Source: Candidatus Versatilivorator sp.
GTDB lineage: Bacteria; Acidobacteriota; Terriglobia; Versatilivoradales; Versatilivoraceae
Direction of reading: 5' to 3'
Length of the DNA stretch: 64,000 nt
Assembly: GCA_965262635.1 (NCBI GenBank)
Contig: OZ253547.1
Coordinates: 3,445,514 to 3,509,513 of the forward strand
Numbering within the stretch: the first letter of the stretch is position 1; every line of letters starts with the position of its first letter. The notes beneath the pieces were generated by a model. That model had not been told where the DNA came from. It ran no database searches and saw only the letters and a list, made by a program, of their open reading frames with translations. Position numbers and translations under genes: made by a program. Shown here piece after piece: positions 1 through 64,000 of the stretch.

Positions 1-181
1 ACATCCTTGTGATTGGTCAGGAACACCGTAAGAAACCGTCGATCGATCAAAAATCTCATTGGATGGCTCTCGTAATCCAGACCCCGAAATCCTGCCTGAA
101 TTATCTATAGGAGGGGGGTTTTGTCAAGAGTCCCTAAATGTTTGACAGTGCTGAGGAGGTTCCATTATGTTAGCTGAAATC

Positions 182-258
182 GGGCGCGTAGCTCAGTTGG
201 TACGAGCGCTACCTTGACACGGTAGAGGTCATCGGTTCGATCCCGGTCGCGCCCACCA
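182..258 (+). tRNA. tRNA-Val (anticodon GAC), CCA encoded
   Basis: Cloverleaf read by hand: acceptor GGGCGCG/CGCGCCC, D-arm GCTC-AGTTGGTA-GAGC, anticodon stem CTACC/GGTAG with loop TTGACAC (anticodon GAC), T-arm ATCGG-TTCGATC-CCGGT, discriminator A, CCA. Confidence 0.9.
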
Positions 259-477
259 CCGCCACATGCAAAGAAGTCAAGAAAGTCCATTAATCACCTT
301 ATTATCAGATACTTATAATTCCGAATAGTATTGTCTCATGTAATGGTCTGAACCGTTACCGGAGCTGCTATTGGGGCATTCTGTGCCGTCCTGGCAAGAG
401 ATTTGGTGGAATCGCTGCTGTATCATGTGAATGGTATAGACTTCTATGAGGTGACGTCTGGCCAAAGTACAAAGAGC

Positions 478-1275
478 TTAAGTCGCTTGAGCAACGAAGA
501 AACAGTAATCGCCCAGACCGCGATCTGCGCTAGCGCGAACTTCCCACCAAAGGCCCGAGTCCAGGTCTGCCCGCAGTTTTACGAGACCCTCTTCAATCTC
601 CGGGCCCCTGTGTTCCCTGAAGACCGAGATGCCGTTGCGGAATCCCGGATCGAAGTAAAGTTCCGGGCGGTCCTTGCCAGCATAAAGAAACAGATCCGAG
701 AGATCAGACGGCACGTCCCACGTTTCGAAGCCGACAAGGCAAAAGCCCGCGGCGGACAAGGCATGGTCCACTGTTTCTCGGGTGGGGAACACACGCCTTG
801 CGGCTGCCATCATGGCAGGGAAGTATGACGCCAACCAATAGGCTTCGCCCTGCTCTGGCAGTGCAGAAAAGATGACGTAGCGGCCTCGTTCGGCGAGCGC
901 GCGCCGGACATCGGCAAAGACCCGCTCCAGGTCAGCCATGTGGTGTATCGCAAGAGTGGTGACGGCGTGAGCATAGGAACTGTCGGCGAATGGCAGCGCC
1001 GCACCGTCGGCGAGCACCAGGGGGCAGGCCACTTTCTTGGCTCGGGCTTGGGCGAGCATGCCCCAGGACAGATCCACTCCGACCATGACCAGTCCACGGT
1101 CCGAAAGGGCAGATGTGTAGTTGGCAGTGCCGCAGGCTACGTCCAGTACGGGTGCACCGCGAGACGCATCCAGCAACTCGACGAGGCGGTCGGCGATGCC
1201 CGGGTCGGCACGGCGCGTTGCGTCGTAGGTAGTGCCGATGAAGTCATATCTTGCAGTCATCTGAGCTTTTTGCAA
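478..1275 (-). CDS. class I SAM-dependent methyltransferase (Methyltransf_11-like)
   Basis: 265-aa ORF with SAM-binding motif VLDVACGTANYT and acidic loop VGVDLS, typical of small-molecule/rRNA MTases. Confidence 0.75.
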   Translation of the reverse strand: MQKAQMTARYDFIGTTYDATRRADPGIADRLVELLDASRGAPVLDVACGTANYTSALSDRGLVMVGVDLSWGMLAQARAKKVACPLVLADGAALPFADSSYAHAVTTLAIHHMADLERVFADVRRALAERGRYVIFSALPEQGEAYWLASYFPAMMAAARRVFPTRETVDHALSAAGFCLVGFETWDVPSDLSDLFLYAGKDRPELYFDPGFRNGISVFREHRGPEIEEGLVKLRADLDSGLWWEVRASADRGLGDYCFFVAQAT

Positions 1276-1364
1276 AATTCACAACGGGGCAGGTCATTTT
1301 GCCGGCAAACGTGATGTTCTGCCTTTTTCAATATCGGGTGCGACCTGGTGAGAAATGCGGGTTC

Positions 1365-1539
1365 ACCACAAAAAGCACAAAAGTCACAAAGCGAATTTTT
1401 CGTAACCCTTCTCGAGATGCCGGTTGCGAAGAAATCCATGCAGGTCGAAGGTGGTCTGCCGGATCTGATCACACAAAGCCCGCATGCCTTGGTCGTTTCT
1501 CATCGTTCCGCTCTTTTTGTGTTTTTGTGCCTTTTGTGG
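1365..1539. repeat. MITE-like element: 26-bp inverted repeats CCACAAAAAGCACAAAAGTCACAAAG (1365-1390) and reverse complement (1513-1539) around a 122-bp spacer
   Basis: Seen directly in sequence; a second related copy lies at 3462-3583. Confidence 0.6.
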
Positions 1540-1623
1540 CCATTCCCGGCAAAGATCCCGCTGCCGCATTTTGCAAAAGGCTCATCTCTTTCTCTATCTT
1601 GGCGCCATCGGAGAATCTCAAGT

Positions 1624-2253
1624 GTAGAAGTTGGTAGAGAGAAAGAACTCCCGACCAAGAGAGATTTGGGAAAGTGGTACGGCTGGCTCGAGAGCTATGA
1701 ATCTGTGAAGACATACATCGAGAACCACCCTGAACTTGAACGGGAAGCCGTAAGGATTATCAAGTCCCAGTGCCCTGTCTACGATGACATCCCGTCATAC
1801 CCATACGGAAGATTCTCTGCTCCTACCCCGAAACAAGGCAAGCCCCAAGAATGGCATTGCACGTGGAGGCTCTTGCGAAGGGACCGCCACTTCCCCCTGA
1901 CTTGTGGGTTTACTCTTATTGGAGGGGGAGCACCTGGGGAAAGCTGGCACAGGATAGAGCCCACTGTCGAGAAAGCGATTAAGGACTACAAGAAGAAGCT
2001 CAAACTAGCAGAGGGCCAGCACCCCGAGTTGCCGTGTGTTCCTCTAATCCTTTTCGTAGACGGTCGGACGGTTGGTCACAATTTGGATAAAGACGATCTG
2101 GACTTCGCATTTGCACGGGGAGTGTGGAAGGGCGGGCCCTCCAAGAACTATCCTAAGATACCGCTGGGAGTGGTCGTGTTAGGAACTCCTATGCGTGGTT
2201 GGAGCCAAAGTGGTAGGGATATGGTCGGGGACTTCATCCACAACCCCTATTGA
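1624..2253 (+). CDS. hypothetical protein (low-GC, start codon unresolved)
   Basis: Long open frame ending at 2253, GC about 50% against ~63% background. The N-terminal part of the predicted ORF is repeat-derived and no ATG is in frame; candidate TTG/GTG starts lie near 1657-1700. Confidence 0.35.
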   Translation, partial: VEVGREKELPTKRDLGKWYGWLESYESVKTYIENHPELEREAVRIIKSQCPVYDDIPSYPYGRFSAPTPKQGKPQEWHCTWRLLRRDRHFPLTCGFTLIGGGAPGESWHRIEPTVEKAIKDYKKKLKLAEGQHPELPCVPLILFVDGRTVGHNLDKDDLDFAFARGVWKGGPSKNYPKIPLGVVVLGTPMRGWSQSGRDMVGDFIHNPY

Positions 2254-2819
2254 GAGGACTAGTTTTCCTCCTGTTATCAACCCTCTGTTACGAACCCACA
2301 GGCTTCGGGATTGGAGCGTCGTGAATACTCTCCAGCAGGTTGAAAAGGGACCTGAGTAGCAATGAGCTAGTCAGTGTGCCGGAGGGCATCTTCTCCGGCC
2401 TCTCCTCCCTGGAATATCTCGTGCTCAATAACAACCCAGCATCTCCCCTACCTATCAACGTATCGTTGGAATGGGTTGATTCTGGGCGATTCCAGGCCAG
2501 AGTGCCTACTGGTGCGCCCTTTGGGATCCGTCTTCCGATAACTGTAATTACCGGATTTTCTCCGGAAAAAGGGGAGGATGTCGAGGTTTTGACGTTTCTC
2601 TCGGGAGCCGTGGATCTGCCCCCCTTACACTTCTCTATCGGACCCGATCGACTCCGAGATCCCGGCAGATCTTTCGAGCCAGAACGTCGTCGATTTCCCG
2701 GTGGCGCGGAATGGCAGAACGCCGATCACCGCGATCATTTCGCCACCACGAGTGTCGGCCCCCTTCACGGATCAGTTAGCAGCCCTGCCCTCGAAGGTGT
2801 CTCAATAGGTCAATCCGCT

Positions 2820-3029
2820 TCATGCAACAACGACCTTCTCCTCAAAGTAGTCGTCTCCCGCAGCGGCCAAGGCGTCCTGACGGTTGAGTTCAAGTGCTTC
2901 GGAGAGCGTTTCGGCAAGGCTTTGCGTCAACTCCTCATGCGTGCGTTCCTGGCAATTCACGCCGGGGACTTCCTCAATCCAGCCGATCCACCACTTACCG
3001 CGATGCTTCACGATGGCCGTGTATTCCAT
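2820..3029 (-). CDS. hicB: HicB-family antitoxin (UPF0150), apparently orphan
   Basis: 70 aa from internal ATG (rc of 3027-3029): MEYTAIVKHRGKWWIGWIEEVPGVNCQERTHEELTQSLAETLSEALELNRQ... matches the HicB N-terminal fold signature. No intact hicA upstream. Confidence 0.7.
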   Translation of the reverse strand: MEYTAIVKHRGKWWIGWIEEVPGVNCQERTHEELTQSLAETLSEALELNRQDALAAAGDDYFEEKVVVA

Positions 3030-3461
3030 ATTCGCTCCTTCTTTCCCTTTTCCTGCTCGTCCGGGCCAAGACCGACCCGGGCAGGGGTTCCCAGCGACAC
3101 TACGGGCAATGTGGTGAAGATGCCGTTCGCCACATCCATTTCTATGGCGACTCCGGTGAACTTCTGCTGACCTCACGGAGCCGTGCAGCGGGCGTACCCG
3201 GTGAAGTCCGCAGTGAGGCTGTCGCCACACATCTCGTGGATGAACTTGGCATCCTGTCCATTGGCCGGCAGAGCAAGAGTGAACGGCGCGTCGCCCAAGG
3301 CGACTCTTTGGCATCGGAATGTTTCAGTCCAATTCGTTACGAGCCTTTTGCAAAATTCGGAGTCACGCGATCCTTATTCAGATCGAGCGTTTTTTCTCCC
3401 GAGTCCGTCAACGATCAGGTGACACTGAACCCGTTTGCCGTCTGAAACTCAATGGCCACAA

Positions 3462-3583
3462 AAGGCACAACAACACAAAAAGAACCATCCGATCGGCAAG
3501 ACTCGAAATCAAGAAACTCGTTTTGTGACTTTTGTGCTTTTTGTGGTTTCTGTTGCCTCTTGTGCTTTTTGTGGCGAATGCCG
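3462..3583. repeat. Second copy of the CACAAAAAG-type inverted-repeat element (3462-3490 plus strand; 3529-3554 and 3566-3583 reverse complement)
   Basis: Shares terminal motif GAATGGCCACAAAAGGCACAA with the element at 1365-1539. Confidence 0.6.
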
Positions 3584-3743
3584 GAGCCTGCAGCACATCA
3601 CCTTTGCCGCCTCAATCTCATGCCCGATTCCGAATTTTGAAAAACGCTCCGTTACCAATTTAATCCATGTACCAATGCGGAGGGAAGAGATGAATCTCTT
3701 TACTTCAAGAGGATTTTTCCCGTTGCTTTGCCTCTGTATCGGT

Positions 3744-4040
3744 TCACACTGACGGTTGCGGCTGGTATCGCTCGACGTTGATCCGGTCTTCATCCTTGCG
3801 CGCCCGGACGAGATCCCAAGTGGTCTGTCGGCACAGCCAAAACTCGGCATTGGACCAACCCGCCTTCTCAAGCCGAATGGCCATCTCCGGGGAGATGGCC
3901 GCGTGGCCGTTCAGAACCCGCGAGAGGGTGTGACGGGCGACACCCAGCACCTTCGCCGCTTCGGTCACGTTTAAACCGAGCGGGTCCAGGCAGTTCTCGC
4001 GGATACTGCGTCCGGGATGCGGGGGATTGCTCATCGTCAT
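3744..4040 (-). CDS. higA: HigA-family antitoxin (XRE HTH)
   Basis: 98 aa; [65 protein letters not shown] matches the HigA/VapI HTH core. It lies 14 nt downstream of the higB remnant. Confidence 0.8.
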
Positions 4041-4057
4041 GTTGCTGCCTCCTGCTA

Positions 4058-4332
4058 GTGGTAGTCGATCAGGTCGACGTCGTAGGCATCGCCATCTTCG
4101 AAGCGGAAGATCACCCGCCAGTTGCCGGAAATTGAAATGCTCCAGTACCCCTTCAGTCCGCCCTTCAGCGGGTGAAGCCGGTAGCCGGGCAGGTCGAGGT
4201 CCGAGGGCTTGCGGGCATCGTCAAGGTCCGCCAAGGCGAGCGCGACACGATCCGCCAAGGCGGGACCCACTCGCTCGGATCGCCGCGCTCGTACATGCGC
4301 TTCAGGCCTCGATGACGAAACCTTCAGACCAT
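4058..4332 (-). pseudogene. higB: higB toxin (RelE/ParE superfamily) pseudogene: TGA at codon 3 plus frameshift
   Basis: The C-terminal 60 aa ([48 protein letters not shown]) are canonical HigB. The N-terminus MV*RFRHRGLKRMYERGDPSE reads in a different frame and carries an in-frame TGA. The frames switch around 4270-4280. Confidence 0.6.
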
Positions 4333-4845
4333 GAGGCAATGTACCGCATACCGGTACACATGTCAATTGGGGGATCTCGTCGGACCGCAGCACGAGTCTT
4401 TGCCGTCTTTGTCTCAGCCTCCATACCGCCCGCCGACATCTTTCCCCACGCGCCGGTAAGCAACCGCTGGGCGCCACCGAGGGAGTGGTTCCAGCGGAGA
4501 CCCGGCGCATGGACCTGTACACCTTCGAGCCGACGTTCGTCATCCAGATCAAGGGACAGGGGTTGCTGGCGGACCTCACCGGCGAGATCACCGTGTTCGT
4601 CTTCGAGGACAACGAGGAGGAGCTCGAGGGTGATTCACTGGATGCACCGCTGTGTTTCAGCGGCCCGACTGCCGGTGGTCTGCAACCCGGCTCAGTTCAA
4701 TCCAGGTAATGTCCCGCTCCGAGCAGGACGGGGACCCCGAAGGCCAGGACCCTTTTGACGAACGTCACCTTGCGTTCCCACCGGGAGTTGGCGAAATTCT
4801 GGGTCGAGTAGTATTTAGGGACTCTTTAGTGAGGACGGTCGCGCC

Positions 4846-4860
4846 CACCACGTCCTGCCC
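4846..4860 (+). repeat. 15-bp direct repeat of the tRNA-Val 3' end (CGGTCGCGCCCACCA): putative attR of a tRNA-integrated islet
   Basis: Exact match to 244-258; chance expectation is about 1e-4 in this window. Confidence 0.65.
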
Positions 4861-5057
4861 ATTTCCGCCAATTCCCGGCACCTGTTGACAGGCTGGTTCG
4901 AGAACGGTCTCCGCACAGTTGGGAGACTCCCCTCGCAGCCGATTTCCGCACAGCGCCCCGGCCTCGGGCTGCACACACGCCTCCATCTCCAATGGATGAC
5001 AAACCTGAGAACGGCTATAATCTTCTGGTGTAGTCCCAGCCATGGAAGAGCACCACC

Positions 5058-6419
5058 ATGAAACAGAAACTGGCCATTCTGGGCGGCGATCCTGCCATGC
5101 CGGAGGGGATCGAACGGGCCCGTTGGCCGCGCTACAGTCAACCGGAACTCGATGAGCTATGCCGGGTCCTGAGAGAGGAGCAACTCGGCGGATGCGACGC
5201 GCCCCAGATTGCCGCACTGGAGCGGGAGTGGGCCCGGCGCATGGGCGCCCCCTACTGTTGTGCCGTCGGTTCCGGCTCCGATGCTCTGCACATGGCCCTG
5301 TGGGCTGCCGCCGTCGGTCCCGGCGATGAGGTCCTGGTGCCGGCCTATACCTTCCTCTCGGGGGCGCTCACCGTTCTCCAGCAAGGGGCGGTGCCCGTGT
5401 TCGTGGATGTTCAGCCCGACTCCTGCAACATGGACCCCGCCCAGATCGAGAGGCACATCACCTCCAGAACCAAAGCCATCCTGCCGGTCCACCTGTCGGG
5501 GCTTCCTGCCGATATGGACGAGATCAACGCCGTCGCCCGCCAACACGGCCTGGCCGTTATTGAGGACGCGGCCCACGCTCCCGGGGCAACCTACAAGGGC
5601 CGGATGGTCGGAAACCTGGGAGATGCCGCCGCATTCAGCATCAACGCCATGAAGAATCTCCCCGCGGGCGAAGCCGGAATTTTCAGCACCCGCCACCGGC
5701 ACTTTATCGAGCGGGTGGACGGCCTTTGGCTGCGGGTCCGTTTTCACCAGGCTCGGGAGGAGCAAAAGTACCCGTTGGCGACCCTGGGCCACAACTATCG
5801 CTGCAGTGTGGTCTCGGCTGCCCTGGCCCGAGGCCAGTTGGCGCGGCTCGACGACCTGAACGGCGAAAGGCAATCCCTGTGCGAACGCCTGACGCAACAG
5901 ATCCAAGAATTGCCGGGGGTGATCCCGCCGCGTGTTCCTCCCGACCGGAGCCACGTCTACCACCTTTATCGAGTGCGCTTCGACCCTCTGGCAGCCGGTC
6001 TGGACCTGACCCCTTCCGAGTTTCGCGCCAAGGTGGTGGCAGCCCTGGGAGCGGAGGGAGTGCTCTGCCGCTCCTGGATGAACTGGACCATTCCCTCGTT
6101 GCCCCTCTTTACCCGTCCGGAGGAGTTTGAGGCCAACCATCCCTGGCGGCGTCCCTGGTCCGCCGATCGTGTCTACGACCCCCGGGACTACCCGGAGGCC
6201 AGCCGGGTGGTGACGGAGACGTCGCTGGTCATGGAAGCGCCCACCGCGGCCAACCGGCAGATCATCGATTTCATGGCCGAAGGGTTTCGCAAGGTCTTCT
6301 CCCAGATCGACGAGGTAGCCAAGCTGCAACTGCCGGGCCAACTGCTGGACGGCGGGGCGGCCAACCTCGACGAGATCCGGCGCTGGTTGGGCCCTGCCCT
6401 GCCGGTGCAGCACACCTAA
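5058..6419 (+). CDS. DegT/DnrJ/EryC1/StrS-family PLP-dependent sugar aminotransferase
   Basis: 453 aa; family-typical N-terminal region and PLP-lysine region (AFSINAMKNL). Confidence 0.85.
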   Translation: MKQKLAILGGDPAMPEGIERARWPRYSQPELDELCRVLREEQLGGCDAPQIAALEREWARRMGAPYCCAVGSGSDALHMALWAAAVGPGDEVLVPAYTFLSGALTVLQQGAVPVFVDVQPDSCNMDPAQIERHITSRTKAILPVHLSGLPADMDEINAVARQHGLAVIEDAAHAPGATYKGRMVGNLGDAAAFSINAMKNLPAGEAGIFSTRHRHFIERVDGLWLRVRFHQAREEQKYPLATLGHNYRCSVVSAALARGQLARLDDLNGERQSLCERLTQQIQELPGVIPPRVPPDRSHVYHLYRVRFDPLAAGLDLTPSEFRAKVVAALGAEGVLCRSWMNWTIPSLPLFTRPEEFEANHPWRRPWSADRVYDPRDYPEASRVVTETSLVMEAPTAANRQIIDFMAEGFRKVFSQIDEVAKLQLPGQLLDGGAANLDEIRRWLGPALPVQHT

Positions 6420-6433
6420 GGGCCATAGCATCC

Positions 6434-7555
6434 GTGGCGGAATCTCTGCGAGTCGGAATCATCGGAACCGGTCGGGCCGGCCGTTGCCAGGCCAGAGCCT
6501 TTTCACGCCTCTCCGGCGTCAGCGTGACCGCACTCTGGAACCGCACCCGCAGCAAGGCCGAGAGTTTGGCGGCGGCGCTGAAATCCCCGGGATTGCAAGT
6601 ATTCGACGACTGGCGCCGTCTGATCGACAAGAGCCCGGTCGACATCGTCAGCATCGCCACCGATCCTGTTCTCCGTCTGGAGCCCTTTGCCTACGCCCTC
6701 GCCAAACGGCGCCACGTTCTGGTGGAAAAGCCGCTTGCCTGGGGTTTGGTGGAAGCCGAGGCCATGGCGAAGGCCGCCCACCAGTCGGAGACGGTCACGG
6801 CCATCAGCTTCAACTGGCGCTATTCTCCGGCCTGTCTCACCCTGTGGCGCGCCCTCCGGGAGGGCCAGATCGGCAAACTGCTCGACCTCCAGACCGAGTG
6901 GCGACTCTGCTTCAGCCCCGGCCCAAGGCCCTGGACGGCCAACAGCGGCGTGCTCCGGGAGATGGGCAGCCACGAATTCGATCGGGCCTGCCACCTCACC
7001 GGCTGGCGATTCCGGCGCTTGGCCTGCAGGCTGAGGTCGGCCCCCTGCTCTCAGGATACGGCTCAATCCGGGCGGAAGGCGCCGGAGACTTTTGCTTCGG
7101 TGCTGGCGGAGATGTCGGATCGGGCCGTAGGCAACTTTCGCTTGGTGATCACGCCGGGTGAGCCGGAACGAAGTATCGTCCTCGGCGGGGTGGAGGGGAC
7201 GCTGACCTTGACTAGCCAATGGGTCACTGTGTCACGGGACCAGGACAGCCAACGCCGGATGAGGCTGTGCAACGAGCTGCAGGTGGTCAGGCAACGGCCC
7301 CAGGATAAAGATCCGGTCGTTCTGCAAGTGGCCGACTCGGACCGCCAACCTGCCGGGGTTCTTTCGGGGCAGCATACCTGGAACCGGCTGATTGCCGATT
7401 TCGTATCGGCCGTCCGCAATCAAGACCGGCGACACGCCAGCGTGCCTCACCTGCCCCATATCTCAGACGGCCTGGCGGCGCAGCGTTTGATCCAGGCCTG
7501 TGAGCTCTCCCACGCCGAAGGGCGGTGGATCGACCTGACCCCTCCAGGGCATTGA
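6434..7555 (+). CDS. Gfo/Idh/MocA-family NAD(P)-dependent oxidoreductase
   Basis: 373 aa; N-terminal Rossmann motif VGIIGTGRAG and EKP motif (HVLVEKPLA). Confidence 0.85.
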   Translation: MAESLRVGIIGTGRAGRCQARAFSRLSGVSVTALWNRTRSKAESLAAALKSPGLQVFDDWRRLIDKSPVDIVSIATDPVLRLEPFAYALAKRRHVLVEKPLAWGLVEAEAMAKAAHQSETVTAISFNWRYSPACLTLWRALREGQIGKLLDLQTEWRLCFSPGPRPWTANSGVLREMGSHEFDRACHLTGWRFRRLACRLRSAPCSQDTAQSGRKAPETFASVLAEMSDRAVGNFRLVITPGEPERSIVLGGVEGTLTLTSQWVTVSRDQDSQRRMRLCNELQVVRQRPQDKDPVVLQVADSDRQPAGVLSGQHTWNRLIADFVSAVRNQDRRHASVPHLPHISDGLAAQRLIQACELSHAEGRWIDLTPPGH

Positions 7556-7762
7556 CCTGACTGTGCCCGCGGGTAAGAACCCCGGAGGAGATCACCCGGG
7601 CAATCATTGCAAGCGGGCTGCTGGGCTCGTACGGCCACCGATGGGTCCGGTGCGGCCACCGTGGATCGCCAGCGGGATAGAGTGAGTTCCGGGGGCGGGT
7701 TTTGTTTGGATGCTTCCGGGCAGGTCTGCCCAACCTGAGACACCTGCATCTTATCGCACCCT

Positions 7763-10700
7763 ATGGGCAGAGGAGCCTCGCTGATGTGGTTTCGCTTGGC
7801 CTTGGCGCTTTCGTTGCTATTGCTCCTGCCGCGGGGGACTGCCGCGGAGGAGACACCGAGAGAATTCTTCGAGAAAAGAATCCGTCCGGTTTTGGCCACT
7901 CACTGCACCTCCTGCCATGGTCCGGCCAGACAGGAATCGGGGCTCCGCCTGGATACCCGATCCTCCATGCTGAAGGGCGGCAGGTCGGGGCCGGTGGTGA
8001 AGCCCGGCCAACCACTCCAAAGTCGACTCTACCAGGCCGTCACCTATCGGGACCCGCAGTTGAAGATGCCGCCGCCGGGTCGTCTTCCGCCAACGGTTAT
8101 TGAGGACCTCCGGATCTGGATTGAAGCGGGAGCTCCCTGGCCCGAGTCGGAGCCAGCCCCAATTCCCGGAACGTTTCCCGAAGCGTTCGACCTTGCAGCT
8201 CGCAAGCAGCGATACCCCTGGATCTGGGAGACGCCGCGAAGCCAACCGGCGCCCTCCACCCGTAACAAACACTGGCCCCGGGATCCCATCGACCGGTTTC
8301 TGCTGGTCAAACTGGAGCAAAAAGGCCTGCGCCCCGCCCCACCCGTGGACCGCCGGACCTGGCTGCGCCGGGTTTCCTTTGCCTTGACGGGCCTGCCTCC
8401 CACGCCCGAGGAGCTCCAACGGTTCGTCAACGACGAACGACCTGCAGCCCATGCCCGGCAGGTGGATCGACTTCTGGCCTCGCCCCGTTTCGGCGAACGC
8501 TGGGCCCGGCATTGGATGGACTTGGTGCACTACGCCGAATCGCGCGGTCATGAAACAGACTTTCTCATCGCCAATGCCTTCCACTATCGGGACTACCTCA
8601 TCCGGGCCTTCAACCAAGATATTCCCTACCCGCAACTGGTTGCAGAGCACCTCGCGGGCGACCTGCTGCCGGCTCCCCGGCTGGATCCGGCCACCGGCTC
8701 CAATGAATCGGTCCTTGCCACCGGATGGCCCTTCTTCGGTGAGGAGGAGGATTCCCCGGTTGACCTGCGCCAAGATGAAATCGAACGACTCGACAACCGA
8801 ATCGATGTGGTGAGCAAAACCTTTCTTGGATTGACGGTATCCTGCGCCCGCTGCCATGACCACAAGTTCGACGCCATTTCTCAGCGGGACTACTACGCAC
8901 TGTTCGGATTCCTGCTGAGCTCCAGCTACCGACAGGCGCGCTTTCAATCCATGGAGCACAACCGGCAGGTGGCTCTCGAGTTGCAGACGCTCGCCGGAGC
9001 GTACCGGTCCCGGATTGTCAAAGCGGTGGGGCGGGCCCAGAAGCCGTATTTGCAACAAACGGCAGCCTACCTCATGGCAGTCCGGAAACTGATCGAAGCC
9101 GAAAGGGAAACCGGATGCCGCTTCGACGACGGCGGTTCGCTGCTGGAGTCGGTAGCCTGGCCCAGGCGCCTCGAGGTGAAGCTCCTGAGGCATTGGGCCG
9201 AGGCCGTCAAGAGCGCCTTGGGAAACACGGCCGACCCGCTGCATCCCATTGCCCGGGTGGTTCAGGATTGGAACCCCAGCCATCCTCAAGGCGTTTCAGC
9301 CGTCCTGAGGAAGGTGTTCGATCCCTGGAGAAAGCAACCCAGCCTGAAGGAGGTCTTGCAGGCATCGGACGCTCGGATCATTCTGGATTACTCGAAGTTG
9401 GGCCCGCGCGATTGGCGGGTGGACGGACCCGGCTTTGGCAGCGCTCCTCGAAGGGTCGGGGAGGTGCGATTGGGAAGGCGTTTGACCTCTCCCGTCGCCC
9501 GTGTATTCCACCATGCGGGCGCCCACAAGGACCCGGTCTGGGACGTCCTGAAGCTGTTGCCGGGAACCGAACGGGATCCCGAGCGCCTCCGGAACTGGGT
9601 GCGTGCCGGCCGCTCCCTGCGCACGCCCACCTTTACCCTGAAAACAGGTAAACTCTACTATCTGACCAGGGGGACGGGCCGGGTCTACGCCACCGTCGAT
9701 TCCTACACCCTGCAGGAAGGCCCTCTCTACGGGGAGCTGGCTCGCCGCTGGAAAGACGTTTCTGAGCTGCGCTGGATCGAGCAGGACCTGACCGATCACC
9801 GCGGCCATCGGGTTCACCTGGAGTTCAGCCCCGAAGGATCGGATGACCTGGAGATCGCCATGGTCATCGAAGCGGCACGCAAGCCCAATCCCTATGCGCC
9901 TCCCAACCAGCTCCTGATCAGCAGACTGGCAACCTGCCGCTCCCTGCCTTCCCTGGCCCGGACCTATCAAGAGCTGTTGCTGGAAGCTTCCGAGCGCCTG
10001 GCTGGGGACTCCATTGCCGGATCGCCCCAGTCCGCTTCATTTGCCCGGCTGGCCGACTGGTTGGTTCAGCACCCGGAAATCAGCCTGGGTCCACCTTCGG
10101 AACGGAAAAAGCGATTTCAGGCGCTGGACCCATTCTTCTCCGAGCAAAGAGAACTGTTCAGCCGGATTCAAACCGTCTCCGCCACCGCCCCTGCCCTGCT
10201 GGACGGCAATGGAATCGACCAGCCCCTGCTGCATCGGGGACAGGTCCTTCAGCCGGGTCCCCGAGTCCCGCGGAGATTCCTGGAATCCGTCGCCGGACCG
10301 GAACCGCTGGCGTCCAGCGGTGGCAGCGGCCGCCTGCAACTGGCCGAAGCCCTGACCGCTCCCTCCAACCCATTGCTGGCCCGGGTGTGGGTGAACCGGG
10401 TCTGGCACCATCTCTTTGGGCGGGGTATCGTGGCCTCGGTGGATAACTTCGGCTGGTTGGGGGAACGTCCCAGCCACCCGGAACTGCTGGACCATCTCTC
10501 CCACTGGTTCAGGGTAGAAGCAAGCGGTTCCCTCAAACATTTGATTCGCAGAATCCTGCTGTCGCAATCCTATCGAATGTCCAGCAAGCCATCGGGCCGT
10601 CTGGCCGCCCGGCTCGACCCCGAAAACCGGCTGTTGCATCGCATGAACCTGCGGCGGCTGGAGGGAGAAAGCATCCGGGATGCCGTCTTGGCAATCTCGG

Positions 10701-11206
10701 GACGTCTCAATCTGCAGATGTCCGGGCCTCCCGTGCAGGTTCACAAAGACGATGTCGTCCTGTTTCGAGGCGCTCCCAAAGAGCTGGGGCCCCCGGACGG
10801 AGACGGACGCCGCAGCGTTTACCTGGCTGCGCGGCGAAACTTTCTGTCCTCGCTGCTGCTGACCTTTGACGCACCCAAGCCCTTCGCCACGGTGGGACGG
10901 CGCAACGTTTCCAACGTTCCGGCCCAGTCCCTGGCTCTGATGAATCATCCCTTTTTCCAGGAGCAAGCCCGGAGGTGGGCCCGCCGGCTGGAGGAGACGG
11001 TTGGCGATCGATCTCCTGCCCTGCGCATCCGGCGGATGTACCTGGAGGCTTTTGCCAGGCCTCCCACCCCGGCTGAACTGAAGGCCTGCCTGAGATCGCT
11101 CGACCGGATGTCACGGCTGCTGAACCGTCCGACCCCCGGGCTATCGGTCTGGGAGGCGCTGAGCCACGCCCTTTTCAACGTGAAGGAATTGATCTATATT
11201 CGATAG
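7763..11206 (+). CDS. secreted PSCyt1/PSCyt2(DUF1549)/PSD1(DUF1553) multidomain protein
   Basis: 1147 aa; signal peptide; CTSCHGP (PSCyt1 haem-like motif), the DUF1549 block DPIDRFLLVKLEQKGL...LTGLPPTPEE and the DUF1553 block CARCHDHKFD. Confidence 0.9.
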   Translation: MGRGASLMWFRLALALSLLLLLPRGTAAEETPREFFEKRIRPVLATHCTSCHGPARQESGLRLDTRSSMLKGGRSGPVVKPGQPLQSRLYQAVTYRDPQLKMPPPGRLPPTVIEDLRIWIEAGAPWPESEPAPIPGTFPEAFDLAARKQRYPWIWETPRSQPAPSTRNKHWPRDPIDRFLLVKLEQKGLRPAPPVDRRTWLRRVSFALTGLPPTPEELQRFVNDERPAAHARQVDRLLASPRFGERWARHWMDLVHYAESRGHETDFLIANAFHYRDYLIRAFNQDIPYPQLVAEHLAGDLLPAPRLDPATGSNESVLATGWPFFGEEEDSPVDLRQDEIERLDNRIDVVSKTFLGLTVSCARCHDHKFDAISQRDYYALFGFLLSSSYRQARFQSMEHNRQVALELQTLAGAYRSRIVKAVGRAQKPYLQQTAAYLMAVRKLIEAERETGCRFDDGGSLLESVAWPRRLEVKLLRHWAEAVKSALGNTADPLHPIARVVQDWNPSHPQGVSAVLRKVFDPWRKQPSLKEVLQASDARIILDYSKLGPRDWRVDGPGFGSAPRRVGEVRLGRRLTSPVARVFHHAGAHKDPVWDVLKLLPGTERDPERLRNWVRAGRSLRTPTFTLKTGKLYYLTRGTGRVYATVDSYTLQEGPLYGELARRWKDVSELRWIEQDLTDHRGHRVHLEFSPEGSDDLEIAMVIEAARKPNPYAPPNQLLISRLATCRSLPSLARTYQELLLEASERLAGDSIAGSPQSASFARLADWLVQHPEISLGPPSERKKRFQALDPFFSEQRELFSRIQTVSATAPALLDGNGIDQPLLHRGQVLQPGPRVPRRFLESVAGPEPLASSGGSGRLQLAEALTAPSNPLLARVWVNRVWHHLFGRGIVASVDNFGWLGERPSHPELLDHLSHWFRVEASGSLKHLIRRILLSQSYRMSSKPSGRLAARLDPENRLLHRMNLRRLEGESIRDAVLAISGRLNLQMSGPPVQVHKDDVVLFRGAPKELGPPDGDGRRSVYLAARRNFLSSLLLTFDAPKPFATVGRRNVSNVPAQSLALMNHPFFQEQARRWARRLEETVGDRSPALRIRRMYLEAFARPPTPAELKACLRSLDRMSRLLNRPTPGLSVWEALSHALFNVKELIYIR

Positions 11207-11239
11207 TCGCCGACTGAAATCCAGACACAACCTGTCGGG

Positions 11240-12700
11240 GTGAACCTCTCAATGGACACCAGCCCCACACCGCTGTCCCGGCGCCAGATGCTTCGCTGCT
11301 GTTCCACGGGTTTCGGCGCCCTGGCCCTGTCGGCGCTCCTGGCCGATCCCACCTATGGAACCACCCTGCAAACGGGAACCAAGCCGGGCGGTGCCGCGGC
11401 TCCAAGGTTACCCCATTGGCGCCCCCGGGCTCGCAACGTCATCTTCCTCTACATGGAAGGGGGTGTTTCGCAGGTCGACAGCTTTGACTACAAGCCCCTC
11501 CTGAATCGCTACCACGGCCGGGCTCCTCACGAAGTCATCGGAGAGCTGGAGGCAACCCAGTTCCAGGAGGTGGGGTCCATCCTCCAATCGCCCTGGAACT
11601 TTCGCCGCCACGGCCAAAGCGGTCTGTGGGTGAGCGATCTCTTCCCGCACATTTCCCGGCAGGTCGATGACCTCTGCATCATTCACTCCCTCACCTCCAA
11701 GTTCCCGGAACACACCAGCGCCAATTATTTTCTGCACACCGGCGTCGGGATCCAGGGCCGGCCCAGCCTGGGGTCCTGGAGTGTCTACGGACTGGGCAGC
11801 GAAAACCGGAACCTTCCGGGGTTTGTCGTGCTGAACGGGGGCTTGATTCCCTCGGGCGGGATCGACTGTTTCACCAACGGGTTCCTTCCAGCGACGTATC
11901 AGGGCTCGTTGTTTCAGGCCAAGGATCCTCCGGTAGCCAACCTTCGATCCCACCAGAGTTTGCCCCGGCTCCAGTCGGCCAACAGGGACCTGGTGAGGGA
12001 TCTGGACCGGCTTTCGCTGCAGCAGATGGGAGAAACCGACGCCCTGGAGTCGGCCATCGCCAACTATGAGCTGGCTGCCCGCATGCAGATGGAGGTTCCC
12101 GGTCTGATGGACATCAGCCAGGAATCTCCATCGGTGCAACAACAATACGGCCTCGAAGAGGCCTATGAACCCACCCGTCAATTCGGCCGGCAATGCCTGA
12201 TTGCCCGGCGGCTGGTGGAACGGGGCGTCCGCTTTGTGGAGTTGACCTGTCCCAGTATCCCGGGGATCTCACGTTGGGACGCCCACGCTCAGCTCAGGAA
12301 AAACCACAGTCTGAACGCCTTGGCCACCGATCAGCCGATCTCGGCGCTGCTGACCGACTTGAAGCGCTGCGGCCTGCTGGAGGAAACCCTGGTCCTCTGG
12401 TCGGGTGAGTTCGGCCGCACGCCGTTTGCCCAGAAGGAGGACGGACGCGACCACAATGAGTTCGGATTCACCCTGTGGATGGCGGGTGGCGGGGTGCGGG
12501 GCGGACTGACCTACGGCAGGACCGACGAGTGGGGATACAAGGCGGTGGAGAACCGACTGGAGATGCATGACTTCCACGCAACCATCCTGCACCTTCTAGG
12601 GCTGGACCACACCCGACTGACCTATCGTTTTGGCGGACGGGATATGCGCCTGACCGATGTTTACGGAAGAGTTGTCAAGGAAATCCTGGCCTCCGCCTGA
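11240..12700 (+). CDS. DUF1501 domain protein (sulfatase-like fold), Tat-secreted partner of DUF1549/DUF1553 proteins
   Basis: 486 aa; twin-arginine signal SRRQMLRCCSTGFGALAL; conserved DUF1501 blocks. Confidence 0.9.
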   Translation: MNLSMDTSPTPLSRRQMLRCCSTGFGALALSALLADPTYGTTLQTGTKPGGAAAPRLPHWRPRARNVIFLYMEGGVSQVDSFDYKPLLNRYHGRAPHEVIGELEATQFQEVGSILQSPWNFRRHGQSGLWVSDLFPHISRQVDDLCIIHSLTSKFPEHTSANYFLHTGVGIQGRPSLGSWSVYGLGSENRNLPGFVVLNGGLIPSGGIDCFTNGFLPATYQGSLFQAKDPPVANLRSHQSLPRLQSANRDLVRDLDRLSLQQMGETDALESAIANYELAARMQMEVPGLMDISQESPSVQQQYGLEEAYEPTRQFGRQCLIARRLVERGVRFVELTCPSIPGISRWDAHAQLRKNHSLNALATDQPISALLTDLKRCGLLEETLVLWSGEFGRTPFAQKEDGRDHNEFGFTLWMAGGGVRGGLTYGRTDEWGYKAVENRLEMHDFHATILHLLGLDHTRLTYRFGGRDMRLTDVYGRVVKEILASA

Positions 12701-12734
12701 CCAGTGCCCCCTGCTGCTTCATGGCTCGCGACCC

Positions 12735-13145
12735 TGCCCTGCCGTGCGGATGATTCGAGGGAAAAAACCCAATCGTCAATAAAGACGAACCACGAATGAA
12801 CACGAATAAACACAAATAGACAAGAAAACACATGGACCTCCTTCAACGACAAACGGCACCAAAATGCTTCTGCAACTTTGTTACCTTGGTTTGACTTCGT
12901 GTCCTTCTTAGATAACCCCTCGATATCGGTTGTCGCACCCCCCAATCAACAATTCATCAATCAGTTTATTGGTGTTCATTCGTGTCCATTCGTGGTTCGC
13001 CGTTTTCCTTTGTGGATAACTCTTATCGGTCCTTGTTGCGTGTGTGGAAAACTCTTCCCCCTCCACAACCTTTGGCGGATCCCTCTTGAGCCTTCTCCAA
13101 CCCCTTAGTGGCCCTTCGTCGTTCTTCGTGCCCCTTCGTGGATAT
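12735..13145. repeat. Modular noncoding repeat cluster, family A locus 1 (R1 module 12735-12880 in reverse orientation; inverted partial R1 12960-13010; R2/R3 modules 13060-13145)
   Basis: Near-identical to modules at 35722-36620 and 33430-33709. R3 is a 10-13-bp CACGAAGGG(G/C) iteration and R2 is CTAAGGGGTTGGAGAAGGCTCAAGAGGGATCCGCCAAAGG. Confidence 0.7.
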
Positions 13146-13186
13146 CTTTTTTCCTTCATTGCTTGTTGGATTAATGCACGGCCGAC

Positions 13187-14155
13187 TTATTCCTTCTCAG
13201 CCAGGATTTGAGCCAACAACTCGGGATCGACGTTTCCGCCGCTGATCACGGTGACGCTCTGCCTGGCGGGCGGCAACTCGTGTTGATGGTAGAGGAAGGC
13301 GGCAAAGGGCACCGCACCGCTCGGCTCCACAACCAGCCGGGCGTCCAGCACCAGCCTCCTCAAGGCCTTGCGAATCTCCTCCTCGCTGACGGTGATGATA
13401 TCGTCCACGAAGGTCTGAATATGTTCGAAGGTGATGTCGCCGATCCGGGTGGCTCTCATGCCGTCGGCGATCGTTCTGCGGGTCTGTTCGATGGGAAGTT
13501 CCACAATCCGGCCGCTTCGCAAGCTGGCTTGAGCGTCGTTGGCCCACTCCGGCTCCACACCCACCACCTGAATGCCGGGGCGGCTAAGCTTCAAGGCCGC
13601 CGCCACTCCGCTGATGAGGCCCCCGCCGCCTATGGGAACCAGGACCAGTTCCACGTCGGGGAGATCCTGCAGGATCTCGAGACCCACCGTGGCCTGGCCG
13701 GCGATGATGGTCTCATCGTTAAAGGGCGGCACCATGGCCAGCCCCCGCTCGGCCGCCAGAGTTTCGGCTGCAATCCGCCACTCCTCTTCCCCTCCCTCCT
13801 CCACGGTGACGATCTCGGCGCCCAGGTCCAGGGTCTTGGCGCGTTTAATGGCGGGCGCCCGGGCCGGCATGACGATAACCGCCCGAATGCCCATGGCCCG
13901 GGCGGCGTAGGCCACACCTTGGGCGTGATTGCCGCTGGAAAAGGCGATCACGCCCTGCCGCCGCTGGTCCGGAGAGAGCGAGGCGATCTTGTTGTAGGCG
14001 CCGCGAAGCTTGAAGGCTCCCACGGGTTGGAAGCTCTCCGGTTTTGGATACGTCTGCCGGTCGCTGGAGAAGTCGGTATAGTGCACCAGTGGCGTGGTGA
14101 CCGCCACTCCCGCAATCCTGGCTTGGGCTGACTTGATGTCTTCCAGGGTGATCAT
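13187..14155 (-). CDS. threonine/serine dehydratase (PLP-dependent, PALP fold, no ACT regulatory domain)
   Basis: 322 aa; PLP lysine motif SFKLRGA-like (GAFKLRGA), glycine-rich loop GGGGLISG. Confidence 0.9.
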   Translation of the reverse strand: MITLEDIKSAQARIAGVAVTTPLVHYTDFSSDRQTYPKPESFQPVGAFKLRGAYNKIASLSPDQRRQGVIAFSSGNHAQGVAYAARAMGIRAVIVMPARAPAIKRAKTLDLGAEIVTVEEGGEEEWRIAAETLAAERGLAMVPPFNDETIIAGQATVGLEILQDLPDVELVLVPIGGGGLISGVAAALKLSRPGIQVVGVEPEWANDAQASLRSGRIVELPIEQTRRTIADGMRATRIGDITFEHIQTFVDDIITVSEEEIRKALRRLVLDARLVVEPSGAVPFAAFLYHQHELPPARQSVTVISGGNVDPELLAQILAEKE

Positions 14156-14269
14156 GGAGCCGCTTCCTCTTGCGTGTCCCCACTTGCGGCTGTTCGGCTG
14201 GCTGGATGAAGCCGCTACGGCGTTCCCCTGATGTCGGACTCGGGAATCACCAGGGGTGCCCCAGAGTTG

Positions 14270-14944
14270 TCAATCGGCTGCAAAGCAATAGAAATAGCCG
14301 TTGCCTCCGGTACCTTGCAGGTTGGCTTGACTGCAACCCCGAGAACCGTGAGAGGAGTTCCAGGAGGTCGGCTTGGAGCCGCCGCCAATCCGGTCGTGGT
14401 GGCCGACCTGGGCGCTGCCCTCGCCGTTTCCGGTCCAGTTCCGGCAGGTGTGGTCTTCGCCGTCAGTGAAGGCAGTGCCGTCCTCCTGGGTGCCGGTCAG
14501 GATGTCATGCTGGTTGGGAGTGTCCCCCCGGCCGTTGACCGCCTCGCCCTTCTCGCTAAGTGAATTCTCCTTGCTCAGCTTGTTGTTCTCCGAGTGCAAA
14601 TCGGCGACATCCCCGGCAACCTGGACACCCTTGGCGTTGTACCAGGGGCCGGAGCCGATTCGGTCGCGAGCATTGATCGCAGGCTCGTCTCCGGAAGGGC
14701 TGGCGCTCAGGTAGGCCCGCCAGCTCCGGTTGCCTGCTCCCGCGGCTTCAGCCAACTCCTGACAGTGGGCATCGGCGCCGGCCAAGCCGCCCAGGTTGGC
14801 CCCGTCACCAGGACCGCTGCTGGTGATGAAGAAGCTCAATTCCGTTTTCTCCTCGCTTGCCGGCTCTGTTGCCTTGGGCGGTTCCGGAGGGGAGGCACAG
14901 CCCCCTGACATCACCAACGCCATAATCAGCACCGTTTTCTTCAT
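14270..14944 (-). CDS. putative lipoprotein, Gly/Ser/Asn-rich, unknown function
   Basis: 224 aa; signal peptide with lipobox LVMSGGC; conserved Cys/Trp pattern but no recognised family. Confidence 0.5.
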   Translation of the reverse strand: MKKTVLIMALVMSGGCASPPEPPKATEPASEEKTELSFFITSSGPGDGANLGGLAGADAHCQELAEAAGAGNRSWRAYLSASPSGDEPAINARDRIGSGPWYNAKGVQVAGDVADLHSENNKLSKENSLSEKGEAVNGRGDTPNQHDILTGTQEDGTAFTDGEDHTCRNWTGNGEGSAQVGHHDRIGGGSKPTSWNSSHGSRGCSQANLQGTGGNGYFYCFAAD

Positions 14945-15073
14945 GGTCCTCCCCTTTCACTCGCCCGGACGTGGGCGGAATCCATTGTGACTTCAGTTGC
15001 TTACCCTGGATGCATTCTATATGACCTGCCTGTCGCGGCGAAACCCTGCGGCGTGAAAAAGAGGGACCTCCAA

Positions 15074-15119
15074 GTCATTGCCGGCTACAAACCCGTGTCA
15101 TTGCCGGCTACAAACCCGT
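15074..15119. repeat. Perfect 23-bp tandem duplication (GTCATTGCCGGCTACAAACCCGT x2)
   Basis: Seen directly in sequence. Confidence 0.85.
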
Positions 15120-16010
15120 GGGAAGAGGTGGGGCCCGCATTTCCCGCCGGGCGTGGTGCACTCTTGAGAAGAGTGCAGGGAGCGAGGCGAGTGCAACGCT
15201 TGAGAAGAGTGTAGGATGGCGAAGAAATTTCCCCTTCATCAGGCGCTCCCGACCGAAGAACATCGCAGGACACCACGTTCGAGGGGCCCGTGCGGGCCAG
15301 AGACAAGCCAGAGCAGTCGCGGCACCCTCCGTAACCGCAAGACACCAGAACCTGGCCCATAGAGGGCTGAAGAAAAACTGCCTTTACAGCGATGTATCCA
15401 GCGGCTCGCTGAGAAATGCAGGGCACAAGACGACGTTTTTCCAGGGCGCACTGAGTCATCCGGATTAGGCCTGTTTTTCAGGGGCTTTCTCGGATATCAT
15501 CTTTAGTGTTGATTCTGTGTAAATTTGCGAAGATTGCGTGTGCACGCTTTTGCCGTGAGGAAGGGGACGGGGGAAGAGCCCACTGAATAAGTGAACTCAT
15601 GAACTTATATCGATTTTGTCTTGGCTTGAGCGCCCTGCTTGTCTTCTCCAGTCCGCTCGCCGCCCAGAGGTTGGACAACACCCGCTACTATGTTAGCGGG
15701 CACGTCCTCTTCCCACACGCCTCGACCTGTCTAAGGGCAGTGATCGGACGATCATGAGCCCGGACGACTTTCCGTTGGCCAATCGAGGTGTGCCGGTCGC
15801 GTTTTTCTCCCAACTCTACCAATTTTGGTAGGGACTGGGAGGCGCAATTACAATATACTGACCCAGAACGCCTTAACGTCAAAAATACCGTCGCGGCGGC
15901 ATCCAGGTGACCGCAATAAAGCTGCGAGTCATGGTCCTGTGCATCCCGCGGTTGTGGAAAATCAGAGTTAAGGTCCGAGCATGCAAGGAAAATTCACCGA
16001 TTTAATAATT

Positions 16011-16035
16011 TAGTTGCACGTAAGGTAGTTGCACG
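16011..16035 (+). promoter_or_regulatory. Direct repeat TAGTTGCACG x2 (15-bp spacing) ~105-130 bp upstream of the TonB-dependent receptor gene; candidate operator/promoter element
   Basis: Seen in sequence inside an AT-richer stretch of an otherwise gene-free 1.2 kb leader. Confidence 0.3.
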
Positions 16036-16139
16036 AAGGTAAAGTTACCGTATAGTAGATGCAAATTTTTCGGTATGGCAACGTAAACGGGTCTACTGTA
16101 CCGTTCTCGTTTTTTAAACCAACAGTCATCCCAGAGTAG

Positions 16140-19061
16140 GTGGGAAAATCCATGCTGCATAGACTTGGTGTCCTGACGGTTGTGCTACTCCTGGTCGGGG
16201 TTCCCGGCGTTGCCCATGCTCAGGGAACCGCTACCTTGAGAGGCGAGGTGAGCGACAACTACGGCTCGGTCATCCCGGCCGCAGAAGTATTTGTGACCAA
16301 CAATGCCACCGGAGCGGAGGTAACCGTCTCGACGGATGCCGTCGGCGGCTACGCATTGACCCTGCAGCCCGGGACCTACACGGTAACAGTGGAGGCTTCC
16401 GGCTTCGAGCCCGCCAGCGCCAGCGACGTCGAACTGATGGCCGGCCAATCGGTCCTGCGCAACTTCTCGCTGGAATTGGGGGCCGTCACCACCTCCATCG
16501 TGGTGGTGGGAAGCCGGGCCGAGCCAAGGTCGGCGACCGAGTCCACCGTGCCGGTGGACGTCATCCGCCCCGAGGACTTTTCCAACCAGGGAAGCCGGGA
16601 CTTGGCAGCCCAGTTGCGGACGGTGATTCCCTCCTTCAACATCAACACCCAGCCGATCAGCGATGCGGCCACCGTCGTCCGGCCGGCCAACTTGCGCAAC
16701 CTGGCCCCCGACCACACCCTGATCCTGGTCAACGGGAAGCGCCGCCACCGCTCGGCCGTCATCACCTGGCTGGGGAACGGGATCGCCGATGGCTCGCAGG
16801 GGCCCGACATCTCGACGATTCCATCCATTGCCATTCGGCAGGCCGAGGTTCTCCGTGACGGTGCAGCCGCGCAGTACGGCTCGGACGCCATTGCCGGAGT
16901 CATCAACTTCCAGCTGAAGAACGCTCCCTCGGGAGGCAGCCTGGAAGTCCAGACCGGAGGGTTCCTCAATTCAAATCCGGGGGACACGGCGACCTGCGGA
17001 TCTGGGATCATCGGCGACATCAAGCACTCCTGTAACGGGATCGGCGGACACGGCCAGACCTTGTCGGTCGCCGGAAACATCGGGATGCCGCTTGGATCGA
17101 ACGGTTTTGTCAACCTCAGTATGGAATACGGCCACGCCGAACCCACCAACCGCGCCATCCAGCGCGAGGACGCTTCGAGCATCATCAACGCGGGTAACAC
17201 GAATTTGCGCAACACGGCCCAGGTCTGGGGGGCCCCAAGGATCAACCGCGACGTCAAGCTGTTCGGCAACTTCGGCCACATGTTCGAGAACAATTTGCAA
17301 TTCTACGGTCACGCCAACTACGTTACCCGCAAGGTGACCGGCGGCTTTTACTTCCGGAATCCACACACCCGCGGCGGGGTTTTCCGCGGTCCCAAGGTGA
17401 ATGGCCTCCCCACGCTGCTCGTCGGCGACCGGGTCTGGGCCGAGACTGACAGCCGCGAGACTCCTCCCGGACGTGAGCCGGGAGCCGGCGGCTGCCCCAT
17501 CGTCCCGATTGTCGACAACGTGCCCGATCCCGATGCACTCGCGGCCGTCGAGGCCGACCCGAACTGCTTCACCCTCCACAGCCGCTTTCCCGGAGGATTC
17601 ACCCCGCAATTCGGCGGTGACCTGATTGACTACTCGCTGGTCACCGGCCTGCGCGGCTTCGCCAGCAGCGGTTTCACCTGGGACGCCAGCGCCAGCATCG
17701 GCACCAGCGAGATCGATCAGTTCATTTTCGATACGGTCAATGCGTCCCTCGGCTACGACACCCCGACATCCTTCAGGCCAGGCATCTACCGCCAGGACGA
17801 AATCAATTTCAACTTCGACGTTTCCTACCCCCTCCACGAATACGTGCACACGGCCGCCGGCACGGAGTGGCGGCAGGAGAAGTTCACGATTGGCGCCGGC
17901 GGTCCGTCGTCGTGGGAGATCGGTCCCTATGCCGTGCAGGGGTTCAGCTCCGGTTCGAACGGCTTCAACGGCTATCGGGCCGACACCACGGCGGGAGAGT
18001 GGAGCCGCAGCAATGTCGCCGTCTACGGCGACGTCGAGTTTGGCGACCCCGGCAAGAAGTGGACGGTCGGTACGGCCGTCCGGTTTGAGGACTTCGACGA
18101 CTTCGGCACCACCATCAACGGCAAGATCTCGGGGCGCTTCGAGCTGAGCGATCGCGTCGCCCTGCGCGGCGCCATCAGCAGCGGGTTTCGGGCGCCGACA
18201 CCGGGGCAACAGCATGCATTCAACGTGACCACGGCCTTTATCGGCGGGCAGTTGACCAACAACGGCGTGGTTCCCTCCACCTCGGCGGTGGCTGTTACGC
18301 GCGGCGGCGGCCAGCTCCAACCGGAGAAATCACGTAACTACAGCACGGGCATGGTGGTTGAGAAGGGCCCCCTCACCTTCACCGCCGACTATTTCCGGAT
18401 CGACATCGCTGACCGCGTTTCCCTGTCCCAGGAAATCAACTTGTCGGAGGGGGAGATCTTGACGCTGCTGGATGAAGGGATTCCCGAAGCACGCAATTTC
18501 CCCGTGTTCCGGTTCTTCCTGAACGACTTTTCGACGACGACCCAGGGCATCGACCTGATCTCAACGATGGTGTTCGGGAAGACGACCTTCAGTGGGGTCT
18601 ACAATTACACGGATACAGCCGTCAAGGACATTGATTCGTCGGTGATCGACACTTTCCGCATCACTACGCTGGAACGGGGGCTGCCCAACACGCGCTGGAA
18701 CTTCACCGTCAACCACGACGGCGGACGGTGGAACCTGATGGGCCGCTTGAACTACTTCGGTGCGTTCTGGGACAGCGAGGACGGGCGCAACGCGAACGAT
18801 GTGGCTTCGGATGTTGTGACAGAGTCCTGGCTCTACCCCTCCTATGCCGGCAAGGCACTGCTGGATCTGGAGCTGGGTATCCCGTTCGGAGATAACCTCA
18901 AACTGTCCCTGGGGGGTGAAAACGTGCTGAATACCTACCCCGAAGTGAACCAGTATGGCGCCCAAACGGTGGGCAACAAGTACGGGCAGTTCTCGCCCTT
19001 CGGGTTCAACGGCGCCTACTACTACGTACGTCTCAACTACAGTTGGGGTAAGCTTTTCTAG
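16140..19061 (+). CDS. TonB-dependent outer-membrane receptor with N-terminal CarbopepD_reg_2 domain
   Basis: 973 aa; signal peptide; carboxypeptidase-regulatory-like domain (GTYTVTVEASGFEP); plug and beta-barrel blocks; C-terminal ...YVRLNYSWGKLF ending in an aromatic residue. Confidence 0.9.
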   Translation: MGKSMLHRLGVLTVVLLLVGVPGVAHAQGTATLRGEVSDNYGSVIPAAEVFVTNNATGAEVTVSTDAVGGYALTLQPGTYTVTVEASGFEPASASDVELMAGQSVLRNFSLELGAVTTSIVVVGSRAEPRSATESTVPVDVIRPEDFSNQGSRDLAAQLRTVIPSFNINTQPISDAATVVRPANLRNLAPDHTLILVNGKRRHRSAVITWLGNGIADGSQGPDISTIPSIAIRQAEVLRDGAAAQYGSDAIAGVINFQLKNAPSGGSLEVQTGGFLNSNPGDTATCGSGIIGDIKHSCNGIGGHGQTLSVAGNIGMPLGSNGFVNLSMEYGHAEPTNRAIQREDASSIINAGNTNLRNTAQVWGAPRINRDVKLFGNFGHMFENNLQFYGHANYVTRKVTGGFYFRNPHTRGGVFRGPKVNGLPTLLVGDRVWAETDSRETPPGREPGAGGCPIVPIVDNVPDPDALAAVEADPNCFTLHSRFPGGFTPQFGGDLIDYSLVTGLRGFASSGFTWDASASIGTSEIDQFIFDTVNASLGYDTPTSFRPGIYRQDEINFNFDVSYPLHEYVHTAAGTEWRQEKFTIGAGGPSSWEIGPYAVQGFSSGSNGFNGYRADTTAGEWSRSNVAVYGDVEFGDPGKKWTVGTAVRFEDFDDFGTTINGKISGRFELSDRVALRGAISSGFRAPTPGQQHAFNVTTAFIGGQLTNNGVVPSTSAVAVTRGGGQLQPEKSRNYSTGMVVEKGPLTFTADYFRIDIADRVSLSQEINLSEGEILTLLDEGIPEARNFPVFRFFLNDFSTTTQGIDLISTMVFGKTTFSGVYNYTDTAVKDIDSSVIDTFRITTLERGLPNTRWNFTVNHDGGRWNLMGRLNYFGAFWDSEDGRNANDVASDVVTESWLYPSYAGKALLDLELGIPFGDNLKLSLGGENVLNTYPEVNQYGAQTVGNKYGQFSPFGFNGAYYYVRLNYSWGKLF

Positions 19062-19262
19062 CCAGCCAGACGGCCCAGCAGGAGGTCACCAACAGCTATT
19101 CCCTGGCCCCCCCAACCTCAACCCCGGGGCCTCTGCTTGGTTGTGGACAGTCTCAGCGAGCCTGAAGGTCGCTGGAAATCGGTGTTGACGGAACTCGCCG
19201 CCCGAAGGTCCGGACATCGGCCTGTCTGGTTTCGTCCCTTCGGGTTCAACGGCGGTTTTGGG

Positions 19263-19739
19263 CTACCCGCAACTCAACCATTGGGCCAGCGCCTTGTCCG
19301 GGTTGGCCAGTTCCTCGATCGAGTCATACCAACTGGCGTTCCAGCTGCATTCCGGAAGGCCGGTGAACACCATCAGGTTGAGAGGGTAGCCTTCGCTGTC
19401 GGTGCAACGCCGGAAGTCGTCCCGAAACAGGAATACCGGCTTCCCCCAGGCAATCGCCATCCCCAGCTCCACCATCACCCCCTCGTCCGGGGGACAGCCG
19501 TTGACCACTGCAAACAGCCCATCCGCCTCCCGCACGTCGCGAAGGTCAGCCTGACCGATCCGATAGGCCCAGTGCGGGCTGCTCCGGTCGATCTGGTTGT
19601 TGCGGGCAAACGGCTCCCACACCTGGGCGCCCATCGATTCCAGGGCCTCCACCAGATCCTGTAACGGTCCCGCGCGCTGCTGCGCCGAGAATCCGTACGG
19701 ATTGGCCAGATAAAGGGTCTTTTTCGTCAGCATGTTCAT
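19263..19739 (-). CDS. nucleoside 2-deoxyribosyltransferase-like protein
   Basis: About 158 aa from MNMLTKKTLYLANPYGF; fold-typical YLAxP/G motif and conserved acidic residues. Confidence 0.55.
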   Translation of the reverse strand: MNMLTKKTLYLANPYGFSAQQRAGPLQDLVEALESMGAQVWEPFARNNQIDRSSPHWAYRIGQADLRDVREADGLFAVVNGCPPDEGVMVELGMAIAWGKPVFLFRDDFRRCTDSEGYPLNLMVFTGLPECSWNASWYDSIEELANPDKALAQWLSCG

Positions 19740-19823
19740 CTCAGCAAACCTCTCGACCCGAGGGGCAACAAAGGCCCCTAACCACGCCGCCGCCAAGGCG
19801 GGGCGGCCGCTGCCGCTGATATT

Positions 19824-20255
19824 GACTCACGGGGGGCGGTGTTTGCCCCCCACCGGCTCGACTGCGGGCTCCGCCCTGGTCTCGCCGACTCCCCCTTGAG
19901 GGGCGAGTGATCTTGAGGCCTGCACAAGGCGCTCGAGTATCACTCCCCCCTTGAGGGGGAGTCGCAGAAGCCGAGCCATCAGGCGAAGGCTGATGCGGTG
20001 GGGGGGCCAACCAATACCCGCCGCCTTGCCCGGGCCAGCTGACAGTCACTCACGGGACGCCGCGTTTGCCCCCCCCCACCGGCTCGACTGCGGGCTTCGC
20101 CCTGGTCTCACCGACTCCCCCTCCAGGGGGGAGTGATCTTGAGGCTTGCATTAGGCGCTCGGGTACTCCCCCCCTGAGGGGAAATCGCAGAAGCCGAGCC
20201 GCCAGGCGAAGGCTGATGCGGTGGGGGGTGGACGCCGGGCCGCCAGGGTGTTGAA
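19824..20255. repeat. Two tandem copies (~218 bp each) of a GC-rich repeat, family B. Each copy has an internal ~30-bp imperfect palindrome (CGACTCCCCCTTGAGGGG...CCCCTTGAGGGGGAGTCG)
   Basis: Copy 1 is 19824-20041 and copy 2 is 20042-20255. A third partial inverted copy lies at 36140-36215. Confidence 0.75.
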
Positions 20256-20299
20256 GCTATATATTGATCTGTTGAGTATCGAATACTTGCAAGGTAGTG

Positions 20300-20389
20300 T
20301 GGCGGAGAGAGCGGGATTCGAACCCGCGTTAGAGTTTCCCCTAAACACGCTTTCCAAGCGTGCGCCATCAGCCACTCGGCCATCTCTCC
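20300..20389 (-). tRNA. tRNA-Ser (anticodon GGA), type II with long variable arm, CCA encoded
   Basis: Reverse complement reads GGAGAGA-TG-GCCGAGTGGCTGATGGC-G-CACGC-TTGGAAA-GCGTG-(variable arm TTTAGGGGAAACTCTAAC)-GCGGG-TTCGAAT-CCCGC-TCTCTCC-G-CCA. Confidence 0.9.
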
Positions 20390-20541
20390 CCGTTCAATTG
20401 TCGCCCGATTGTAATGAAAACCCGGGGCGGCGTCCAGAGGGCTTCGGATTCAGGCCCGGCGGCGCAGCTACGTGGCCCGGTGGCGTGGGACTGCCCCAAT
20501 CCGCGGGCTGATGCCCACGGCCGGCAACGGCCTTGCCTCCC

Positions 20542-21018
20542 TCACAGAATCCGGACCCGGTCACCCACGGAGATGGAACCTCCCGACTCGACGCTTGCGA
20601 GCATTCCCCTCCGTCCATGCAACTCCCGCTGCAGGCCGGCCCGGATTTCATCCATGCGGCTGCAAGGCCGGCAGGGCGTGGTGATTCGCAGGCGCACCTC
20701 CGAACCGATCTGCAGGATGCGGCCGTGATCGAGGCCATTCAAGGCGATGCCGCGAATGGTCAGGTTTTCCTTGACCTCGCCGATACGCAGGTTCATGGCT
20801 TGCAGCGTTTCTTCCTCGATAAGGAGAACCTGGCGCTCACTCCCTGGCCGAGCGTGGTGATCCTTCTCCAAACCCAAATCCTGAATGAGCCTGGCCGGAT
20901 TGACCGGTTGCATGGGCCGGCGGGACCCGGGACACCGCTGGACGCTGACAAGGACTCCTTCGTGGGAACTCATGGAACATTCCTGGACATTTCCAATTCT
21001 CACCACCGGCCGGGTCAA
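20542..21018 (-). CDS. MOSC domain-containing protein (YiiM-like)
   Basis: C-terminal RITTPCRPCSRMDEIRAG...GGSISVGDRVRIL is the MOSC signature with conserved Cys. Confidence 0.7.
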   Translation of the reverse strand: MTRPVVRIGNVQECSMSSHEGVLVSVQRCPGSRRPMQPVNPARLIQDLGLEKDHHARPGSERQVLLIEEETLQAMNLRIGEVKENLTIRGIALNGLDHGRILQIGSEVRLRITTPCRPCSRMDEIRAGLQRELHGRRGMLASVESGGSISVGDRVRIL

Positions 21019-21177
21019 AGATTCCGCCCCATTTCCAGGCCGGTCCGCAGCCGGAATCCCCGAAGCCGGCCAGATTCCCGCCGTCGCCCGGGCGTTGCCA
21101 ACGTTCCGGCCCTCCGGGCATCCTCAAGTTGACCGGCCCCCGGCCATTCATTAAGATGGGCACCCCGGTCGGCTTCC

Positions 21178-21786
21178 GTGTTCTCCTCGGCGATACCTCT
21201 CGGATCAATGGGACAATCGGCCTCTCAAATTGCCTCTGAACTGGCTTCTCGGACCCCACACAGGCTCGAGGGCCGACATTCGGGGCGAGCGGCCGTTCTG
21301 ATGCCGATCTGGGAACGAAGGGAAGCCTTGTATTTCCTGCTTACCCGGCGTACCGAAACGGTGGAAACCCACAAGGGACAGATTTCCTTTCCCGGAGGCA
21401 TGCGGGATTCGGAGGAGGAGCCCCTGGTTCGGACCGCGCTGAGAGAAACGCAAGAAGAGATCGGACTGCCGGAATCGCAGATACGGATCCTGGGGCAGTT
21501 CGACGACTACCTGTCCTCCACCGACCTGATTGTCACGCCATTTGTCGGCTGGGTCTCCCCGCCTCTGGAGCTGAGTCCCAACCCTGAAGAGGTCGAAGAG
21601 ATTTTGGAGGTCCCCTGGAGCCTCTTCCGAGATCCCAGCTTGTCCAGGACCGAAACCCTCCACCGACTGGGCCGGGACATTCTGGTCTACCACTACGATT
21701 TTCGAGGCCGAGACGTCTGGGGGCTCACGGCCCTGATCATCCGGGATTTCCTGAACCTTATCGATGCGTCCCCGCCCGGAAGTTAA
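21178..21786 (+). CDS. NUDIX hydrolase, CoA pyrophosphatase (NudL-like)
   Basis: LLTRRTETVETHKGQISFPGG NuCoA motif plus the Nudix box REx2EExGL. The start may be at a later ATG, about 21208. Confidence 0.8.
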   Translation: MFSSAIPLGSMGQSASQIASELASRTPHRLEGRHSGRAAVLMPIWERREALYFLLTRRTETVETHKGQISFPGGMRDSEEEPLVRTALRETQEEIGLPESQIRILGQFDDYLSSTDLIVTPFVGWVSPPLELSPNPEEVEEILEVPWSLFRDPSLSRTETLHRLGRDILVYHYDFRGRDVWGLTALIIRDFLNLIDASPPGS

Positions 21787-21802
21787 GGCGAGCCCACATT
21801 TC

Positions 21803-22801
21803 TCACTCCTCTTTCAGACGCCTTTCCATCAAGTCTTTCACGGCGTCCGTCGGGTCCTTGCGGTGGTGGAGCAGCAGGTTCATCTGCTCGGTGATGGGCA
21901 TTTCCACTCCATAGCGTTCAGCCAGCTTCAAGGTGGCCCCGGTGGCGGGAATTCCTTCCGCCACCGTGCGCATTCCCTCCGTGATATCCGCCAACCCGCA
22001 CCCCTGTCCCAACTGGAAGCCAACCCGGCGATTGCGACTGAGTTCGCCGTGGCAGGTCAGTACCAGATCCCCCATGCCGGCCAGACCGGCCATGGTTTCA
22101 GTCCGGCCGCCGCAGGCCACAACCAGACGTGTCATTTCAGCCAGACCGCGCGTCACCACCGCCGCGACGGAGTTGCAACCCAAACCCATTCCGGCACACA
22201 CTCCGGCGGCGATGGCGATCACGTTCTTGACCGCACCGCCCAGTTCCACGCCGATGATGTCGGAATTGGTGTAGAGACGAAGCGAGGGGCCGGAGAACTC
22301 GGTTTGCACCAACCGGTTGACGGTTGGGTCGGGTCCGGCCACGACAATGGCCGTCGGATCGCCCCGAGCCACCTCCCTGGCAAAGGAAGGACCGGAGATC
22401 GCGGCGATTCGAGGCCGAAAAGAGGGTGAGATCACGGCTTCCATCACCTGGGACATCCGCTGCAGGCTGGTGCTTTCGATCCCTTTGGTGGCGCTCACCA
22501 GAACAGACTCGGGACGCAGGTAGGGCAGCATCTCCCGGTAGAGCCGGCGGCAACAATTGGCCGGGACGGCCGTCACCACGATTTCGGCCCCTTCCAGACC
22601 AAATGCCAGCGAATCTGTGGCGACGACTGTTTCGGGGATCGAAAAATCACTGAGGTAAAGAGGGTTGCTCCGCCCCGCATTGATGGCCGGGACCAACTCC
22701 GGCTCATAGACCCAGAGTCGAATCCGGTGTCCCATTCTTGCCAGTGCAATGGATAGGGCTGTACCCCAACCACCCCCGCCAATGATCGCCACCCGCTTCA
22801 T
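21803..22801 (-). CDS. gpsA: NAD(P)H-dependent glycerol-3-phosphate dehydrogenase
   Basis: 333 aa from MKRVAIIGGGGWGTALS; full-length GpsA blocks (KGIE, GPSFA, NxDxIGVExxGAxKN). Confidence 0.9.
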   Translation of the reverse strand: MKRVAIIGGGGWGTALSIALARMGHRIRLWVYEPELVPAINAGRSNPLYLSDFSIPETVVATDSLAFGLEGAEIVVTAVPANCCRRLYREMLPYLRPESVLVSATKGIESTSLQRMSQVMEAVISPSFRPRIAAISGPSFAREVARGDPTAIVVAGPDPTVNRLVQTEFSGPSLRLYTNSDIIGVELGGAVKNVIAIAAGVCAGMGLGCNSVAAVVTRGLAEMTRLVVACGGRTETMAGLAGMGDLVLTCHGELSRNRRVGFQLGQGCGLADITEGMRTVAEGIPATGATLKLAERYGVEMPITEQMNLLLHHRKDPTDAVKDLMERRLKEE

Positions 22802-22893
22802 GGTCCTCGCCCCGTCGGCCGTCCAGCGCTCCAGCCTACCCTCGTGCAGGACTTCCTGTTTGTGGTCTAGCAGCGACCCGGTGAGCACTCCGG

Positions 22894-24129
22894 TTAGAGC
22901 AACCTGCGCCGCACCATGTCCAAGGCCGTCTGGGATGCCCAGAAACGGATCTTCTCCCGATCGCCGCTGAATCGACACTCCCGATGCTCGACCTGGTTTT
23001 CCATGGCGAGGGCCAGATGCACCAGCCCCACTGGCTTTTCCGGGCTGCCGCCGGATGGCCCTGCCACGCCCGTCACTCCAATGCCGATGCTGGCTGCGGT
23101 CCGATCACGAATTCCTTCCGCCAAGGCCTTGGCCACCTCCGCACTGACGGCGCCGCCCATTTCCAAAAGCAGAGGCGGCATCCCGGTAAATTCCACTTTG
23201 GACCGGTTGCTGTAGCAGATGACACCGCCGAGAAAATACCTGGAGCTGCCGGAAACCCTGGTGATTCGTTCGGCAAGCAGACCTCCGGTACAGCTTTCAG
23301 CCACGGCCAGAGTCTTTTTTTTTCGGAGAAGGCATTCCCCGACGACCTGTTCCAGGCTCTCGTCACCGGTGGAGAAAATGAAATCCCCCAGCTCGATCTG
23401 GATCCGATCAGCCACCTTCTGAACCAACGCCATGGCTTCCTGCCTGGATGTGGCCTTGCCGGTCAGGTGAACCTGAATCTCTCCCTTGCCGGCTAAAATA
23501 GTGGTCACGGGGTTCTTGTACCGAGTATAGATCGGAGCAATCTGCTCGTCGAGCTGAGATTCCGCCATCCCGGTAGCCCTCAGGACACGGGTAAACAGAT
23601 GAAAACCCTTCGAACGACGGTTGAGCAACGACAGGCAGGATTCCTCAAAAATCGTCTTCATTTCCGAAGGCACTCCGGGGAGCAGAATAATGACCGCGTC
23701 GCCTTCTTCCAGCCAAAGCCCCGGAGCGGTCCCCAGCCTGTTCTCGAGAACTCGCGCTCCCACGGGAACCAGGGCCTGGCGGGCATTGTTGGCGGGCATC
23801 TCCAGTCCCCGGCTCCGAAAGCGAGTCCGGATGCCCTGGAGAATGTCATCCTGCAGCACCATCTGTCTTTGGAGTACGCGAGCAAATACTTTCCTGGTAA
23901 TGTCGTCTTCGGTCGGTCCCAGACCTCCGGTGGCGATCACCAGCGGGGACCGCTCCACCGCCGACCTCACCACCTGCTCCAGCCGGGATTCATGGTCCCC
24001 GGCAACCACCTTGAGATCGACTTCAATGCCGATGGAGTTGAGTTGCCTGGTCAGATAGAGGGAGTTGGAATCCACCCGGTGAGGAGTCAGCAACTCCGAC
24101 CCAATGGCGATAATCTCTGCGGTTTCCAT
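22894..24129 (-). CDS. cinA: CinA-family competence/damage-inducible protein (MoCF-binding plus nicotinamide-nucleotide amidase domains)
   Basis: 411 aa; N-terminal AEIIAIGSELL...ATGGLGPTEDD and C-terminal CinA domain. Confidence 0.85.
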   Translation of the reverse strand: METAEIIAIGSELLTPHRVDSNSLYLTRQLNSIGIEVDLKVVAGDHESRLEQVVRSAVERSPLVIATGGLGPTEDDITRKVFARVLQRQMVLQDDILQGIRTRFRSRGLEMPANNARQALVPVGARVLENRLGTAPGLWLEEGDAVIILLPGVPSEMKTIFEESCLSLLNRRSKGFHLFTRVLRATGMAESQLDEQIAPIYTRYKNPVTTILAGKGEIQVHLTGKATSRQEAMALVQKVADRIQIELGDFIFSTGDESLEQVVGECLLRKKKTLAVAESCTGGLLAERITRVSGSSRYFLGGVICYSNRSKVEFTGMPPLLLEMGGAVSAEVAKALAEGIRDRTAASIGIGVTGVAGPSGGSPEKPVGLVHLALAMENQVEHRECRFSGDREKIRFWASQTALDMVRRRLL

Positions 24130-24445
24130 AGGATGGGGGAGGGACCTGGCGGGCTAGCCCGCATTTCTCACCGGGGGGCGTGACAATGGCGCAGGATTTT
24201 TCCCTTCAGCGCGTGCTCGCGAGCGAAGAGCGTAGCCGGAACACCGTGCGAGGGAGCATGTGCGCGCTGAAGGGAAAAAGACAAGCCAGAGCGCGCCCAG
24301 CGCCGTCTGTACCCACATGCCCTCAAAACAGGGCCAATAAGGCACTGAAGATAAACGATTTTTCATAATGTCGCCAGCGACCCGGTGAGAAATACGGGCT
24401 TGTGGGCACCAAGGGGCTGTCGCATCCTCCCCGGCCTTGGCTGCG

Positions 24446-25453
24446 TCAGGGCAGCGGCTTACCCTCGACTCCCAGGTGAATCTGATAGATGGAGCTGGTC
24501 GTGGCAAGATACATGTCCTGCCCATATCCGAAAGTCAAGCCGATGAGGTTGGAACCGCTGACAGCCAATGTGGCCTCGGCCTTGGGATCGATCTTCACCA
24601 CCCCTCGCCGACCTGCCAGCGACGCCGCCACATAGAGGTTGCCTTCCGCATCAAAAGCCAATCCCTGAGGACGGCCCAAACCGGTAAAGAAAACTTCGAC
24701 CTCGCCGCTGGCGTTGACCTTGTAAACATGGTCGCAGGTAGATGCGGTTGGTCCGGTCACAAAGAGACTGCCTTCCTGATCGAAGGCGAGGTGATAGGCC
24801 GAGACACTGGGTTCAAGAGTCGCAAAAACAAAGATCTCACGGTTTTTGTCGATCTTGAAAATGGTGCCGCTGCGGTCGCCGACGTAAAGGTTGTCCTCGC
24901 GGTCGAAGACGATATCGGTGGCCACCCCCATGCCCTTGGCATAGATCGCCGTCTCACCCTGGGGGGAAACCCTGAAAATGTTCCCATCCTGGCGGCTGGA
25001 GACAAACAGTTCGTCCCTGCCGTTGAGAGCCAATCCGGTTGGGTTGATGATCTCCGCGCCCAAGGGGTTGACGACCCCGGTCTGACTCACTTTAAAGATC
25101 GAGTTGGGAACCTTCTCGCCCTTGCGCCCGCTCATGGTCGAATAGAGATTGCCGCCCGAATCCAGGGCTGGATTGGCCACAGGGTGCAGATTGTCGGTCA
25201 CCAGATTGGCCACCTCGCAGGTGACGTGATTGCTCTCCTGACCGTCAATGGCAATCCACAGTTTCCCGCTGCAGGCCTCCGACGGCACCTGCGCTACAAT
25301 CAGGTCGGAGGCCACCGAAACCAAATGGCTGGGGGCCCGCTGAATCCTCACCTCGGGGCGCAAGAAGGACTTCAATTCCAAGCCACTGCAGCGAATGAAA
25401 ATCTCTCCACCGGGAATGGCTGCTGCAGGTAACAGATCCAGGATTTTAACCAT
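24446..25453 (-). CDS. NHL-repeat / SMP-30-gluconolactonase-like beta-propeller protein
   Basis: 335 aa with repeated GxLYVxD/NLYVAxxxxG propeller blades. Confidence 0.6.
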   Translation of the reverse strand: MVKILDLLPAAAIPGGEIFIRCSGLELKSFLRPEVRIQRAPSHLVSVASDLIVAQVPSEACSGKLWIAIDGQESNHVTCEVANLVTDNLHPVANPALDSGGNLYSTMSGRKGEKVPNSIFKVSQTGVVNPLGAEIINPTGLALNGRDELFVSSRQDGNIFRVSPQGETAIYAKGMGVATDIVFDREDNLYVGDRSGTIFKIDKNREIFVFATLEPSVSAYHLAFDQEGSLFVTGPTASTCDHVYKVNASGEVEVFFTGLGRPQGLAFDAEGNLYVAASLAGRRGVVKIDPKAEATLAVSGSNLIGLTFGYGQDMYLATTSSIYQIHLGVEGKPLP

Positions 25454-25456
25454 GGG

Positions 25457-26017
25457 TCAGATCGATGGGATGGACGGTGTCTGCAAGCTCTGTGGCATCA
25501 CGCCAAGGAGAGCCAATAGATATTCAATCAGAAACAACAACAAGGAGGCATAAAAGCCGGCCGCCAAATCGTCGAGGACGATTCCGAACCCCAGGGGAAC
25601 TTTCTCCAAGGACCTTATCGGGAAGGGCTTGGCAATGTCGAAGAAGCGAAAGAACAGAAAGCCGAGAAAAAGCAGGGTGAATCGGGGGTTCCTGAAGATC
25701 AAGCCAAAGGTCAGCAACTGACCCACGATCTCATCAATGACGACTTGAGGTGGATCCCGCTTACCCAGGACCGCTTCCGCCCGGGAGCCCGCCCAGATGC
25801 CTACGGCGCTAATGACCGCTACCACCAGCCAATTGACGAAGACCCGCTGTCCCCCGATGAGTTGCCAACGGGAGAGGAGCAAAATCAGCAGAATGCCCAC
25901 AAAGGAACCGACCGTGCCGGGTGCTATCGGGAAATAACCGACACCGAATCCCGTGGCAATAACCAGGGCCAATCGGTCCTTGATGCCTGAAGGTCTGGTG
26001 ACTGTCGGAGCCCCCAT
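25457..26017 (-). CDS. pgpA: phosphatidylglycerophosphatase A
   Basis: 186 aa; membrane protein with the PgpA signature ATGFGVGYFPxAPGTxGS. Confidence 0.8.
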   Translation of the reverse strand: MGAPTVTRPSGIKDRLALVIATGFGVGYFPIAPGTVGSFVGILLILLLSRWQLIGGQRVFVNWLVVAVISAVGIWAGSRAEAVLGKRDPPQVVIDEIVGQLLTFGLIFRNPRFTLLFLGFLFFRFFDIAKPFPIRSLEKVPLGFGIVLDDLAAGFYASLLLFLIEYLLALLGVMPQSLQTPSIPSI

Positions 26018-26218
26018 CTATTCTTCAGCCAGCGCTTCTTCAGCGTCCTCGATTTCGGGTGTGTTCTCCACCGGAACCGTGTAGTGGTCCGTCGCCCAGT
26101 TCCCCAAATCAAGCGTTTGGCAGCGCTCACTGCAAAACGGACGGTGGGTGTTCCCTTCCCACCGAACCGGCTTCCTGCAAATGGGACACTTCAATGCCAT
26201 GCCCTTCTCCACAGGCAA
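26018..26218 (-). CDS. yacG: DNA gyrase inhibitor YacG (zinc ribbon)
   Basis: 66 aa; CPICRKPV...FCSERCQTLDLGNW. Confidence 0.8.
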   Translation of the reverse strand: MPVEKGMALKCPICRKPVRWEGNTHRPFCSERCQTLDLGNWATDHYTVPVENTPEIEDAEEALAEE

Positions 26219-26260
26219 GCGATAGCACCCGCCCGGGCCACTTCCAATACACTCCCCGAG

Positions 26261-27583
26261 CTAAACCAACCGGCCCACCAGATCATATTCCATGGCCTGG
26301 GTAATTTCAACGTTGCCAAATTCTCCTGAATCGGGGGGTGGGCCCTCCAGATCACTGATTAAAACCACGCCATCGATTCTGGGGGCTTGAGACTCCAGCC
26401 GGCCTTGCCAGAGCAGGTCGCTTTCGGCCGATTTTCCCTCCACCAGAACGGGTTGGCGCTCCCCCACCATACCCCGGTTCTTCCGTCGGGAAATTTTCGC
26501 TTGGAGGCCCATCAACCGCCGGCGGCGCCTTTCCACCAGGGATTGGGGCAGCTTCCCTTCCAGGCGGTAGCTGCCGGCCTCTTCCTCATCCGAATAGGCA
26601 AAGGTCCCCAGACGATCGAACTGGATCGTCTCCACAAAGCGGCACAGCTCCGCAAACTCCTCTTCGGTCTCGCCGGGATAACCCAGGATCATGGAGGTCC
26701 GCAACGTAATCCCCGGAACCCGTTCCCGAACCCGATCCAACAGCCGGGAAAGGCTGGAGCTGTTCCCTCCTCGCTTCATCGATCTAAGGATCCTCCCACT
26801 GGCATGCTGGAGCGGCATGTCCAGATACCGGCAGACCTTCTCCTCGTCCCGCATGGCCGCCAGCACATCCTCCCCGAGCTGTGAAGGAAAAGCGTAGAGG
26901 AAGCGAATCCACCCGATGCCCTCCACCCTGGCCAGTTCCCTCAAGAGCCGGGAGAGCCCCTGCTTGATTCCCAAATCGGCCCCGTACAGGGTGGTCTCCT
27001 GAGAAATCAAGACGATCTCCCTTGCTCCGCCGTCGGCCAGAAATCGGGCTTCCTTCAGGACGGAAGCCATGGGACGGCTGCGATGAGGGCCGCGAATCCT
27101 GGGGATGACGCAAAAGGAACAGGGGCGATCGCAACCCTCGGCAATTTTGATGTAGGCCGTGTGGCCGGGAGTCGTCAGCAGGCGGGGGGTTCTTTCGTCG
27201 TAAAGGTAATAGGGGTTCTCGATTCGCGGCCGGGCGCGATTCTCGCAGACGTCGATGATGGATTCCAACTGAGTGGTTCCCAGGACGGCATCCACCTCGG
27301 GAATCTCGGTTTGAATTTCATCCCTGTAGCGCTCTACCAGGCAGCCGGTAACCACCAGCCGGGAGCACTGACCGCTGTTCTTGAACTCGGCCATCTCCAG
27401 GATGGTATCCACGCTCTCTTGCTTGGCCTTGTCGATAAAGCCGCAGGTATTGACCACGATGATGTCTGCCCGTTCGGGTTGCGGCGTGATCTCGTACCCT
27501 CTTCGACGCAGCAGCCCCAGCATGACCTCGCTGTCGACAAGGTTTTTTTCGCAGCCCAGACTCACCAAGCCTATCTTCTTCAT
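26261..27583 (-). CDS. rimO: ribosomal protein S12 methylthiotransferase RimO (radical SAM plus TRAM)
   Basis: Starts MKKIGLVSLGCEKN; radical-SAM CxxxCxxC (CDRPCSFCVIP); C-terminal TRAM domain. Confidence 0.9.
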   Translation of the reverse strand: MKKIGLVSLGCEKNLVDSEVMLGLLRRRGYEITPQPERADIIVVNTCGFIDKAKQESVDTILEMAEFKNSGQCSRLVVTGCLVERYRDEIQTEIPEVDAVLGTTQLESIIDVCENRARPRIENPYYLYDERTPRLLTTPGHTAYIKIAEGCDRPCSFCVIPRIRGPHRSRPMASVLKEARFLADGGAREIVLISQETTLYGADLGIKQGLSRLLRELARVEGIGWIRFLYAFPSQLGEDVLAAMRDEEKVCRYLDMPLQHASGRILRSMKRGGNSSSLSRLLDRVRERVPGITLRTSMILGYPGETEEEFAELCRFVETIQFDRLGTFAYSDEEEAGSYRLEGKLPQSLVERRRRRLMGLQAKISRRKNRGMVGERQPVLVEGKSAESDLLWQGRLESQAPRIDGVVLISDLEGPPPDSGEFGNVEITQAMEYDLVGRLV

Positions 27584-27779
27584 AAAAATACTCTCGGAAC
27601 GAGTTTGCAGGAAGGTCCCGGCCAAAGCTGCCAGGAGCCGACAATTTCTGAGGGGCGGTCGGAGAACCCTGCATGGCTCGCGCTACTCGCGAGGCCGCCT
27701 GTCATTCTAGCACTTGCCCCCAAATCAGCAAGGGGAGTCCGCCCCGTGTTTCTTCCCGGGCCGGTGCATGATCGGGGGG

Positions 27780-28904
27780 TTATCGATATCCCACCTTGTA
27801 GATCGCGTAGTCCTCGTATCCGGTGGTGACGCGGAGGTAACCGCTCAGTTCCCGATTCAGAGATTCGTCGCCGGTGTCAACCAGGAGAGGTCTGCCCCCC
27901 AGGGAAGCCAGCTTTTCTTTGGTGGCTACCACCAGGAGACCCTGCTTCCCGACCTGCCGGAGCACGGTGGGGCTGATTTGCTGGTTTCCCCGACCCAGAA
28001 TATAGCCCTGTCCTCCAATAACGGTGATCACGATTCTGGCACGACGCCCGGCGGTCAGCTCAGTCAGCCGCCGCTCGGAGACGTCGCGGGCAACCAATCG
28101 GCGGTTGCAAACCACATCCACACCCAGCAGCGTGTTTGGAAGCCCCAACCTCTCCATGATGGATCGAGTGGTCGTCCCGGGTCCGATCACAAAAACCTCC
28201 GATTCCTGCATGGAATCGATGACGTCCTCAGCCATCCCGGCCAGAGCCTGAGCTTCGGACGCCATGCCTCCCGCCTTCATTCTTTGGACATACCGGTTTT
28301 CCACGGGTACCCGCAGATAACCGTAGAGCCTGGCGTCGACCACGCCTTGACGATAGGCCTCCTCGTCAATGTCCATGACCTCGCCCTCTCGAACGCCTCT
28401 CAACCGCCCCTCGAGAACCCCACGGGCCACCTCTCCGGCGTCCCGGGGTGTCACGGCGTAGACGGCTGAATGAATCTTGACTCCGGCCGGGATTCCCAGG
28501 GTTACCAGTTGGCGGCCCACGGCCTTGCACACATTCCGGGCGGTCCCGTCACCTCCCGCAAACAGGAGCAGGTCCACCTCTCGCTCCAAGAGCTGTCTGG
28601 CAGCCTGCTCGGTGTCTTCCCAGGTGGTTTCCCTTCCCGGCATGGAATCCAGAATCCGAGGGGCCAGACCGGCCCGACGGCAGACATCCTCCCCCATCTG
28701 CCGGGGACAGGTGATCCATTGCACCGGCTCTTTCATTCCCGCTAAGGCGGCCAGAGTCTGGCTGACCCTCTTCGGGGCTTCCGGAGTCGCACCCAGCTTT
28801 CGGGCCAGGCGCAGGACTTCAGGACCGTCACTGCCCTTGAGCCCGACCTTGCCTCCCATCCCGGCGACGGGGTTGACAATGAGCCCCACGCTCTTCATCG
28901 GCAA
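27780..28904 (-). CDS. ATP-NAD kinase family protein (AcoX-like)
   Basis: 374 aa with GGDGT motif and NAD-kinase fold blocks. Confidence 0.55.
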   Translation of the reverse strand: MPMKSVGLIVNPVAGMGGKVGLKGSDGPEVLRLARKLGATPEAPKRVSQTLAALAGMKEPVQWITCPRQMGEDVCRRAGLAPRILDSMPGRETTWEDTEQAARQLLEREVDLLLFAGGDGTARNVCKAVGRQLVTLGIPAGVKIHSAVYAVTPRDAGEVARGVLEGRLRGVREGEVMDIDEEAYRQGVVDARLYGYLRVPVENRYVQRMKAGGMASEAQALAGMAEDVIDSMQESEVFVIGPGTTTRSIMERLGLPNTLLGVDVVCNRRLVARDVSERRLTELTAGRRARIVITVIGGQGYILGRGNQQISPTVLRQVGKQGLLVVATKEKLASLGGRPLLVDTGDESLNRELSGYLRVTTGYEDYAIYKVGYR

Positions 28905-30482
28905 TTATGGCGACCCGTTGCCGGCACCGGCCTGCTTTTTCCTCCGGTACTGGCGCCAGGTGACGGCGATTCTCTCCGGCTCGTCGATGCCGGGTGAGGG
29001 AACTTTGTGGACCACCGAGTTGTGGGGAGCGTTCTTGACGAATTCCGGATCCCGGTAAGCCTCCCGGGAAATTTGACGGAGGACGGCGATGTACTCGTCC
29101 AGATCGTCCTTGGAATAGGACTCGCAGGGTTCCAGGGTAAAAGGCTCCGGTACAATCCAGGGAGGATGACTCATCCAGTAGTGCTGCAGTCCGAAGTCGG
29201 CCATTCTCCGCATCACGTCTTCGGTCCCGACTCCGGTGTCCTGCTTCAGCTTGTCCCAGGAGTAGCGAACCTGCTCAAGGCGGCGTTTTCCTTCGGCATA
29301 CTGAATGACGACCCCCGGGATCTCGCTCAGCTTCTTGAGCAGATAGTTGTTGTTGAGCACCGAGCACTCGGCGACTTCCCGCAGCCCGTCAGCGCCGTGC
29401 TGCAAGATCCAGGCATAGGCCCGCAGAATCGTGGGCGCATTTCCGAGGAAGCACCGTACTCTGCCAATGCTATCCGGCCGGTCATATTCCAGACGGTACT
29501 TCTTCCCGTCAAATGCCACCCGCGGGATCGGCAGAAACCGGCCCAGTTCCCGGACCACTCCGACGGCCCCGGTGGAATGCCCCATACAGGCATGGGGGGA
29601 GGAGAAGGTCTTGTGAATATTGAAGTGGCACAAGTCGAACCCGGCTTCCCTGGCTCGCGTGATGCCCAGGATCCCGTTGGCGTTGGCCTGATCGTAGGCA
29701 CAGAGCGCCCCCACCCGGTGGGCGGCCTTGACGTACTCATCGATCCTGGGATTGTAGATTCCGGTATCCTCCGGGTTGGTGACAAAAATTCCGGCGGTGC
29801 GCTCGGACAGGGCCGCTTTCATGGCTTCCAGGTCGGGATATCCACTCTCGCCGGGCATGAGCGTGATCACTTTGAATCCGGCGGTGGCCGGACTGGCGGC
29901 ATCACAGGGGTGCGAGAACAGGGTGGTAATGATTTCCGATCTTTTCTCATCCTTCCTGGCCTCGTGATAGGCCCGAACGATGCAAGCATTGGCGTAGACT
30001 CCCTGGGCGCCGCCCCCGGGTTGGAAACTGAAATGGTCCAGCCCCGAGATCTCCTTGAGGAACTCCTCCAACCGGAAATAGATCTCCAGAATGCCCTGAA
30101 TGGTGTCCTCGTCCTGGAGGGGATGAACATCCCGGAGGCCAGGGTTTCCGACCAGTTGTTCGTGAACCTTGGGGCTGTATTTCATGGTACAGGTCCCCTC
30201 ACTGGCATCGACGGTCATGTCCGCGCCCATGGTCTCCTGAGACAATCTCAGAAAGTGGCGGAGGACCCGAACCTGATTCACTTCGGGCAGTGCAGCCGGC
30301 TTCCGTCTTCTGAGGTTTTCCGGAATCCTGGAAACCCCGTCCCCAACCTCAGCCTCTATTTCCGTTTCAATCCTGGGGAGGAGAATTCCTCTTTCGCCGG
30401 GGACACTCATCTCGCAGATGATCTGCTCGTCCCACCTTGCCTGATGAAACTTCCGCAACAGCGTGGTCTTGTTCCTGCCCAT
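28905..30482 (-). CDS. gcvPB: glycine dehydrogenase (decarboxylating) subunit 2
   Basis: 525 aa; PLP-dependent GcvPB blocks, high similarity throughout. Confidence 0.9.
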   Translation of the reverse strand: MGRNKTTLLRKFHQARWDEQIICEMSVPGERGILLPRIETEIEAEVGDGVSRIPENLRRRKPAALPEVNQVRVLRHFLRLSQETMGADMTVDASEGTCTMKYSPKVHEQLVGNPGLRDVHPLQDEDTIQGILEIYFRLEEFLKEISGLDHFSFQPGGGAQGVYANACIVRAYHEARKDEKRSEIITTLFSHPCDAASPATAGFKVITLMPGESGYPDLEAMKAALSERTAGIFVTNPEDTGIYNPRIDEYVKAAHRVGALCAYDQANANGILGITRAREAGFDLCHFNIHKTFSSPHACMGHSTGAVGVVRELGRFLPIPRVAFDGKKYRLEYDRPDSIGRVRCFLGNAPTILRAYAWILQHGADGLREVAECSVLNNNYLLKKLSEIPGVVIQYAEGKRRLEQVRYSWDKLKQDTGVGTEDVMRRMADFGLQHYWMSHPPWIVPEPFTLEPCESYSKDDLDEYIAVLRQISREAYRDPEFVKNAPHNSVVHKVPSPGIDEPERIAVTWRQYRRKKQAGAGNGSP

Positions 30483-30516
30483 CGAATCGTCTCCTGGGGC
30501 AACCGGTCGATGACGC

Positions 30517-31926
30517 TCAACCTTGCCCTGTAACAGTCTCCAAGGCGATGACCAGCCTGTCGATGTCTTCCTTCGTCATGATTTCGGTCACGCAGTAGAG
30601 GGCGCTCCGCCCCAGTTCCGGGAACTCCCGAGAGAGGTCCTTGCCACCGATGATCCGGTGCTCCAGCAGGGACTTGTTGACCTGCTCCACGCTCTGGCCG
30701 GTGTCTCGAAAACTCACCACGAACTCCTTGAAGAAGGGTGTGGGAAAGAGAACGTCGACACCCTCGATCCCGGCAATTCGCTTGGCAGCATACTGGGCCT
30801 TCTGCATGATGACCTGACCCAGCTCCTGCATCCCTTTCGGCCCTAACAGGGCCAGATAGACCCCTGCCGTGATGGCCCACAACCCGGTGGTGGTTCCCGT
30901 GTATTCCTTGCCCTTTTCCCGGGAACCGTAGGAGGTCCGTTCGAAAAGCACCTCTCCAAAGCCATATTCCCCTTCGCGAACCGTTTCGGTGAGACCAAAC
31001 ATCAAATCCTTGAATTCGGCGATATATCTCATGTCGTCATGGGTGGCGATAAAGCCTCCCTGTCCACCACCACAGAGCAGATGCATGCCCAGAGGATGAA
31101 AATCCCCGCAGGCGAAGGTGGCCCCGTAGCTTGCCGGGGGGGCCATCACACCCAGAGCGATGGGGTCGGTGTAGACCACCAGTTCGGCGCCCTGGGCTCG
31201 AACCATCCGGCTGACCTCCTCGGCTTGGGTTTCAATCACACCCAGGTAGGCGGGGTTTTCGATCACCACCGCCGCCGTCCGCTCGGTAAGCTTGGAACTC
31301 AGGTCGCGGATATCCACCAAGCCGGTTGCCGGATCCATCTCGATGAGCCCGATTTCGAGTGTGGGGTCCCTGCTCCCCTTGAGATAGTTCCTGATCACGG
31401 ACAGGGTCTCCCAACCCATGGACCTGGGCAGGAGCACCTGAGGGCGTCCGGTGATCCGGGAGGCCATGCGCAGTGAAGTGGCGGCCGCCTGAGGACCGTC
31501 ATACAGGGGGCAGCTCAGGACATCCATCTCCAGCAGATCCCCCATCAGACTGGCGTACTCGAAAAATGCCTGCCACTTGCCATGATCGGCATAGGACTCC
31601 CCCACGTAAGCCGTGAGGAACTCAGCACGGTTATTGATCTCGTCGCAGACCGCCGGCACGTAGTGCTGAGCACAGCCGGCCCCCAGAAAATTGAGGTGCT
31701 CCGAACAATTCCTGTTCTTCTGCAGCAGCCGCTCCACGTGCCTCTTGATCGACGCCTCGTCCAGAATGGGCTCCGGCAGATTCAGCCTTCTCCCAAGCCG
31801 CAAATGGCTCGGAATCTCGGCATACAGATCCTCGATGCCGGCGGCGCCTATCTCCTCGAGCATCTGCGCCTTGATTTCCGGGACCGAGTTTGGAATATAG
31901 GGATAAACGATTGGGTCGTTGCTCAT
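30517..31926 (-). CDS. gcvPA: glycine dehydrogenase (decarboxylating) subunit 1
   Basis: About 470 aa from MSNDPIVYPYIPNS; canonical GcvPA N-terminus. Confidence 0.9.
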   Translation of the reverse strand: MSNDPIVYPYIPNSVPEIKAQMLEEIGAAGIEDLYAEIPSHLRLGRRLNLPEPILDEASIKRHVERLLQKNRNCSEHLNFLGAGCAQHYVPAVCDEINNRAEFLTAYVGESYADHGKWQAFFEYASLMGDLLEMDVLSCPLYDGPQAAATSLRMASRITGRPQVLLPRSMGWETLSVIRNYLKGSRDPTLEIGLIEMDPATGLVDIRDLSSKLTERTAAVVIENPAYLGVIETQAEEVSRMVRAQGAELVVYTDPIALGVMAPPASYGATFACGDFHPLGMHLLCGGGQGGFIATHDDMRYIAEFKDLMFGLTETVREGEYGFGEVLFERTSYGSREKGKEYTGTTTGLWAITAGVYLALLGPKGMQELGQVIMQKAQYAAKRIAGIEGVDVLFPTPFFKEFVVSFRDTGQSVEQVNKSLLEHRIIGGKDLSREFPELGRSALYCVTEIMTKEDIDRLVIALETVTGQG

Positions 31927-31979
31927 CACCACTCCTGTAGCCCTGCCTGACGGCAAAATGCGGGACAGCGCCGGCAGTT

Positions 31980-33413
31980 CTACCTACTCACTTCACACCA
32001 ATCCATGACCAGCAAGGCATAGGCCTTGGTCGCCACCATCAGCTCGTCGATTTCGACGTACTCGTCGGCAGCGTGTGCGACCAGGATGCTTCCAGGCCCG
32101 TAGACAATGCTCGGAATCCCCTGCGGGTTGAGAAAGGCCGCATCGCAAACCGCGTAAAATCCAGCGAACCTGGCTGGAACGTCGAAGCGCGTTCCCTGCG
32201 CGGCTTCCCCGTGGGCGGCTGCCATGGCTTGACAGATCGCGTGGCCGGGGTCCACCGAAAAGGCCGGCCAGTTGACCTTCCATTCCACCTTGGGCGGATG
32301 GTCCCGGAGCCACTCGTCCAACTCGCAGGCATGGTGGAGATAGTTCTCGAACTCCTGCCGGACCTCCTGGGGGGTATCCTGGGGGTGATACCACAGGCAA
32401 TACTCGATCGTGCAGTAGTCCGAGATGAAAAAGGGCACCTGCACGCCGTGAGGGCCTCCCGAAATGACCCCCGGCAACATGGTGAAATGACCGGGCTTGA
32501 AGAGGGGATGCTTCTTGGTCAACCCCCACTCGTCTTCCAGCTTGCGGATGGCGTTGACCAGGTAGACGCCCTTGTCGATGGCATTGACGGCAACCTCGGC
32601 TCCGAGGCCGCCGGCCCGAAAGGTCTCTCCCCGGGTAGAGGCGTGGCCGGTCTTCCCTTCTACGGTCACACTGACCCACCACAAGCCCGGAGAAACCGGC
32701 ACCACCGCCAGGGGGTGAGGCGGCGCCGAAGGCTCTGAGACCACCGCGGCGTCAGCCCGGTAACCCCTCTTGGGCAGATCGCCGGCGCCGATGGTGGCGC
32801 TGTCCATATTCTCTTCTCCCGCGGTGGCGCTGAGAGTCAGGTCCCCCTTGAGCCTGAGACCCACCGCCTGAATGGCTTTGACCGCCATCATCTGAGAAAC
32901 CAGCGGTCCCTTCATGTCGCAGGAGCCCCGCCCGTAGATTCGGCCTCCCTCGACTTTGCCGCTCAGTGGATGGCCCGACTTCCATTTTTCGGGTAAACCG
33001 GTGGGAACCGTATCGATGTGGCCATTGAAAAGTAGCGACCTGCCTCCGCCGGCACCCTGCCAGACGCCGGCCAGATTGGCCCGTTTGGGCTCCACTTCCC
33101 ATAGATCGACGTTGAGCCCAAGTTGTTGGTAGTGTCCGGCCAGGTACCGATTGGCTTCCGTTTCCCCGCCGACTTCCGCCTGGTAGTCCGTCCCCGGGTA
33201 ACCCGGATTGATGCTGCGAATCTGCACCAGTTCACTGACGGCGTTCACAATTTCATCCTGCATGCCGTCAATGGCGTCCACAACGCTGCGCTTCTCAGCC
33301 TTGGTTGCCACTCCGCCCTCCTGTTTCAGAAAATCCCAATGGTTGGAGTAGTCTAACACCGTTTGTAGTGCTAAGTGGATAGCGCATAGAAGAACACTGA
33401 GGTTGTCCACCAA
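31980..33413 (-). CDS. M20-family metallopeptidase (ArgE/DapE/ACY1-like)
   Basis: LLFNGHIDTVP metal-binding motif and GRGSCDMKG catalytic block. Confidence 0.8.
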   Translation of the reverse strand: MVDNLSVLLCAIHLALQTVLDYSNHWDFLKQEGGVATKAEKRSVVDAIDGMQDEIVNAVSELVQIRSINPGYPGTDYQAEVGGETEANRYLAGHYQQLGLNVDLWEVEPKRANLAGVWQGAGGGRSLLFNGHIDTVPTGLPEKWKSGHPLSGKVEGGRIYGRGSCDMKGPLVSQMMAVKAIQAVGLRLKGDLTLSATAGEENMDSATIGAGDLPKRGYRADAAVVSEPSAPPHPLAVVPVSPGLWWVSVTVEGKTGHASTRGETFRAGGLGAEVAVNAIDKGVYLVNAIRKLEDEWGLTKKHPLFKPGHFTMLPGVISGGPHGVQVPFFISDYCTIEYCLWYHPQDTPQEVRQEFENYLHHACELDEWLRDHPPKVEWKVNWPAFSVDPGHAICQAMAAAHGEAAQGTRFDVPARFAGFYAVCDAAFLNPQGIPSIVYGPGSILVAHAADEYVEIDELMVATKAYALLVMDWCEVSR

Positions 33414-33429
33414 GTCCGCGAGGTCACAC

Positions 33430-33709
33430 CGAGGTCACGAAATTATGTTCCCGGCGTTCGGTCTCGGCGTCGGGTATGAGTAGATTCTTGATTTACATGG
33501 ATGGACAGGATAGACAGGATGTTTTGTCGCCAACCGGCTTCTCCCGAAAGAGTCCTTGCTCCGGAAAAGCCACAACGATCCTCTCGAATGATGCGCTCCG
33601 TCGTGTGGGGCGGGGGCCGGACTTGCCTGAAACACTTGAGCGTTATCCGCAAAGGACAAAAAAAATATCCACGAAGGGGCACGAAGGACCACGAAGGGCC
33701 ACTAAGGGG
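33430..33709. repeat. Family A repeat locus 2 (partial R1 33560-33630; R3 iterations 33664-33709), left half of a repeat array split by the IS1634 insertion
   Basis: CCACGAAGGGGCACGAAGGACCACGAAGGGCCACTAAGGGG matches reverse complement of 13100-13145. Confidence 0.65.
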
Positions 33710-35721
33710 AACTTCATTAAACAAAAAGCGAGCTAACACCAGGTAAGTGCCTGTATTCATGGGACATATACGTATGTCGAGGTGATAAAGGGCTGTATTA
33801 TTGTTGCCATGTATTAAAAGATATGGCATAGTTCATTGAACTTATATACAATATCTTGTGTTGCATATGATGTTGCCATGTACCGGGTGCCGCCATGTCC
33901 ATCCGCGTCCACGTTATCCCCAACCGCTCCAGCCCTCCTGCCGTCCTCCTCAGAAAAACTTGGCGCGAGGGGAAACGAATCCGGCGACAGACCCTCGCCA
34001 ACCTTTCGAAAGTCCCCAAACCGGTCGTCGACGCCATCCGCGCTTTCCTCCAAGGCGGCGTCGTCTTTGAAACCCTCGACGATGCCGCCGCCATCCGAAG
34101 GTCGCTGCCACACGGGCATGTGGCGGCCCTGCTCGGCCTGGCGACCCAACTCGGTCTTCCCCGCATCCTCAACCGAAAGCCCTGCCGCCAACGTGACCTC
34201 GCACTGGCCGCCGTCATCGCACGCCTCATCCACCCGGCCTCGAAGCTCGCCACCGCCAGGGCCTTGTCCCCCGAGACCGCCGACAGCAGCCTCGGGGTCC
34301 TGCTCGGCCTCGGGGGCGTCTCTGGAAACGAGCTGCTCGACATGCTCGACTGGCTCAGCAACCGCCAACCCTGGATCGAACAAAGTCTTTCCCGCAGGCA
34401 TCTTCACAACACCACCCTGATCCTCTACGACGTGACCTCGACCTACCTCGAGGGGCAGCAATGCCCGTTGGCCGCCTTCGGTCACAACCGCGACGGAAAG
34501 AAGGGGAAAAAGCAGATGGTCTTCGGCCTGCTCTGCGCCGCTGACGGCTGTCCGGTCGCGGTCGAAGTCTTCCCCGGCAACACCGCCGACCCGACCACGC
34601 TGGCCGCCCAGGTCCGCAAGATCCGGGACCGCTTCGGGGTCCGCCGGGTGGCCCTGGTGGGCGACCGCGGCATGATCACCTCCGCACGCATCCGCACCGA
34701 TCTGTTACCGGTCGGCCTGGACTGGATCTCGGCCCTGCGCACGGTCGACCTCCGCAAACTGCTGAAGGCCCCCAGGGGTAATCCTGCCGGGGCGCCCCTG
34801 CGTCCCGAGGCACTGGTCCCCGACACGGTGGCCGAAATCCTCAGCCCCGAGTTCCCCGGCGAACGCCTCCTGGTCTGCTTCAACCCGCGGCTGCGCCAGC
34901 AACGCGCCCGCAAGCGCGAGGATCTGCTGCGGGCCACCGAAGCCACCCTCGCAAAGATCGCCGCGGCCGCCCGCAAGCACAGGCCCGGGCCAGAGAACCG
35001 AGACCGGACCCTGCAGTCCCTCGGCAGACAGGCCCACCGGCATAAGGTGGAGAAACACTTCGACCTCACCGTCACCGATGACGATCTGCAGTGGTCCCGC
35101 AACCGGGAGAAGATCAAGGCCGAGGCACGCCTGGACGGTATCTACGTCATCCGGACCAATCTCGACACCGCAGCCATCGACACCCACGCGGCAGTGGCGG
35201 CCTACAAGAGCCTCTCGCAGGTCGAACGGGCCTTTCGTTCGATGAAGATGACCCGGCTCCACGTGCGCCCGGTCTTCGTCTACACCGAACAGCACGTGCT
35301 CGGGCATGTGTTCCTCTGCCTGCTGGCCTGGTACCTGGAATGGCACCTGCGCCGGCGTCTGGCACCCTTGCTGTTCGAGGATGAGGCCCCTCCGGTGCGG
35401 GACTCACCCGTGCAAAAGGCCGAACCGTCGCAGCAAGCCAAGGCGAAGGCCGCCACCAAGAGAACCCCCGACGGCGATCCGGTGCACAGTGTCACGACGC
35501 TGCTCAATGATCTGGCCACCGTGACCCTCAATGAGGTCACGCTCCCCGGACATCCCGACAGTGCCTTCCCCCTGGTGACGAAATCGACGCCACTGCAGGC
35601 CAAGGTGTTCGCTTTACTGAAAATCGATCCCGAGGCAGCTGTTGCCATAAACAGGGCAGGTTGATTTTGAATAAACTCCCTTTTTACAACTAAATACGCC
35701 TATTTTGCTCGTGAAGTTCCG
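33710..35721 (+). mobile_element. IS1634-family insertion sequence (~2.0 kb) with 9-bp target-site duplication ACTAAGGGG (33701-33709 / 35722-35730)
   Basis: Joining the flanks reproduces exactly the uninterrupted paralogous repeat CCACTAAGGGGTTGGAGAAGG found in reverse orientation at 13091-13111. Termini GGAACTTCA.../...TGAAGTTCC(G) are inverted. Confidence 0.8.
33895..35664 (+). CDS. IS1634-family (IS4-like) DDE transposase
   Basis: 589 aa; YDVTSTYLEG...GHNRDGKKGKKQMVFGLL block and DDE region typical of IS1634 transposases. Confidence 0.85.
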   Translation: MSIRVHVIPNRSSPPAVLLRKTWREGKRIRRQTLANLSKVPKPVVDAIRAFLQGGVVFETLDDAAAIRRSLPHGHVAALLGLATQLGLPRILNRKPCRQRDLALAAVIARLIHPASKLATARALSPETADSSLGVLLGLGGVSGNELLDMLDWLSNRQPWIEQSLSRRHLHNTTLILYDVTSTYLEGQQCPLAAFGHNRDGKKGKKQMVFGLLCAADGCPVAVEVFPGNTADPTTLAAQVRKIRDRFGVRRVALVGDRGMITSARIRTDLLPVGLDWISALRTVDLRKLLKAPRGNPAGAPLRPEALVPDTVAEILSPEFPGERLLVCFNPRLRQQRARKREDLLRATEATLAKIAAAARKHRPGPENRDRTLQSLGRQAHRHKVEKHFDLTVTDDDLQWSRNREKIKAEARLDGIYVIRTNLDTAAIDTHAAVAAYKSLSQVERAFRSMKMTRLHVRPVFVYTEQHVLGHVFLCLLAWYLEWHLRRRLAPLLFEDEAPPVRDSPVQKAEPSQQAKAKAATKRTPDGDPVHSVTTLLNDLATVTLNEVTLPGHPDSAFPLVTKSTPLQAKVFALLKIDPEAAVAINRAG

Positions 35722-36620
35722 ACTAAGGGGTTGGAGAAGGCTCAAGAGGGATCCGCCAAAGGTCGGGAAGGGGGAATAGATTTCCACGAAGGGCGCTAAA
35801 GTATCTGTTAAGGGGGCAAGAGATTAATCCGCGAAGGGACTCTAAGGGGTTGGAAAAGACTCGAAAGGGGTCCGTGAAGGGCTACGAAGAAAGACACTAA
35901 GGGGGAAAAGTTATCCACGAAGGGCACGAAGTCACACCCAGGGCGCAAAATTGCAGTAGCATTTTGGCACCGCTTGTCGTTGAAGTAGGTCTATCTGTCT
36001 TCGTGGCTATTCATGTCCATTCGTGGTTCGTCTTCATGAACGATCGGCCGTTTTTCCTCGAATGATCCTCACGGCATGGCGGGGGCCGGCTCGCCGGCAA
36101 ACGGGAGTTTCCCAAAGGGTGCACGTCGGCTTTCTGAGAACTCGCCCGGCGCCCACCCCCCACCGCATCAGCCTTCGCCTGACGGCTCGGCTTCTGCGAC
36201 TCCCCCTCAAGGGGGGAGTGATTGCCCTGGGAGCGCGGGCGTCCCGCCCGCATCCTGTCCCTTTCCCCGCCGCTGAGCTTCAGTGCGATGCTGCAGGCAG
36301 CCACCCTGTCGGCGGGAACAGCAGCGGCTAGGCCGAAGGAGAGCCATGGCGCCGTTCCCGGTTGATCCAAGTGGGGGAGATGGCCCAGGCTGTGCCAGGC
36401 TTGGTGCGGGCGGGACGCCCGCGCTCCCAGGAAGCCTTCATCCCATGACCTCGTCACTCCAAGGGCACCAAATGGCAGACGCATTTTGGTGCCACTTGTC
36501 GTTGAAGGAGGTCCATCTCTCTTCTGGTCTATTTGTGTTTATTCGTGTCCATTCGTGGTTCGTCTTCATAAACAATCGGCCGTTTTTCCTCGAATGATCC
36601 GCACGGCAGGGCGGGGGCGC
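35722..36620. repeat. Family A repeat locus 3: R2/R3 modules 35722-35930; two R1 copies 35925-36075 and 36465-36615; includes a family-B fragment 36140-36215
   Basis: Direct comparison with 12735-13145 and 19824-20255. Confidence 0.7.
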
Positions 36621-36818
36621 CACTAATCACTAGCCACTGCCTGTCAGGGAAGGCTGCTCAACAGCGAGTTGGGATATCATAGGCCGGTATCCGGGAACGG
36701 GACGCACGGCGACAGTCCCTGCACTGCCCGGCCAAGGGTGTACAGCGGGCAGGCGCCCGGCAGGGAGAGCAGCAAAGCTGTCGGAGGGGCCTGCATACGA
36801 AATCCTGAGGGATTTGAG

Positions 36819-37964
36819 ATGAGACCTCCAGAAGGATTGTTGACCGGCCTCCCTCCCGGCTCCAAGATTCTGTTCGTCCGGCTTCGGTCTCTGGGCGATA
36901 CGATTCTGTCAACCCCTCTCTATGCCGCGCTCAAGGACTGGAGGCCGGACCTGCAGCTCTCGGCGCTGGTGGAAGAACCCTATGATGAAGTGCTGCGCCG
37001 TAATCCCAACCTGCAATCGGTGTTCCCTCTGCCGGTCCAGGGGGCCAAACGACGGTCCACCAGCATCGCTCGTTGGCAGACACTCCGGCAAATCCGGCGA
37101 GAGCGCTTCGACTGCTGCATCAACCTGCACGGAGGCACCACCAGCGCCTGGCTCACCGCGATGAGCGGGGCTCGCTATCGTATCGGCCTGCGTGGCTATC
37201 GCAATTCCTTTTGCTACAACGTTCGGACAAAGCGGCCGTCACCGCCCCCCGAGATCCGTTGGCACTCGGCCAGATTCCAATTGGAGTGGCTCTATCATCT
37301 GGGCCTGGAAAAAAGGCCCGCTCCTCCGGCGCGCCTCTTCCCCGACCCTGCGCTCCGGTCCGCCCTGGAGGTTCGCCTGCGGGATGCCGGACTCCCCCCC
37401 TCCCGGCCCCTTTGCGTGATTCAGCCCAGCTCTCGCTTTTATACCAAGGAGTGGACCGATTCCGGATTTGCCGAGATCTCGGATACCCTGCAAAACGAGC
37501 ACGGCTATGCCACCTTGCTGGTCGGTACCGAGGAGGAGGAGCCCAAGATCAGGAGGGTGGCCGGCCTCTGCCGAACCCGGCCTGCTGCGATTTGGGGCCT
37601 TTCGATCTCCGAGCTGACCTGGGTGTTGGATCAGGCCAGTCTGTTCCTGGGAAATGACAGTGGCCCCACCCACCTGGCTGCGGCACTGGGAATTCCCGTG
37701 CTGGTGCTCTTTGGATCCTCCGATTCAAGCCTGTGGCGCCCTTGGCAAACCACCTATGAGATCGTGCAGAATCCCTTTGACTGTAATCCCTGCCCCGGCT
37801 ACCGCTGCCTTGTGTATGACCAACCCCGCTGTATCCTCAGCATTACCCCGCACCAGGTGAAGCAAGCCTTGCAGCGTTTGCTGAAACGGACCCAACGGCC
37901 CGGTGGAAATCGAGAGACTGGCGCACCGGGGTTGGAGTCTCCGGAGGAGTGCAGCCCCCGGTGA
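36819..37964 (+). CDS. glycosyltransferase family 9 (LPS heptosyltransferase-like)
   Basis: About 381 aa from MRPPEGLL; KILFVRLRSLGDTILSTPL N-terminal GT9 signature; C-terminal GNDSGPTHLAAALG. Confidence 0.8.
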   Translation: MRPPEGLLTGLPPGSKILFVRLRSLGDTILSTPLYAALKDWRPDLQLSALVEEPYDEVLRRNPNLQSVFPLPVQGAKRRSTSIARWQTLRQIRRERFDCCINLHGGTTSAWLTAMSGARYRIGLRGYRNSFCYNVRTKRPSPPPEIRWHSARFQLEWLYHLGLEKRPAPPARLFPDPALRSALEVRLRDAGLPPSRPLCVIQPSSRFYTKEWTDSGFAEISDTLQNEHGYATLLVGTEEEEPKIRRVAGLCRTRPAAIWGLSISELTWVLDQASLFLGNDSGPTHLAAALGIPVLVLFGSSDSSLWRPWQTTYEIVQNPFDCNPCPGYRCLVYDQPRCILSITPHQVKQALQRLLKRTQRPGGNRETGAPGLESPEECSPR

Positions 37965-38035
37965 CAAATGCGGGCTTCGGCAGGAAGGGATTGGAGAATC
38001 CACGGGGACCTGGAACGGACGGCGCCTCCAGCAGT

Positions 38036-39148
38036 CTACCGGGGCCGCAGGAACCGGGTTCTCACCGTTACCTGCTCGATGCGTTTCAGGTGGGGCCGGA
38101 AGCCGATACCCGCATCCGGCAGCACATGAATCCTTCCCTGCGGGTCCACTTCCACTTCCGGCTCAATCAAGTCCTTACGAAAATAGCGCTTGCTGGCGGA
38201 AACATCGCCCGGCAGCCTGAAATTCTCCAGGGTGGAGAGGGCGACGTTGTGGGCTCGGCCGATGCCCGATTCCAGCATTCCCCCGCACCAGACGGGGACC
38301 TTCCGATCCCGGCAGACGTCGTGAACCCGGAGGGCTTCGCTGTAGCCGCCGACTCTCCCCAATTTGATGTTGATGATCCGGCAGGCCCCCGCTTCGATGG
38401 CCTTGCGGGCGTCCTCACCATCCAGGATGGATTCATCCAGACAGATGGGTGTGCGCAGGGCCTTCTGGAGTTGGACGTGGTCCAGGATGTCGTTCCAGGC
38501 CAGCGGCTGCTCAATCATCAATAGATCGAAATCATCCAGCGCCTTCAGGTGCTCCAGGTCAGCCAGGCTGTAGGCGGAGTTGGCATCGCACATCAACAGT
38601 ATCTCGGGAAAGCGCCTTCGGACTTCCCTCACTACAGCGACATCCCACCCCGGCTTGATTTTGATCTTGATTCGCCGGTAGCCTGCCAGCAACTCCCTTT
38701 CGATCTTGTCCAGCAAAATGCCGGGGTTCTCTTGAATGCCGATAGAGACCCCGCAATCCAGGGTCTTGCGCCGGCCCCCCAGCAGCTCGTGGAGGGGCTT
38801 CCCCTTCAGGCGCGCATAGAGATCCCAGATGGCTGTCTCCACGGCGGCCTTGGCCATATTGTGACCGCGGATGGGTTTGAGCAAGGGAGCGACATCTCGC
38901 GGATGGGTGATCTCAGAGGCAAAGACCCTGGGGACGACGAAATCCTGGAGCACATGCCAGGCGGTAGCAGTGGATTCGTGATTGTAGAACGGACCCTCGG
39001 GAGCGGTGGATTCGCCATAGCCAACCAATCCCTCGCCAAAGACTCGAACCAGAATCACCCGCCGCAGGGTCGTCCGTCCGAAGCTGGTCTCGAAAAAAGA
39101 GATCAGCGGCATCTGTACTTCACGGAGCTCAATCTGCTCGATCTTCAC
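38036..39148 (-). CDS. enolase-superfamily enzyme, o-succinylbenzoate synthase / N-acylamino-acid racemase / L-Ala-D/L-Glu epimerase-like
   Basis: 370 aa; KIKIKPGWD, MCDANSAY, IEQPL and CLDES metal-ligand blocks of the MR/MLE subgroup. Confidence 0.8.
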   Translation of the reverse strand: MKIEQIELREVQMPLISFFETSFGRTTLRRVILVRVFGEGLVGYGESTAPEGPFYNHESTATAWHVLQDFVVPRVFASEITHPRDVAPLLKPIRGHNMAKAAVETAIWDLYARLKGKPLHELLGGRRKTLDCGVSIGIQENPGILLDKIERELLAGYRRIKIKIKPGWDVAVVREVRRRFPEILLMCDANSAYSLADLEHLKALDDFDLLMIEQPLAWNDILDHVQLQKALRTPICLDESILDGEDARKAIEAGACRIINIKLGRVGGYSEALRVHDVCRDRKVPVWCGGMLESGIGRAHNVALSTLENFRLPGDVSASKRYFRKDLIEPEVEVDPQGRIHVLPDAGIGFRPHLKRIEQVTVRTRFLRPR

Positions 39149-40281
39149 AGGTTCAATGCCAGGTGGGTAAGTAAAGCGGCTCGTGGAACCAGACTCTCCA
39201 CCAGCACATGTTCGTGCAAGGCGTGGGGGCCATCGCCTTCAGGGCCCAGGCCATCCAAAGTAGGAATCCCCAGGGCCGCGGTGAAGCAGCCGTCGCTGGC
39301 TCCACCGGTAGAGCCCTCTTGCAGGTCGATGCCCAGCTCGGCAGCCAGCCCGCGCGCCTGCCGGAACAGTTGAATCACCTGCCCATTGCGTTCCAGGGGC
39401 GGCCGCTTGATGCTTCCCTGGACGGTAAGCCGACTGCCCTTGACCTGGGGCTTGAGCCGGTGGATCTGGTGCATAATCCGCTCTCCCTCGGCTTTGGTGA
39501 CCACTCGCACGTCCACTTCCAGCTCGGCCCGGTCGGCAATTACGTTGGAGCGGGAACCACCGCGGATCACCCCTGGATTCACCGTGGTTCCCAAATCCAG
39601 GTTGTTCAACTTGTAGAGCTCCAGGACCTGGCAGGCCAATTCCCGAATGGCGCTCACCCCTTTTTCATAGTCCACGCCGGCATGGGCAGCCACACCGCTG
39701 GCTGAAATCAAAAAGGTCCCCACCCCTTTGCGGGCGGTCTTGAGCGCGCCCCCGGGCAGGCAGGGCTCCAGTACCAGAACGGCCCGGCAATCCCCGGCTT
39801 CCTTTTCGATCAAGGCCCGTGCCGTCGGAGTGCCCACTTCCTCGTCGGAGTCGAGCAGCAGGGTCAGCGGCCGTTTCAAAGCCGCCCGGCCGCTCGACAG
39901 AAAGTGGGCCAGAGCCAGCATCAGGGTGGTGCCGCCGCGCATGTCAAAGGAGGCCGGACCAAAGATCTTCCCCTCTTCCAGCCTGGCCGGGCGCCTCCCG
40001 GCCTCGCCCATACCCCAGACCGTATCCAGATGGCCCAGCAGGAGCAGGGGTTTCCCTTGGGCTTCGGGACCCGAAAACCTGGCCAGCAGGTGGTCTCCCC
40101 CCTCCGGGTTGGAGACCAATTCCACCGCGGCGCCGTAGCTGCTGAACCGGTCGCCCAGGCGGCGGGCCAACCGGTCCAGCGCCGGCTTGTTGTCCGAAGG
40201 CGAATCCGTGTTGATCAAGTCCATCAGCCACTGGACCATCTGGGGTTCCAGATCGCGAAAATAGGAGAGGAGTGTCGACAT
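39145..40281 (-). CDS. M20-family peptidase/amidohydrolase (carboxypeptidase G2-like)
   Basis: About 379 aa from MSTLLSYF; LLLLGHLDTVW motif; start overlaps the upstream enolase-family gene by 4 nt. Confidence 0.8.
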   Translation of the reverse strand: MSTLLSYFRDLEPQMVQWLMDLINTDSPSDNKPALDRLARRLGDRFSSYGAAVELVSNPEGGDHLLARFSGPEAQGKPLLLLGHLDTVWGMGEAGRRPARLEEGKIFGPASFDMRGGTTLMLALAHFLSSGRAALKRPLTLLLDSDEEVGTPTARALIEKEAGDCRAVLVLEPCLPGGALKTARKGVGTFLISASGVAAHAGVDYEKGVSAIRELACQVLELYKLNNLDLGTTVNPGVIRGGSRSNVIADRAELEVDVRVVTKAEGERIMHQIHRLKPQVKGSRLTVQGSIKRPPLERNGQVIQLFRQARGLAAELGIDLQEGSTGGASDGCFTAALGIPTLDGLGPEGDGPHALHEHVLVESLVPRAALLTHLALNL

Positions 40282-40754
40282 GGAAAGAATGCCAGCCCCG
40301 GCGGGTCCCGACCGGCTCCCTGGCTCGCCAGATCGCGCCGGCCCCGTTTGGTGTCCGGGAGACCTCAAAAGAGGTGGGGCAAACGATTGAAAATTAAACC
40401 AACTTTCATCGTGTATCCGCCGCCCCTTGAGAGCATGCCGGCTGGGACCCGGCGGAGCGAGAACGCCACCCCAAAATACCACAGTTGCCTGGCGGTGGAT
40501 GGCTTTTTTGGCTCCCACCGGCGGTACCGCAACCCAATGCGGCGCAATCCCCGGGAAGATGTCCTACGGCTACTCCACCGGTCGGTTGTATTGGACTTTA
40601 AGATAAATTTACCCGAGCGCCGCTGTGGTTCTTGCTAAGATACAACCGACTCTCAGACTTGGCGCAGATCAAGGTGGGGCCCAAGGAGCCTGGACTTCGA
40701 AACGGCGATTCCGATGGGCCGTTGCCAAGCCGCTCTCAAGAAAGGCAGACCGAC

Positions 40755-42146
40755 ATGCAATCCTCACGAAGATCGTTTCTGAAAGCCTCCGGGGCCTGCA
40801 CCATGGGCTTCCTGGGGCTTCGCTCTCTAACCGACAACGGATTTTCAACGCCCGGTCCCAGACCGAATGCTCCGGCAGGCTATGGGGAGCTACAGCCGGA
40901 CCCGGAGGGGGTGATCGAACTCCCCGCGGGTTTCACCTATCGGATCCTTTCCAGGGTGGGCCAGATGATGGACGACGGGTACAAGGTCCCCGGTCTGCAT
41001 GACGGCATGGCTGCCTTTCCAGGTCCGTCAGGAACCACGATTCTGGTCCGAAACCATGAACTGAGCCTGGATCATCATTCCATCGGGGCCTTCGGGCCCC
41101 TCAACGAACTGATCAGGGAAAAAGACCGGGCAAAACTGTATGACGCCGGTCGCAGGAGGCCCTGCCTGGGGGGAACTTCCACCCTGGTCTACAACACTCG
41201 TGAGATGCGCCTGGAAAAGCACTTCCTGAGCCTGGGAGGGACGGTTCGCAACTGCGCGGGCGGGCCTACTCCCTGGGGAAGCTGGATCACCTGTGAGGAG
41301 ACGGTGCAGAAGGAGGAGGGACTCTACAGCCGGGATCATGGCTACAACTTCGAAGTGCCCGCTAGCAGCGAAGTCCGGCTGACTTCTGCGGTTCCCTTAA
41401 AAGCCATGGGGCGTTTCGTGCATGAAGCTGTCGCCGTCGATCCCAATTCCGGGATCGTCTATGAAACGGAGGACCGAGGTGATGGGCTACTCTACCGCTT
41501 TATCCCCTATAAGCCCGGAAATATGGCGGCAGGCGGGCGCCTGCAGGTTTTGAGGGTAAAGGATCGGCCCGGTCTGGACACGCGAAACTGGAACGCACGC
41601 CAAGTGCTGCCAGGTCACGCTTTCGAGATCGAATGGGTTGAGATGGACGATGTCGAGTCCCCCAATGATGATCTACGCTATCGAGGATTCGAAGATGGGG
41701 GCGCGGCCCGCTTTGCCCGGGGAGAGGGCATGTGGTGGGACAAGGGATGGATCTATTTTGTCTGCACCAACGGGGGCCTGAACAAAAAGGGGCAGGTGTG
41801 GCGCTACGCCCCCAGCTCCGAGGAGGGGAAACCCGGCGAGAACAGCAGGCCGGGCAAACTGGAACTGTTCATTGAGCCCAACGACGGCAACCTGGTCGAG
41901 AACGCCGACAACCTGACGGTGGCGCCTTGGGGGGACCTGGTCCTTTGTGAGGATGGACCGGAGGAGCAATTCGTGGTCGGGGTCACGCCGCGGGGCAATC
42001 TCTACAAGCTCGGCCGGAACGTGTTCAACAACTCCGAGTTTGCCGGTTCGACCTTTTCTCCCGACGGCAGCACCCTTTTCGTCAACATCCAGAATCCAGG
42101 CATCACGCTGGCCATTACCGGTCCCTGGCTGGAGCAAAAGAGCTAG
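40755..42146 (+). CDS. PhoX-family (DUF839) Tat-secreted phosphatase-like protein
   Basis: Tat signal MQSSRRSFLKASGACTMGFLGL; VRNHEL, NCAGGPTPWGSWITCEE and FSPDGSTLFVNIQ blocks. Confidence 0.75.
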   Translation: MQSSRRSFLKASGACTMGFLGLRSLTDNGFSTPGPRPNAPAGYGELQPDPEGVIELPAGFTYRILSRVGQMMDDGYKVPGLHDGMAAFPGPSGTTILVRNHELSLDHHSIGAFGPLNELIREKDRAKLYDAGRRRPCLGGTSTLVYNTREMRLEKHFLSLGGTVRNCAGGPTPWGSWITCEETVQKEEGLYSRDHGYNFEVPASSEVRLTSAVPLKAMGRFVHEAVAVDPNSGIVYETEDRGDGLLYRFIPYKPGNMAAGGRLQVLRVKDRPGLDTRNWNARQVLPGHAFEIEWVEMDDVESPNDDLRYRGFEDGGAARFARGEGMWWDKGWIYFVCTNGGLNKKGQVWRYAPSSEEGKPGENSRPGKLELFIEPNDGNLVENADNLTVAPWGDLVLCEDGPEEQFVVGVTPRGNLYKLGRNVFNNSEFAGSTFSPDGSTLFVNIQNPGITLAITGPWLEQKS

Positions 42147-42992
42147 CCCGCATTTCTCACCAAGTCGCAGCAACCATTGGGAAAGTATCTTTATCTTCAG
42201 GGTCCTGCTCGGCCCCATGCTCAAGACGACTGAGTACATACGGGGATGTGGATCCGGCACACGCGGCCGATGCCGGTGAGGCCGAGCCGGTTCTCTTCGA
42301 CGGCTACGCCCTGCGCGATGAGCCCATGCACGGCCCGGCGTCCCGTCCAGCCGAAGCACTCCAGCGCCTTCTCGCACCCCTTCAGATGGGCGATCATCGC
42401 TGCTGCGTCTCCCTGTGGGCCTGTCCGAGGGCCAGGATCCTGGAGGCGAACCGGATAGCCGGTTCAGGAACCGTCACGGTGTCATACAAACTACTATTGC
42501 GGAGCCCGCTTTTGGCGGTGTCAACAACGGGCGAGGAAGCAATGTCCCAGGGACTCCAGCTAAGTGCAAGAGTGTGACCAAGCTTCGCCGGTTAACGCTC
42601 AAGCCCTCCGGGAAGGCCCACAGCCCTTAATCGCGGCTGGTCGAATTGGGGTCGCTACGGGGCAGTTCACGCACCGCAGCATTTCGCCGAGTATCTTCGT
42701 AGACCTGGAACGGAACGGCGCCAGTGACCAAGCGAGGGTCGAGCACGTGTCCACTGCGACCCGCCTAAAAGGGGTGATCCATTCGTTGGACGCGGAGTAC
42801 GCTAGCCATGAACGCCCGCTCGCTCGCCGACGATCAACGGCTGGCTCGACATGCCCCGTGTCGAGTAGAATGGAGTGCCTCATGGGGTCAAGAAACCTGA
42901 CTGTCTGGCCACAGGACTCTACTTTCGGGCGACCAAGCGCAGAGAGACTCTAACGCGTTGGAGGACCGACTGACCAGGATTCGGATGTCTCC

Positions 42993-43199
42993 ATGATTGT
43001 CGATCCCGGCAAGATCCCGAACGTGCGGGCGAAATCCCCGCAGCACGTTCTACGGCTGGTACCGACGATACAAGAACAGGGATGTGACGGGACTGGCCGA
43101 CTGGCATCCGGCGCCGGCGTACCCTGGAACCGGATTCCCGACACGGTTCGTCAGCGCGTCGTCGACCCAGCGGATGAGGTGGGAACGAGAGCGCCATGA
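42993..43199 (+). pseudogene. fragment of an IS481/IS3-type transposase N-terminus (frameshifted)
   Basis: Two overlapping frames read ...RSTFYGWYRRYKNRDVTGLAD... and ...NRIPDTVRQRVVD..., resembling the HTH/OrfA region of IS481-like transposases. No intact ORF. Confidence 0.45.
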
Positions 43200-46100
43200 C
43201 CGTTCACTCTAAGGGCCGCGAGCTCTTCATCGTCGACAACAGTGTCTCCGGCTGGACCGGGCTCCGGTACTTGGAGGAGTGGTCCAGCATCGCGAAGGCG
43301 TTCGACATCGCGACCGGATACTTCGAGATCGGCGCTCTGCTCACCCTAGAAGGCAAGTGGCAGGAGCTCGACAAGATCCGGATCCTGATGGGGGCGGAGA
43401 CTACCCATCGGACTCGGAAGGCCATTCTCGAAGCGGTCCGGGCGCAAGCGCTCGACAGGCTCGATGAAAGCATGGAGGAGGACAAAGAGCCGAACCCCTT
43501 CCTGCACGGAGTCCATGCGATCCTCGAAGCGCTCCGCTCCGGGCAGATCGAATGCCGTGTCTACGACAAGGACAAATTCCACGCCAAGGCCTACATCACC
43601 CACGCAAGGCTCGAGGTCGTGGGCGCCCAGGGGCTGGTGGGCTCCAGCAACTTCACGCGCCCGGGTCTCACGAAGAACATCGAACTGAACGTCCAGATCC
43701 AGAGTGCGCGCGAGGTCGCGCAGCTCCAGGAGTGGTTCGAGACGCATTGGAACGAAGCGAGGGAGGTCACCGAGGCCGTCATTGAGACGATCTCGCGCCA
43801 TACGCACCTGTATTCGCCGTTCGACGTCTACGCGAAGGCCCTGCAGCAGTTCTTCCGGGGGCACGATCTGAGCGCGACTGAGTGGGACGAGACACGGTCG
43901 CGCATGTTCCCGCACCTCGATCGCTATCAGAAGGAGGCGTACTGGGCGCTCTTGAAGATCGCCCGGCAGCACGGCGGTGCGTTCCTCTGTGATGGCGTGG
44001 GTCTTGGGAAGACCTTCGTCGGTCTGATGCTGATCGAGCGGCTCATCCTTCACGAGGGCAAGCGTGTCGCGCTGTTCGCACCGAAGGCGACCAAGGAGGG
44101 CGTATGGGAGCCTCACCTGCGTCGGTGGCTTCCGCACATCGGCGGCGTCGGCGGTGGCGCGGACTTCAGCAACCTGGCCGTCTTCAGCCACACTGACCTG
44201 GGACGCAAGGGCGACTACCCGGAGCGTTTCCAGCGCATCGCGGAACTGGCCGACATCGTCGTCATCGACGAAGCGCACCACTTCCGCAATCCGGGTCGCC
44301 GGGGTGACCCGGACAGGGGAATCGAACCGTCGCGCTACTACCGCCTGTTCGAGTTGCTCGACAACGCGGAACGCCCCAAGACAGTGATCATGCTGACCGC
44401 CACCCCCATCAACAACCGCCTGAGCGACTTCCGTCACATGACCGAGCTCTTCACCCGTTGCGACGAGGCCTACTTCGCGCGCACGATCGGCGTGAACAAC
44501 CTGCGGGCGCACTTCAACCAGATGGAAAAGACGCTTCGCAGCCGTGTGGGGCAGGACGAGGCGGATGCCGCGGAGCACATGACCGAAGCCCAGCAGATCC
44601 TCTTCACCGACGCATTCTTCCGCCAGCTCGTCGTCCAGCGGAGCCGCGATTACGCCCGCGAGAGCCAGATTCGGGAGTACGGCAAAGCAGCCGCCTTTCC
44701 CGAGCGGAGGGACCCTCAGGTAGCGGCGTACTCGATCCGCAAGACCTACGGGGGGATGCTCAAGCTGATCGAGAAGGCCTTCGCGAAGCAGAGCCCCCTC
44801 TTCACGCTCGCGATGTACTACCCCCTGCATTGGTACAGGGGGCCGGACAAGGACATCGACCCGTTCGAGGAGAACCGCCAGAGACAGGTGGTCGGCCTCA
44901 TCCGGACCAACTTCCTCAAGCGCTTCGAGAGCTCCGTCGCCGCCTTCGAACTCTCCTGCGACCGCCTCCTCCAGAAACTGCTCGCCTTCCTTGAGGTTCA
45001 CAGCGAGAGCGACGCCGAGAAGAAGCGCCTCGAGCGCTGGAAGGCGCAGAACGCCGACGTCCTGGGCTACGCGGTCCAGCGCCAGCGCGAGCTCTGGGGC
45101 GAAGAAGGCAAGGAAGCGGACGACGAAGACATCGTCCCCCAGGAAATGCTCGACGCGGTCGAGCGCCTCGAGCGGGCCGAGTACGACGTAGAGGAGATGA
45201 TAGCCGAGACCTTCCTCGACCTCGACCAGATCGTGCAGTTCCTGGACGAGGCCCGGAAGTTCGAGCCGAAGCACGACGATAAGCTCAAGAAGCTCATCCG
45301 CCTACTCAATTCAAAGGCGCTGGCCGACCAGAAGATCCTGATCTTCACAGAGTTCGCCGACACGGCCCGCTACCTCAAGCGTCACCTGGACGAGGCCGGT
45401 ATCGAGGGTGTCGAGCAGGTGGACAGTGCCACGAAGAAGAACCGTTCAGACGTCATCCAGCGCTTCGCGCCCTACTACAACGGCCTCTCGTCCCCGGAAC
45501 TCGCCGAGCAGGGCCGCGAGGAGATCCGCGTCCTGATCTCCACCGATGTCCTCTCCGAGGGTCTCAACCTTCAGGACGCCTCGCGGATGACCAACTATGA
45601 CATCCACTGGAACCCGGTCCGCCTCATGCAGCGCATCGGCCGGGTGGACCGGCGCATGAATCCCGCAATCGAGAAGCGGCTCGTCGCCGACCATCCCGAG
45701 GCGGCCGCCTCGCGCGACACGGTCTGGTTCTGGAACTTTCTCCCGCCCGAGGAGCTGAACGAGATCCTCTCGCTCTACAGGAAGGTCACGCAGAAGGCGC
45801 TTCTGATCTCCAAGACCCTCGGGATCGAGGGCAAGAAGCTCCTCACCCCGGAGGACGATTACGAGGCGCTGAAGGAGTTCCACCACGCCTACGAGGGCAC
45901 GCGCACGGCCATGGAGGACATGCACCTCGAGTACCAGGCGCTGCTCCAAGCCGACCCGGAGCTGGAGGCGCGCCTCGCTCGCTTCCCCGGTGCGATCTTC
46001 AGCGGCCGCAAGCGCCCGGCAAGGGGCGTACGCGGTGTCTTCTTCTGCTACGCGCTCCCCGCCCTCGACAAGGAGAAGAACGAGTTCACCGAGGAGGCCG

Positions 46101-46345
46101 GCACCACCCGCTGGTACCTCTACGACCTCGACCGCGAGACCATCATCGAGGAGCCGGGCGAGATCGTCGCGAGCGTCCGCTCGAAGCCCGAGACGCCCCG
46201 GCACTGCACCACGGAGGAGAAGACGCTCCTCGACATCCGCAAGCGGATCGACAAGCACATCAAGAACAGTTACCTGAAGCGCGTGGACGCACCCGTCGGC
46301 GTCAAGCCGCGGCTGCACAGCTGGATGGAACTGAACGAGGGCTGA
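43196..46345 (+). CDS. PLD-family nuclease domain fused to SNF2-family helicase/translocase
   Basis: 1049 aa. N-terminus has [10 protein letters not shown]...GSSNFT (HxK...GSxN PLD motif). SNF2 motifs: GLGKTF (Walker A), [11 protein letters not shown] (DEAH box), [17 protein letters not shown]...QRIGRVDR (helicase C). Confidence 0.85.
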
Positions 46346-46349
46346 ACCG

Positions 46350-49300
46350 ATGCCGACCGACCACCGCGAACGCCTCGCCCGCATCCGCCGCTTCGACCAA
46401 CTCGTGGCATACCTGCGCGACGAGCTGGGCTGGCCGATCGACTCGGACGACTTTGAGGAGTTGACCTTCGAGTACACCCCGGAGGAGCTCGGGATCGACG
46501 CGAAGAACGCGGCCAAGATCCAGGAGATCAAGCGCCTGCGCCCGCTCGTGCCGGGCCAGCCCTGGGGCATCTTCTTCGTCAAGTTCGAGCCGAAACGGCT
46601 GCCCGTGGTGGCGCTGCGCCGCATCCTCAGCCAGGTGGCGCTCAAAAAGCGCGCCACGGCCAACAAGTCCGAGCGCCAGGCTTGGGCCGCCGACGACCTG
46701 CTCTTCGTCTCCAACTACGGTGAGGGCGAGGAGCGACGCATCGCCTTCGCGCACTTCTCGAAGCCCCGGGACAGCCACGACCTGCCCACCCTCAAGGTAC
46801 TCGGCTGGGACAACCTCGACACGCCGCTCCACCTCGACGCCGTCGCCCGCGAGCTGAGCGCGCACCTCGCCTGGCCCGACGACGAGGACGACCCCGACGC
46901 CTGGCGCGAGCGCTGGCGTGCTGCCTTTACACTGCGCCACCGCGAGGTCATCACGACCTCGAAGGAGCTCTCCGAGCGCCTGGCCGAGCTGGCCCGCTCG
47001 ATCCGCGACCGTATCCAGACGGCGCTCGCCATCGAGACCCAGGCCGGCCCGCTCACCCATCTCATGAAGGCGTTCCAGACCGCACTCGTCCACGACCTGG
47101 ACGAGGCCGGCTTCGCCGACATGTATGCCCAGACCATCGCCTACGGCCTGCTCTCGGCCCGCATCACCGACCCCACGCGGCGAACGGCCGACGACCTCGT
47201 CGCCCACGTGCGGACGAACCCATTCCTAAAGGAGCTGTTGGAGACCTTCCGCCACGTGGGTGGGCGCCGCGGCAAGGCCGGCGGTCCAGGCATCGACTTC
47301 GACGAGCTGGGCGTCTCCGAGGTGGTGGAGATGCTCGACCAGGCCAACATGGAGGCGGTGGTCCACGACTTCGGCGACCGGAACCCCCAGGAAGACCCGG
47401 TCATTCACTTCTACGAGCACTTCCTTGCCGCCTACGACAAGAAGCAGAAGGTGAGCCGGGGCGTCTTTTACACCCCGCGCCCGGTGGTCTCCTACATCGT
47501 GCGCTCGGTGGACCAGCTCTTGCGTAGCGAGTTCGGCCTCACCGACGGCCTCGCTGACAACACCACCTGGGGCGAGATGGCGAAGCGCCACAAGGAACTG
47601 AAGATCCCGGAAGGCACCTCGCCGGCGCAGGCCTTCGTCCAGATCCTCGACCCGGCCACCGGCACGGGCACCTTCCTCGTCGAGGTGATCGACCTCATCC
47701 ACAAGACGATGGTCGAGGAGTGGAAAGCCCAGGGCCACGGCGACAAAAAGATCGATGCGCTCTGGAACGACTACGTCCCCAAGCACCTCCTGCCGCGCCT
47801 GCACGGCTACGAGTTGCTAATGGCGCCTTACGCCATCGCGCACCTCAAGATCGGCCTCAAGCTCTTCGAGACCGGCTACCGGTTCGAGAGCGACGAGCGA
47901 GCGCAGGTGTACCTGACGAATGCGCTCGAGCCGCCGGTCGACGGGCAGCTCACCCTCGACTTCATGCCTGCGCTGGCGCATGAGGCTGAAGCGGTCAACA
48001 AGATCAAACGGAAGCAGCGGTTCACGGTGGTGATTGGGAATCCGCCCTACTCAGGCCTTTCCTCGAACATGGGTCCCTGGATCGACGGTCTTCTCAAGGG
48101 CCGCCTGCCAGATGGAAAGGCAACCTCCAGCTACTACCACGTAAACGGCAAGCCTCTCGGTGAGCGCAAGGTGTGGCTTCAGGACGACTACGTGAAGTTC
48201 ATTCGCCTCTCGCAGTGGCTCCTCGACGGCACGGGTGCGGGCGTTCACGGCTACATCACCAACCACGGCTACCTCGACAACCCCACGTTTCGAGGAATGC
48301 GCTGGTCGCTCATGGAGTCCTTCCGCCGGATCCGTGTGCTCGACCTTCACGGGAACCTCAAGAAGAAGGAGGCTCCGCCGGGGGGCAGCCGCGATGTCAA
48401 CGTGTTCGACATCCAGCAGGGCGTGGCTATCGGGCTTTTCACAAAGTCTGCCGCCGCCAGATCTGTCCACCACGCAGATCTGTGGGGCGAACGGGAAAGC
48501 AAGTACAGATGGCTACTGGAGCATGGGTCCTTAACCACCGAATGGGCGCAACTGGAACCAGCTCCACCGTTCTATCTGTTCGAGCCCTTCGACGACGCAG
48601 GAACGGACGCCTACTACGGCTGGCCTGCAATCAGCGAGGTGATGGCCGTCAACGTGACCGGCATCGTCACGGCGCGCGATGATTTCGTCATCGATTTCGA
48701 CCGGGAGGCCCTCCGAGGCCGGATCGCCGACCTGCGCTCGAAGTCACTGTCCGATGATGCAATCCGGAAGAAATACTTCGTCGGGAAGGGTTCGAAGAAG
48801 TATCCGCCCGGGGACTCGCGCGGATGGAAGCTGCCTGCGGCCCGGCGGAAGATCCGTGAAGATGATCAGTGGGATGAGCGGTACGCGCCTGTGCTGTATC
48901 GCCCGTTAGACGTCCGGGAGATGTACTACGTGCCGTGGATGGTGGACTGGCCTCGGACCGAAGCCATGCCACACATGCTCGCGGGGGAGAATGTCGCCCT
49001 GATGGCATGTAGGCAAGCAATCGGTAACGGCTGGAAACACTTACTGGCCACGCGATTGATTACCGATGACTCGATGGTTTCCAATCGAACACGCGAGCGA
49101 GGTTATCTTTTCCCCGTTTACCTCTATCCGGGGGTTGGAAGTGCAGATACATCACTGTTCAGCCGCTGGGCCGAGGGCAAGGACGGCCGCACGCCAAATC
49201 TGGACTCGGGGTTCGTCGAGCAGATTGCAGCCGCCACCGAACTGCGATTCGTCAGCGACGGCCGCGGCGATCTCTGGAAGACCTTCGGCCCCGAGGACGT

Positions 49301-50369
49301 CTTCGCCTACATCTACATGGTGTTCCACAGCCCCGGCTACCGCGGCCGCTACGAGGCCCATCTCAAGCTTGACTTCCCCCGCGTGCCGGTGCCCGGAAGT
49401 GTCGACCTCGTCCGAAAGCTGGCGGAGGCCGGCCATGACCTGCTGGCCCTCCACCTGCTCGAATCCCCGAAGCTCGGTAAGCCCATCACCGCCTACACCG
49501 GCCCCAGGAACCCAGAAGTCGGCCGTGTCGGCTGGTCGGACGGCACGGTCTGGCTCGACGCCGGCAAGACCAACGCCCGCGCGGGCCACCGTGCGACGAA
49601 ACGCGGCACCATCGGGTTCCAAGGCATACCCGAGGAAGTCTGGGACTTCCAAATCGGCGGCTACCAAGTTTGCCACAAGTGGCTCAAGGATCGGAAGGGA
49701 CGCACGCTCTCCGACGAGGACATCGCCCACTACCAGAAAATCGTCGTCGCCCTGAACGAGACCATCCGCGTCATGGCCGAAATTGACGAGGTCATCGAAG
49801 CCCACGGCGGCTGGCCCGCCGCATTCCATACGGCGTCGGAGGCGGATGCCGTATCGGAGTGGACGGCGAAGGTGGTGGCGTTCCGGCCACGCACGGTCGA
49901 GCCCGCGCCCGAGGACCGCTACGTCACCTGCGTGCCGCTCGTCGCGCTAAGAGCAGCAGCCGGCGACTTTGGCGATCCGCAGCATATCGAAGACGACGAT
50001 TTCGAGTGGGTCGCTGTCCAGTCCCGCCATCGTCTGCGCAAGGGCATGTTCGTCGCCCAGGTCGTCGGCAAGTCCATGGAACCCGCAGTCGCCGACGGCG
50101 CTTGGTGCCTATTTCGCGCTCCGGTCGAGGGCACACGCCAGAGCAAGACCGTTCTCGTCCAGCTCCGCGACGCCACCGACCCGGAGACCGGTCAGCGCTA
50201 CACGGTCAAGCGCTACAAGAGCCTAAAGGCGACAGAGGGCGACTCCTGGCGCCACGAGAAGATCACCCTTGAGCCCGTCAACCCGGACTTCGAGCCGATA
50301 GTGCTCACCGGTGTGGACGAAGGCGAGCTGCAGGTAATCGCGGAACTAGTCGACGTGTTGGGGGGCTGA
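46350..50369 (+). CDS. gamma-class N6-adenine DNA methyltransferase (BREX PglX / type IIG-like giant MTase) with C-terminal LexA-type S24 peptidase domain
   Basis: 1339 aa; FYTPRPVV (motif X), [11 protein letters not shown] (motif I), VIGNPPYSG (motif IV). The last ~149 aa (from nt 49920) align with the LexA C-terminal domain: [21 protein letters not shown] (Ser) and TVKRYK (Lys). Confidence 0.85.
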
Positions 50370-50372
50370 GGT

Positions 50373-53300
50373 ATGGTTCCGGAACAGCTCGAACCGCACC
50401 TGGAGCTGCTCCGCGAGGAGTACGTCCTCGTTCAGGCCTGGAAGAAGACCGCGTCCTACATCCGCTACCACAACTGGTTCTCCGACACGCTCGCCCTCGA
50501 CCGCGCGGCCGTGAACCTGCCGGCGTTTATCGGCGAAATCCGTGAACGTCTGCGGTCTTCGGAGAGATGGCAGAACGATCCTCTGCGAATCGTGCCAGCA
50601 CCCAAGAGCCAGCGCTGGAGAGCGCGTGAAGGCGTGTGGGAGCCCGTCGAGAAAAGGGCCGCCTCAGTACGACTTCGACCGCTCGCACACGTCAGTCTGG
50701 CCGACCAGGTGGTAGCGACGGCGCTGATGCTTTGTCTCGCCGACCGTGTCGAAACGCTGCAGGGGGATCCGCGGCGGCCGCTACGTGATCAAGAGTCGCG
50801 ACGGCAGGTGGTCTCCTACGGGAACCGACTGTTCTGCGACGCGATGGGAGGCGAACTGCGCCATCGGTGGGGATCCGCCAAGCTCTACCGTGCCTACTAC
50901 CAGGACTACCGCGCGTTCCTCTCCCGTCCGGAAGTTGCGGCCGAGTCGATTCTCGCAGCCCACGGAAAGCGGGTGTACGTCCTCCATGCGGACCTTCGAC
51001 AATTCTATGACCGCGTGCGCCCAGATCTGCTTGCCGAAGCGATCGACCGGGTCCGCCGCGACGGCGATGATCCGGCGTTCTTCTCTTTGGTGGCGTCCGT
51101 GCTCGATTGGGGTTGGCATCAGCGTGACGAAAGAGACGTCCGAATCTACGCAGAGCAGGCGGAGCTGGAGGACTTCACGCGGGTGGCACTGCCACAGGGA
51201 CTCGTCGCCTCCGGCTTCTTCGCGAACGTCGTGCTTCTTTCGTTCGACGAGGCGCTGCGCGTGGCGATCGGGACCGAGATCGCCCCCGGGATCCTGCTGG
51301 CGGATTCGTGCCGATACGTCGACGACTTACGGATCCTGGTTGCGGTTGCCCCGAACACGGATGGCTCCTCGAATGACCTTGAGAAGACCGTCGCAAGATG
51401 GCTAAATCAGGTACTGGAAGAGAATGCGACCGGCCTAGCCCTGGCCCCCGAGAAGACCCAGGTCGCAGCGCTCGGAGGCGACGAACGACCGCTGGTGCGG
51501 CAGAGCGCGAAGATGAACCGCATCCAGTCGGCGGTGTCGGGGGGATTCGACGGGCTCGGGGGCGAGGAGATCCTCGATGCCATCCAGGGCCTGATGCGCG
51601 CGCAGGAAGCCCTGAGCGTGGGCGACGACAGCGGCTGGCGATATTCCCCGGTCCCGGATGTGCGGGACGAGACGGTCGCCAGATTCGGCGCTGCCCGATA
51701 TCGAACCACGTTCCGTTCCATCAGGCCACTGCTCCAAGACAACGACACACCGGACGAGTCTGAGGTTGGAAGAGGCGATACCCCGCCCGGCGGGCGACTG
51801 CGCGTGGCGCGTACGCGGCGCGAGCTGGACGAGGATGCGAGGGCGTTTGCGCTCGGACTGCTTCAACGGTGGATCGACGACCCCTCGAACGTTCGATTGC
51901 TCCGGATCGGCCTCGATCTCTGGCCGGATGTCGAGTTGTTGCGGGAAGTTCTTTCACTGCTCCGCCCATTCACGGAAACGGGAGGTCGGCGAAAAGCGCC
52001 GAGGCGAGTCGCCTGGTACTGCCTCGCTGAAGTCTTGCGCGCGGGAGCCACGGAGACGGGCCTCGTGGCAGACACCGAATCGCTTCCATCAGAGATCGAC
52101 CTTGAATCCTACCGAGAGGAGCTTGGCAGGGAGGCCGCTCGCCTAGTGGGTTTGCCCGGGCCGACGATTCCCTGGTATCTCCGACAGCAGGCGCTGTTGT
52201 TTCTAGCAGCATGCGATCCCGCCGGAGCGCCCGTTACCCGCACGGGAACCGGATCGGAGACCCGGCACTACCGGGAGCTGATTCGATTTCTGCGCGGTGA
52301 AGGAGAACGCCTCAGGAGTTCGGATTTCGCGACCCTCGCGGTTCTCGCCAGACGTGCGTTCGTAGATCGAGTGCGGGCCGTTGAGTTGGCGCGGCCCGGC
52401 CTCAATCCGTCGCGGAAGCGGCAGCTTGCTCAGAGGGACCCGTCGTTTCTTCTTGAGCTCATCGACACCGAGACGGACGCTCTCCTCGTCGACGACCTTC
52501 CGGCGCGCATCCGTGAGGACTTCTGCCGGGCTTCGGAGAGTCCTGACGGAGACCACGACACGCTGGCCATGGCGGTCCTGAACACGCACCCGAGCGGTTC
52601 TCTTCGCAACGAGCTCTCTCTTCTGCGCTTCGCGATGGCTTTTCTCAGCCAGTGGGAGCAGCAGGAGTTTCCGCCCGAGGTGATCACGCCAGGGCACGTC
52701 ACGCTGATGCTCGGCGAGGACCAGGGGATCGCTGACGTAGAAAGCCTACGGATCCTGGGGAGTCGGGCCGACGCATCGGGCTCCCTGTACGAGGTGGCCG
52801 CGTGGTGCCAAGCCGGTGATCGGTGGCGCTTCCAGCTCGGTTTCCTGTTGCGGTTCATCTTGTCGGGGCAGCCGGACTTCACGCGCCCTGTCTGCAGGAC
52901 GGGCTGGAGAGAGACTGAGTCTTGCTATCGGCCTGCCGAGAGCCACTGGTACCAGCGGTTGTACGGCCTTTACAACGGGCAGCCGGCCTTCGGAGACGAC
53001 TGGCTTCCGATCACGGATTGGGTAGAAGGATTCCTCCTGGCCCTCCTGCGCTGGCCAGGATGCCTTGCTCCGGAAGGGTTCAGTTGGGTCGAGCAGGGCA
53101 TCGAAGAGGCGAGGACGCAGATTGGCCAGAGGATCGCTGATCTCGAGCAGCGCCGCGGTAGCGCTACCCGTGCACTGATCCTGCCGCTGCTGGCCAAACG
53201 ACCGACTGCGACGAACACGAAGAGGCCGTTACGTGCCTGCGTGGTACAGACAGCGATCCCGGCGGCCGACGACTTCCAGCACACAGATTTGGCACTCAAC

Positions 53301-53537
53301 GATTCCGCAATTCGGCGAAGACACCGCAATCACCTGTCGGCAGCGCTCGCGGCCGTGGAACGCATGTTGGCGTTGCGGGAGACGCACAAGGGGAGCGTAG
53401 GGCGGCTCGATTGGCTGATTCTGCCCGAGCTTGCCGTCCATCCGAATGACGTTCGTACTCATCTGGTCCCTTTCGCACGGGCTCACAGGGCAATGATTCT
53501 CACCGGGCTGACCTACGAAGAGATTCTAGTGTACTGA
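50373..53537 (+). CDS. reverse transcriptase domain protein, 5' part of an RT-nitrilase fusion (DRT1/UG1-like), truncated by IS630 insertion
   Basis: RT motifs: VLHADLRQFYDRVRPDLL (motif 2), ALPQGLVASGFFANVVLLSFD (motif 4), CRYVDDLRIL (YxDD) and LAPEKTQV (motif 6). C-terminal LRACVVQTAIP...WLILPELA begins a CN-hydrolase domain. The stop codon is supplied by the IS terminus. Confidence 0.85.
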   Translation: MVPEQLEPHLELLREEYVLVQAWKKTASYIRYHNWFSDTLALDRAAVNLPAFIGEIRERLRSSERWQNDPLRIVPAPKSQRWRAREGVWEPVEKRAASVRLRPLAHVSLADQVVATALMLCLADRVETLQGDPRRPLRDQESRRQVVSYGNRLFCDAMGGELRHRWGSAKLYRAYYQDYRAFLSRPEVAAESILAAHGKRVYVLHADLRQFYDRVRPDLLAEAIDRVRRDGDDPAFFSLVASVLDWGWHQRDERDVRIYAEQAELEDFTRVALPQGLVASGFFANVVLLSFDEALRVAIGTEIAPGILLADSCRYVDDLRILVAVAPNTDGSSNDLEKTVARWLNQVLEENATGLALAPEKTQVAALGGDERPLVRQSAKMNRIQSAVSGGFDGLGGEEILDAIQGLMRAQEALSVGDDSGWRYSPVPDVRDETVARFGAARYRTTFRSIRPLLQDNDTPDESEVGRGDTPPGGRLRVARTRRELDEDARAFALGLLQRWIDDPSNVRLLRIGLDLWPDVELLREVLSLLRPFTETGGRRKAPRRVAWYCLAEVLRAGATETGLVADTESLPSEIDLESYREELGREAARLVGLPGPTIPWYLRQQALLFLAACDPAGAPVTRTGTGSETRHYRELIRFLRGEGERLRSSDFATLAVLARRAFVDRVRAVELARPGLNPSRKRQLAQRDPSFLLELIDTETDALLVDDLPARIREDFCRASESPDGDHDTLAMAVLNTHPSGSLRNELSLLRFAMAFLSQWEQQEFPPEVITPGHVTLMLGEDQGIADVESLRILGSRADASGSLYEVAAWCQAGDRWRFQLGFLLRFILSGQPDFTRPVCRTGWRETESCYRPAESHWYQRLYGLYNGQPAFGDDWLPITDWVEGFLLALLRWPGCLAPEGFSWVEQGIEEARTQIGQRIADLEQRRGSATRALILPLLAKRPTATNTKRPLRACVVQTAIPAADDFQHTDLALNDSAIRRRHRNHLSAALAAVERMLALRETHKGSVGRLDWLILPELAVHPNDVRTHLVPFARAHRAMILTGLTYEEILVY

Positions 53538-54690
53538 CATCTAATTAATATTTAATAATGATGATTCGATGCTATAGTATGGGGCATGGCCCGTCCGATT
53601 ACAGTCCTCAAGCTCACAGCCGGTGAACGTCGAGAGTTACAGCGCCGGGTTAGTTCCAGCACGAGTTCGAAGCGCGATAGCTTGCGCGCCGAGATTGTCC
53701 TGCTCCGGAGCGAAGGGGTCAAGGTCGAGGAAGTGGCTGAACGATTGAACGTCAGCTTGCCGTGCGTCAGCAAGTGGTCGAGGCGCTTCCAGCACGCCGG
53801 CCTGGACGGCTTGAACGACAAAGCGGGACGGGGACGCAAACCGTGGGTGCCCATGGAGACAGTCGAACAAATCATCGTGAAAGTGACCCAGCCGCCACCG
53901 GGACGGACGCGATGGAGTTTGCGCAGCATGGCGAAGGAAGTCGGCGTCTCGCGCCACACGGTCCACACGATCTGGAAGCGTAACGACTTGAAGCCTCATC
54001 GCACGCGTACATTCAAGCTGTCGAAAGATCCGAAGTTCGAGCAGAAATTCTGGGATGTCATCGGTCTCTACCTCCATCCTCCCGAGAAAGCGCTCGTGCT
54101 CTGCTGTGACGAGAAAACCCAGTGTCAGGCTCTGGAACGCAGTCAGCCGGGATTGCCCTTAGGAATCGGCCACATTCGCACCCGAACTCATGACTACAAG
54201 CGACACGGCACCATCACCTTGTTTGCGGCTCTCAACTACCTGGACGGCAAGCTGATCTCCCGGACTGAACAGCGGCACACCCATGTGGAGTGGTTGCGTT
54301 TCCTCAAGCAGATCGAACGGGAAACACCCAAGTCGCTGGCCATTCACCTCATTGTCGACAACTACAGTACTCATAAGCATGAACGTGTCCGCCGTTGGGT
54401 CGACCGTCATCCACGCATCCACTACCACTTCACGCCGACCGGGAGCTCCTGGCTGAATCTTGTCGAACGCTTCTTCGCCGATCTCACCAGCGATGTGATT
54501 CGCGACGGCAGCTTTCGCAGCGTCCCCGAACTGGTTCGCGCCATCGAATCCTATCTGGCCGACCGCAACGCGGATCCTCAACGCTACACATGGCATACAA
54601 AAGGCGAAGCAATCCTCGCCAAGATTCAACGAGCCAAAGAGGCTCTGGCCAACGTTAATTAATTAAACCCATTTCAATGTCAGGACACTA
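53529..54690 (+). mobile_element. IS630-family insertion sequence (1162 bp) with imperfect terminal inverted repeats GTGTACTGACAT / ATGTCAGGACAC and TA target duplication (53527-28 / 54689-90)
   Basis: TIRs match 11/12 positions. Excising 53529-54690 restores one continuous reading frame across the nitrilase domain. Confidence 0.85.
53586..54662 (+). CDS. IS630-family (Tc1/mariner-like) DDE transposase
   Basis: 358 aa; N-terminal HTH, DDE triad region ...DNYSTHKHE... and IS630-typical C-terminus. Confidence 0.9.
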   Translation: MARPITVLKLTAGERRELQRRVSSSTSSKRDSLRAEIVLLRSEGVKVEEVAERLNVSLPCVSKWSRRFQHAGLDGLNDKAGRGRKPWVPMETVEQIIVKVTQPPPGRTRWSLRSMAKEVGVSRHTVHTIWKRNDLKPHRTRTFKLSKDPKFEQKFWDVIGLYLHPPEKALVLCCDEKTQCQALERSQPGLPLGIGHIRTRTHDYKRHGTITLFAALNYLDGKLISRTEQRHTHVEWLRFLKQIERETPKSLAIHLIVDNYSTHKHERVRRWVDRHPRIHYHFTPTGSSWLNLVERFFADLTSDVIRDGSFRSVPELVRAIESYLADRNADPQRYTWHTKGEAILAKIQRAKEALANVN

Positions 54691-55287
54691 GCGGGGCAAC
54701 CGCTCGTCAACTCAGCCCTGTGGGTCATTCCGGAGTGGTCGGACGCCTACGGGCTGCAGATCAAGACTCGCCGTCAGGGGAAGGCCCATCTCGCCCCGAA
54801 TGAGCAAGCGTTCAACGGTGGTGGGGCGCACGTTCTTCAGGGATTCCGGCCCTGCCAGTGGTTGATCGGCTATCCGTGGTCGAGTGCGGACGGTACCCAG
54901 CCCGTCTGGCTCACGGCAGCGGTGTGCTACGACGCGACGGACCTCGGCTTGGCTGCGGATCTCAGGGATGTGTCGGATGTCTTGGCGATCCCGGCGCTCA
55001 ACAAGGACGTGAAGACGTTCGACCAAATGGCGTTGGCGCTGCACTACCATATGTTCCAGCTCGTGGTCGTCGCCAATAACGGCCAGTACGGCGGGAGCAA
55101 CGCATACTGGCCCCGGAGCAATGCTCACATCAGGCAGGTCTTCCACACCCACGGGCAGCCGCAGGCTTCGATCGCGTTCCTCGAAATCGACGACATCGGC
55201 GCGTTCCTGAAGCGCCACGACGTGTCGGGAGCCAACGCCGACAACTGGAAGCATCCCCCCGCAGGTCTGAACATAGCATCGCCGTGA
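54691..55287 (+). pseudogene. 3' remnant of the RT-nitrilase gene: C-terminal half of the CN-hydrolase (nitrilase) domain
   Basis: In frame with 50373..53528 once the IS is removed. Contains catalytic-Lys block RRQGKAHLAP and catalytic-Cys block AAVCYDATD. Confidence 0.75.
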
Positions 55288-55647
55288 GGTTGGTAGTGAC
55301 AGGCTTCGCCGCCGGTGCCCGCCGCCTACCGGCCCACCACGTCACCATCCGCGTTCCGTGGCACCACAGGGGCTGGGCCGGAACGGTGTGTGCGCGGCCG
55401 CTGGACAACTCGAGCTGCCTCATCCTGCCCCGCATCGACGCGGGGGGATATGCCGCTTAATGGGGGCGGCTTCGTGCAGGGACTTGATGGAGTATCGCCG
55501 GTCTGGCTGGTAGGGTTTTGCAACACCCTTGAGGCTCACGGACTATGCCCGACATCCTGCGCCGGCGCAATGAACCATGCGGGTTAACTTATCGACACGA
55601 CTTGAAACACCCCCCTCCCCGCGCGCTGAGAGGGGGATAGCGGAAAA

Positions 55648-55675
55648 GCAAGCGTGTCTCCCTCTCCACGCTTGC
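55648..55675 (+). terminator. candidate stem-loop (GCAAGCGTG-N10-CACGCTTGC) downstream of the RT-nitrilase gene
   Basis: Perfect 9-bp inverted repeat; no obvious U-tract. Confidence 0.25.
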
Positions 55676-56230
55676 CCGTCCACACCGTTGAAAGCCTGAG
55701 AGGCATTGGCCCGACCCACCACACCTGGTAGGCATTTGCCTTCTCCCGGCCTTGCAAATCCGTTTGATCCAAGCCGACATTTGGGCCGAATCCAACCTTA
55801 GGCATTGCCCAAATACCTCGCTTGCCATAAAATTTCCACCAAAAGGGCCCTGCACGGCAGCCTATGAAATTGACCCCTATGCGGGCCAAAGGGCAATTGT
55901 CAGAGCATCCTTTTTCCCAGTAACCTCAGTCTGTCGAACCCACACGCCCTAGGTGGACACAGCCAGTAGGCTATCCCGCTCAGGCGACTGTGTAAAAAGG
56001 AGTCTAACATAAAGCTACCGCATGTCAAGCGTTTTTGTACCGTATATGCAAAATAAACCTGACCCCTGAGCGATGAGTTCTAGCTACAATTCTGAACTCG
56101 GCTGAAGCCGCCATGGTGGACGGGAGCCTGACAATTCTGCGAGGCTCTCGTAGCGCTCCCGTGGAGTCCGTCCTGAAATATCTCCTGCGGGCCTGGGAAG
56201 AAATACTTTGGGACGAAAACCCCGAGCCGG

Positions 56231-59173
56231 TTGAACGACGGGATGAATCCAAAAGTGTCCCGGGTTTCTGAGCCACTCCCGACCCGGGTGTTGCCAGGAC
56301 GCCCTCCCCCATCCCAACCAGTTGCCAAGACATCATCCATGGCCTCACCCGTACCAGGCAATTCCGTTCCAACCCAATGGGTAAGCTCCACCCTCGACCG
56401 GCTCCCCCTGGAGGCCAAGCTCGGCCAACTCATCATGCCGGCTATGCGTGGGATTCACCTGAATGAAGCCAGTGCCGAATACAAGCAACTGAAGCATCAG
56501 ACACAGCAACTCGGCGTGGGCGGTTTCATTCTATTCGAGGGAGATATTTACGAGTCAGCCGTCCTCATCCACCGACTGCAGTCCCAGGCGCCGATTCCCT
56601 TGCTGATTGGATCCGACTTCGAGCGCGGAGCCGCCTTCCGCATTCGCCACACCCTCCCCCTGCCCTGGAACATGGCCGTGGGAGCCACCCGATCGGAGCA
56701 ATGGGCCTGCTGGCAGGGACGGGTCACCGCCCAGGAAGCCCGAAGCCTGGGGGTCAACTGGGTGTTTGCGCCGGTGGTGGATGTCAACAACAATCCGGCC
56801 AACCCGGTCATCAACATTCGATCCTACGGAGAGGACCCTCAAACAGTGGGCCGTCTGGGTGCGGCATTTGTCACGGGAGCCCAGCAGGCCGGGGTGCTGG
56901 CAACGGCCAAGCATTTTCCGGGTCACGGCGATACCGAGGTGGATTCCCATCTGTCTTTGCCGGTGATTTCCGTGCGGCGCCCACGGTTGGAACGGATCGA
57001 GTGGGTTCCCTATCGGGAGGTGATCGGGGCCGGTGTCATGGCGATCATGACGGCTCATGTAGCCATCCCGGCCTTGGAGAAAGACCCCACCCGACCGGCC
57101 TCGCTTTCGGCCGCGGTACTGGAACAGGCCTTGAGGAACGAACTGGGGTTTCGGGGCTTGATCGTAACGGACTCCATGAAGATGCGGGGACTGACCCGAG
57201 GATACTGGAGCGGCGAAGCGGCGGTTCAGGCTATTCAGGCCGGTGTCGACGTGCTCCTGGACCCACCCGATGCCCAGGTCATCTTTGGCGCACTGCTGGA
57301 GGCGGTGAAGAATGGCCGCCTTTCCGAGGCCCGCGTGGACCGATCGGTAGAGCGGGTCCTGCAAGCCAAGGCCTGGCTGGGCCTGAGCCGCAGGAAGCGG
57401 ATCGACTTCCGGCGCCTGGCTCGGACAATGAATGCTCCCGCAATCCACGCTCAAGCCCAACATTTGGCCGATGCTTCCGTCACTCTGGTGAGAGACGCCG
57501 TGTCTCGGGTTCCGGTGGATGTCCGTGGAATCCGCTCGGCCCATTTGATTGTCGTTTCCGCCAGCCCATCGCCGGGGGCTGCCGCCGAACTGGAAGGTCA
57601 ACTGAGGACTCGACTCGATGCTGTGACCGTGGATCGCCTCTCCTCTGAAGCTGCTCCCTCCCTGCTGAACCAGGCCAGATCCAGGGCCAGGAAGGCGGAT
57701 CTCTGTCTGGTGGCCCTGTTTGTTCCGCTTGTGACCGGGACCGGCCGCCTCGGACTGCCAACTCCTCTGGCGGATTGGTTGAAGGGGCTGGTCCGGGCCA
57801 ATCCCTCCGCGCTTTTGATTTCCCTGGGCGACCCCTACCGGATTCAGCAGCTTTCGTTCTTCCCAACCTACCTGTGCACCTACAGCCACGTAGCCACTTC
57901 CCAGAGGGCGGCAGTCAAGGCGCTCTTTGGAGAAATTCCGCTGGCAGGCGAGCTGCCGGTGTCCATTCCGGGCGTGGCCGCACGGGCTACCGGTCTCAAG
58001 CGGGAAGCGTTGCCGATGGTCCTGGGAAAACCCCGGCTGGTCGGAGCGAACCAGGCCCGACAGGGCATCCTGGTCCTTCGAAAACAGCTCCAGCAGATTG
58101 TCCGGCAATTCATCGCCCTTCAAGCCTTTCCGGGAGCCTCCTTGGCCGTGGGCTACCAGGACAACCTGCTGGTGCGTCAAGGCTACGGCAGGTTGGATTA
58201 CGGATCGACCAGTCCTTCGGCAAAGCCGCATACCATTTACGACCTGGCATCGCTCACCAAGGTGGTGTGCACCACCACCTTGGTCATGCAGGCCTGCGAG
58301 CGGGGGGATATAGACCTGGAAGACCCCCTCGGCCGCTACTTTCCGGAGTTCCGGGTGGGCGGAAAACACGAGGTCACACTCAAGCATCTGTTGACCCATT
58401 CCTCGGGACTTCCGGCACACTTTCCCCTTTACGCACACACCAGCGGAAAGGAACACATTCTTCGACGGATTCTGGAAATTCCCCTGGAGCACCGGCCGGG
58501 AAGTCGCAGCCTCTACAGCGACCTGGGCTTCATTCTGCTGGGGGGCGTCCTGGAAAGGGTTTGTGGACAGAGCCTCGACAACCTGGCTCGCGAGCGGATC
58601 TTCCAACCCCTGGGAATGCGTCGCACCGGCTTTCAACCCCCTTCCGCCTGGAGGCCCCGCATCGCTCCCACGGAAATCGACCCCTGGAGAAAACGCCTGC
58701 TCCGGGGTGAAGTTCATGATGAAAACGCCTATGCGATGGGAGGAGTGGCTCCCCACGCCGGACTGTTCGGCACAGCAACAGACCTGGGAGTCTTTTGTCA
58801 GACTCTCCTGAACGGCGGCGTCTACAATCATCGCCGAATCGTGAAGCAGAGCACGTTGGAAGCTTTCACCCGACGTCAGGCCCAGCCATCCGGCAGCACT
58901 CGAGCCCTCGGTTGGGACACCCCTTCGCCCAAGGGCTCCTCGGGTGACAAGCTGTCGAGGCAGTCCTATGGTCATACGGGATTTACCGGAACCTCCCTTT
59001 GGATCGATCCCCAGCGCCGGCTCTTCATCGTTTTCCTGACCAATCGGGTGCACCCCTCCCGGGAGAACGGCGCCATCCAGTCAGCCCGGCGTCAGGTGGC
59101 CGATACCGTGGCGGAGGCTGTGGATAAAATGGGGATGATTCAGACAGATACCGGACAGGGTGACGGGACATGA
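56231..59173 (+). CDS. bifunctional glycoside hydrolase family 3 (NagZ-like beta-N-acetylhexosaminidase) / beta-lactamase-family serine hydrolase
   Basis: 980 aa; GH3 N-terminal domain (KHFPGHGDT, catalytic D in TDSM); C-terminal class-C beta-lactamase/PBP motifs ASLTK (SxxK), YSD. The true start may be downstream of 56231. Confidence 0.85.
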   Translation: MNDGMNPKVSRVSEPLPTRVLPGRPPPSQPVAKTSSMASPVPGNSVPTQWVSSTLDRLPLEAKLGQLIMPAMRGIHLNEASAEYKQLKHQTQQLGVGGFILFEGDIYESAVLIHRLQSQAPIPLLIGSDFERGAAFRIRHTLPLPWNMAVGATRSEQWACWQGRVTAQEARSLGVNWVFAPVVDVNNNPANPVINIRSYGEDPQTVGRLGAAFVTGAQQAGVLATAKHFPGHGDTEVDSHLSLPVISVRRPRLERIEWVPYREVIGAGVMAIMTAHVAIPALEKDPTRPASLSAAVLEQALRNELGFRGLIVTDSMKMRGLTRGYWSGEAAVQAIQAGVDVLLDPPDAQVIFGALLEAVKNGRLSEARVDRSVERVLQAKAWLGLSRRKRIDFRRLARTMNAPAIHAQAQHLADASVTLVRDAVSRVPVDVRGIRSAHLIVVSASPSPGAAAELEGQLRTRLDAVTVDRLSSEAAPSLLNQARSRARKADLCLVALFVPLVTGTGRLGLPTPLADWLKGLVRANPSALLISLGDPYRIQQLSFFPTYLCTYSHVATSQRAAVKALFGEIPLAGELPVSIPGVAARATGLKREALPMVLGKPRLVGANQARQGILVLRKQLQQIVRQFIALQAFPGASLAVGYQDNLLVRQGYGRLDYGSTSPSAKPHTIYDLASLTKVVCTTTLVMQACERGDIDLEDPLGRYFPEFRVGGKHEVTLKHLLTHSSGLPAHFPLYAHTSGKEHILRRILEIPLEHRPGSRSLYSDLGFILLGGVLERVCGQSLDNLARERIFQPLGMRRTGFQPPSAWRPRIAPTEIDPWRKRLLRGEVHDENAYAMGGVAPHAGLFGTATDLGVFCQTLLNGGVYNHRRIVKQSTLEAFTRRQAQPSGSTRALGWDTPSPKGSSGDKLSRQSYGHTGFTGTSLWIDPQRRLFIVFLTNRVHPSRENGAIQSARRQVADTVAEAVDKMGMIQTDTGQGDGT

Positions 59174-60339
59174 AGCGACTTGCAGTGACCGCCGGCAGAG
59201 TGATGACTCCCGACCGGGTGATTCTGGATGGCGTGGTTCTGGTGGAAGGTCCCAAGATCCTGGAAGTCGGGAGCCGGCGGGCCGTGCGATTTTCCCGGGA
59301 CGAATTCCAGGTTGTGGGCCACTCCCAACAACTGCTGGCTCCAGGTTTCATCGATGTGCACACCCACGGTGCGATGGGGCGAGACGTGATGGAGGGAACG
59401 GACGAGGCGCTTGAGGTGATTTCCCGGTTCCTGGCCGCCCACGGCACCACATCCTTCCTGGCAACTACGGTCACGGCTTCTCCCATTGCGACCCTGCAAG
59501 CCGTGGAAGCCCTGGGCAGCCAGGTGGATCGACCCTTGCCGGGCGCCCGCATGCTGGGTCTTCACCTGGAAGGGCCATTCATCAATCCCGAAAAGCGGGG
59601 GGCCCATACCGCCAAGTACATTCGCCGTCCTTCTACGCTCATCTTTGACCAGTTGCTGGCCTGCTCCAGCCATCAGATCAAACTGATAACGGTGGCTCCG
59701 GAAGTCGAGGGTGGCCTGGAATTGATCCGGTTTGCCCGTGCCAAAGGGGTCGTCGTCTCTCTGGGCCATTCCAACGCCACCCTGGAAGAAACCATGGCAG
59801 CCATCGCTTTGGGCGCCGGCAACGCCACCCACACCTTCAATGCCATGAGACCCTTCAGCCATCGCGACCCGGGAATCCTTGGCGCCGTCCTGACCGCTCC
59901 GGAGATCTGGGCCGAGTTGATTGCCGATGGGGTACACGTTTCGCCCGCCGCCATCAAGCTTTGCATTCAGTGCAAGAGCGCCCGAAGGATCCTGTTGATC
60001 AGTGACGCCGTCAGCGCTACCGGCATGCCGGAGGGACAGTACCGGCTGTCCGATATCGAAATCACGCTTTCAGGAGGCATTTGTCGAACCCGGGAGGGGC
60101 AGCTGGCGGGCAGCACTCTGACTCAGGATCAAGCCCTGCGAAACATGGTCCGCTGGAGCCATCTGCCGCTGGAAGCCGTGCTCGGCATGCTTACCCGCAA
60201 TCCGGCCCAATCCCTGGGAATTGCCGAAAGCAAAGGAACCCTGGCAGAGGGCCGAGACGCCGACATGGTGCTTCTCGACCGGAACCTCAGGGTACACACC
60301 ACCATCATCCAAGGGGAGGTGAGCCACACCGTTGGATAA
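59170..60339 (+). CDS. nagA: N-acetylglucosamine-6-phosphate deacetylase
   Basis: 389 aa; APGFIDVHTHG metal-binding motif; 4-nt overlap with the upstream GH3 gene. Confidence 0.9.
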   Translation: MKRLAVTAGRVMTPDRVILDGVVLVEGPKILEVGSRRAVRFSRDEFQVVGHSQQLLAPGFIDVHTHGAMGRDVMEGTDEALEVISRFLAAHGTTSFLATTVTASPIATLQAVEALGSQVDRPLPGARMLGLHLEGPFINPEKRGAHTAKYIRRPSTLIFDQLLACSSHQIKLITVAPEVEGGLELIRFARAKGVVVSLGHSNATLEETMAAIALGAGNATHTFNAMRPFSHRDPGILGAVLTAPEIWAELIADGVHVSPAAIKLCIQCKSARRILLISDAVSATGMPEGQYRLSDIEITLSGGICRTREGQLAGSTLTQDQALRNMVRWSHLPLEAVLGMLTRNPAQSLGIAESKGTLAEGRDADMVLLDRNLRVHTTIIQGEVSHTVG

Positions 60340-61600
60340 GATCCTGGTCAAAGGAGGTACCGCGCTGAGGGGTCGGGTCACCGTCAGCGGCGCCAAGAAC
60401 GCGGCCCTGCCGGCCATGGCGGCATCCCTGCTGACCGACGAGCCCGTCAGACTGCGCAATTTGCCCAAGGTCCGCGACATTCAAACCACCGGTCGTCTCC
60501 TTCAGGAAATGGGCTGTCAGGTCGATTTGAAAGACCTGCAGGAGAGCCATGGCTGTGAATTGATTGCCCGACATCCGATCTCCTGCGTAGCCCCTTACGA
60601 GAGGGTCAAGACCATGCGTTCTTCGGTGCTGGTCCTGGGGCCTCTGCTGGCCCGCTTCGGCCGGGCCCGCGTGTCTCTGCCCGGAGGGTGCGCCATTGGA
60701 GCCCGTCCCATAGACCTCCACATCAAGGGGTTGAAGAAACTTGGCGCCAGCCTGACCATCCAGCATGGATACGTCGAGGCCAAGGCGCCCCGACTGAAGG
60801 GAGATAAGGTGGTCTTCGACCGGGTCACGGTCACCGGGACCGAAAACCTGATGATGGCGGCTTGCCTGGCGAAAGGCGAGACGATCCTGCACAACGCCGC
60901 CCGCGAACCCGAGGTGGCCGATCTGGCCGATCTGCTGCGCTCGATGGGCGCCCGGATCGAGGGAGACGGCAGCAGCACCATCCGAATTCAGGGCAGGCCG
61001 CAGTTGGGCGGGGCCGACCACACCATTATTCCCGACCGCATCGAGGCGGGGACCTTCATGGTGGCTGGAGCCATCACCGGCGGTGCCGTCGAGCTGGTCG
61101 ATTGTCGTCCCGACCATCTGACGGCCGTAATCGAGAAGCTGGAAGAAACCGGCATCACCATCGAACGCACCCGGCCGGACGCCTGCCGGGTCACGGCCCC
61201 CCGACGACTTCAGCCCAGGGATGTCACCACCATGGAGTACCCGGGGTTCGCTACGGATATGCAGGCCCAATACATGGCGCTGATGACCCAGGCTCACGGG
61301 GCTTCCATTATCACCGAGACCATCTTCGAGAGTCGTTTTTTGCATGCCAGCGAGCTGGTGCGGATGGGGGCCAGCATCAGGATCGAGGGCAACCGGGCCG
61401 TCATCTCAGGTCGCCGGGATCTGACGGGGGCCAAAGTGCTGGCCTCCGACCTGAGAGCCAGCGCCTCCCTGATCCTGGCAGGACTGGTTGCCAGAGGAGA
61501 AACTCTGGTTCACCGGGTATACCATCTGGACCGTGGCTATGAAGCCATCGAGGAAAAGTTGAGGAAACTGGGGGCAAGGATTCAGCGAATCACCGATTGA
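60332..61600 (+). CDS. murA: UDP-N-acetylglucosamine 1-carboxyvinyltransferase
   Basis: 422 aa; MDKILVKGGTALRGRVTVSGAKNAALP canonical MurA N-terminus and active-site Cys region. Confidence 0.95.
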   Translation: MDKILVKGGTALRGRVTVSGAKNAALPAMAASLLTDEPVRLRNLPKVRDIQTTGRLLQEMGCQVDLKDLQESHGCELIARHPISCVAPYERVKTMRSSVLVLGPLLARFGRARVSLPGGCAIGARPIDLHIKGLKKLGASLTIQHGYVEAKAPRLKGDKVVFDRVTVTGTENLMMAACLAKGETILHNAAREPEVADLADLLRSMGARIEGDGSSTIRIQGRPQLGGADHTIIPDRIEAGTFMVAGAITGGAVELVDCRPDHLTAVIEKLEETGITIERTRPDACRVTAPRRLQPRDVTTMEYPGFATDMQAQYMALMTQAHGASIITETIFESRFLHASELVRMGASIRIEGNRAVISGRRDLTGAKVLASDLRASASLILAGLVARGETLVHRVYHLDRGYEAIEEKLRKLGARIQRITD

Positions 61601-61652
61601 GACCCAATCGGCCCGTGCGGCTTGATCGGCTGGGGTATAATCCGAGGGTTTC

Positions 61653-62180
61653 TTGGGTGACTTGACTAAAAAGGGGCTTGGTACCATGCCAGATCGCGGA
61701 GATGGGATATTGTCGGCCTTGTCGGACTTCGTTAAGGAATACAACTGCCCGGCGTGTGGCTCGGCAATGAAGGTGGCGCCCGTTTGGGATTTCGTTCTCG
61801 GCAAGGGGTGGTCAGCCTGTGGGCACTGCTGGAAAACCTTCCGGCTCAAGGAAGGCGCCCAACTCGAAGGCTATAGCGTCAGGGTCGAGGACCTCGAGCC
61901 GGCTTCCCAGGAGGCGGACGCCAACAACGCCAGCAGCTTTGTGTGGAACGTCGTCAAACTGGAGAGCAGCCGGGTAGCGGCTGTGGACTTCTTCGTGAGC
62001 GTTGCCTTTACCGCATTTTTTGACGGCCTGGAGCGAAACTACCCGGTCCTCAACCAGCAGGACTTCGACGTCACCTGGCGGTACCTTTCCCAAGCTGGAG
62101 CCTTCGCCGTCGACAGTCTCGACACCCGCATCATCGCCGACGCCTTCGAAAAGGTGGAACGCTACAAACCGACGAGTTGA
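61653..62180 (+). CDS. hypothetical protein with CxxC...CxxC zinc-ribbon
   Basis: 175 aa; CPACGS...CGHC. Confidence 0.45.
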   Translation: MGDLTKKGLGTMPDRGDGILSALSDFVKEYNCPACGSAMKVAPVWDFVLGKGWSACGHCWKTFRLKEGAQLEGYSVRVEDLEPASQEADANNASSFVWNVVKLESSRVAAVDFFVSVAFTAFFDGLERNYPVLNQQDFDVTWRYLSQAGAFAVDSLDTRIIADAFEKVERYKPTS

Positions 62181-62557
62181 TCTCCAGTCCAACCGTCTGG
62201 CGAAAGCAAGGTGCCTGCCCTGAGAGGTGCCGCCAGGCTCGCTCAGCCAGGCTCGACCCATGCCACCGATCCTCTTCCGAAGTCGCCGAGTTTCCAGGAA
62301 AAGCCTGTGCCGGGTCGGCAGGATGCAAACAGAAAGAGACCGGCTTCATGACGGCTCGTGAACAAAGCGGCTGGCCGGCCCAAGAGAAGGGCGCTTTCTC
62401 GGCTCTCCCCAGGATCTCCGGCAACCGCAACCCTGTGAAGGGGCCAGCACTGCCCCGGGGACACCATCCATCCTTGTTTCACCCGCCACGAATCTCATAA
62501 CTCCTCCACCATCTCCAGCCGTTGCCCGGTTCCCGTACCTGCCGAGGCCCCATTCCG

Positions 62558-62776
62558 TCAGGGTCCAGTCTCGCTGTCATTACCCTCGGGTCTGGAGGTA
62601 GCCGCCGGCCAAACCCAAGCCGGAGGCAGCATCACCTTCGCGGTTGCCAACGGTTCCTATCGCCTCTCGGTAGCCGCTTCAGGCTTTGCGACCTTCCAGG
62701 GGGAACTGGCGCTCCATTCGGCCGAGACGCCAGACCTGGTGATGGAAATGCAGCTTGGCTCCCTTTTGAGCACCTG
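62558..62776 (+). pseudogene. remnant encoding a CarbopepD_reg-like domain (N-terminal fragment of a TonB-dependent receptor)
   Basis: ...PSGLEVAAGQTQAGGSITFAVANGSYRLSVAASGFATFQGELALHSAETPDLVMEMQ resembles the N-terminal domain of the receptor at 16140. No start, and it ends inside the 21-bp direct repeat. Confidence 0.45.
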
Positions 62777-62790
62777 AATTCCCTATTTGT

Positions 62791-63168
62791 CTACACGCTA
62801 ACCTTGAGGTTGCGCCGCAGCCATGGTTCCAGATTGTCAAAGCGGAACGTTCCTGCTTCGTACAGCCGGAGAATGAAGGCGTAGGCCTCTTCCGCCTCGG
62901 TAGTGAGTTGTGCATCGTTGATCGCCAGAAACGTGTAGGTGGCGGCAAAGGCCGTGCGCTTGTTGCCGTCGAGGAACGGATGGTTTTGGGAAAGACTCTC
63001 CCACAGCGCGGCGGCTTCCTCGACGAGATCGGCATAGTAGCCGGTTTGCGGTCGATAGAGTGCCGCCTCCAAAAGGCCCGCATCCCGGACGCCGTGCGAT
63101 CCTCCGTATCGCTCGATCTGATCGGCGTGAATGGCGAGAACTTCCGCCAGCGTGAGGTAGTCCGTCAT
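62791..63168 (-). CDS. doc: Doc (death-on-curing) Fic-fold toxin
   Basis: 125 aa; HPFLDGNKRTA Doc/Fic motif. Confidence 0.8.
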   Translation of the reverse strand: MTDYLTLAEVLAIHADQIERYGGSHGVRDAGLLEAALYRPQTGYYADLVEEAAALWESLSQNHPFLDGNKRTAFAATYTFLAINDAQLTTEAEEAYAFILRLYEAGTFRFDNLEPWLRRNLKVSV

Positions 63169-63392
63169 TTCGCGAGCTTCTTGTAGAGCTCGTCGTACTT
63201 GTCATGGCTGGCGAGATAGGCGGCCATGACGTGCGGCCGTGGTCGGGCCTGTTTGCGCTTCTCGATCAGGTCGGTCAGCGCCTCGTCCACGAGCGCTTGC
63301 AGCAGGCGGCCCTCCTTCTCCGCGATGGCGCGGATAGTGGCTAGAATCTCAGCGTTGACCTGGGTGGCGAATTTCTCACGAGTCTGGGGCAT
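63165..63392 (-). CDS. Phd/RHH-type antitoxin partner of Doc
   Basis: About 75 aa from MPQTREKF; 4-nt overlap with doc; small acidic C-terminus. Confidence 0.6.
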   Translation of the reverse strand: MPQTREKFATQVNAEILATIRAIAEKEGRLLQALVDEALTDLIEKRKQARPRPHVMAAYLASHDKYDELYKKLAK

Positions 63393-63716
63393 GGGACATC
63401 CTTCCTTAACGAACCCCAGAGTACCATGATAAATCATGATATATCAAGATATGCGTCTTCCTGCCTGGACTCCATCAGGAATAAACTCTTTGCGGGTCTA
63501 TTTTCGGTACACTCCCAGGAGTATCCGGATCAGATTGCGCGCTGCCCTGCAGTTTGCACCTTTTCGGGGCCGTCTCCGGGAGGGAAACGGGACCGTCTCT
63601 GGGAGCCCGTCAGGCAGAGTAGGAGACATCGAGGTCCATTAACGGTTGGGTATAACTGTAATTCCATCGACCCGAAACTTGGTGCTTGTTTCCTTATCTG
63701 CTTCATTTCCGGTTGA

Positions 63717-63908
63717 TTACCGTATAGAACGAAAATTACTCCATACATGACACTAGCTGTACTCACGAGGCGAGTGCAGCTAGCGGGGATAGAAAACCTG
63801 GGCGACAAGTTCTATTTTGAGCACCTGAATTCCCTGAATCCCTTCACCCGTGAGAGAATTTCGGAGTTGGGCCGTAATGTCTTTGTGGGTGTGACCAAGC
63901 ATTGGTAA
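63717..63908 (+). pseudogene. C-terminal remnant of a TonB-dependent receptor barrel
   Basis: ...IENLGDKFYFEHLNSLNPFTRERISELGRNVFVGVTKHW* has the xNLxDKxYxxHLS...GRNxxVGVxxxW C-terminal signature ending in an aromatic residue. No upstream barrel. Confidence 0.5.
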
Positions 63909-64000
63909 AACCGAGGGGCAGGGGCTTTTTGGTTGGCGCCCCCCGGGATGCCGTGAGGTTGCGATGGTTCGGCCAGGAATTCTCTCAGGTCTATGGATTT

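Follow-up and report, generated by a model that had tools for sequence, protein, structure and literature searches.

Related defence systems

Methyltransferase operons that encode SWI2/SNF2 helicases joined to PLDc/HKD nucleases were reported in 2020 (PMC7641849), and a count of such fusions in Type-2 BR systems gave 921 taxa (PMC12839542). MtsD, the PLD-helicase fusion of MANTIS, has been the subject of a structural study (bioRxiv 10.64898/2026.09.23.753747). A role in restricting unmethylated DNA following MTase-dependent recognition has been proposed for it (PMC12839542; bioRxiv 10.64898/2026.09.23.753747; PMC7641849); its nuclease activity has so far not been demonstrated in vitro. The PLD-SNF2 fusion by itself is thus not new, contrary to what the initial annotation of the locus studied here implied. 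MANTIS is made up of four proteins: MtsA (an AAA+ DUF499 loader), MtsB (a small DUF3780 protein, which the MANTIS preprint calls DUF3870), a COG1743/BrxXI-like methyltransferase whose target-recognition domain (TRD) is nested, and MtsD.

Several other systems combine some of the same activities. Type ISP enzymes (LlaGI, LlaBIII) unite nuclease, SF2 motor, methyltransferase and TRD in a single chain, whose nuclease is of the Mrr-family PD-(D/E)xK type and whose motor is HsdR-like. Type IIL/IIG enzymes (MmeI, DrdV) carry an N-terminal PD-ExK nuclease and need neither ATP nor a motor. The Type IV enzyme SauUSI (PDB 7CLG) has a PLD domain followed by an SF2 ATPase in one chain, acts autonomously, attacks 5mC/5hmC DNA and bears an SRA-like reader at its C-terminus. 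Class 1 DISARM, defined by DrmA and DrmB (DUF1998), encodes its PLD protein (DrmC) and SNF2 helicase (DrmD) as separate genes, along with the adenine methyltransferase DrmMI.

Here we describe two adjacent genes from Candidatus Versatilivorator sp. that, in our moderately confident reading, encode a two-subunit ATP-dependent restriction-modification (R-M) enzyme, resembling a Type ISP/IIL enzyme split into two polypeptides. Fusions of this kind are known from other defence systems. The exact two-gene PLD-SNF2/methyltransferase architecture was not found described in the literature searched, which covered few subscription journals and excluded REBASE, and the PLD-SNF2 family is unnamed in the libraries searched.

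The helicase-nuclease gene

The window (the whole stretch of 64,000 nucleotides that was analysed) carries the PLD-SNF2 helicase-nuclease gene, a putative R subunit, at 43196..46345 on the forward strand, as are all features below. It starts with ATG and encodes 1049 aa. The ORF and its translation, Pfam domains, motifs and full-length homologs all show a single reading frame fusing PLD to SNF2, as initially annotated. No promoter or terminator was found in a scan 5' of the gene.

The N-terminal region matches PLD nuclease profiles, as the initial annotation expected. This single-lobe PLD/HKD domain (43223..43765, aa ~10-190) is matched by Pfam PLDc_2 at aa 36-185 (E=3.5e-12, 46.7 bits against a cut-off of 27) and by RE_NgoFVII at aa 109-187, and is modelled by AF2 with pLDDT ~85-90. 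The HxK...GSxN motif that characterizes the PLD/HKD superfamily lies inside this fold (nt 43580-43651, aa 129-152), with H129 and K131 followed by GSSNFT (G149, S150 and N152). The Asp of HxK(x)4D is replaced by His (HAKAYITH), and both the translation and Pfam give one HKD motif per chain.

C-terminal of the PLD domain the translation contains, in order, GVGLGKT, DEAH, TATPINN and QRIGRVDR. Snf2 ATPase lobe 1 (43916..44455, aa ~241-420) includes GLGKT (K272), DEAH (D358, E359, H361) and TATP, and is matched by Pfam ResIII/SNF2-rel_dom at aa 241-415. Lobe 2 (45266..45685, aa ~691-830) is matched by Helicase_C at aa 696-819 (E=2.6e-18). Snf2-type helical insertions (44456..45265, aa ~421-690) separate these RecA-like lobes. 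Snf2-type RecA lobes, helicase motifs I-VI and Snf2-specific helical insertions, the hallmarks of SWI2/SNF2 ATPases, are thus all present.

A family-specific alpha/beta extension (45686..46342, aa 831-1049) completes the protein. The C-terminal extension reported in the initial annotation is real but shorter, about 220 aa rather than ~300, with Helicase_C ending at aa ~820-830. It has no Pfam or PADLOC match, and its conservation equals that of the remainder of the protein. AF2 models it well from aa ~905 (pLDDT 79-94) and assigns low confidence to the linker at ~850-904. We propose that this extension may dock on the methyltransferase.

The methyltransferase gene

Only 4 nt past the helicase stop codon begins a gene (46350..50369, 1339 aa) for a gamma-class N6-adenine methyltransferase with a TRD and an S24 tail, a putative M/S subunit. 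The motifs DPATGTGTF and NPPY bear out the large adenine methyltransferase noted earlier at this position. Its family-specific N-terminal region (46350..47177, aa 1-276) is followed by a helical pre-MTase region and the catalytic core (47178..48629, aa 277-760), identified by PDB sequence matches and by Pfam (N6_Mtase, Eco57I and MmeI_Mtase). The closest PDB sequences are DrdV 7lo5 (1.1e-30, aa 339-886), LlaBIII 4xqk (5e-26) and LlaGI 5ffj (6e-24), the last two enzymes aligning only from aa 277. A TRD of the Type ISP kind follows at 48636..49778 (aa 763-1143; Pfam Type_ISP_C, E=1.2e-77).

The C-terminus carries a predicted LexA/UmuD-like S24 self-cleaving module (49932..50366; Pfam Peptidase_S24, E=5e-5), with an Ala1204-Gly1205 site, Ser1242 and Lys1287. 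This tail is optional; it was found in 24 loci, and the motifs AAxGxF, GxSM and TxKxY are kept in 25 tails. We found no description of an S24-fused methyltransferase in literature whose coverage of subscription journals was thin and which excluded REBASE.

Conservation, gene pairing and decay

An uninterrupted ORF of ~1049 aa occurs in more than 120 protein clusters and 80 genome loci, which excludes a frameshift or an assembly merge as the source of the fusion. The family numbers 1574 clusters (50% identity) at E<=1e-30. PLDc_2, SNF2 and Helicase_C are retained in 42-43 of the 43 family members aligned, down to 28% identity. Both catalytic centres are conserved in this alignment: H129, K131 and N152 in at least 90% of the sequences, and G149, S150 and, in lobe 2, Q812, R813, G815 and R816 in all of them.

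The pairing with a large adenine methyltransferase recurs in other genomes, with the two genes adjoining in 60 of 66 loci and coupled as an operon. Identity of the methyltransferase N-region tracks helicase identity across loci (r=0.89), with loci at 90% DNA identity counting as non-independent observations. This parallel conservation suggests that the two proteins are in contact. The TRD is hypervariable, with 28-88% identity between loci against 64-98% for the helicase, and DNA homology between loci is interrupted across it (from ~48052/48440 to ~49100/49650).

The family has moved between phyla recently, at ~90% DNA identity, and decay is frequent. Errors in long-read assembly may account for some of the frameshifted methyltransferases. 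Intact PLD-SNF2 copies persist beside deleted or IS-disrupted methyltransferases (L009, L018 and L007). Methyltransferase loss is thus tolerated, which suggests that the PLD-SNF2 protein needs the MTase-TRD subunit for targeting. All top matches to the methyltransferase N-terminus are 334-641 aa long, as systematic truncation would predict. We rejected that explanation: on direct inspection the methyltransferases of most loci are intact, and many of the short database entries end in frameshift-derived tails, so the short matches are largely a ranking or assembly artefact. One relative of 46% identity is paired with a sigma-70-domain protein in place of a methyltransferase, which suggests that the motor-nuclease can serve other partners.

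The initial annotation saw in the fusion a self-contained restriction arm for the adjacent MTase. A restriction-arm role fits the obligate adjacency, the parallel conservation, the hypervariable TRD and the lack of a detectable nuclease in the methyltransferase. Self-containment is not supported, in view of the copies left beside lost methyltransferases and of the protein itself, in which neither a recognisable DNA-reading domain nor a modified-base reader (DUF3427/SRA-like) was found with Pfam and PADLOC.

Neighbouring modules

The 5' part of a DRT1/UG1 reverse transcriptase-nitrilase gene (50373..53528, codons 1 to ~1052), an optional add-on module, starts 3 nt past the methyltransferase stop codon. 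It matches PADLOC Drt1a (E=1.4e-294), the match ending at profile position 999 of 1176, and YVDD is present. An IS630-family insertion sequence (53529..54693; Pfam DDE_3 and HTH, and sequence ends with the inverted repeats TAGTGTACTGACAT / ATGTCAGGACACTA), encoding a transposase at 53586..54662, splits the gene at codon ~1052. The 3' part (54685..55290, codons ~1052-1253), holding the rest of the nitrilase domain, was located by tblastn with the full-length DRT1 of L003 as query (87% identity to aa 1052-1253), and the block of DNA homology ends beyond it at ~55444. The window copy is therefore not a complete RT-nitrilase (YxDD, ~1200-1300 aa), whereas intact DRT1 of ~1250 aa is found in L003, L007, L009, L011, L012, L016 and L041.

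The island in the window consists of the helicase, methyltransferase, DRT1 and IS only, flanked by genes for PhoX, an M20 peptidase, GH3/beta-lactamase and an amidohydrolase. Defence modules found beside the system are DRT1, PDC-S68 and a GHKL ATPase.

Proposed mechanism and alternatives

We predict that a TRD of the Type ISP kind at its C-terminus directs the 1339-aa subunit to an asymmetric DNA site, where the subunit methylates a single adenine and so labels the host's DNA as self. This subunit would have no nuclease of its own, with a family-specific domain of ~195 aa in the place where MmeI/DrdV-type enzymes have their PD-ExK nuclease. Restriction would be supplied by the 1049-aa subunit, recruited into a physical complex with the site-bound methyltransferase, probably by contact of its C-terminal domain of ~220 aa with the N-terminal domain of the methyltransferase. 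Where a site is unmodified, the Snf2-type motor of the 1049-aa subunit would translocate on double-stranded DNA. Because each chain has one HKD half-site, two chains would be needed per PLD active site, and cleavage could follow either from a pre-formed dimer (as in SauUSI and MtsD) or from converging translocating complexes (as in Type ISP). Dimerisation is suggested by analogy with Nuc, BfiI, SauUSI and MtsD. The need for two chains may serve as a check on site orientation or on the presence of two sites, and so shield host DNA that is hemimethylated. Weighing against this mechanism are the His found where HxK(x)4D classically has Asp, and the in vitro record of MtsD, the closest studied PLD-helicase effector that works with a methyltransferase.

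A bolder version, which we regard as quite unlikely, would define a minimal, so far uncharacterised class of ATP-dependent R-M enzyme, in which a Snf2 motor of the chromatin-remodeller type with half a PLD site is loaded by a nuclease-less Type ISP/IIL-like methyltransferase. In the sub-lineage with S24 tails, LexA-like, RecA*-responsive self-cleavage of the methyltransferase would then couple DNA damage or restriction to the translationally coupled DRT1 or GHKL ATPase downstream, giving a two-layer defence.

The alternative that survives best, though we consider it unlikely, is exclusion of the BREX/DISARM kind. The MTase would only mark self, and the PLD-SNF2 protein would sense or block foreign DNA, for example by replication stalling or remodelling, with no cleavage at specific sites under MTase direction; the PLD domain could be a nickase or no more than a back-up. 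This would agree with the partial PADLOC and NCBIfam matches to DrmD, BrxHII, HmaA and DpdE, with the record of MtsD in vitro, and with the adjoining DRT1, PDC-S68 and GHKL ATPase modules. However, the defining partners of such systems (DrmA/B, PglZ, BrxC and DUF499) are all absent from the island, the PLD catalytic residues are conserved family-wide, and the TRD is of the Type ISP kind, by which the cleavage of LlaGI and LlaBIII is directed.

We give only a slim chance to the 1339-aa protein being a complete Type IIG/IIL R-M enzyme with an N-terminal nuclease, beside a separate or accessory PLD-SNF2 defence gene. PADLOC does label it REase_MTase_IIG (PDLC03610, E=2.4e-202), a REBASE-derived label, and it is homologous to DrdV. 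The IIG profiles, however, align only from aa ~196 (profile position ~153), leaving their nuclease part unmatched, and the DrdV sequence match begins only at aa 339. Residues 1-195, the position of the MmeI/DrdV-type nuclease domain, show no conserved acidic/lysine catalytic triad in the family alignment ('E80' varies E/A/P/Q), and aa 1-340 have no Pfam match. Foldseek gave nothing significant for the N-domain model, which is poor (AF2 pLDDT 55, from a shallow alignment); DrdV (0.47, E=0.11) and LlaGI 5ffj (0.54) were among the highest probabilities. Because the model is poor, a very divergent or cryptic nuclease fold may be present. The fixed position of the helicase gene 4 nt upstream, and its co-variation with the methyltransferase N-domain, also speak against this reading.

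A SauUSI-like Type IV activity of the PLD-SNF2 protein on modified foreign DNA, with the methyltransferase unrelated or merely compatible, is very improbable; the shared PLD and SF2 order and whole-chain alignment favour it, and the C-terminal domain could be a reader. Least probable is a non-defence role as a mobile epigenetic or transcription module (a RapA-like Snf2 ATPase and a DNA methyltransferase regulating genes), for which RapA among the top sequence and fold matches and the relative with a sigma-70-domain partner could be cited, but the conserved nuclease active site, TRD hypervariability, recent inter-phylum transfer, frequent decay and defence-island neighbours are typical of R-M and defence genes.

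Comparison with known systems

In the proposed two-subunit enzyme, as in class 1 DISARM, a single locus supplies a PLD domain, an SNF2 helicase and an adenine methyltransferase. DISARM as the reference frame of the initial annotation is nevertheless not supported, and membership was rejected: neither the DrmA helicase nor DrmB (DUF1998) is found in the window island, and scores against the models of DrmD and DrmC lie far under the cut-offs (NF038317, 132.7 bits against 610; NF038319, 20.4 against 133). Hma was also rejected, as HmaA joins Snf2 to a C-terminal PD-(D/E)xK domain and is partnered by an m5C methyltransferase and an ATPase.

Whole chains of SauUSI and the PLD-SNF2 protein align structurally, and the single-HKD dimer of SauUSI is a precedent for forming one PLD site. 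Unlike SauUSI, the PLD-SNF2 protein lacks an SRA-like reader, has a motor of the Snf2 type and is obligately partnered by a methyltransferase. DrdV 7lo5, a Type IIL/IIG enzyme, is the closest of the solved structures to the methyltransferase core and to the N-terminal part of the TRD; the nuclease of Type IIL/IIG enzymes is not detectable by sequence at aa 1-195. Type ISP enzymes have a homologous methyltransferase core followed by a Type_ISP_C TRD, the order also found here (a gamma N6A methyltransferase, then the TRD). By analogy, hemimethylated asymmetric sites and translocation-coupled cleavage would be expected. Unlike in Type ISP, the nuclease and motor are on a separate polypeptide, the nuclease is of the PLD type and the motor of the Snf2 type.

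The PLD-SNF2 protein resembles the MANTIS/Gao_RL/Type-2 BREX-related MtsD in its N-terminal single-HKD PLD, Swi2/Snf2 ATPase and extra C-terminal domains, and in being encoded with a specificity-setting N6-adenine methyltransferase (PMC12839542; PMC7641849). MANTIS membership was rejected: the effector domain order is common to both, but the partner genes are missing, AAA+ DUF499 (MtsA) and DUF3780 (MtsB) being absent from the window island and not recurrent in the 80 loci. With the NCBIfam PLD anti-phage equivalog NF042964 the protein reaches 156.6 bits, where the cut-off is 1100. The present system has two core genes, and its methyltransferase resembles DrdV and LlaGI, with the Type_ISP_C TRD at the C-terminus.

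Because of its abundance (1574 clusters) and its movement between phyla, the family is probably an important barrier-and-cargo element of microbiomes in soil and sediment, and its swappable TRDs could yield new adenine-methylation specificities. If our reading is correct, the pair would be a tractable system for an open question of MANTIS: how a methyltransferase loads a Snf2-type motor and how translocation gates a half-site PLD nuclease. It would also be the simplest known methylation-based defence using a PLD-Snf2 effector, with two proteins against four in MANTIS and five or more in DISARM and BREX.

PLD-SNF2 helicase and its relatives

The helicase, the putative restriction subunit, is encoded on the forward strand (43196..46345, ATG start) as a single polypeptide of 1049 aa. 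Pfam identifies PLDc_2 at aa 36-185 (E=3.5e-12; the score exceeds the gathering threshold), an NgoFVII-type PLD nuclease model at aa 109-187, a ResIII/SNF2-related domain at aa 241-415 and Helicase_C at aa 696-819. The motifs have the same order: PLD motifs, then GVGLGKT, DEAH, TATPINN and QRIGRVDR. Reading frame, motifs and domains thus agree with the initial annotation, which placed a PLD motif ahead of SNF2 lobes in one chain, and both PLD profiles match the N-terminal domain. The C-terminal extension past lobe 2, given there as ~300 aa, is about 220 aa (831-1049), and has no match in Pfam or PADLOC. Origin of the fusion by frameshift or assembly merge is ruled out, as the domain set and length recur in relatives: the best 120 clusters show 82-93% identity, and almost all have a length of ~1049 aa.

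Among 5.8 billion proteins searched, 5764 relatives were found; exhaustive searching of cluster representatives gave 1574 clusters at E<=1e-30, and full-length members extend to ~30% identity. A genome scan located 80 loci (64-98% identity) in >15 phyla, including Gemmatimonadota, Acidobacteriota, Binatia, Chloroflexota, Spirochaetia, Rhodothermales, Verrucomicrobiota, Planctomycetota, Latescibacterota, Thermodesulfobacteriota and Alpha- and Gammaproteobacteria. When relatives of 28-93% identity are aligned, G149, S150, K272, D358, E359 and H361 show no variation, and conservation of H129, K131 and N152 is at least 90%. PLDc_2, SNF2 and Helicase_C are kept in 42-43 of 43 family members, and conservation is even from end to end, C-terminal domain included. 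A phage protein family of unknown function, phrog_26785, matches helicase aa 35-891 at 1e-95.

Partner METHYLTRANSFERASE

The methyltransferase gene (46350..50369, 1339 aa) starts 4 nt past the helicase stop codon. The protein carries N6_Mtase/Eco57I/MmeI_Mtase signatures with intact DPATGTGTF and NPPY, a Type_ISP_C specificity domain (TRD; aa 763-1143, E=1.2e-77) and, at its C-terminus, Peptidase_S24. Relatives with solved structures are DrdV (7lo5, 1e-30), LlaBIII and LlaGI. Among the 80 loci, essentially all contigs of sufficient length have the methyltransferase after the helicase, the gap being <=13 nt in 60 of 66 two-gene loci (mode 4); the remaining six include five with insertions of 1.1-6.4 kb between the genes. 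No third gene accompanies the pair consistently from locus to locus. The TRD is hypervariable between loci (mean 51% identity, range 28-88%).

More distant helicase relatives (27-41% identity) again share an operon with a large methyltransferase of MmeI/Eco57I/TaqI_C type; DUF3800 or other genes are inserted in some of these operons, and some are on Deinococcus and Nostoc plasmids. The fusion recurs beside large adenine methyltransferases in other genomes. Three-gene operons of a DUF3800 protein, an Eco57I/MmeI-type methyltransferase and a distant PLD-SNF2 relative occur in either order (L081, L087; proteins P0199, P0147). Immediately downstream of the 46%-identical relative P0124, at a 0-nt gap, is a 741-aa sigma-70 r2/r3/r4 protein rather than a methyltransferase (L084 649-5997, L085 357-5705).

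S24 tail and optional genes

The S24 module (49932-50366, methyltransferase aa ~1195-1339) is LexA/UmuD/lambda-CI-like. Ala1204-Gly1205 (AAxGxF), Ser1242 (GxSM) and Lys1287 (TxKxY) are retained in 25 tails of 39-98% identity, and the tail is predicted to be a conserved self-cleaving module of the LexA/lambda-CI type. Of about 62 loci that could be evaluated, 24 have it (among them L002, L003, L006, L007, L011, L012, L023-L025, L041, L043, L056 and L073). No description of an S24-fused R-M methyltransferase was found in the searchable literature.

DRT1, a UG1 RT-nitrilase, is next to the methyltransferase in the window and in L003, L007, L008, L009, L011, L012, L041 and L071. It starts 3-9 nt past the methyltransferase in 8 of the 24 loci with a tail and in 1 of the 38 without (Fisher p=0.0014, shared ancestry ignored), which suggests that tail and DRT1 form a linked add-on block. 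The association is absent from a survey of UG/Abi systems (PMC9226505). The window copy (PADLOC Drt1a, E=1.4e-294) is in two parts, 50373-53528 and, for the 3' end, 54685-55290. An IS630-family element (53529-54693; DDE_3 transposase 53586-54662; inverted repeats TAGTGTACTGACAT / ATGTCAGGACACTA) interrupts the gene at codon ~1052 and makes this DRT1 a pseudogene.

The gene after DRT1 is often a RecD-like SF1 helicase of ~1280 aa (L003, L009, L016, L041, L053, L063), which scores 1507 bits against the PADLOC candidate PDC-S68. In six loci (L043, L046, L047, L056, L060, L073; all S24-tailed except L046) a ~700-aa GHKL ATPase (HATPase_c_3) comes right after the methyltransferase, and in four of them a ~420-aa protein lacking a family match is next. 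These two may be an uncharacterised defence pair.

Mobility and genomic context

Comparison of window 43035-50369 with L001-L012, L053, L063, L068 and L076 revealed a DNA block 90-92% identical between phyla, whose left edge is sharp and lies 0-160 bp before the helicase ATG. Identity is interrupted only over the TRD (about 48.05/48.44 to 49.1/49.65 kb), and ends at ~49.85 kb in untailed loci, 50.37 kb where the S24 tail is present and 55.44 kb with DRT1. This level of identity and the sharp edge point to very recent movement between phyla, and the pattern is that expected of a mobile R-M system exchanging specificity domains. No integrase or transposase is consistently linked to the block among the compared loci.

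The island in the window (about 43.0-55.45 kb) contains only the helicase, methyltransferase, DRT1 gene and IS630 element. Housekeeping genes surround it: upstream are PhoX, an M20 peptidase and an enolase-family protein, and downstream a GH3/beta-lactamase protein and an amidohydrolase. A second transposase gene (DDE_Tnp_1, 589 aa; 33895-35664) precedes the island by ~8 kb. The Acidobacteriota MAG contig L059 matches window 36759-48700 at 97% identity over the upstream flank, helicase and most of the methyltransferase, so a close relative of that lineage is the probable source of the window; the two diverge in the TRD segment (70% protein identity).

Proposed restriction mechanism

Several genomes encode an intact, catalytically complete helicase beside a wrecked methyltransferase: core and TRD are deleted in L009, an IS lies inside the N-domain in L018, a 1.2-kb insertion is within the TRD in L007, and several further loci have frameshifts. 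An autonomous restriction nuclease would be lethal once the methyltransferase was lost, and survival would be expected of a nuclease-motor that relies on the methyltransferase-TRD subunit for targeting, the arrangement in enzymes of Types I, III and ISP and in BREX and MANTIS. Thus, the "self-contained" nuclease of the initial annotation is not supported; its observation is confirmed, its interpretation only in part.

Our best estimate, which we hold to be probable, is that helicase and methyltransferase constitute a two-subunit ATP-dependent R-M enzyme. It draws on the composition, conservation and linkage of the pair and its tolerance of methyltransferase loss; from these we infer a complex, its translocation, dimerisation and mode of cleavage. 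The methyltransferase-TRD subunit would read an asymmetric site and methylate one adenine. At an unmodified site it would load or activate the PLD-Snf2 subunit, which would then translocate on dsDNA. With one HKD half-site per chain, cleavage would therefore need two chains, which would either form a permanent dimer, like SauUSI and MtsD (the PLD-helicase of MANTIS), or meet as two converging complexes, like Type ISP. Such a requirement would also act as the two-site or orientation check that shields hemimethylated host DNA.

BREX/DISARM-like exclusion without directed cleavage is unlikely; the PLD residues that would cut DNA are highly conserved. A complete IIG enzyme with an accessory helicase is a weaker candidate still. 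PADLOC does label the methyltransferase 'Type IIG restriction enzyme-methyltransferase' (E=2.4e-202), but REBASE-derived IIG profiles align only from aa ~196 (profile position ~153), leaving their nuclease portion unmatched. Homology begins at aa 277 for LlaGI and LlaBIII and at aa 339 for DrdV; aa 1-340 have no Pfam match, and the N-domain alignment contains no invariant acidic/lysine triad. A cryptic nuclease in this domain is rated only unlikely because its sole model is poor (pLDDT 55) and gave no significant match in a fold search. We read aa 1-195 as a family-specific domain in the place where MmeI-type enzymes carry their nuclease. Since its identity tracks that of the helicase across loci (r=0.89), we take it to be the probable site at which the helicase docks.

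That the helicase is a Type IV enzyme like SauUSI is very improbable beside so regular a methyltransferase partner. Least credible is a non-defence epigenetic module, the optional neighbours recurring across loci (DRT1, PDC-S68, GHKL ATPase) all being of defence type.

Comparison with known systems

The PLD-SNF2 fusion is not new, but a known kind of restriction effector. SWI2/SNF2 helicases fused to PLDc or PD-(D/E)xK nucleases were described in 2020 in operons with a COG1743 methyltransferase and DUF499 (PMC7641849), and an HKD-endoDNase + Swi2/Snf2 effector is found in 921 taxa of Type-2 BR systems (PMC12839542). For the latter, renamed MANTIS, cryo-EM revealed a dimeric, SauUSI-like MtsD with one PLD site formed from two chains (bioRxiv 10.64898/2026.09.23.753747). 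The best PADLOC match to the helicase is the 'HKD+Snf2' model (E=1.3e-58, aa 38-882); a 'PLD_Helicase' model also exists.

DISARM, within which the fusion was initially framed, is ruled out by the absence of DrmA and DrmB. The curated equivalogs DrmD, DrmC and PLD anti-phage protein all score far below cut-off on the helicase. Hma, with a C-terminal PD-(D/E)xK nuclease and other partners, is likewise ruled out, as is Type ISP in the strict sense, a single polypeptide with an Mrr nuclease. Unlike MANTIS, the window locus lacks an AAA+ loader and the small MtsB protein, and it encodes a Type ISP/IIL-lineage methyltransferase whose TRD is C-terminal. We found no publication on this two-gene architecture in the searchable literature; the PLD-SNF2 family, abundant and highly mobile, represents a two-gene variant whose methyltransferase is Type ISP/IIL-like.

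Follow-up and report, generated by a model that had tools for sequence, protein, structure and literature searches.

The autopeptidase domains of LexA, lambda cI and UmuD (MEROPS family S24, Pfam PF00717) share a common beta fold, a catalytic Ser and Lys, and an Ala-Gly or Cys-Gly scissile bond located in the strand N-terminal to the protease core, and their self-cleavage is stimulated by RecA-ssDNA-ATP filaments or by alkaline pH. In LexA/cI-type repressors, this domain follows an N-terminal HTH or winged helix, and LexA cleavage separates the DNA-binding domain from the dimerization domain. The current study concerns a domain that shares this fold, the homologous Ser and Lys, and the placement of the cleavage site, which is Ala-Gly here, but which is appended C-terminally to an enzyme of 1190 aa that has no HTH match in Pfam, and in which cleavage would free the protease core. 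The enzyme portion is most reminiscent of Type ISP enzymes (LlaGI and LlaBIII) and the Type IIL/MmeI family (PDB 7lo5), as all of these encode a gamma-class adenine methyltransferase (MTase) followed by a Type_ISP_C domain. None of the solved Type ISP/IIL enzymes carries an S24 tail. As with Type ISP enzymes, which require an SF2 motor and a nuclease for restriction, such functions are encoded at this locus, although LlaGI employs an N-terminal Mrr nuclease within a single polypeptide, whereas here a PLD/HKD nuclease and SNF2-type motor are encoded by a separate upstream gene. Class 1 DISARM and BREX systems are also similar in placing a large adenine MTase beside an SNF2-like helicase and a PLD domain.

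To our knowledge, the means by which restriction systems protect self DNA after damage or recombination, or once a new specificity has been acquired, has been detailed mechanistically for only a few systems, chiefly for ClpXP and the HsdR of EcoKI. There, proteolytic control of restriction is tied to the unmodified self sites that arise through damage or recombination. According to PMC4231737 and PMC11109961, HsdR is removed by ClpXP during restriction alleviation in E. coli, and the latter source describes an external protease that acts upon translocating HsdR independently of LexA cleavage. The present locus offers a functional analogy only, with the distinction that its putative protease resides within the enzyme and is presumably gated by activated RecA-ssDNA filaments (RecA*). 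In the literature searched, which included recent comparative genomics of BREX, YprA/DISARM and Dnd systems, restriction or defense enzymes bearing an S24 domain are nowhere described, and the BREX and YprA/DISARM papers checked make no mention of one. These full-text searches are consistent with an earlier reading of the sequence alone, which knew of no such fusion among described methyltransferases.

A two-gene restriction-type unit

The window analyzed here is a 64,000-nucleotide stretch from Candidatus Versatilivorator sp. (contig OZ253547.1), and the features relevant to this study are listed in Table 1. The first gene of the unit encodes a 1049-aa protein with Pfam matches to PLDc_2 (aa 36-185), ResIII, SNF2-rel_dom and Helicase_C, a single HAK...GSSN motif of the HKD type, a Walker A motif (GLGKT) and a DEAH box. 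Its best PADLOC match is the "HKD+Snf2" entry C3a139 (E 1e-58), and DrmD-like matches are found as well. In related loci, the PLD-SNF2 gene is always located immediately upstream of the MTase gene, and its product is presumed to be the restriction/motor subunit.

Table 1. Features of the locus (coordinates refer to the window)
Feature	Position	Strand	Basis
PLD (HKD-type) nuclease + SNF2/ResIII helicase, 1049 aa	43196..46345	+	Pfam, PADLOC, motifs
MTase-TRD-S24 protein, 1339 aa	46350..50369	+	Pfam, PADLOC, PDB matches
Type ISP-like C-terminal specificity (target recognition) domain, aa 763-1143	48636..49778	+	PF18135, E 1.2e-77
Variable linker joining the specificity domain to the S24 module, aa 1144-1194	49779..49931	+	Alignment of 120 homologues
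LexA/UmuD-type Peptidase_S24 module at the end of the MTase-TRD-S24 ORF, aa 1195-1339	49932..50366	+	PF00717, hhalign, AF2, Foldseek, BFVD
Predicted scissile bond Ala1204-Gly1205, motif LRAAAG-DF	49959..49964	+	LexA alignment and conservation
Ser1242, predicted nucleophile, GKSMEP	50073..50075	+	Alignment with LexA S119; conservation
Lys1287, predicted general base, YTVKRYKS	50208..50210	+	Alignment with LexA K156; conservation
DRT type 1 (UG1 reverse transcriptase-nitrilase) gene, 5' part, aa 1-1059	50373..53549	+	PADLOC Drt1a, Pfam RVT_1
IS630-family transposase (DDE_3 + HTH) splitting DRT1	53586..54662	+	DDE_3 5.5e-21, HTH_23/32
Displaced DRT1 3' remnant, aa 1051-1252 of intact homologue	54685..55290	+	tblastn

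The second protein of the unit consists of an N-terminal region without known function (aa 1 to ~337), a gamma-class N6-adenine MTase (motif I, DPATGTG, from aa 434; motif IV, NPPY, from aa 564), a specificity domain, a linker, and the S24 tail. Pfam detects Type_ISP_C (1e-77), N6_Mtase, Eco57I and Peptidase_S24, while PADLOC identifies it as REase_MTase_IIG (E 2e-202). The closest solved structures are 7lo5 (E 4e-31), LlaBIII (4xqk) and LlaGI (5ffj), the latter two being among just three PDB sequence matches of the protein. By its domain content, the protein belongs with the Type ISP/IIL-like adenine methyltransferases that include a specificity domain, and in a restriction-type unit of two genes, PLD-SNF2 + MTase, it serves as the subunit for methylation and specificity. 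The sequence-only reading had described it as a giant DNA methyltransferase; its identity as an MTase stands, whereas the notion of a lone enzyme does not, given the PLD-SNF2 partner evident from Pfam and from the related loci. The stretch 47932-49608, within which most of the specificity domain falls, yields no nucleotide alignment to one related locus (L004) that is otherwise 89-92% identical, as would be expected of a specificity swap.

Several described defense systems were considered and rejected as assignments for this unit. In addition to its DrmD-like helicase, the locus exhibits weak, marginal MTase matches to PglX and DrmMI (E about 1e-4 to 1e-3), with those to PglX at E 4e-4 and 7e-4 in PADLOC. 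The window lacks DrmA and DrmB (DUF1998), the MTase having only the PLD-SNF2 gene and DRT1 as neighbors, which argues against DISARM, and the PADLOC scan of three island proteins yielded no match to PglZ or BrxC, the partners required for BREX. MANTIS, a four-gene system, and Gao_RL were likewise rejected, as their required partner genes are absent.

The MTase gene is followed 3 nt past its stop codon by a DRT1 gene, whose 5' part matches PADLOC Drt1a (E 1.4e-294) and Pfam RVT_1 and is ~90% identical to an intact gene of 1252-1254 aa found in three related loci (L004, L005 and L006). Homology to DRT1 stops at 53549 and picks up again at 54685, where the L004 protein detects the 3' remnant by tblastn with 87% identity (E 9e-110). 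The window consequently contains no full-length RT-nitrilase, as DRT1 is broken at about these two positions by the IS630 element. In related loci, other genes replace DRT1 downstream of the MTase. Among the first loci compared, tailed MTase genes were separated by gaps of 0-7 nt from DRT1, Gabija-like or other genes, and four tail-less ones by gaps of 180-480 nt. A link between the tail and a translationally coupled downstream defense gene was nevertheless rejected upon comparison of 79 metagenome loci, where the ORF downstream of a tail-less MTase is often coupled as well, and where such coupling is missing from several tailed ones. The variability of the downstream cargo is thus a property of the locus and not of the tail.

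An S24 module at the C-terminus of the MTase

The sequence-only reading had placed a LexA-type domain with an intact Ser-Lys dyad in the translation of 49920-50369, the 3' end of the ORF at 46350-50369. All of its quoted peptide strings are found there, and profile, structural and homologue comparisons all bear out the assignment. The match to PF00717 runs from aa 1201 to aa 1333 and takes in positions 5-115 of the 116-position profile. Against a gathering cut-off of 23.3 bits, the isolated tail reaches 29.7 bits (E 5.6e-7), and the match of the whole 1339-aa protein is marginal at 23.4 bits. A profile built from 59 related tails, which are 43-82% identical to the window tail and carried by unrelated host proteins, aligns to residues 75-182 of E. 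coli LexA with hhalign (probability 91.8%, E 7.4e-7), pairing Ser1242 with LexA S119 and Lys1287 with LexA K156. The same alignment places the AAAG motif of the tail on LexA A83-A84-G85, with the register off by one residue. The tail resembles solved S24 proteins only weakly in sequence, and a profile is needed to detect the similarity; from PDB sequences, the 59-tail profile retrieves lambda cI and LexA C-domains (E 0.006 for the latter) and nothing else, while a phmmer search with the single tail yields only chance matches to citrate synthase.

Structural prediction points in the same direction. An AlphaFold2 model of aa 1181-1339 (pLDDT 82.4, pTM 0.78) adopts a fold like that of the LexA C-terminal domain, and its top 39 Foldseek matches in the PDB are all LexA or lambda cI C-terminal domains or UmuD/UmuD' (E 2e-5 to 4e-3), with the next match being a signal peptidase at E 0.4. 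Target-normalized TM-scores are mostly about 0.6-0.73 for isolated C-domain entries, and the best matches in the BFVD library are phage CI/LexA-like repressors. In a longer model from a shallow alignment (aa 1001-1339), pLDDT of the tail falls below 50 and that of the linker is also low. The module spans ~145 residues comprising the cleavage-site strand and the catalytic core. It differs from LexA in two conserved, subfamily-specific insertions evident from hhalign (DPETGxxY and K..DGxWRH) and in a conserved C-terminal VIAExVEVL strand, which LexA lacks.

The 59 diverse tails show no exception to the Ser and Lys (S62 and K107), and Ala-Ala-Gly (A24 and G25) reaches at least 90% conservation among them. 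Such conservation among divergent tails argues for selection upon catalysis rather than upon a scaffold, and the near-invariant Ala-Ala-Gly at the LexA-equivalent position argues for self-cleavage. Taken together, the alignments and the model indicate that aa 1195-1339 form a real S24 domain of the LexA/UmuD type, which is apparently active.

Distribution of the module

Among the 120 nearest homologues of the MTase, 53 end in the same tail. The Ser motif is retained in 52/53, the Lys motif in 52/53 and Ala-Gly in 51/53, with Ala-Ser or Ala-Asn found in the other two, while tail-less homologues end inside the linker directly after "GGWPDAFQT". Homologues carry the JGI label "SOS-response transcriptional repressor LexA", which is a misnomer, since an MTase and Type_ISP_C domain precede the tail and there is no HTH match. 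Among the metagenome loci, 7/79 (about 9%) encode a tailed MTase, and the tail-less two-gene units look intact. Within this MTase family, the tail is therefore an optional, minority add-on.

Outside of the family, the tail belongs to a distinct S24 subfamily of 1109 cluster representatives (E<1e-10), which recurs in many environmental bacteria and in genomes from many phyla, and which is almost always located at the extreme C-terminus of restriction or defense proteins. The best 80 genome loci include 50 Type I HsdR proteins, 17 MTases of the present type and 3 DrmA-like helicases, and further hosts include Schlafen-type helicases, HNH and other endonucleases, and STAND NTPases. Pfam S24 is detected in 68/69 diverse carriers (best E 4.6e-16), and about 6/69 are HTH-S24 repressor-type proteins with HTH_31 or HTH_3 domains. 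In three HsdR genes (L066, L075 and L081), a complete module that retains AAG, Ser and Lys instead interrupts the helicase region, lying after the Q-motif and before Walker A, and in one relative of 2348 aa (L037) a single polypeptide unites nuclease-motor, MTase, TRD and S24. The module is accordingly a promiscuous add-on that is commonest on Type I HsdR. The fusion noticed by the sequence-only reading is real, and the module is not specific to this MTase. Recurrence upon restriction nuclease/motor proteins suggests that DNA damage might switch these enzymes. Somewhat short of an even chance, we propose that they constitute a widespread and hitherto undescribed class of self-cleaving restriction and defense enzymes, in which a single S24 subfamily would have been grafted repeatedly to provide a transcription-independent read-out of RecA filaments.

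Possible roles of the S24 tail

Based upon sequence comparisons, we tentatively favor, at close to an even chance, a role for the MTase tail as a RecA*-stimulated self-cleavage switch that would provide built-in restriction alleviation. A flexible linker would tether the autopeptidase to the MTase/specificity subunit, and the S24 module would bind RecA*, which would promote a cleavable conformation. The Ala1204-Gly1205 bond would then be cut by Ser1242 with Lys1287 as the general base, releasing the S24 core and leaving the MTase-TRD otherwise intact. Restriction by PLD-SNF2 would be shut off after damage while methylation would continue, possibly through loss of S24-mediated dimerization or docking. 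The relevant setting would be DNA damage, together with the recombinational repair that creates unmodified self sites. We infer the cleavage, its RecA* trigger and the inactivation of restriction; the nearest structural neighbors of the module in both Foldseek and BFVD are all RecA*-dependent autopeptidases. In support of alleviation, restriction/motor subunits are the preferred hosts of the module, above all HsdR, which is the subunit that ClpXP removes in E. coli. Against it, the tail is dispensable for the MTase family (~9% of metagenome loci), Ala-Gly is missing from 2/53 tailed MTases, and the whole-protein Pfam score is marginal. Inactivation also requires an added assumption, namely that S24 serves in assembly or dimerization, since cleavage would trim the MTase/specificity subunit and not the nuclease subunit. 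PLD nucleases of the BfiI/Nuc type need dimerization, and the partner nuclease contains only one HKD-type motif, so a dimerizing S24 tail could matter for cleavage.

A rather unlikely alternative is that the tail blocks the activity of the restriction complex, or of an associated effector, with RecA* from phage-induced ssDNA triggering cleavage and turning defense on. The sequence-only reading, which suggested damage-gated release or inactivation of the MTase, left room for this direction with the word "release". Conservation of the dyad and cleavage site, as well as the fold evidence, fit this scenario equally well. Likewise, the module is found on apparent infection-triggered effectors or sensors (the STAND NTPases, endonucleases and Schlafen-type helicases), and its C-terminal position would leave the host enzyme whole after cleavage, much like the conversion of UmuD to UmuD', by which UmuD is activated. 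However, the HsdR proteins with an internal module would be halved, parting the nuclease and Q-motif from the motor, which is hard to square with activation. Furthermore, tail-less MTases are common and seem complete, so the enzyme has no obvious need of unlocking, and everyday damage to host DNA likewise gives rise to RecA*, with a consequent risk of self-restriction.

It is less probable still that cleavage occurs without RecA*, whether as constitutive or pH-dependent maturation, through a different trigger (a phage protein, for instance), or in trans upon another substrate such as a partner subunit or a downstream defense protein. The two subfamily-specific insertions and the C-terminal strand could form a different interaction surface, and due to the insertions the trigger could differ from RecA*. 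Cleavage in trans is also known for an S24 relative, UmuD. However, the near-invariant Ala-Ala-Gly favors self-cleavage, and action upon a downstream defense protein is disfavored by the failure of the tail-to-coupled-gene link among the 79 metagenome loci.

Slightly more doubtful again is a non-cleaving, structural tail that would function solely in dimerization, partner docking or RecA-filament binding, its catalytic residues being structural or historical. Dimerization is the role of the LexA, cI and UmuD' C-domains, and a PLD partner with one HKD-type motif would suit such a function, but the conservation of Ser, Lys and Ala-Gly persists in tails with as little as 43% identity. Lastly, S24-only ORFs of about 165 aa on long contigs and fragmented MTase genes at several loci might hint at a functionless remnant of an adjacent repressor-type gene joined by frameshift, deletion or misassembly, but this is effectively refuted by the in-frame architecture, which 53/120 homologues share although their assemblies are independent, and which is also found in genomes of many phyla, the core being conserved and the linker variable.

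If built-in alleviation is correct, a RecA*-responsive protease within a restriction enzyme would represent a second and portable solution to the problem of self-protection, as well as a direct post-translational link between the SOS response and innate immunity. Should the module instead activate defense, it would constitute an infection sensor of a new kind. Whichever direction holds, it could serve as a compact damage-responsive cleavage tag, and natural variants are already at hand in the form of tailed and tail-less alleles and of C-terminal and internal insertions. For the wider group of enzymes carrying this module, the same reasoning would imply an SOS sensor within the enzyme itself, by which restriction would be turned off for the protection of damaged self DNA or, in some hosts, turned on.

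The S24 domain of the methyltransferase tail

The adenine methyltransferase encoded in the window ends in an S24 domain of the LexA/UmuD type, an identity that is confirmed far beyond chance and makes the structural claim secure. A sequence-only reading had placed this domain in nucleotides 49920-50369, the 3' end of the plus-strand methyltransferase ORF, and all of the peptides it quoted are present in the translation of that interval. The predicted profile match was obtained as well, with Pfam Peptidase_S24 (PF00717) covering residues 1201-1333 and profile positions 5-115 of 116. The isolated tail scores 29.7 bits (E 5.6e-7), and the full-length protein scores 23.4 bits, only 0.1 bit above the curated cut-off of 23.3. 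A plain phmmer search of PDB sequences with the tail matched nothing meaningful; a profile built from 59 tails matched only LexA C-domains (E 0.006) and lambda cI. When this profile was aligned to residues 75-182 of E. coli LexA (hhalign probability 91.8%, E 7.4e-7), GKS(1242)MEP fell on GMS(119)MKD and TVK(1287)RY on TVK(156)RL, so the proposed Ser-Lys dyad is indeed intact, and LRAAAG(1205)DF fell on GRVAAG(85)EP with a slip of one residue.

An AlphaFold2 model of residues 1181-1339 (60-sequence alignment; pLDDT 82.4, pTM 0.78) is weak only in the loop just past AAG, the predicted Ala-Gly cleavage site. Its fold is that of the LexA C-terminal domain, as had been anticipated: in a Foldseek comparison with solved structures, LexA, lambda cI and UmuD/UmuD' make up all of the best 39 matches, the first match of another kind is a signal peptidase (E 0.4), and the top matches among viral models are CI/LexA-type phage repressors. 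The label "SOS-response transcriptional repressor LexA", which some database pipelines assign to these S24-tailed enzymes, is a misnomer, because they have no DNA-binding domain.

The restriction-modification locus and its optional tail

Ahead of the tail, the window protein has an N6-adenine methyltransferase of the gamma class, with motif I (DPATGTG) at aa 434 and NPPY at aa 564, and then the C-terminal specificity domain of Type ISP enzymes (PF18135, E 1e-77); PADLOC assigns it to the Type IIG REase-MTases (E 2e-202). Its only solved relatives by sequence are 7lo5 (a 1029-aa adenine methyltransferase), LlaBIII and LlaGI, and its first ~337 residues gave no match. The helicase encoded next to it, which has Walker A and DEAH motifs and only one HAK...GSSN motif, forms with the methyltransferase the constant core of every related locus examined. 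Within its PLD domain (HAKAYITH...GSSN, aa 129-160), His replaces the Asp of the canonical HxK(x)4D; a lone HKD-type motif normally means that two subunits pair into one active site. The methyltransferase and specificity domain are shared with the Type ISP enzymes LlaBIII and LlaGI, whereas the nuclease-motor is a separate PLD-SNF2 gene, and the most apt description of the unit is a split relative of these enzymes that is armed with a PLD nuclease. DISARM, BREX and MANTIS were rejected, since their defining partner genes are absent. At the related locus L037 (3449-10492), a single 2348-aa ORF joins the PLD-SNF2 nuclease-motor to the methyltransferase and specificity domain and still ends in S24, in effect a Type ISP-like enzyme with a PLD nuclease in one chain.

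Features of the methyltransferase locus in the window
Feature	Coordinates	Position or extent	Source
PLD(HKD)-nuclease + SNF2/ResIII helicase, 1049 aa	43196-46345	directly upstream of methyltransferase	Pfam, PADLOC
Methyltransferase with S24 tail, 1339 aa	46350-50369 (+)		
DRT type 1 (UG1) reverse transcriptase-nitrilase gene, 5' part	50373-53549	residues 1-1059	PADLOC E 1e-294
Transposase of the IS630-family element	53586-54662	splits DRT1	
DRT1 gene, 3' part	54685-55290	residues 1051-1252	

The DRT1 gene starts 3 nt past the methyltransferase stop codon and is probably inactive, because the IS630-family insertion splits it; intact copies of 1252-1254 aa lie behind the methyltransferase in three related loci (L004, L005, L006). 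The island 43172-55437 is 89-92% identical in nucleotides to L004, from a Binatia genome. Within it, ~1.7 kb (47932-49608; the C-terminal part of the methyltransferase and the specificity domain) cannot be aligned to L004 between conserved flanks, suggesting that the specificity domain has been swapped.

Among the 120 closest homologues of the window methyltransferase (72-100% identical), two length classes are evident, a tailed one of ~1325-1369 aa and a tail-less one of ~1150-1195 aa that stops in the linker directly past GGWPDAFQT. The same tail is present in 53 of the 120, with Ser and Lys each kept in 52 and Ala-Gly in 51, the remaining two having Ala-Ser or Ala-Asn at the site. Of 79 metagenome loci of the family, which form a less biased sample, just 7 have it. 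The tail is an optional module of the methyltransferase family. Some relatives have other C-terminal add-ons, with or without S24. A recurrent one is a ~100-aa unit in one or two copies (L015, 8970-9524; L073, L111, L146, L098) that has no Pfam match, ends in RTG..I....RS.INGL.RE.RLE..G..IRR.G and sits past the S24 tail or on tail-less methyltransferases. Another, on the tail-less homologue L163 (444-1634), is a 397-aa extension with a CBS pair (Pfam E 9e-14) and a terminal R-x4-H motif (RNRIMH) that resembles those in HEPN RNases.

An initial set of loci pointed to a tie between the tail and a close downstream defence gene, as tailed methyltransferases always had a variable one within a few nucleotides 3' (DRT1, Gabija-like AAA_15+UvrD, a RecD-like helicase, DUF6161, a double HATPase, AAA_21 or DUF3800) and tail-less ones did not. 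The larger metagenome sample has coupled downstream ORFs behind many tail-less methyltransferases and gaps behind several tailed ones; thus, the tail is not specifically linked to downstream cargo. The gene 3' of the methyltransferase differs in almost every locus (L001, L003, L013, L025, L030, L037, L049, L072, L073, L079) and includes Gabija-like AAA_15 + UvrD_C, a RecD-like AAA_30 helicase, DUF6161, a double HATPase protein, AAA_21, an FRG domain, HSP70-TPR and DUF3800. Such variety suggests a hotspot for defence cargo at this position, whether or not an S24 tail is present.

The S24 subfamily on other proteins

When 1.84 billion cluster representatives were searched in full by HMMER with the 159-aa tail as query, 1920 proteins fell below E 1e-3, of which 1109 were below 1e-10 and 187 below 1e-30; nearly all of those listed, about 100 to 2000 aa in size, have the match at or near the extreme C-terminus. 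Pfam S24 is passed by 68 of 69 carriers that show no recognisable similarity to the body of the window methyltransferase. Their Pfam partners include ResIII (9 of the 69), HTH_31 (6), Schlafen-type helicases (5), the MrfA/DUF1998 zinc domain (5), HNH_4 (4), STAND NTPases (4) and RE_endonuc (3), as well as HSDR_N, T1RH-like_C, RE_AlwI, Eco57I/MmeI methyltransferases and others. S24-only ORFs of ~165 aa from the same subfamily, on long contigs of 40-157 kb (P0276, P0281, P0287, P0319, P0389), may stand alone as modules or may be tails that frameshifts have separated from their genes.

In a scan of one genome per species, at least 497 loci were found, all in metagenome-assembled genomes, from many phyla, among them Binatia, Acidobacteriota, Entotheonella, Gammaproteobacteria, Chloroflexi, Nitrospiraceae, Myxococcota and Spirochaetia. 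Among the best 80 of these, the host ORF is a Type I HsdR of a main family (43) or a second family (7), the window methyltransferase family (17), a DrmA-like DEAD/DUF1998 helicase (3), or short or unknown (10). Three HsdR genes (L066, aa ~335-490; L075; L081) contain the complete module (AAG, Ser, Lys) internally, between the helicase Q-motif (FHAVQVAVGETLRA) and the Walker A motif (VWHTQGSGKS); in L045, a homologue from the same HsdR family, it is C-terminal. By the proteins that carry it, the S24 subfamily is promiscuous and defence-associated. The PLD-SNF2 helicase, the methyltransferase and the main HsdR-S24 family show 75-92% protein identity across genomes of different phyla (Acidobacteriota, Binatia, Nitrospiraceae, Gammaproteobacteria, Chloroflexi, Spirochaetia and others), which implies that these host proteins were probably moved by recent, frequent horizontal transfer.

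Across the 59 tails, just 43-82% identical to that of the window, P16, W40, F54, S62, M63, G81, R83, L89 and K107 are invariant, and L20, A23, A24, G25 and F27 are at least 90% conserved. Such a pattern would be expected if selection acts on the catalytic dyad as well as on the internal cleavage site.

Direction of the predicted switch

The module has the S24 fold and is flexibly tethered, and both its Ser-Lys dyad and its Ala-Gly site are conserved; the self-cleavage chemistry of LexA, cI and UmuD is established. By analogy, the S24 domain, bound to activated RecA filaments (RecA*), would cut its own chain at Ala1204-Gly1205. The biological direction of such a switch is less certain than its chemistry, and we favor restriction alleviation for several reasons. 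Firstly, RecA* forms when the host suffers ordinary damage, the moment at which cuts in self DNA carry the greatest danger. Secondly, cleavage would sever the internal-insertion HsdR, separating nuclease and Q-motif from the motor. Thirdly, predicted cleavage in the window system would leave the methyltransferase intact, such that modification of new self sites could continue. Lastly, the commonest S24 carriers are restriction/motor subunits, the same subunit type that E. coli removes via ClpXP once damage or recombination yields unmodified self sites (PMC4231737; PMC11109961).

The weak point of alleviation is that predicted cleavage takes only the S24 core off a modification subunit; consequently, loss of restriction would require a role of the tail in assembly or dimerisation. 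Such a role is plausible, since S24 domains are dimeric and the nuclease partner is single-HKD. Infection may instead remove an inhibitory tail and thereby turn defence on, the opposite direction, which suits some other carriers, such as the STAND NTPases and HNH nucleases. It is less likely that the module answers to a trigger other than RecA*, cleaves in trans or plays a purely structural role, and an artefactual tail is excluded by the comparative data.

The S24 domain and its host enzyme classes are already known. The sequence-only reading had known of no such fusion, and the literature examined in full text, including recent comparative genomics of BREX, YprA/DISARM/Druantia helicases and Dnd systems, likewise contains no description of defence enzymes, whether restriction, DISARM, BREX or other, that bear an S24/LexA-type domain. 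The recurrent fusion of S24 to restriction and defence enzymes, together with its implication, appears to be new. The proposed function is a clear hypothesis that would be cheap to test, and it bears on how restriction systems may avoid autoimmunity.

Follow-up and report, generated by a model that had tools for sequence, protein, structure and literature searches.

A DRT1 reverse transcriptase-nitrilase gene split by a recent IS630-family insertion in a Candidatus Versatilivorator defence island

In a 64,000-nucleotide stretch of a Candidatus Versatilivorator contig (here called the window), the reading frame of a large reverse transcriptase (RT) runs into an insertion sequence (IS) and ends there, which raises the question of what the gene was, how it came to be broken and whether anything useful is left of it. 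The named MurA relatives, ~70% identical, belong mostly to Acidobacteriota/Terriglobia and indicate the host only approximately. DRT type 1 was reportedly described by Gao et al. in 2020. The analysis reported here leads us to conclude, with a probability of about 0.93, that an IS630-family element of 1160 bp has recently knocked out an abortive-infection gene of the DRT1 type (UG1, class 3 UG/Abi) at this locus; PMC9226505 cites Gao et al. for a Klebsiella pneumoniae DRT type 1.

The gene before the insertion

The open reading frame as found (50373..53537, forward strand) encodes 1054 amino acids and ends EEIL-V-Y-TGA. Its last codons, GTG TAC TGA (53529-53537), lie within the left inverted repeat of the IS, GTGTACTGACAT, and translation stops two codons into the element, as an earlier note on this DNA had described; the coordinates in that note all proved correct. 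The insertion point is a CTAG site at codons 1052/1053, with the TA duplicated. Upstream of it, on the forward strand, lie codons 1-1052 (50373..53528), covering the RT domain, the helical repeats and ~100 residues from the start of the nitrilase domain; downstream, on the same strand, lie codons 1053-1250 and the stop (54691..55287). Joining the two parts, which removes the IS and one TA, gives 3753 nt and 1250 codons with no internal stop and the junction LTYEEIL-AGQPLVNSALW, so that the intact frame to 55287 that the earlier note had proposed is indeed restored. As things stand the 3' part is untranslated, and public gene calls on a second assembly with the same insertion (L088/L089) place a spurious antisense ORF of 180 amino acids (54712-55254) over it.

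The reconstructed protein was identified as a DRT1/UG1 RT-nitrilase. The match to PADLOC Drt1a is unbroken (E=0, 1255 bits) and pairs residues 5-1245 with positions 5-1176 of the 1176 in the profile; PADLOC RTasNitrilase matched at 1.1e-58, and the cryo-EM structure PDB 9YFD ('Defense-associated reverse transcriptase 1') at E=9e-121. The Pfam RVT_1 profile, one of two domain checks suggested beforehand, matched residues 191-365 at 3.4e-8; the other, Pfam CN_hydrolase (PF00795), gave no match at E<=0.1 on the reconstructed protein, and this profile misses the divergent nitrilase domain. The predicted nitrilase domain is thus assigned from the PADLOC RT-nitrilase profiles and the DRT1 structure 9YFD, not from Pfam: it matches the nitrilase domain of 9YFD at 1.7e-46 with ~40% identity. 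Membership of the C-N hydrolase superfamily is suggested only indirectly, via the 9YFD nitrilase domain, which was superimposed on solved nitrilases by its authors (PMC13275509). Mestre 2022 (PMC9226505) delimits UG1/DRT1 proteins as single polypeptides of 1200-1300 amino acids that combine an RT and helical repeats with a C-N hydrolase at the C-terminus. Both the reconstructed ORF and a natural intact allele (P0001) have this length and layout; the 1054-aa ORF, with its nitrilase truncated, does not. A search against Rfam returned only two tRNAs, both far off; that no ncRNA turned up in the vicinity of DRT1 is what one would expect of a class 3 system.

Residues of known importance were located by alignment with 9YFD and by their conservation in 63 full-length homologues. 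The YVDD motif (codons 315-318, nt 51315-51326) aligns with D324/D325 of 9YFD and is invariant in the homologues, as are the putative nitrilase residues E1019 (in LILPE, nt 53427-29), K1083 (RQGK, nt 54781-83) and C1131 (AAVCYD, nt 54925-27), aligned with E1017, K1077 and C1116, respectively. The IS therefore lies between the nitrilase E, upstream, and the K and C, downstream, just as had been claimed. Ser389 (IQSAVSGGFD, nt 51537-39) is the candidate priming serine; it is invariant in the 63 homologues and lies in the corresponding loop, and it was picked as the only invariant Ser of a segment in which it falls two columns off S402 of 9YFD in the pairwise HMMER alignment. K1239 (nt 55249-51) and A1243 (nt 55261-63), in WKHPPAG, are likewise invariant and have the K-x-x-x-A spacing of K1219/A1223 in 9YFD; here the match is by motif and position only, because the alignment with 9YFD ended at residue 1210. 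The protein resembles the DRT1 of 9YFD (Neville et al. 2026, PMC13275509) in its RT, alpha-helical repeats and C-terminal C-N hydrolase, in its length of 1250 amino acids, in the YVDD and the nitrilase E/K/C, and probably also in the conserved Ser of the putative priming loop and the C-terminal lid motif, yet differs in sharing only the above ~40% identity in the nitrilase domain.

The insertion and its age

IS630 elements typically target CTAG and duplicate the TA. The element in DRT1 (53529..54688, forward strand) is 1160 bp long and is bounded by 12-nt inverted repeats, IRL at 53529-53540 (GTGTACTGACAT) and IRR at 54677-54688 (reverse complement GTGTCCTGACAT), with copies of the TA on its left (53527..53528, from the target CTAG) and right (54689..54690). 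It holds one intact transposase gene (53586..54662, forward strand, 358 aa) with a DDE_3 domain (Pfam, 5.5e-21) and N-terminal helix-turn-helix domains (HTH_23 1.2e-14, HTH_32 1.4e-14, also HTH_28 and HTH_29). In its size of ~1.16 kb and its single DDE_3 transposase with N-terminal HTH domains it is like other members of the IS630/Tc1/mariner superfamily, and it shares with the IS630 family its short terminal inverted repeats and its insertion into CTAG with TA duplication. It departs from the family in that IRL and IRR differ by one base (GTGTAC vs GTGTCC); the repeats are perfect in most other copies. Within the window we found no second copy of this IS or of its transposase: apart from its own two ends, the searches gave a 24% match without significance. 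The inverted repeat motif occurs twice there against 0.34 expected, which is weak evidence if taken alone. Outside the window, seven more 1160-bp copies lie in unrelated contexts with 99.7-100% identity and the same ends, and all eight copies are flanked as cTA-IS-TAg. With a DDE_3 transposase, a TA duplication at CTAG and eight copies with identical ends, the interrupting element is a bona fide IS630-family insertion. CTAG is ~8-fold under-represented over the whole window and 4 of its ~27 sites fall in the intact DRT1 gene, too few for a firm statement on enrichment as a cause of the insertion.

The uninterrupted allele that the earlier note had proposed to look for exists on a public metagenome contig (L001), which encodes a protein of 1250 amino acids (P0001) with 100% identity to the reconstruction. 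Its DNA does not differ from the two halves of the gene at any position, and the empty site, GAAGAGATTCTAGCGGGGCAACC, has a single TA within CTAG. A second intact allele is P0123. The insertion in the window is very recent: the gene halves are identical to the uninterrupted allele, and the IS has exact copies (100% identity) elsewhere.

Could the junction instead be an assembly artefact, with a multicopy IS misthreaded into DRT1 by the metagenome assembler? The sequence is metagenome-derived, and the exact transposase is found on at least 44 contigs, so that the IS is a repeat of the type that causes misjoins. A misjoin, however, would not produce a TA duplication at a CTAG site in exact agreement with the seven other copies, nor would it keep the two halves of the gene in frame with no base missing. 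We regard the junction as genuine, and an artefact as almost inconceivable, because the same insertion is carried by a second assembly (L088/L089), which comes from another ENA sample, has only 4x coverage and is structurally different further downstream. The truncated 1054-aa product itself (P0122, found through its cluster) is present on two contigs.

What the insertion does to the protein

In the published DRT1, the RT domain carries out template-free DNA synthesis primed on a serine of the protein itself, and the short DNA adducts lead to assembly of tetramers and filaments via the C-terminal nitrilase domain; the filament keeps the nitrilase closed and dormant until phage infection frees it, which results in abortive infection (PMC13275509). 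Contacts within the tetramer are made by the nitrilase domain only, the C-terminal lid residues K1219 and A1223 are needed for activity, and defence is abolished by C1116A, an RT-dead mutant, S402A and removal of either 8 or 12 residues from the C-terminus (PMC13275509). The truncated product in the window keeps the RT, the candidate priming serine, the helical repeats and E1019, and is without K1083, C1131 and the putative C-terminal lid. The insertion would leave the nitrilase effector dead and tetramer and filament assembly lost, and with both gone the interrupted gene would be expected to give no defence. By analogy with a homologue tested in E. coli, ~40% identical in the nitrilase domain, the interrupted gene is most likely dead, because the published defence is lost when C1116 is mutated or when the protein is shortened by its final 8 residues. 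The probable inactivation proposed earlier is in keeping with these two mutants and with the nitrilase-only tetramer contacts. The locus thus differs from intact DRT1 systems in that its gene is split by the IS and the full protein cannot be made.

Some residual activity is possible, since no feature of the RT is missing from the truncated protein, and DNA synthesis persists in the published mutant whose nitrilase is dead. One could therefore imagine that the 1054-aa protein is still useful, for example by making DNA adducts that serve another effector of the island: the IS has left its promoter-proximal part undamaged, together with the repeat region, YVDD and the invariant Ser389. Yet the nitrilase-dead DRT1 that retains DNA synthesis gives no defence, and oligomerisation proceeds via the nitrilase domain (PMC13275509), most of which is missing here; nor did any of 77 loci hold an RT-only DRT1 homologue of such length as a conserved form. 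We consider a useful truncated protein very unlikely. Still harder to credit is the idea that the insertion is a reversible switch, by which precise excision keeps a toxic abortive-infection gene phase-variable. It is true that related samples hold both the intact and the interrupted allele, with the same DNA on either side, and that precise loss of the IS and one TA would restore the exact wild-type ORF, but an ancestral intact allele is the simpler account of this coexistence. Elsewhere, four other IS families are found in the same gene and the cassette suffers deletions and frameshifts, which looks like plain decay. Inactivation of DRT1 by a recent IS630-family insertion is the reading that we carry forward.

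An eroding cassette in a strain-specific island

DRT1 lies in a strain-specific defence island (42201..55483, forward strand; 13.28 kb including the IS) that occupies a variable slot between phoX and a GH3/beta-lactamase gene. Two island-free sister strains (L092 and L093) aligned to the window only at 40684-42200 and 55484-57807, and in the gene tables of five conspecific contigs phoX is followed by ~1.4 kb and then GH3; the island is accessory and absent from most conspecific genomes. It does not cleanly interrupt the island-free arrangement, ~180 bp of which are replaced at the site, and no att-like direct repeats were seen when the junction sequences were inspected by eye. A 73-aa antisense ORF (55584-55805) was considered as part of the island and ruled out, because the island-free strains have the same ORF.

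Two genes precede DRT1 in the cassette. The first (43196..46345, forward strand, 1049 aa) encodes an HKD(PLD)-nuclease fused to a Snf2/SF2 helicase (Pfam PLDc_2 3.5e-12, ResIII, Helicase_C 2.6e-18; PADLOC C3a139 'HKD+Snf2' 1.3e-58) and is kept upstream of DRT1 in many loci. The second (46350..50369, forward strand, 1339 aa), whose stop lies 3 nt ahead of the DRT1 ATG, encodes a Type IIG/ISP-like N6-adenine methyltransferase with specificity and C-terminal Peptidase_S24-like domains (Pfam Type_ISP_C 1.2e-77, N6_Mtase, Eco57I, and Peptidase_S24 5.2e-5 at residues 1201-1333; PADLOC REase_MTase_IIG 2.4e-202). Exact-sequence look-ups of the methyltransferase, GH3 (TTG start) and PhoX returned no match. 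Together the two genes would supply the nuclease, SF2 helicase, N6-adenine methyltransferase and Type_ISP_C of Type ISP/Type IIG restriction-modification enzymes (LlaGI-like, MmeI-like). In contrast to those enzymes, two separate proteins share these predicted functions, with a nuclease of the HKD/PLD rather than the Mrr type and a methyltransferase that has an extra C-terminal LexA-like S24 domain.

Downstream of DRT1 we found only a stub of PDC-S68, a single-gene phage-defence candidate of PADLOC. A drt1b membrane gene stands beside ~18% of drt1 genes (PMC13275509); no drt1b-like membrane gene follows DRT1 here, and unlike the drt1b-paired genes this DRT1 sits between the Type IIG-like methyltransferase and PDC-S68 in a tight, operon-like array. 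The stub (55284..55460, forward strand, 58 codons) has a GTG start that overlaps the DRT1 TGA (GTGA) and matches the PADLOC PDC-S68 profile at 7.4e-13 over positions 4-40, with the homology ending near 55445. PDC-S68 is a RecD-like SF1 helicase of ~1220 amino acids at full length, ~1270 in intact cassettes, and full-length homologues in the same position at two other loci (L018 and L030) match PDC-S68 at E=0. A tblastn search of the window with the full protein recovered residues 1-50 and no further remnant; because only this stub remains, PDC-S68 is here a dead remnant. It is already truncated in the IS-free L001, so the deletion that reduced the gene to a stub predates the IS. The suggestion in the earlier note that the IS may silence expression downstream is for the same reason moot.

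The order HKD-Snf2 helicase, Type IIG-like methyltransferase with S24 domain, DRT1 and PDC-S68 RecD-like helicase is conserved, and in related loci PDC-S68 is translationally coupled to DRT1. This clade of DRT1 shares 80-90% protein identity across very different phyla. In other genomes the cassette has received independent IS insertions, those of the four other families in DRT1 itself among them, and has also been broken by deletions and frameshifts. A horizontally acquired defence cassette is eroding here, and the IS630-family insertion in the window is one step of that process, an ordinary event in known parts that does not overturn current understanding. We would put forward only as speculation, and judge rather improbable, that the cassette is an undescribed four-gene operon moving as a unit between phyla, in which DRT1 works with the coupled RecD-like helicase, perhaps alongside a restriction-like pair. 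The IS insertion would then be one episode of decay in which the loss of PDC-S68 leaves a mis-regulated toxin, whose inactivation by the IS is favoured. Our literature search on PDC-S68 found no papers, and no mention of a DRT1/PDC-S68 pairing was found in two UG1/DRT1 papers. In such an operon PDC-S68 would be a relative, encoded by the host, of the phage helicase Dda, which triggers DRT1.

This wider context is of more interest than the insertion alone. The repeatedly broken cassette bears on both the activation trigger of DRT1 and the cost of carrying it. The insertion nevertheless offers a clean case of a defence gene apparently caught just after its inactivation, with both alleles known to the base. 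For annotation, the locus is best entered as a DRT1 pseudogene, rather than as the 1054-aa RT and antisense hypothetical protein of current gene calls.

Anatomy and authenticity of the insertion

The truncated DRT1 reading frame occupies 50373..53537 on the + strand and encodes 1054 aa ending in ...LTYEEIL-V-Y-stop, with its stop codon (53535-53537) inside the left inverted repeat of an inserted element, as the earlier note had placed it. Across the left junction the DNA is ...GAGATTCTA|GTGTACTGACATCTAATTAAT..., and across the right junction ...ATGTCAGGACAC|TAGCGGGGCAACC...; together these sequences delimit an element of 1160 bp at 53529-54688. Its ends form a 12-nt inverted repeat matching at 11 of 12 positions (left GTGTACTGACAT; right, as reverse complement, GTGTCCTGACAT), and a TA stands on either side, at 53527-53528 and 54689-54690. 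Within the element, 53586..54662 encodes a 358-aa transposase with DDE_3 and N-terminal HTH_23/32/28/29 domains (Pfam). Insertion sequences of the IS630 family target CTAG and duplicate the TA.

The in-frame join proposed earlier is borne out by translation: 50373..53528 and 54691..55287 add up to 3753 nt that encode 1250 residues without a single stop. The element sits after codon 1052, so that the nitrilase triad is cut between its glutamate and lysine as claimed, with E1019 on one side and K1083 and C1131 on the other. A 180-aa antisense ORF (54712-55254, - strand) covers the orphaned 3' part of DRT1 and is the public gene call for the interrupted allele in a second assembly (L088/L089); we regard it as a shadow ORF in GC-rich DNA and not as a gene.

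Taken alone, the inverted-repeat motif is weak evidence, with 2 matches found against 0.34 expected and 4 of 100 shuffles reaching 2. The exact 358-aa transposase occurs on at least 44 contigs, and the seven further copies of the element compared as DNA among these are 99.7-100% identical across all 1160 bp and lie in unrelated contexts, each flanked by cTA on the left and TAg on the right. These flanks and the DDE_3 transposase fit IS630 behaviour, and the element is a member of that family, as the earlier note had said.

An artificial junction between DRT1 and the element, created by misassembly, would make the split gene spurious. Against this explanation stand the recurrence of the same CTAG/TA flanks around the seven other copies and the existence of an intact allele with an empty site. 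This uninterrupted allele, which the earlier note had suggested looking for, lies on a public metagenome contig (L001, ENA ERZ25071132), whose 1250-aa protein (P0001) is 100% identical to the reconstruction; a second intact allele, P0123, carries two substitutions. Positions 1-11302 of L001 match window 42211-53529 and positions 11299-14789 match window 54688-58178, and the empty site reads GAAGAGATTCTAGCGGGGCAACC, with one TA. All 184 differences between L001 and the window fall upstream of window position 50000, and the 3753-nt DRT1 gene is therefore identical base for base. The interrupted allele, in turn, is present in an independent contig, ctg57096 of ENA ERZ25068833 (L088/L089), which shares window 50332-62194, element included, at 100% identity and is structurally unlike the window beyond 62194. 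Two contigs, one of them 5.25 Mb long, encode the 1054-aa product (P0122). Taken together, the element's other copies, the intact allele and the second interrupted assembly make a misassembly very unlikely. We instead read the insertion as real and, as judged from sequence comparison, recent, because both gene halves are undiverged from the intact allele and the element is identical to two of its other copies (at L080 and L082). The structural difference beyond 62194 is an indel of ~1.3 kb just downstream of murA (window 62194-63782 against L089:11863-14727), the contigs being otherwise identical.

Gene identity and predicted effect of the insertion

By every sequence feature that can be tested, the interrupted gene is a member of DRT1/UG1. 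The PADLOC Drt1a profile matches the reconstruction in one stretch (residues 5-1245 on profile positions 5-1176 of 1176, E=0, 1255 bits), the PADLOC RT-associated nitrilase profile matches at 1.1e-58 and Pfam RVT_1, as expected, at 3.4e-8. The Pfam CN_hydrolase match that the earlier note had also anticipated did not appear at E<=0.1 in the reconstructed protein. The sole relative in the PDB is 9YFD, 'Defense-associated reverse transcriptase 1' (E=9e-121), and alignment to this known DRT1 supports the assignment: the nitrilase domains are ~40% identical, its YVDD (315-318) falls on D324/D325 of the RT active site, and the counterparts of E1019, K1083 and C1131 are E1017, K1077 and C1116. YVDD and this triad are invariant among 63 aligned full-length homologues from genome contigs. 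Also invariant in that set are Ser389, in the loop corresponding to the 9YFD priming serine S402, and K1239/A1243 of a C-terminal WK-x-P-P-A-G motif, which have the same spacing as the essential lid residues K1219/A1223 of 9YFD.

The 9YFD protein synthesises DNA without a template, using S402 as primer, and the resulting DNA adducts lead to tetramer and filament formation (Neville et al., PMC13275509). Intra-tetramer contacts are made by the nitrilase domain alone, and a domain-swapped C-terminus shuts over the nitrilase site; defence is abolished in an RT-dead mutant, by S402A, C1116A, K1219A or A1223F, and by C-terminal deletions of 8 or 12 residues; DNA synthesis persists in the nitrilase-dead protein (PMC13275509). 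The truncated product in the window keeps its RT domain, candidate priming serine and helical repeats; it lacks K1083 and C1131 of the catalytic triad, the lid and the greater part of the oligomerisation domain. From the homologue's mutants (PMC13275509) we infer that it cannot defend, in line with the earlier view that the system is probably inactivated.

Cassette, island and distribution

DRT1 is the third gene of a tightly packed array, preceded by an HKD/PLD nuclease with Snf2 helicase (43196-46345) and a Type IIG/ISP-like methyltransferase (46350-50369; Type_ISP_C specificity domain and a C-terminal S24 peptidase-like domain) whose stop lies 3 nt ahead of the DRT1 ATG. Downstream, a 58-codon ORF (55284-55460) overlaps the DRT1 TGA with its GTG start. 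Its full-length counterpart in other genomes (for example L018:13762-17577 and L030:13767-17528) is a RecD-like SF1 helicase of ~1260-1390 aa, matching the PADLOC phage-defence candidate PDC-S68 at E=0, of which the first ~50 codons alone are left in the window and in L001. Since the stub is already present in the element-free L001, loss of PDC-S68 is older than the insertion, and the polar silencing of a downstream gene suggested earlier finds no intact target. Apart from this and the CN_hydrolase expectation, the earlier description and interpretation were correct.

The methyltransferase's S24 domain (residues ~1201-1333, ~nt 49950-50348) is a LexA-like Peptidase_S24 with GKSME and VKRY motifs. 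It recurs as a free-standing 148-aa ORF overlapping the DRT1 start (L043:9558-10004), as the only remnant upstream of DRT1 in four loci (L004, L020, L028 and L076), and at the C-terminus of an unrelated 905-aa methyltransferase (L020:1-2718).

Two island-free conspecifics, L092 and L093, match the window only at 40684-42200 and 55484-57807, which defines the island as 42201-55483. The next gene downstream (GH3/beta-lactamase, start 56339) and its upstream region also occur in island-free strains, and in most conspecific contigs whose MurA is identical phoX leads straight into GH3. The phoX-GH3 slot is a hotspot whose content differs between strains of one species: the defence island, a group II intron RT, an IS630 element or a short repeat. 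In L092 the empty slot is occupied by a ~250-bp dispersed repeat (1462-1713, reverse complement; copies 86% identical), also found at window 24151-24400 and 15216-15422, which could be a MITE-like element.

Scanning one genome for each species yielded 77 loci. Homologues with 80-90% protein identity (including L002-L031, L057, L061 and L062) are found in MAGs with the labels Binatia, Acidobacteriota, Vicinamibacterales, Thermoanaerobaculia, Spirochaetia, Alpha-/Gammaproteobacteria, Gemmatimonadetes, Brocadiaceae and others, an identity that points to recent transfer across phyla and to recent horizontal spread of the cassette, possibly within one habitat type. The host itself is probably an uncultured acidobacterium. 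Several of the related MAGs are bins named SB06xx, names that hint at sponge microbiomes.

Where DRT1 identity is 57% or more (~50 loci), the upstream methyltransferase is present, whole or as a remnant, in ~20 and downstream PDC-S68 likewise in ~20, with spacings of 3-6 nt upstream and an overlap or <= ~30 nt downstream; neither partner accompanies the ~50%-identity group (Rhodobacterales, Sphingomonadales, Rhizobiales). The only partner named in the two UG1/DRT1 papers considered (PMC13275509 among them) is the transmembrane drt1b, beside ~18-19% of genes, with no mention of a helicase or methyltransferase partner, and our literature search for PDC-S68 found no paper mentioning it. That DRT1 in this clade belongs to a functional four-gene system with the RecD-like helicase seems to us rather unlikely; what makes the idea worth noting is that T4 Dda, the known trigger of DRT1 from phage, is a RecD-like helicase too.

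Recurrent decay of the cassette

Four other genomes likewise have an interrupted DRT1: by an IS4-like element in L024, where the methyltransferase is also interrupted (insertions at 10790-12107 and 7380-8714), by an IS630-like element in L065 (11504-12763), by IS1595 in L011 (3414-4446) and by IS21 and IS5 in L062 (6473-10000). In L003 an IS630-like element (7508-8734), with a transposase 45% identical to that in the window, lies in the methyltransferase. Five IS families (IS4-like, IS630-like, IS1595, IS21, IS5) have independently inserted in DRT1 or the adjacent gene. Internal deletions (L006, L061), split DRT1 frames (L019, L056, L061) and truncated PDC-S68 (L002, L012, L021, L062, L076) are also seen. 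The event in the window therefore belongs to a general erosion pattern, and either neutral or selected erosion is compatible with the data here. Gene disruption by insertion sequences is commonplace, and with DRT1 and IS630 both of known kinds the finding is a modest one.

Other copies of the same element lie in or beside defence-type genes (L079, L080, L081, L085), namely a DpdG neighbourhood, Type I R-M hsdS/hsdR, DUF2806 and a caspase-DEAD protein. With 0.4-0.5 sites per kb where 3.5 would be expected, CTAG is depleted ~8-fold in the window, and landing sites for this element are therefore limited.

Follow-up and report, generated by a model that had tools for sequence, protein, structure and literature searches.

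How an exact 21-bp direct repeat came to lie on either side of a toxin-antitoxin (TA) cassette, between two pieces of a gene for a TonB-dependent receptor (TBDR), is the question raised by the end of the DNA analysed here, a stretch of 64,000 nucleotides referred to as the window. A MurA gene 1 kb upstream of the feature places the window in Terriglobia (Acidobacteriota). The repeat, TTTTGAGCACCTGAATTCCCT, has two exact occurrences in the 64-kb window, copy 1 at 62764-62784 and copy 2 at 63815-63835, with a spacing of 1051 bp; the chance expectation for matches to this 21-mer in the window is approximately 0.01, even with 3 mismatches permitted. A preliminary description of the locus had recognised the repeat as exact and real, with copy 1 placed one base too early (62763-62783) and the spacing given as 1052 bp, and had attributed the arrangement to a mobile TA cassette that entered a receptor gene by target duplication or site-specific recombination. 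Along the window, the elements involved are as follows.

62195-62554, plus strand: decayed non-coding remnant from upstream of the first receptor gene (TBDR-A), with 73% ungapped identity of 62215-62554 to the upstream spacer of a related locus (L098, 7295-7634)

62558-62763, plus strand: N-terminal remnant of TBDR-A, comprising the CarboxypepD_reg domain without its first third (codons ~40-109)

62764-62784, plus strand: copy 1 of the 21-mer, a non-native duplicate of the receptor's YFEHLNSL-coding sequence in another frame (LLST followed by a stop)

62785-63450, minus strand: conserved Doc/antitoxin cassette unit of roughly 666 bp, from the promoter/operator to 5-6 nt beyond the doc stop codon

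62791-63168, minus strand: doc toxin gene, 125 aa, Pfam PF02661 (Fic/DOC) and TIGR01550

63165-63392, minus strand: antitoxin gene, 75 aa, whose stop overlaps the doc start (ATGA)

63422-63451, no strand assigned: palindromic, repeated CATGAT-type motif upstream of the antitoxin gene, formed by the overlapping inverted repeats I1 and I18 and conserved in five other cassette loci (L093-L097)

63453-63781, no strand assigned: 329-bp stretch of lower G+C (GC 0.44-0.58), present in TA-haplotype strains only

63782-63908, plus strand: C-terminal remnant of TBDR-A, 41 codons ending in ...AGIENLGDKFYFEHLNSLNPFTRERISELGRNVFVGVTKHW and a stop, which carries the native copy 2

63964-64000, plus strand: start of TBDR-B, an intact paralogous receptor downstream (789 aa in relatives) that extends past the window end

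The first step is to establish what the receptor gene looked like before it was broken. In the nearest reference genome (L001), MurA is 90% identical and synteny with the window ends at 62181, and among 80 MurA-anchored loci from reference genomes there was no relative of either receptor remnant or of the TA genes. The informative relatives are ENA assemblies, which were reached via protein searches. A query in which the N-terminal and C-terminal fragments were joined returned only short proteins matching the C-terminal fragment, and an exhaustive search with one such receptor C-terminus (P0002) led to a related Terriglobia genome (L098) that has an intact 778-aa receptor (P0128) at the syntenic locus. 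The gene order there is NagZ/beta-lactamase, NagA, MurA, a small gene, a spacer of ~1 kb, TBDR-A (778 aa), 53 bp, and TBDR-B (789 aa); the 1-kb spacer that precedes the intact receptor showed neither a riboswitch nor a gene. Both remnants in the window map to P0128, so that they come from one receptor gene that has lost most of its barrel, just as the preliminary description had proposed: the window keeps codons 40-109 and 738-778, and codons 110-737 (~1.9 kb) have been replaced.

The N-terminal remnant matches Pfam PF13620 (E=9.3e-5) over profile positions 28-81 of 82 and is, at the amino-acid level, 52% identical to residues 31-109 of P0128 (E=7e-20). Its frame was correctly said to end inside copy 1, where a TGA stop is present, and spans 62559-62777, one base later than first reported (62558-62776); it contains neither an in-frame start codon nor a signal peptide. 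The C-terminal remnant shows 96-97% identity to the corresponding DNA of sister strains (L081-L088) from 63782 on and 82-86% amino-acid identity to four receptor proteins (P0001-P0004); it has no Pfam match, and its end (...GRNVFVGVTKHW and the stop) aligns to the ends of P0128 and P0002, with the last strand and the terminal aromatic residue. Copy 2 does encode YFEHLNSL in this C-terminus, for which a range of 63717-63908 had been given; native homology restarts sharply at 63782 and not at 63717, so that the retained C-terminal piece amounts to 41 codons (residues 738-778). The next gene is close behind, as window 63782-64000 aligns to positions 8534-8752 of L081, where the 789-aa gene starts at 8716; no sigma-70-like promoter able to drive this downstream receptor was found. 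Acidobacterial receptors of the P0128 type combine PF13620, PF07715, and PF00593, and the remnants align to their N-terminal domain and last 41 residues. Because the start codon, the signal peptide, the plug, and essentially the whole barrel are missing, TBDR-A in the window's lineage is, judged from its coding sequence, a dead gene.

Alignment with the intact locus locates both breakpoints. L098 4793-6977 and window 60000-62183 are 88% identical, and L098 8118-8326 (TBDR-A codons 40-109) and window 62558-62764 share 74% nucleotide identity; the 3' end of TBDR-A is then matched by window 63761/63782-63985. Three segments of L098 are missing from the window (6978-7294, 7635-8117, and 8327-~10210), which represent several independent deletions, and the second of them, without counterpart in the window, includes the start codon and signal peptide. 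In comparison with the sister strains L081-L087, the left breakpoint lies at 62194/62195, 14 bp past the stop of a 175-aa gene. In the sister strains that contain P0002, identity to the window is ~98% as far as 62194 and ~96% where it resumes at 63782; between the equivalents of these two positions, these strains have a gene of 98 aa, a fragment of a DDE_3 transposase, and P0002 itself, a 219-aa receptor C-terminus behind the DDE_3 fragment and thus an independently truncated version of the same receptor. In another lineage, a receptor with an internal deletion was observed (P0004). The closest Doc proteins (96-98% identity) belong to four strains (L089-L092) that have the window's arrangement and DNA 98-99% identical to it. 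Three haplotypes of the locus can be distinguished, namely intact (L098), IS-disrupted (L081-L088), and TA (the window and L089-L092), and the latter two occur together in one sample (L086 and L089, both from ERZ25068966). This locus is a hot spot of decay and insertion. No sign of local import by homologous recombination was found: the TA and IS haplotypes have diverged to a similar degree on the two sides, and there is no gradient.

The second step concerns the DNA that took the place of the receptor's core. The replaced interval is 1018 bp long; it begins with the 21 bp of copy 1, continues with the cassette, and ends with a stretch of 329 bp, and doc and the antitoxin gene are the only recognisable genes in this block. 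Doc matches PF02661 with 64.5 bits (E=1.6e-17, cutoff 24) and TIGR01550 with 69.9 bits (cutoff 38.65), the catalytic motif HxFx(D/N)(A/G)NKR is intact as HPFLDGNKR at residues 63-71, and the nearest solved structures are those of phage P1 Doc (3k33, E=6e-9; also 3dd7 and 3kh2); an exact look-up of the Doc protein gave no match. By homology, Doc would be a Fic-fold kinase that blocks translation via EF-Tu phosphorylation. The 75-aa antitoxin is probably a ribbon-helix-helix protein, as suggested by a weak, sub-cutoff Antitox_RHH match (2.6e-4); there was no match in NCBIfam, no significant match in PDB (the best being Arc, E=0.41), and no Phd/YefM signal. The palindromic motif at 63422-63451 is likely to be the operator and marks the conserved end of the cassette, and the predicted antitoxin should neutralise Doc and repress the operon at this site. 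With such a predicted action, the block would be hard to lose once acquired. The system resembles Phd/Doc of phage P1 in its Fic-fold Doc domain and HPFLDGNKR motif, in the small antitoxin gene directly upstream that overlaps the toxin start, and in the operator-like palindrome upstream of both, but it differs in its antitoxin, which gives no Phd/YefM signal, and in its setting: P1 Phd/Doc is located on a plasmid prophage, whereas the pair described here is chromosomal, lies in a pseudogene, and is known from sequence.

The cassette is foreign to the receptor locus. Both genes are kept as a pair in L089-L097, and the segment 62786-63448/63452 has 86-89% nucleotide identity to cassettes in Bryobacterales and other genomes (L093-L097) and 70-89% to those of unrelated contexts, more than 80 in number; relatives on alphaproteobacterial plasmids are 68-75% identical over about 75-95% of the cassette. 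In approximately 85 metagenomic loci, homology never extended past 62783-63457. The view that the TA cassette is mobile was therefore well founded, and these comparisons indicate that it is a horizontally mobile, self-contained type II toxin-antitoxin module, recently acquired by this lineage. The uniform ends of the cassette can be explained by selection that keeps only the addictive functional unit, so that they are no proof by themselves of a dedicated insertion mechanism. Among strains of the TA haplotype, doc differs synonymously at 4 codons and non-synonymously at 5, which could reflect relaxed constraint on the toxin. The 329-bp stretch beyond the cassette was found only in L089-L091. 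It has no match in Rfam or among plasmids, forms neither a significant fold nor an attC-like hairpin (z=-1.1 relative to shuffles), and shares 12-mers with nearby DNA at background level; it is probably donor flank that was brought in with the cassette.

Against this map, the origin of the repeat can be considered. A short exact direct repeat on either side of a mobile-looking TA cassette is reminiscent of transposon target-site duplications, of att integration, and of TA cassettes in integrons, and the two 21-mers might accordingly be read as a transposase target-site duplication or as the att core of site-specific cassette integration. The resemblance extends to copy 1, which directly abuts the cassette end, and to the haplotypes without the cassette, which have a single copy of the 21-mer. 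The geometry of such an event nevertheless fails, because native DNA surrounds copy 2: immediately to its left are 33 bp of receptor sequence (63782-63814), and the conserved end of the cassette is ~365 bp away. Contrary to the earlier statement, the repeats enclose more than the TA pair, since 329 bp of unrelated DNA and these 33 bp of native receptor also lie between ~63450 and copy 2. Copy 1 is misplaced as well, in that its left neighbour is receptor codon 109 rather than the sequence that natively precedes the 21-mer (codon ~748), which in the receptor reads ...GACAAGTTCTA. The block encodes neither a transposase nor an integrase, and none lies within ±6 kb of it in L089 and L090; terminal inverted repeats and an attC-like fold are likewise lacking.

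Other insertions of the same cassette point in the same direction. The 21-mer is absent from all other cassette contexts, where no comparable repeat exists: across 55 distinct contexts, no flanking direct repeat exceeded 15 nt, and the longest in each measured 7-15 nt, with a mode of 8 (two apparent values of 600 nt in this survey were indexing artefacts and were set aside). A literature search on TA cassettes with flanking direct repeats yielded no specific report. Taken with the wrong geometry, these observations make target-site duplication or att integration very improbable, and this part of the preliminary description was abandoned. Its assumption that the 21-mer is not a common repeat was borne out, since the sequence occurs twice in the window and has 0 exact occurrences in 185,579 reference genomes or in the metagenome collection.

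A base variant connects the two copies to each other. Position 7 of the 21-mer is G in both copies of the TA haplotype and A (GAA) in L081-L088 and L098; because the G is common to both copies and relatives have A, copy 1 is a copy of the lineage's own copy 2. Two strains (L089 and L090) have both 21-mers with the same spacing as the window, and the sequences of L091 and L092 stop before copy 2. Both copies are exact in the TA-haplotype strains as far as these sequences reach, which might suggest that the second copy was retained because it is functional, such as a site of protein binding or regulation; alternatively, it might have arisen by chance. Conservation of 21 bp is uninformative in this case, because the strains concerned are 98.5-99% identical. 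Furthermore, copy 1 is surrounded by dead DNA, with a pseudogene fragment on one side and the doc stop codon on the other, neither the reference genomes nor the metagenomes mentioned above contain the 21-mer, and the low chance expectation given at the outset speaks against coincidence, so that a functional or accidental second copy is scarcely credible, the least probable of the readings considered. A resemblance of the 21-mer to the native sequence at the left breakpoint in L098 (TGGCCACC-GAAATC) was noticed and dropped, as 20% of random 30-nt windows score equally.

A further feature is the sequence at the ends of copy 1. In 4 of the 5 TA-haplotype strains, the junction reads GGC[TCCCTTTT]GAGCACCTGAAT[TCCCTTTT]TGTCTAC. 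The same 8 nt, TCCCTTTT, thus straddle both ends of copy 1 in L089-L092; the window differs by an A at 62785, which is derived, the base after copy 1 being T in the other 4 of the 5 strains. A straddling repeat of at least 8 nt is rarely obtained by chance (P≈4.3e-4 from 200,000 simulated placements of random window 21-mers at random window positions), a value to be read with the caveat that the TCCCTTTT microhomology takes in a low-complexity T-run. TCC-CT corresponds to the Ser-Leu codons that end the N-terminal domain of the intact protein, and the cassette end TTTTGTCTAC is shared with other occurrences of the cassette. Because this 8-nt microhomology straddles copy 1, the 21-mer is best read as a microhomology-templated patch.

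On this basis, the following course of events can be proposed. The ancestral locus consisted of MurA, a small zinc-ribbon gene, a spacer of ~1 kb, TBDR-A (778 aa), and TBDR-B (789 aa). In the window's lineage, TBDR-A has lost its start codon and signal peptide, and codons 110-737 (~1.9 kb) have been exchanged for ~1 kb of foreign DNA, that is, a self-contained Doc/antitoxin operon together with 329 bp of probable donor flank. The cassette probably entered by illegitimate (non-homologous) recombination, with neither a transposase nor an integrase involved, and a precursor junction between the N-terminal remnant and the cassette would have read ...GGCTCCCT, directly followed by TTTTGTCTAC... At this junction, a DNA end or nascent strand could have switched to the 3' end of the receptor ~1 kb downstream via TTTT(G) microhomology, copied approximately 17-20 nt (GAGCACCTGAATTCCCT) from the native site, and returned via TCCCT microhomology. 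The patch might have formed during the recombination that brought the cassette, or after it. An allele in which the N-terminal remnant is joined to the cassette without the 21-mer (...GGCTCCCTTTTTGTCTAC...) was not found among the loci retrieved, a set in which species sampling is small, and because no such precursor is at hand, the template switch is reconstructed rather than observed.

Several characteristics of the patch agree with microhomology-mediated templated insertions, which are ascribed to template switching or alternative end joining. The insert is likewise identical to sequence ~1 kb away on the same molecule, each end has 4-5 nt of microhomology, and the insert is found exactly at a junction with unrelated DNA; in this case the reconstruction draws on a single haplotype. 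Such templated patches have been amply documented for end joining in eukaryotes, and less so in bacteria. Considered as a whole, the proposal that TBDR-A died, that the cassette was captured by illegitimate recombination, and that the 21-mer is a microhomology-templated patch is somewhat more probable than not in our judgement.

The main competitor assumes that a longer duplication was later trimmed. Entry of the block into the 3' end of the receptor would have duplicated 54 bp or more of the target (63782-63835), either through a Campbell-type single crossover of a circle with a receptor segment or through fill-in of widely staggered nicks, and a subsequent deletion, starting where the CarboxypepD_reg domain ends and reaching into the left duplicate, would have spared 21 bp of the latter. 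Such a history accounts for the native sequence to the left of copy 2, is compatible with the shared G variant, and fits a locus that shows several independent deletions relative to L098. It requires, however, at least two events and a deletion endpoint that, within ~1.9 kb, happens to fall in a target of ~54 bp; it gives no reason to expect the 8-nt microhomology at both ends of copy 1 (P≈4e-4); it leaves a circle bearing the cassette and a receptor segment unexplained; and 0 intermediate haplotypes were seen among 13 sister-strain loci (L081-L092). Trimming of a longer duplication is therefore considered unlikely, and the templated patch remains the preferred reading.

The 21-bp repeat is thus most likely a repair scar and not the footprint of a mobile element, and for this reason the locus can be regarded as a product of ordinary genome erosion combined with horizontal acquisition of a TA module. 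For annotation, this means that the two small receptor-like open reading frames are pseudogene remnants and that the repeat should not be marked as a mobile-element boundary. The microhomology-flanked patch is a tidy case of illegitimate-recombination scarring in an uncultured soil Acidobacterium, only modestly unusual as an element, and taken alone it leaves general understanding unchanged. A broader, rather doubtful possibility is that the ~0.67-kb cassette, which has essentially the same ends in more than 80 unrelated contexts and is never accompanied by a recombinase, spreads by capture at chromosome breaks via end joining or template switching. If so, the 21-mer would be a rare preserved footprint of this process and a clue to how recombinase-less TA cassettes insert into genomes.

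In the vicinity of the decayed receptor gene TBDR-A, which carries the Doc toxin and antitoxin cassette, two neighbouring genes could be delineated in the window:

56231-59173: 980-aa ORF combining a NagZ-like domain of glycoside hydrolase family 3 with a beta-lactamase-family domain in one fusion
61653-62180: conserved small protein gene (156-175 aa) with weak zinc-ribbon matches and without family assignment

Counterparts of the fusion protein (902-944 aa) are kept in all relatives, where they adjoin nagA and murA. The small zinc-ribbon-like gene always lies directly downstream of murA in the lineage of the window, and its product shows 89% amino-acid identity in L001, the closest reference genome by MurA.

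Compared with the four strains sharing this toxin-antitoxin haplotype (L089-L092), doc has four synonymous and five non-synonymous codon differences, whereas the 75-aa antitoxin has only synonymous ones (1-2 codons), the two genes together covering 62791-63392. With counts this small, the pattern is at most a possible sign that constraint on the toxin has relaxed. Two further features were found to the right of the cassette:

63565-63605: near-tandem repeat of 18 nt (CGGGGCCGTCTCCGGGAG / CGGGACCGTCTCTGGGAG) with 23-nt spacing
63753-63783: hairpin with a 12-bp stem (CTAGCTGTACTC / GAGTGCAGCTAG) and a 7-nt loop

The repeat falls within the 329-bp stretch of unknown origin, and the hairpin spans the right junction between this foreign stretch and native receptor DNA.

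In a separate lineage, a 4307-bp ENA contig encodes an internally deleted receptor orthologue of 131 aa (P0004), in which a signal peptide (MRLPYLPLLSVLSL) resembling that of the intact receptor P0128 is followed by an out-of-frame stretch and then by the final ~70 receptor residues. This deletion suggests that independent decay of the receptor has recurred.

Sister strains possess an alternative, IS-type haplotype, and in two contigs the left flank is swapped:

L081 6086-8533 and matching parts of L082-L088: alternative haplotype, comprising a 98-aa gene on the minus strand, part of a DDE_3 transposase (156 aa), and a 219-aa remnant of the C-terminal end of a receptor
L086 1-7060 and L088 1-1500: swapped left flank

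A ~320-bp segment (L081 ~6915-7233) occurs in one to three copies depending on the strain, with ~440-bp spacing and three copies in L084. In both L086 and L088, the IS-type right half (the DDE_3 fragment, the 219-aa remnant, and the 789-aa downstream paralogue TBDR-B) abuts a wholly different left flank that replaces the MurA neighbourhood and, in L086, includes a phage-type integrase. Since the IS-type right half is thus joined to something other than the MurA neighbourhood, the region of the receptor locus is a rearrangement hot spot.
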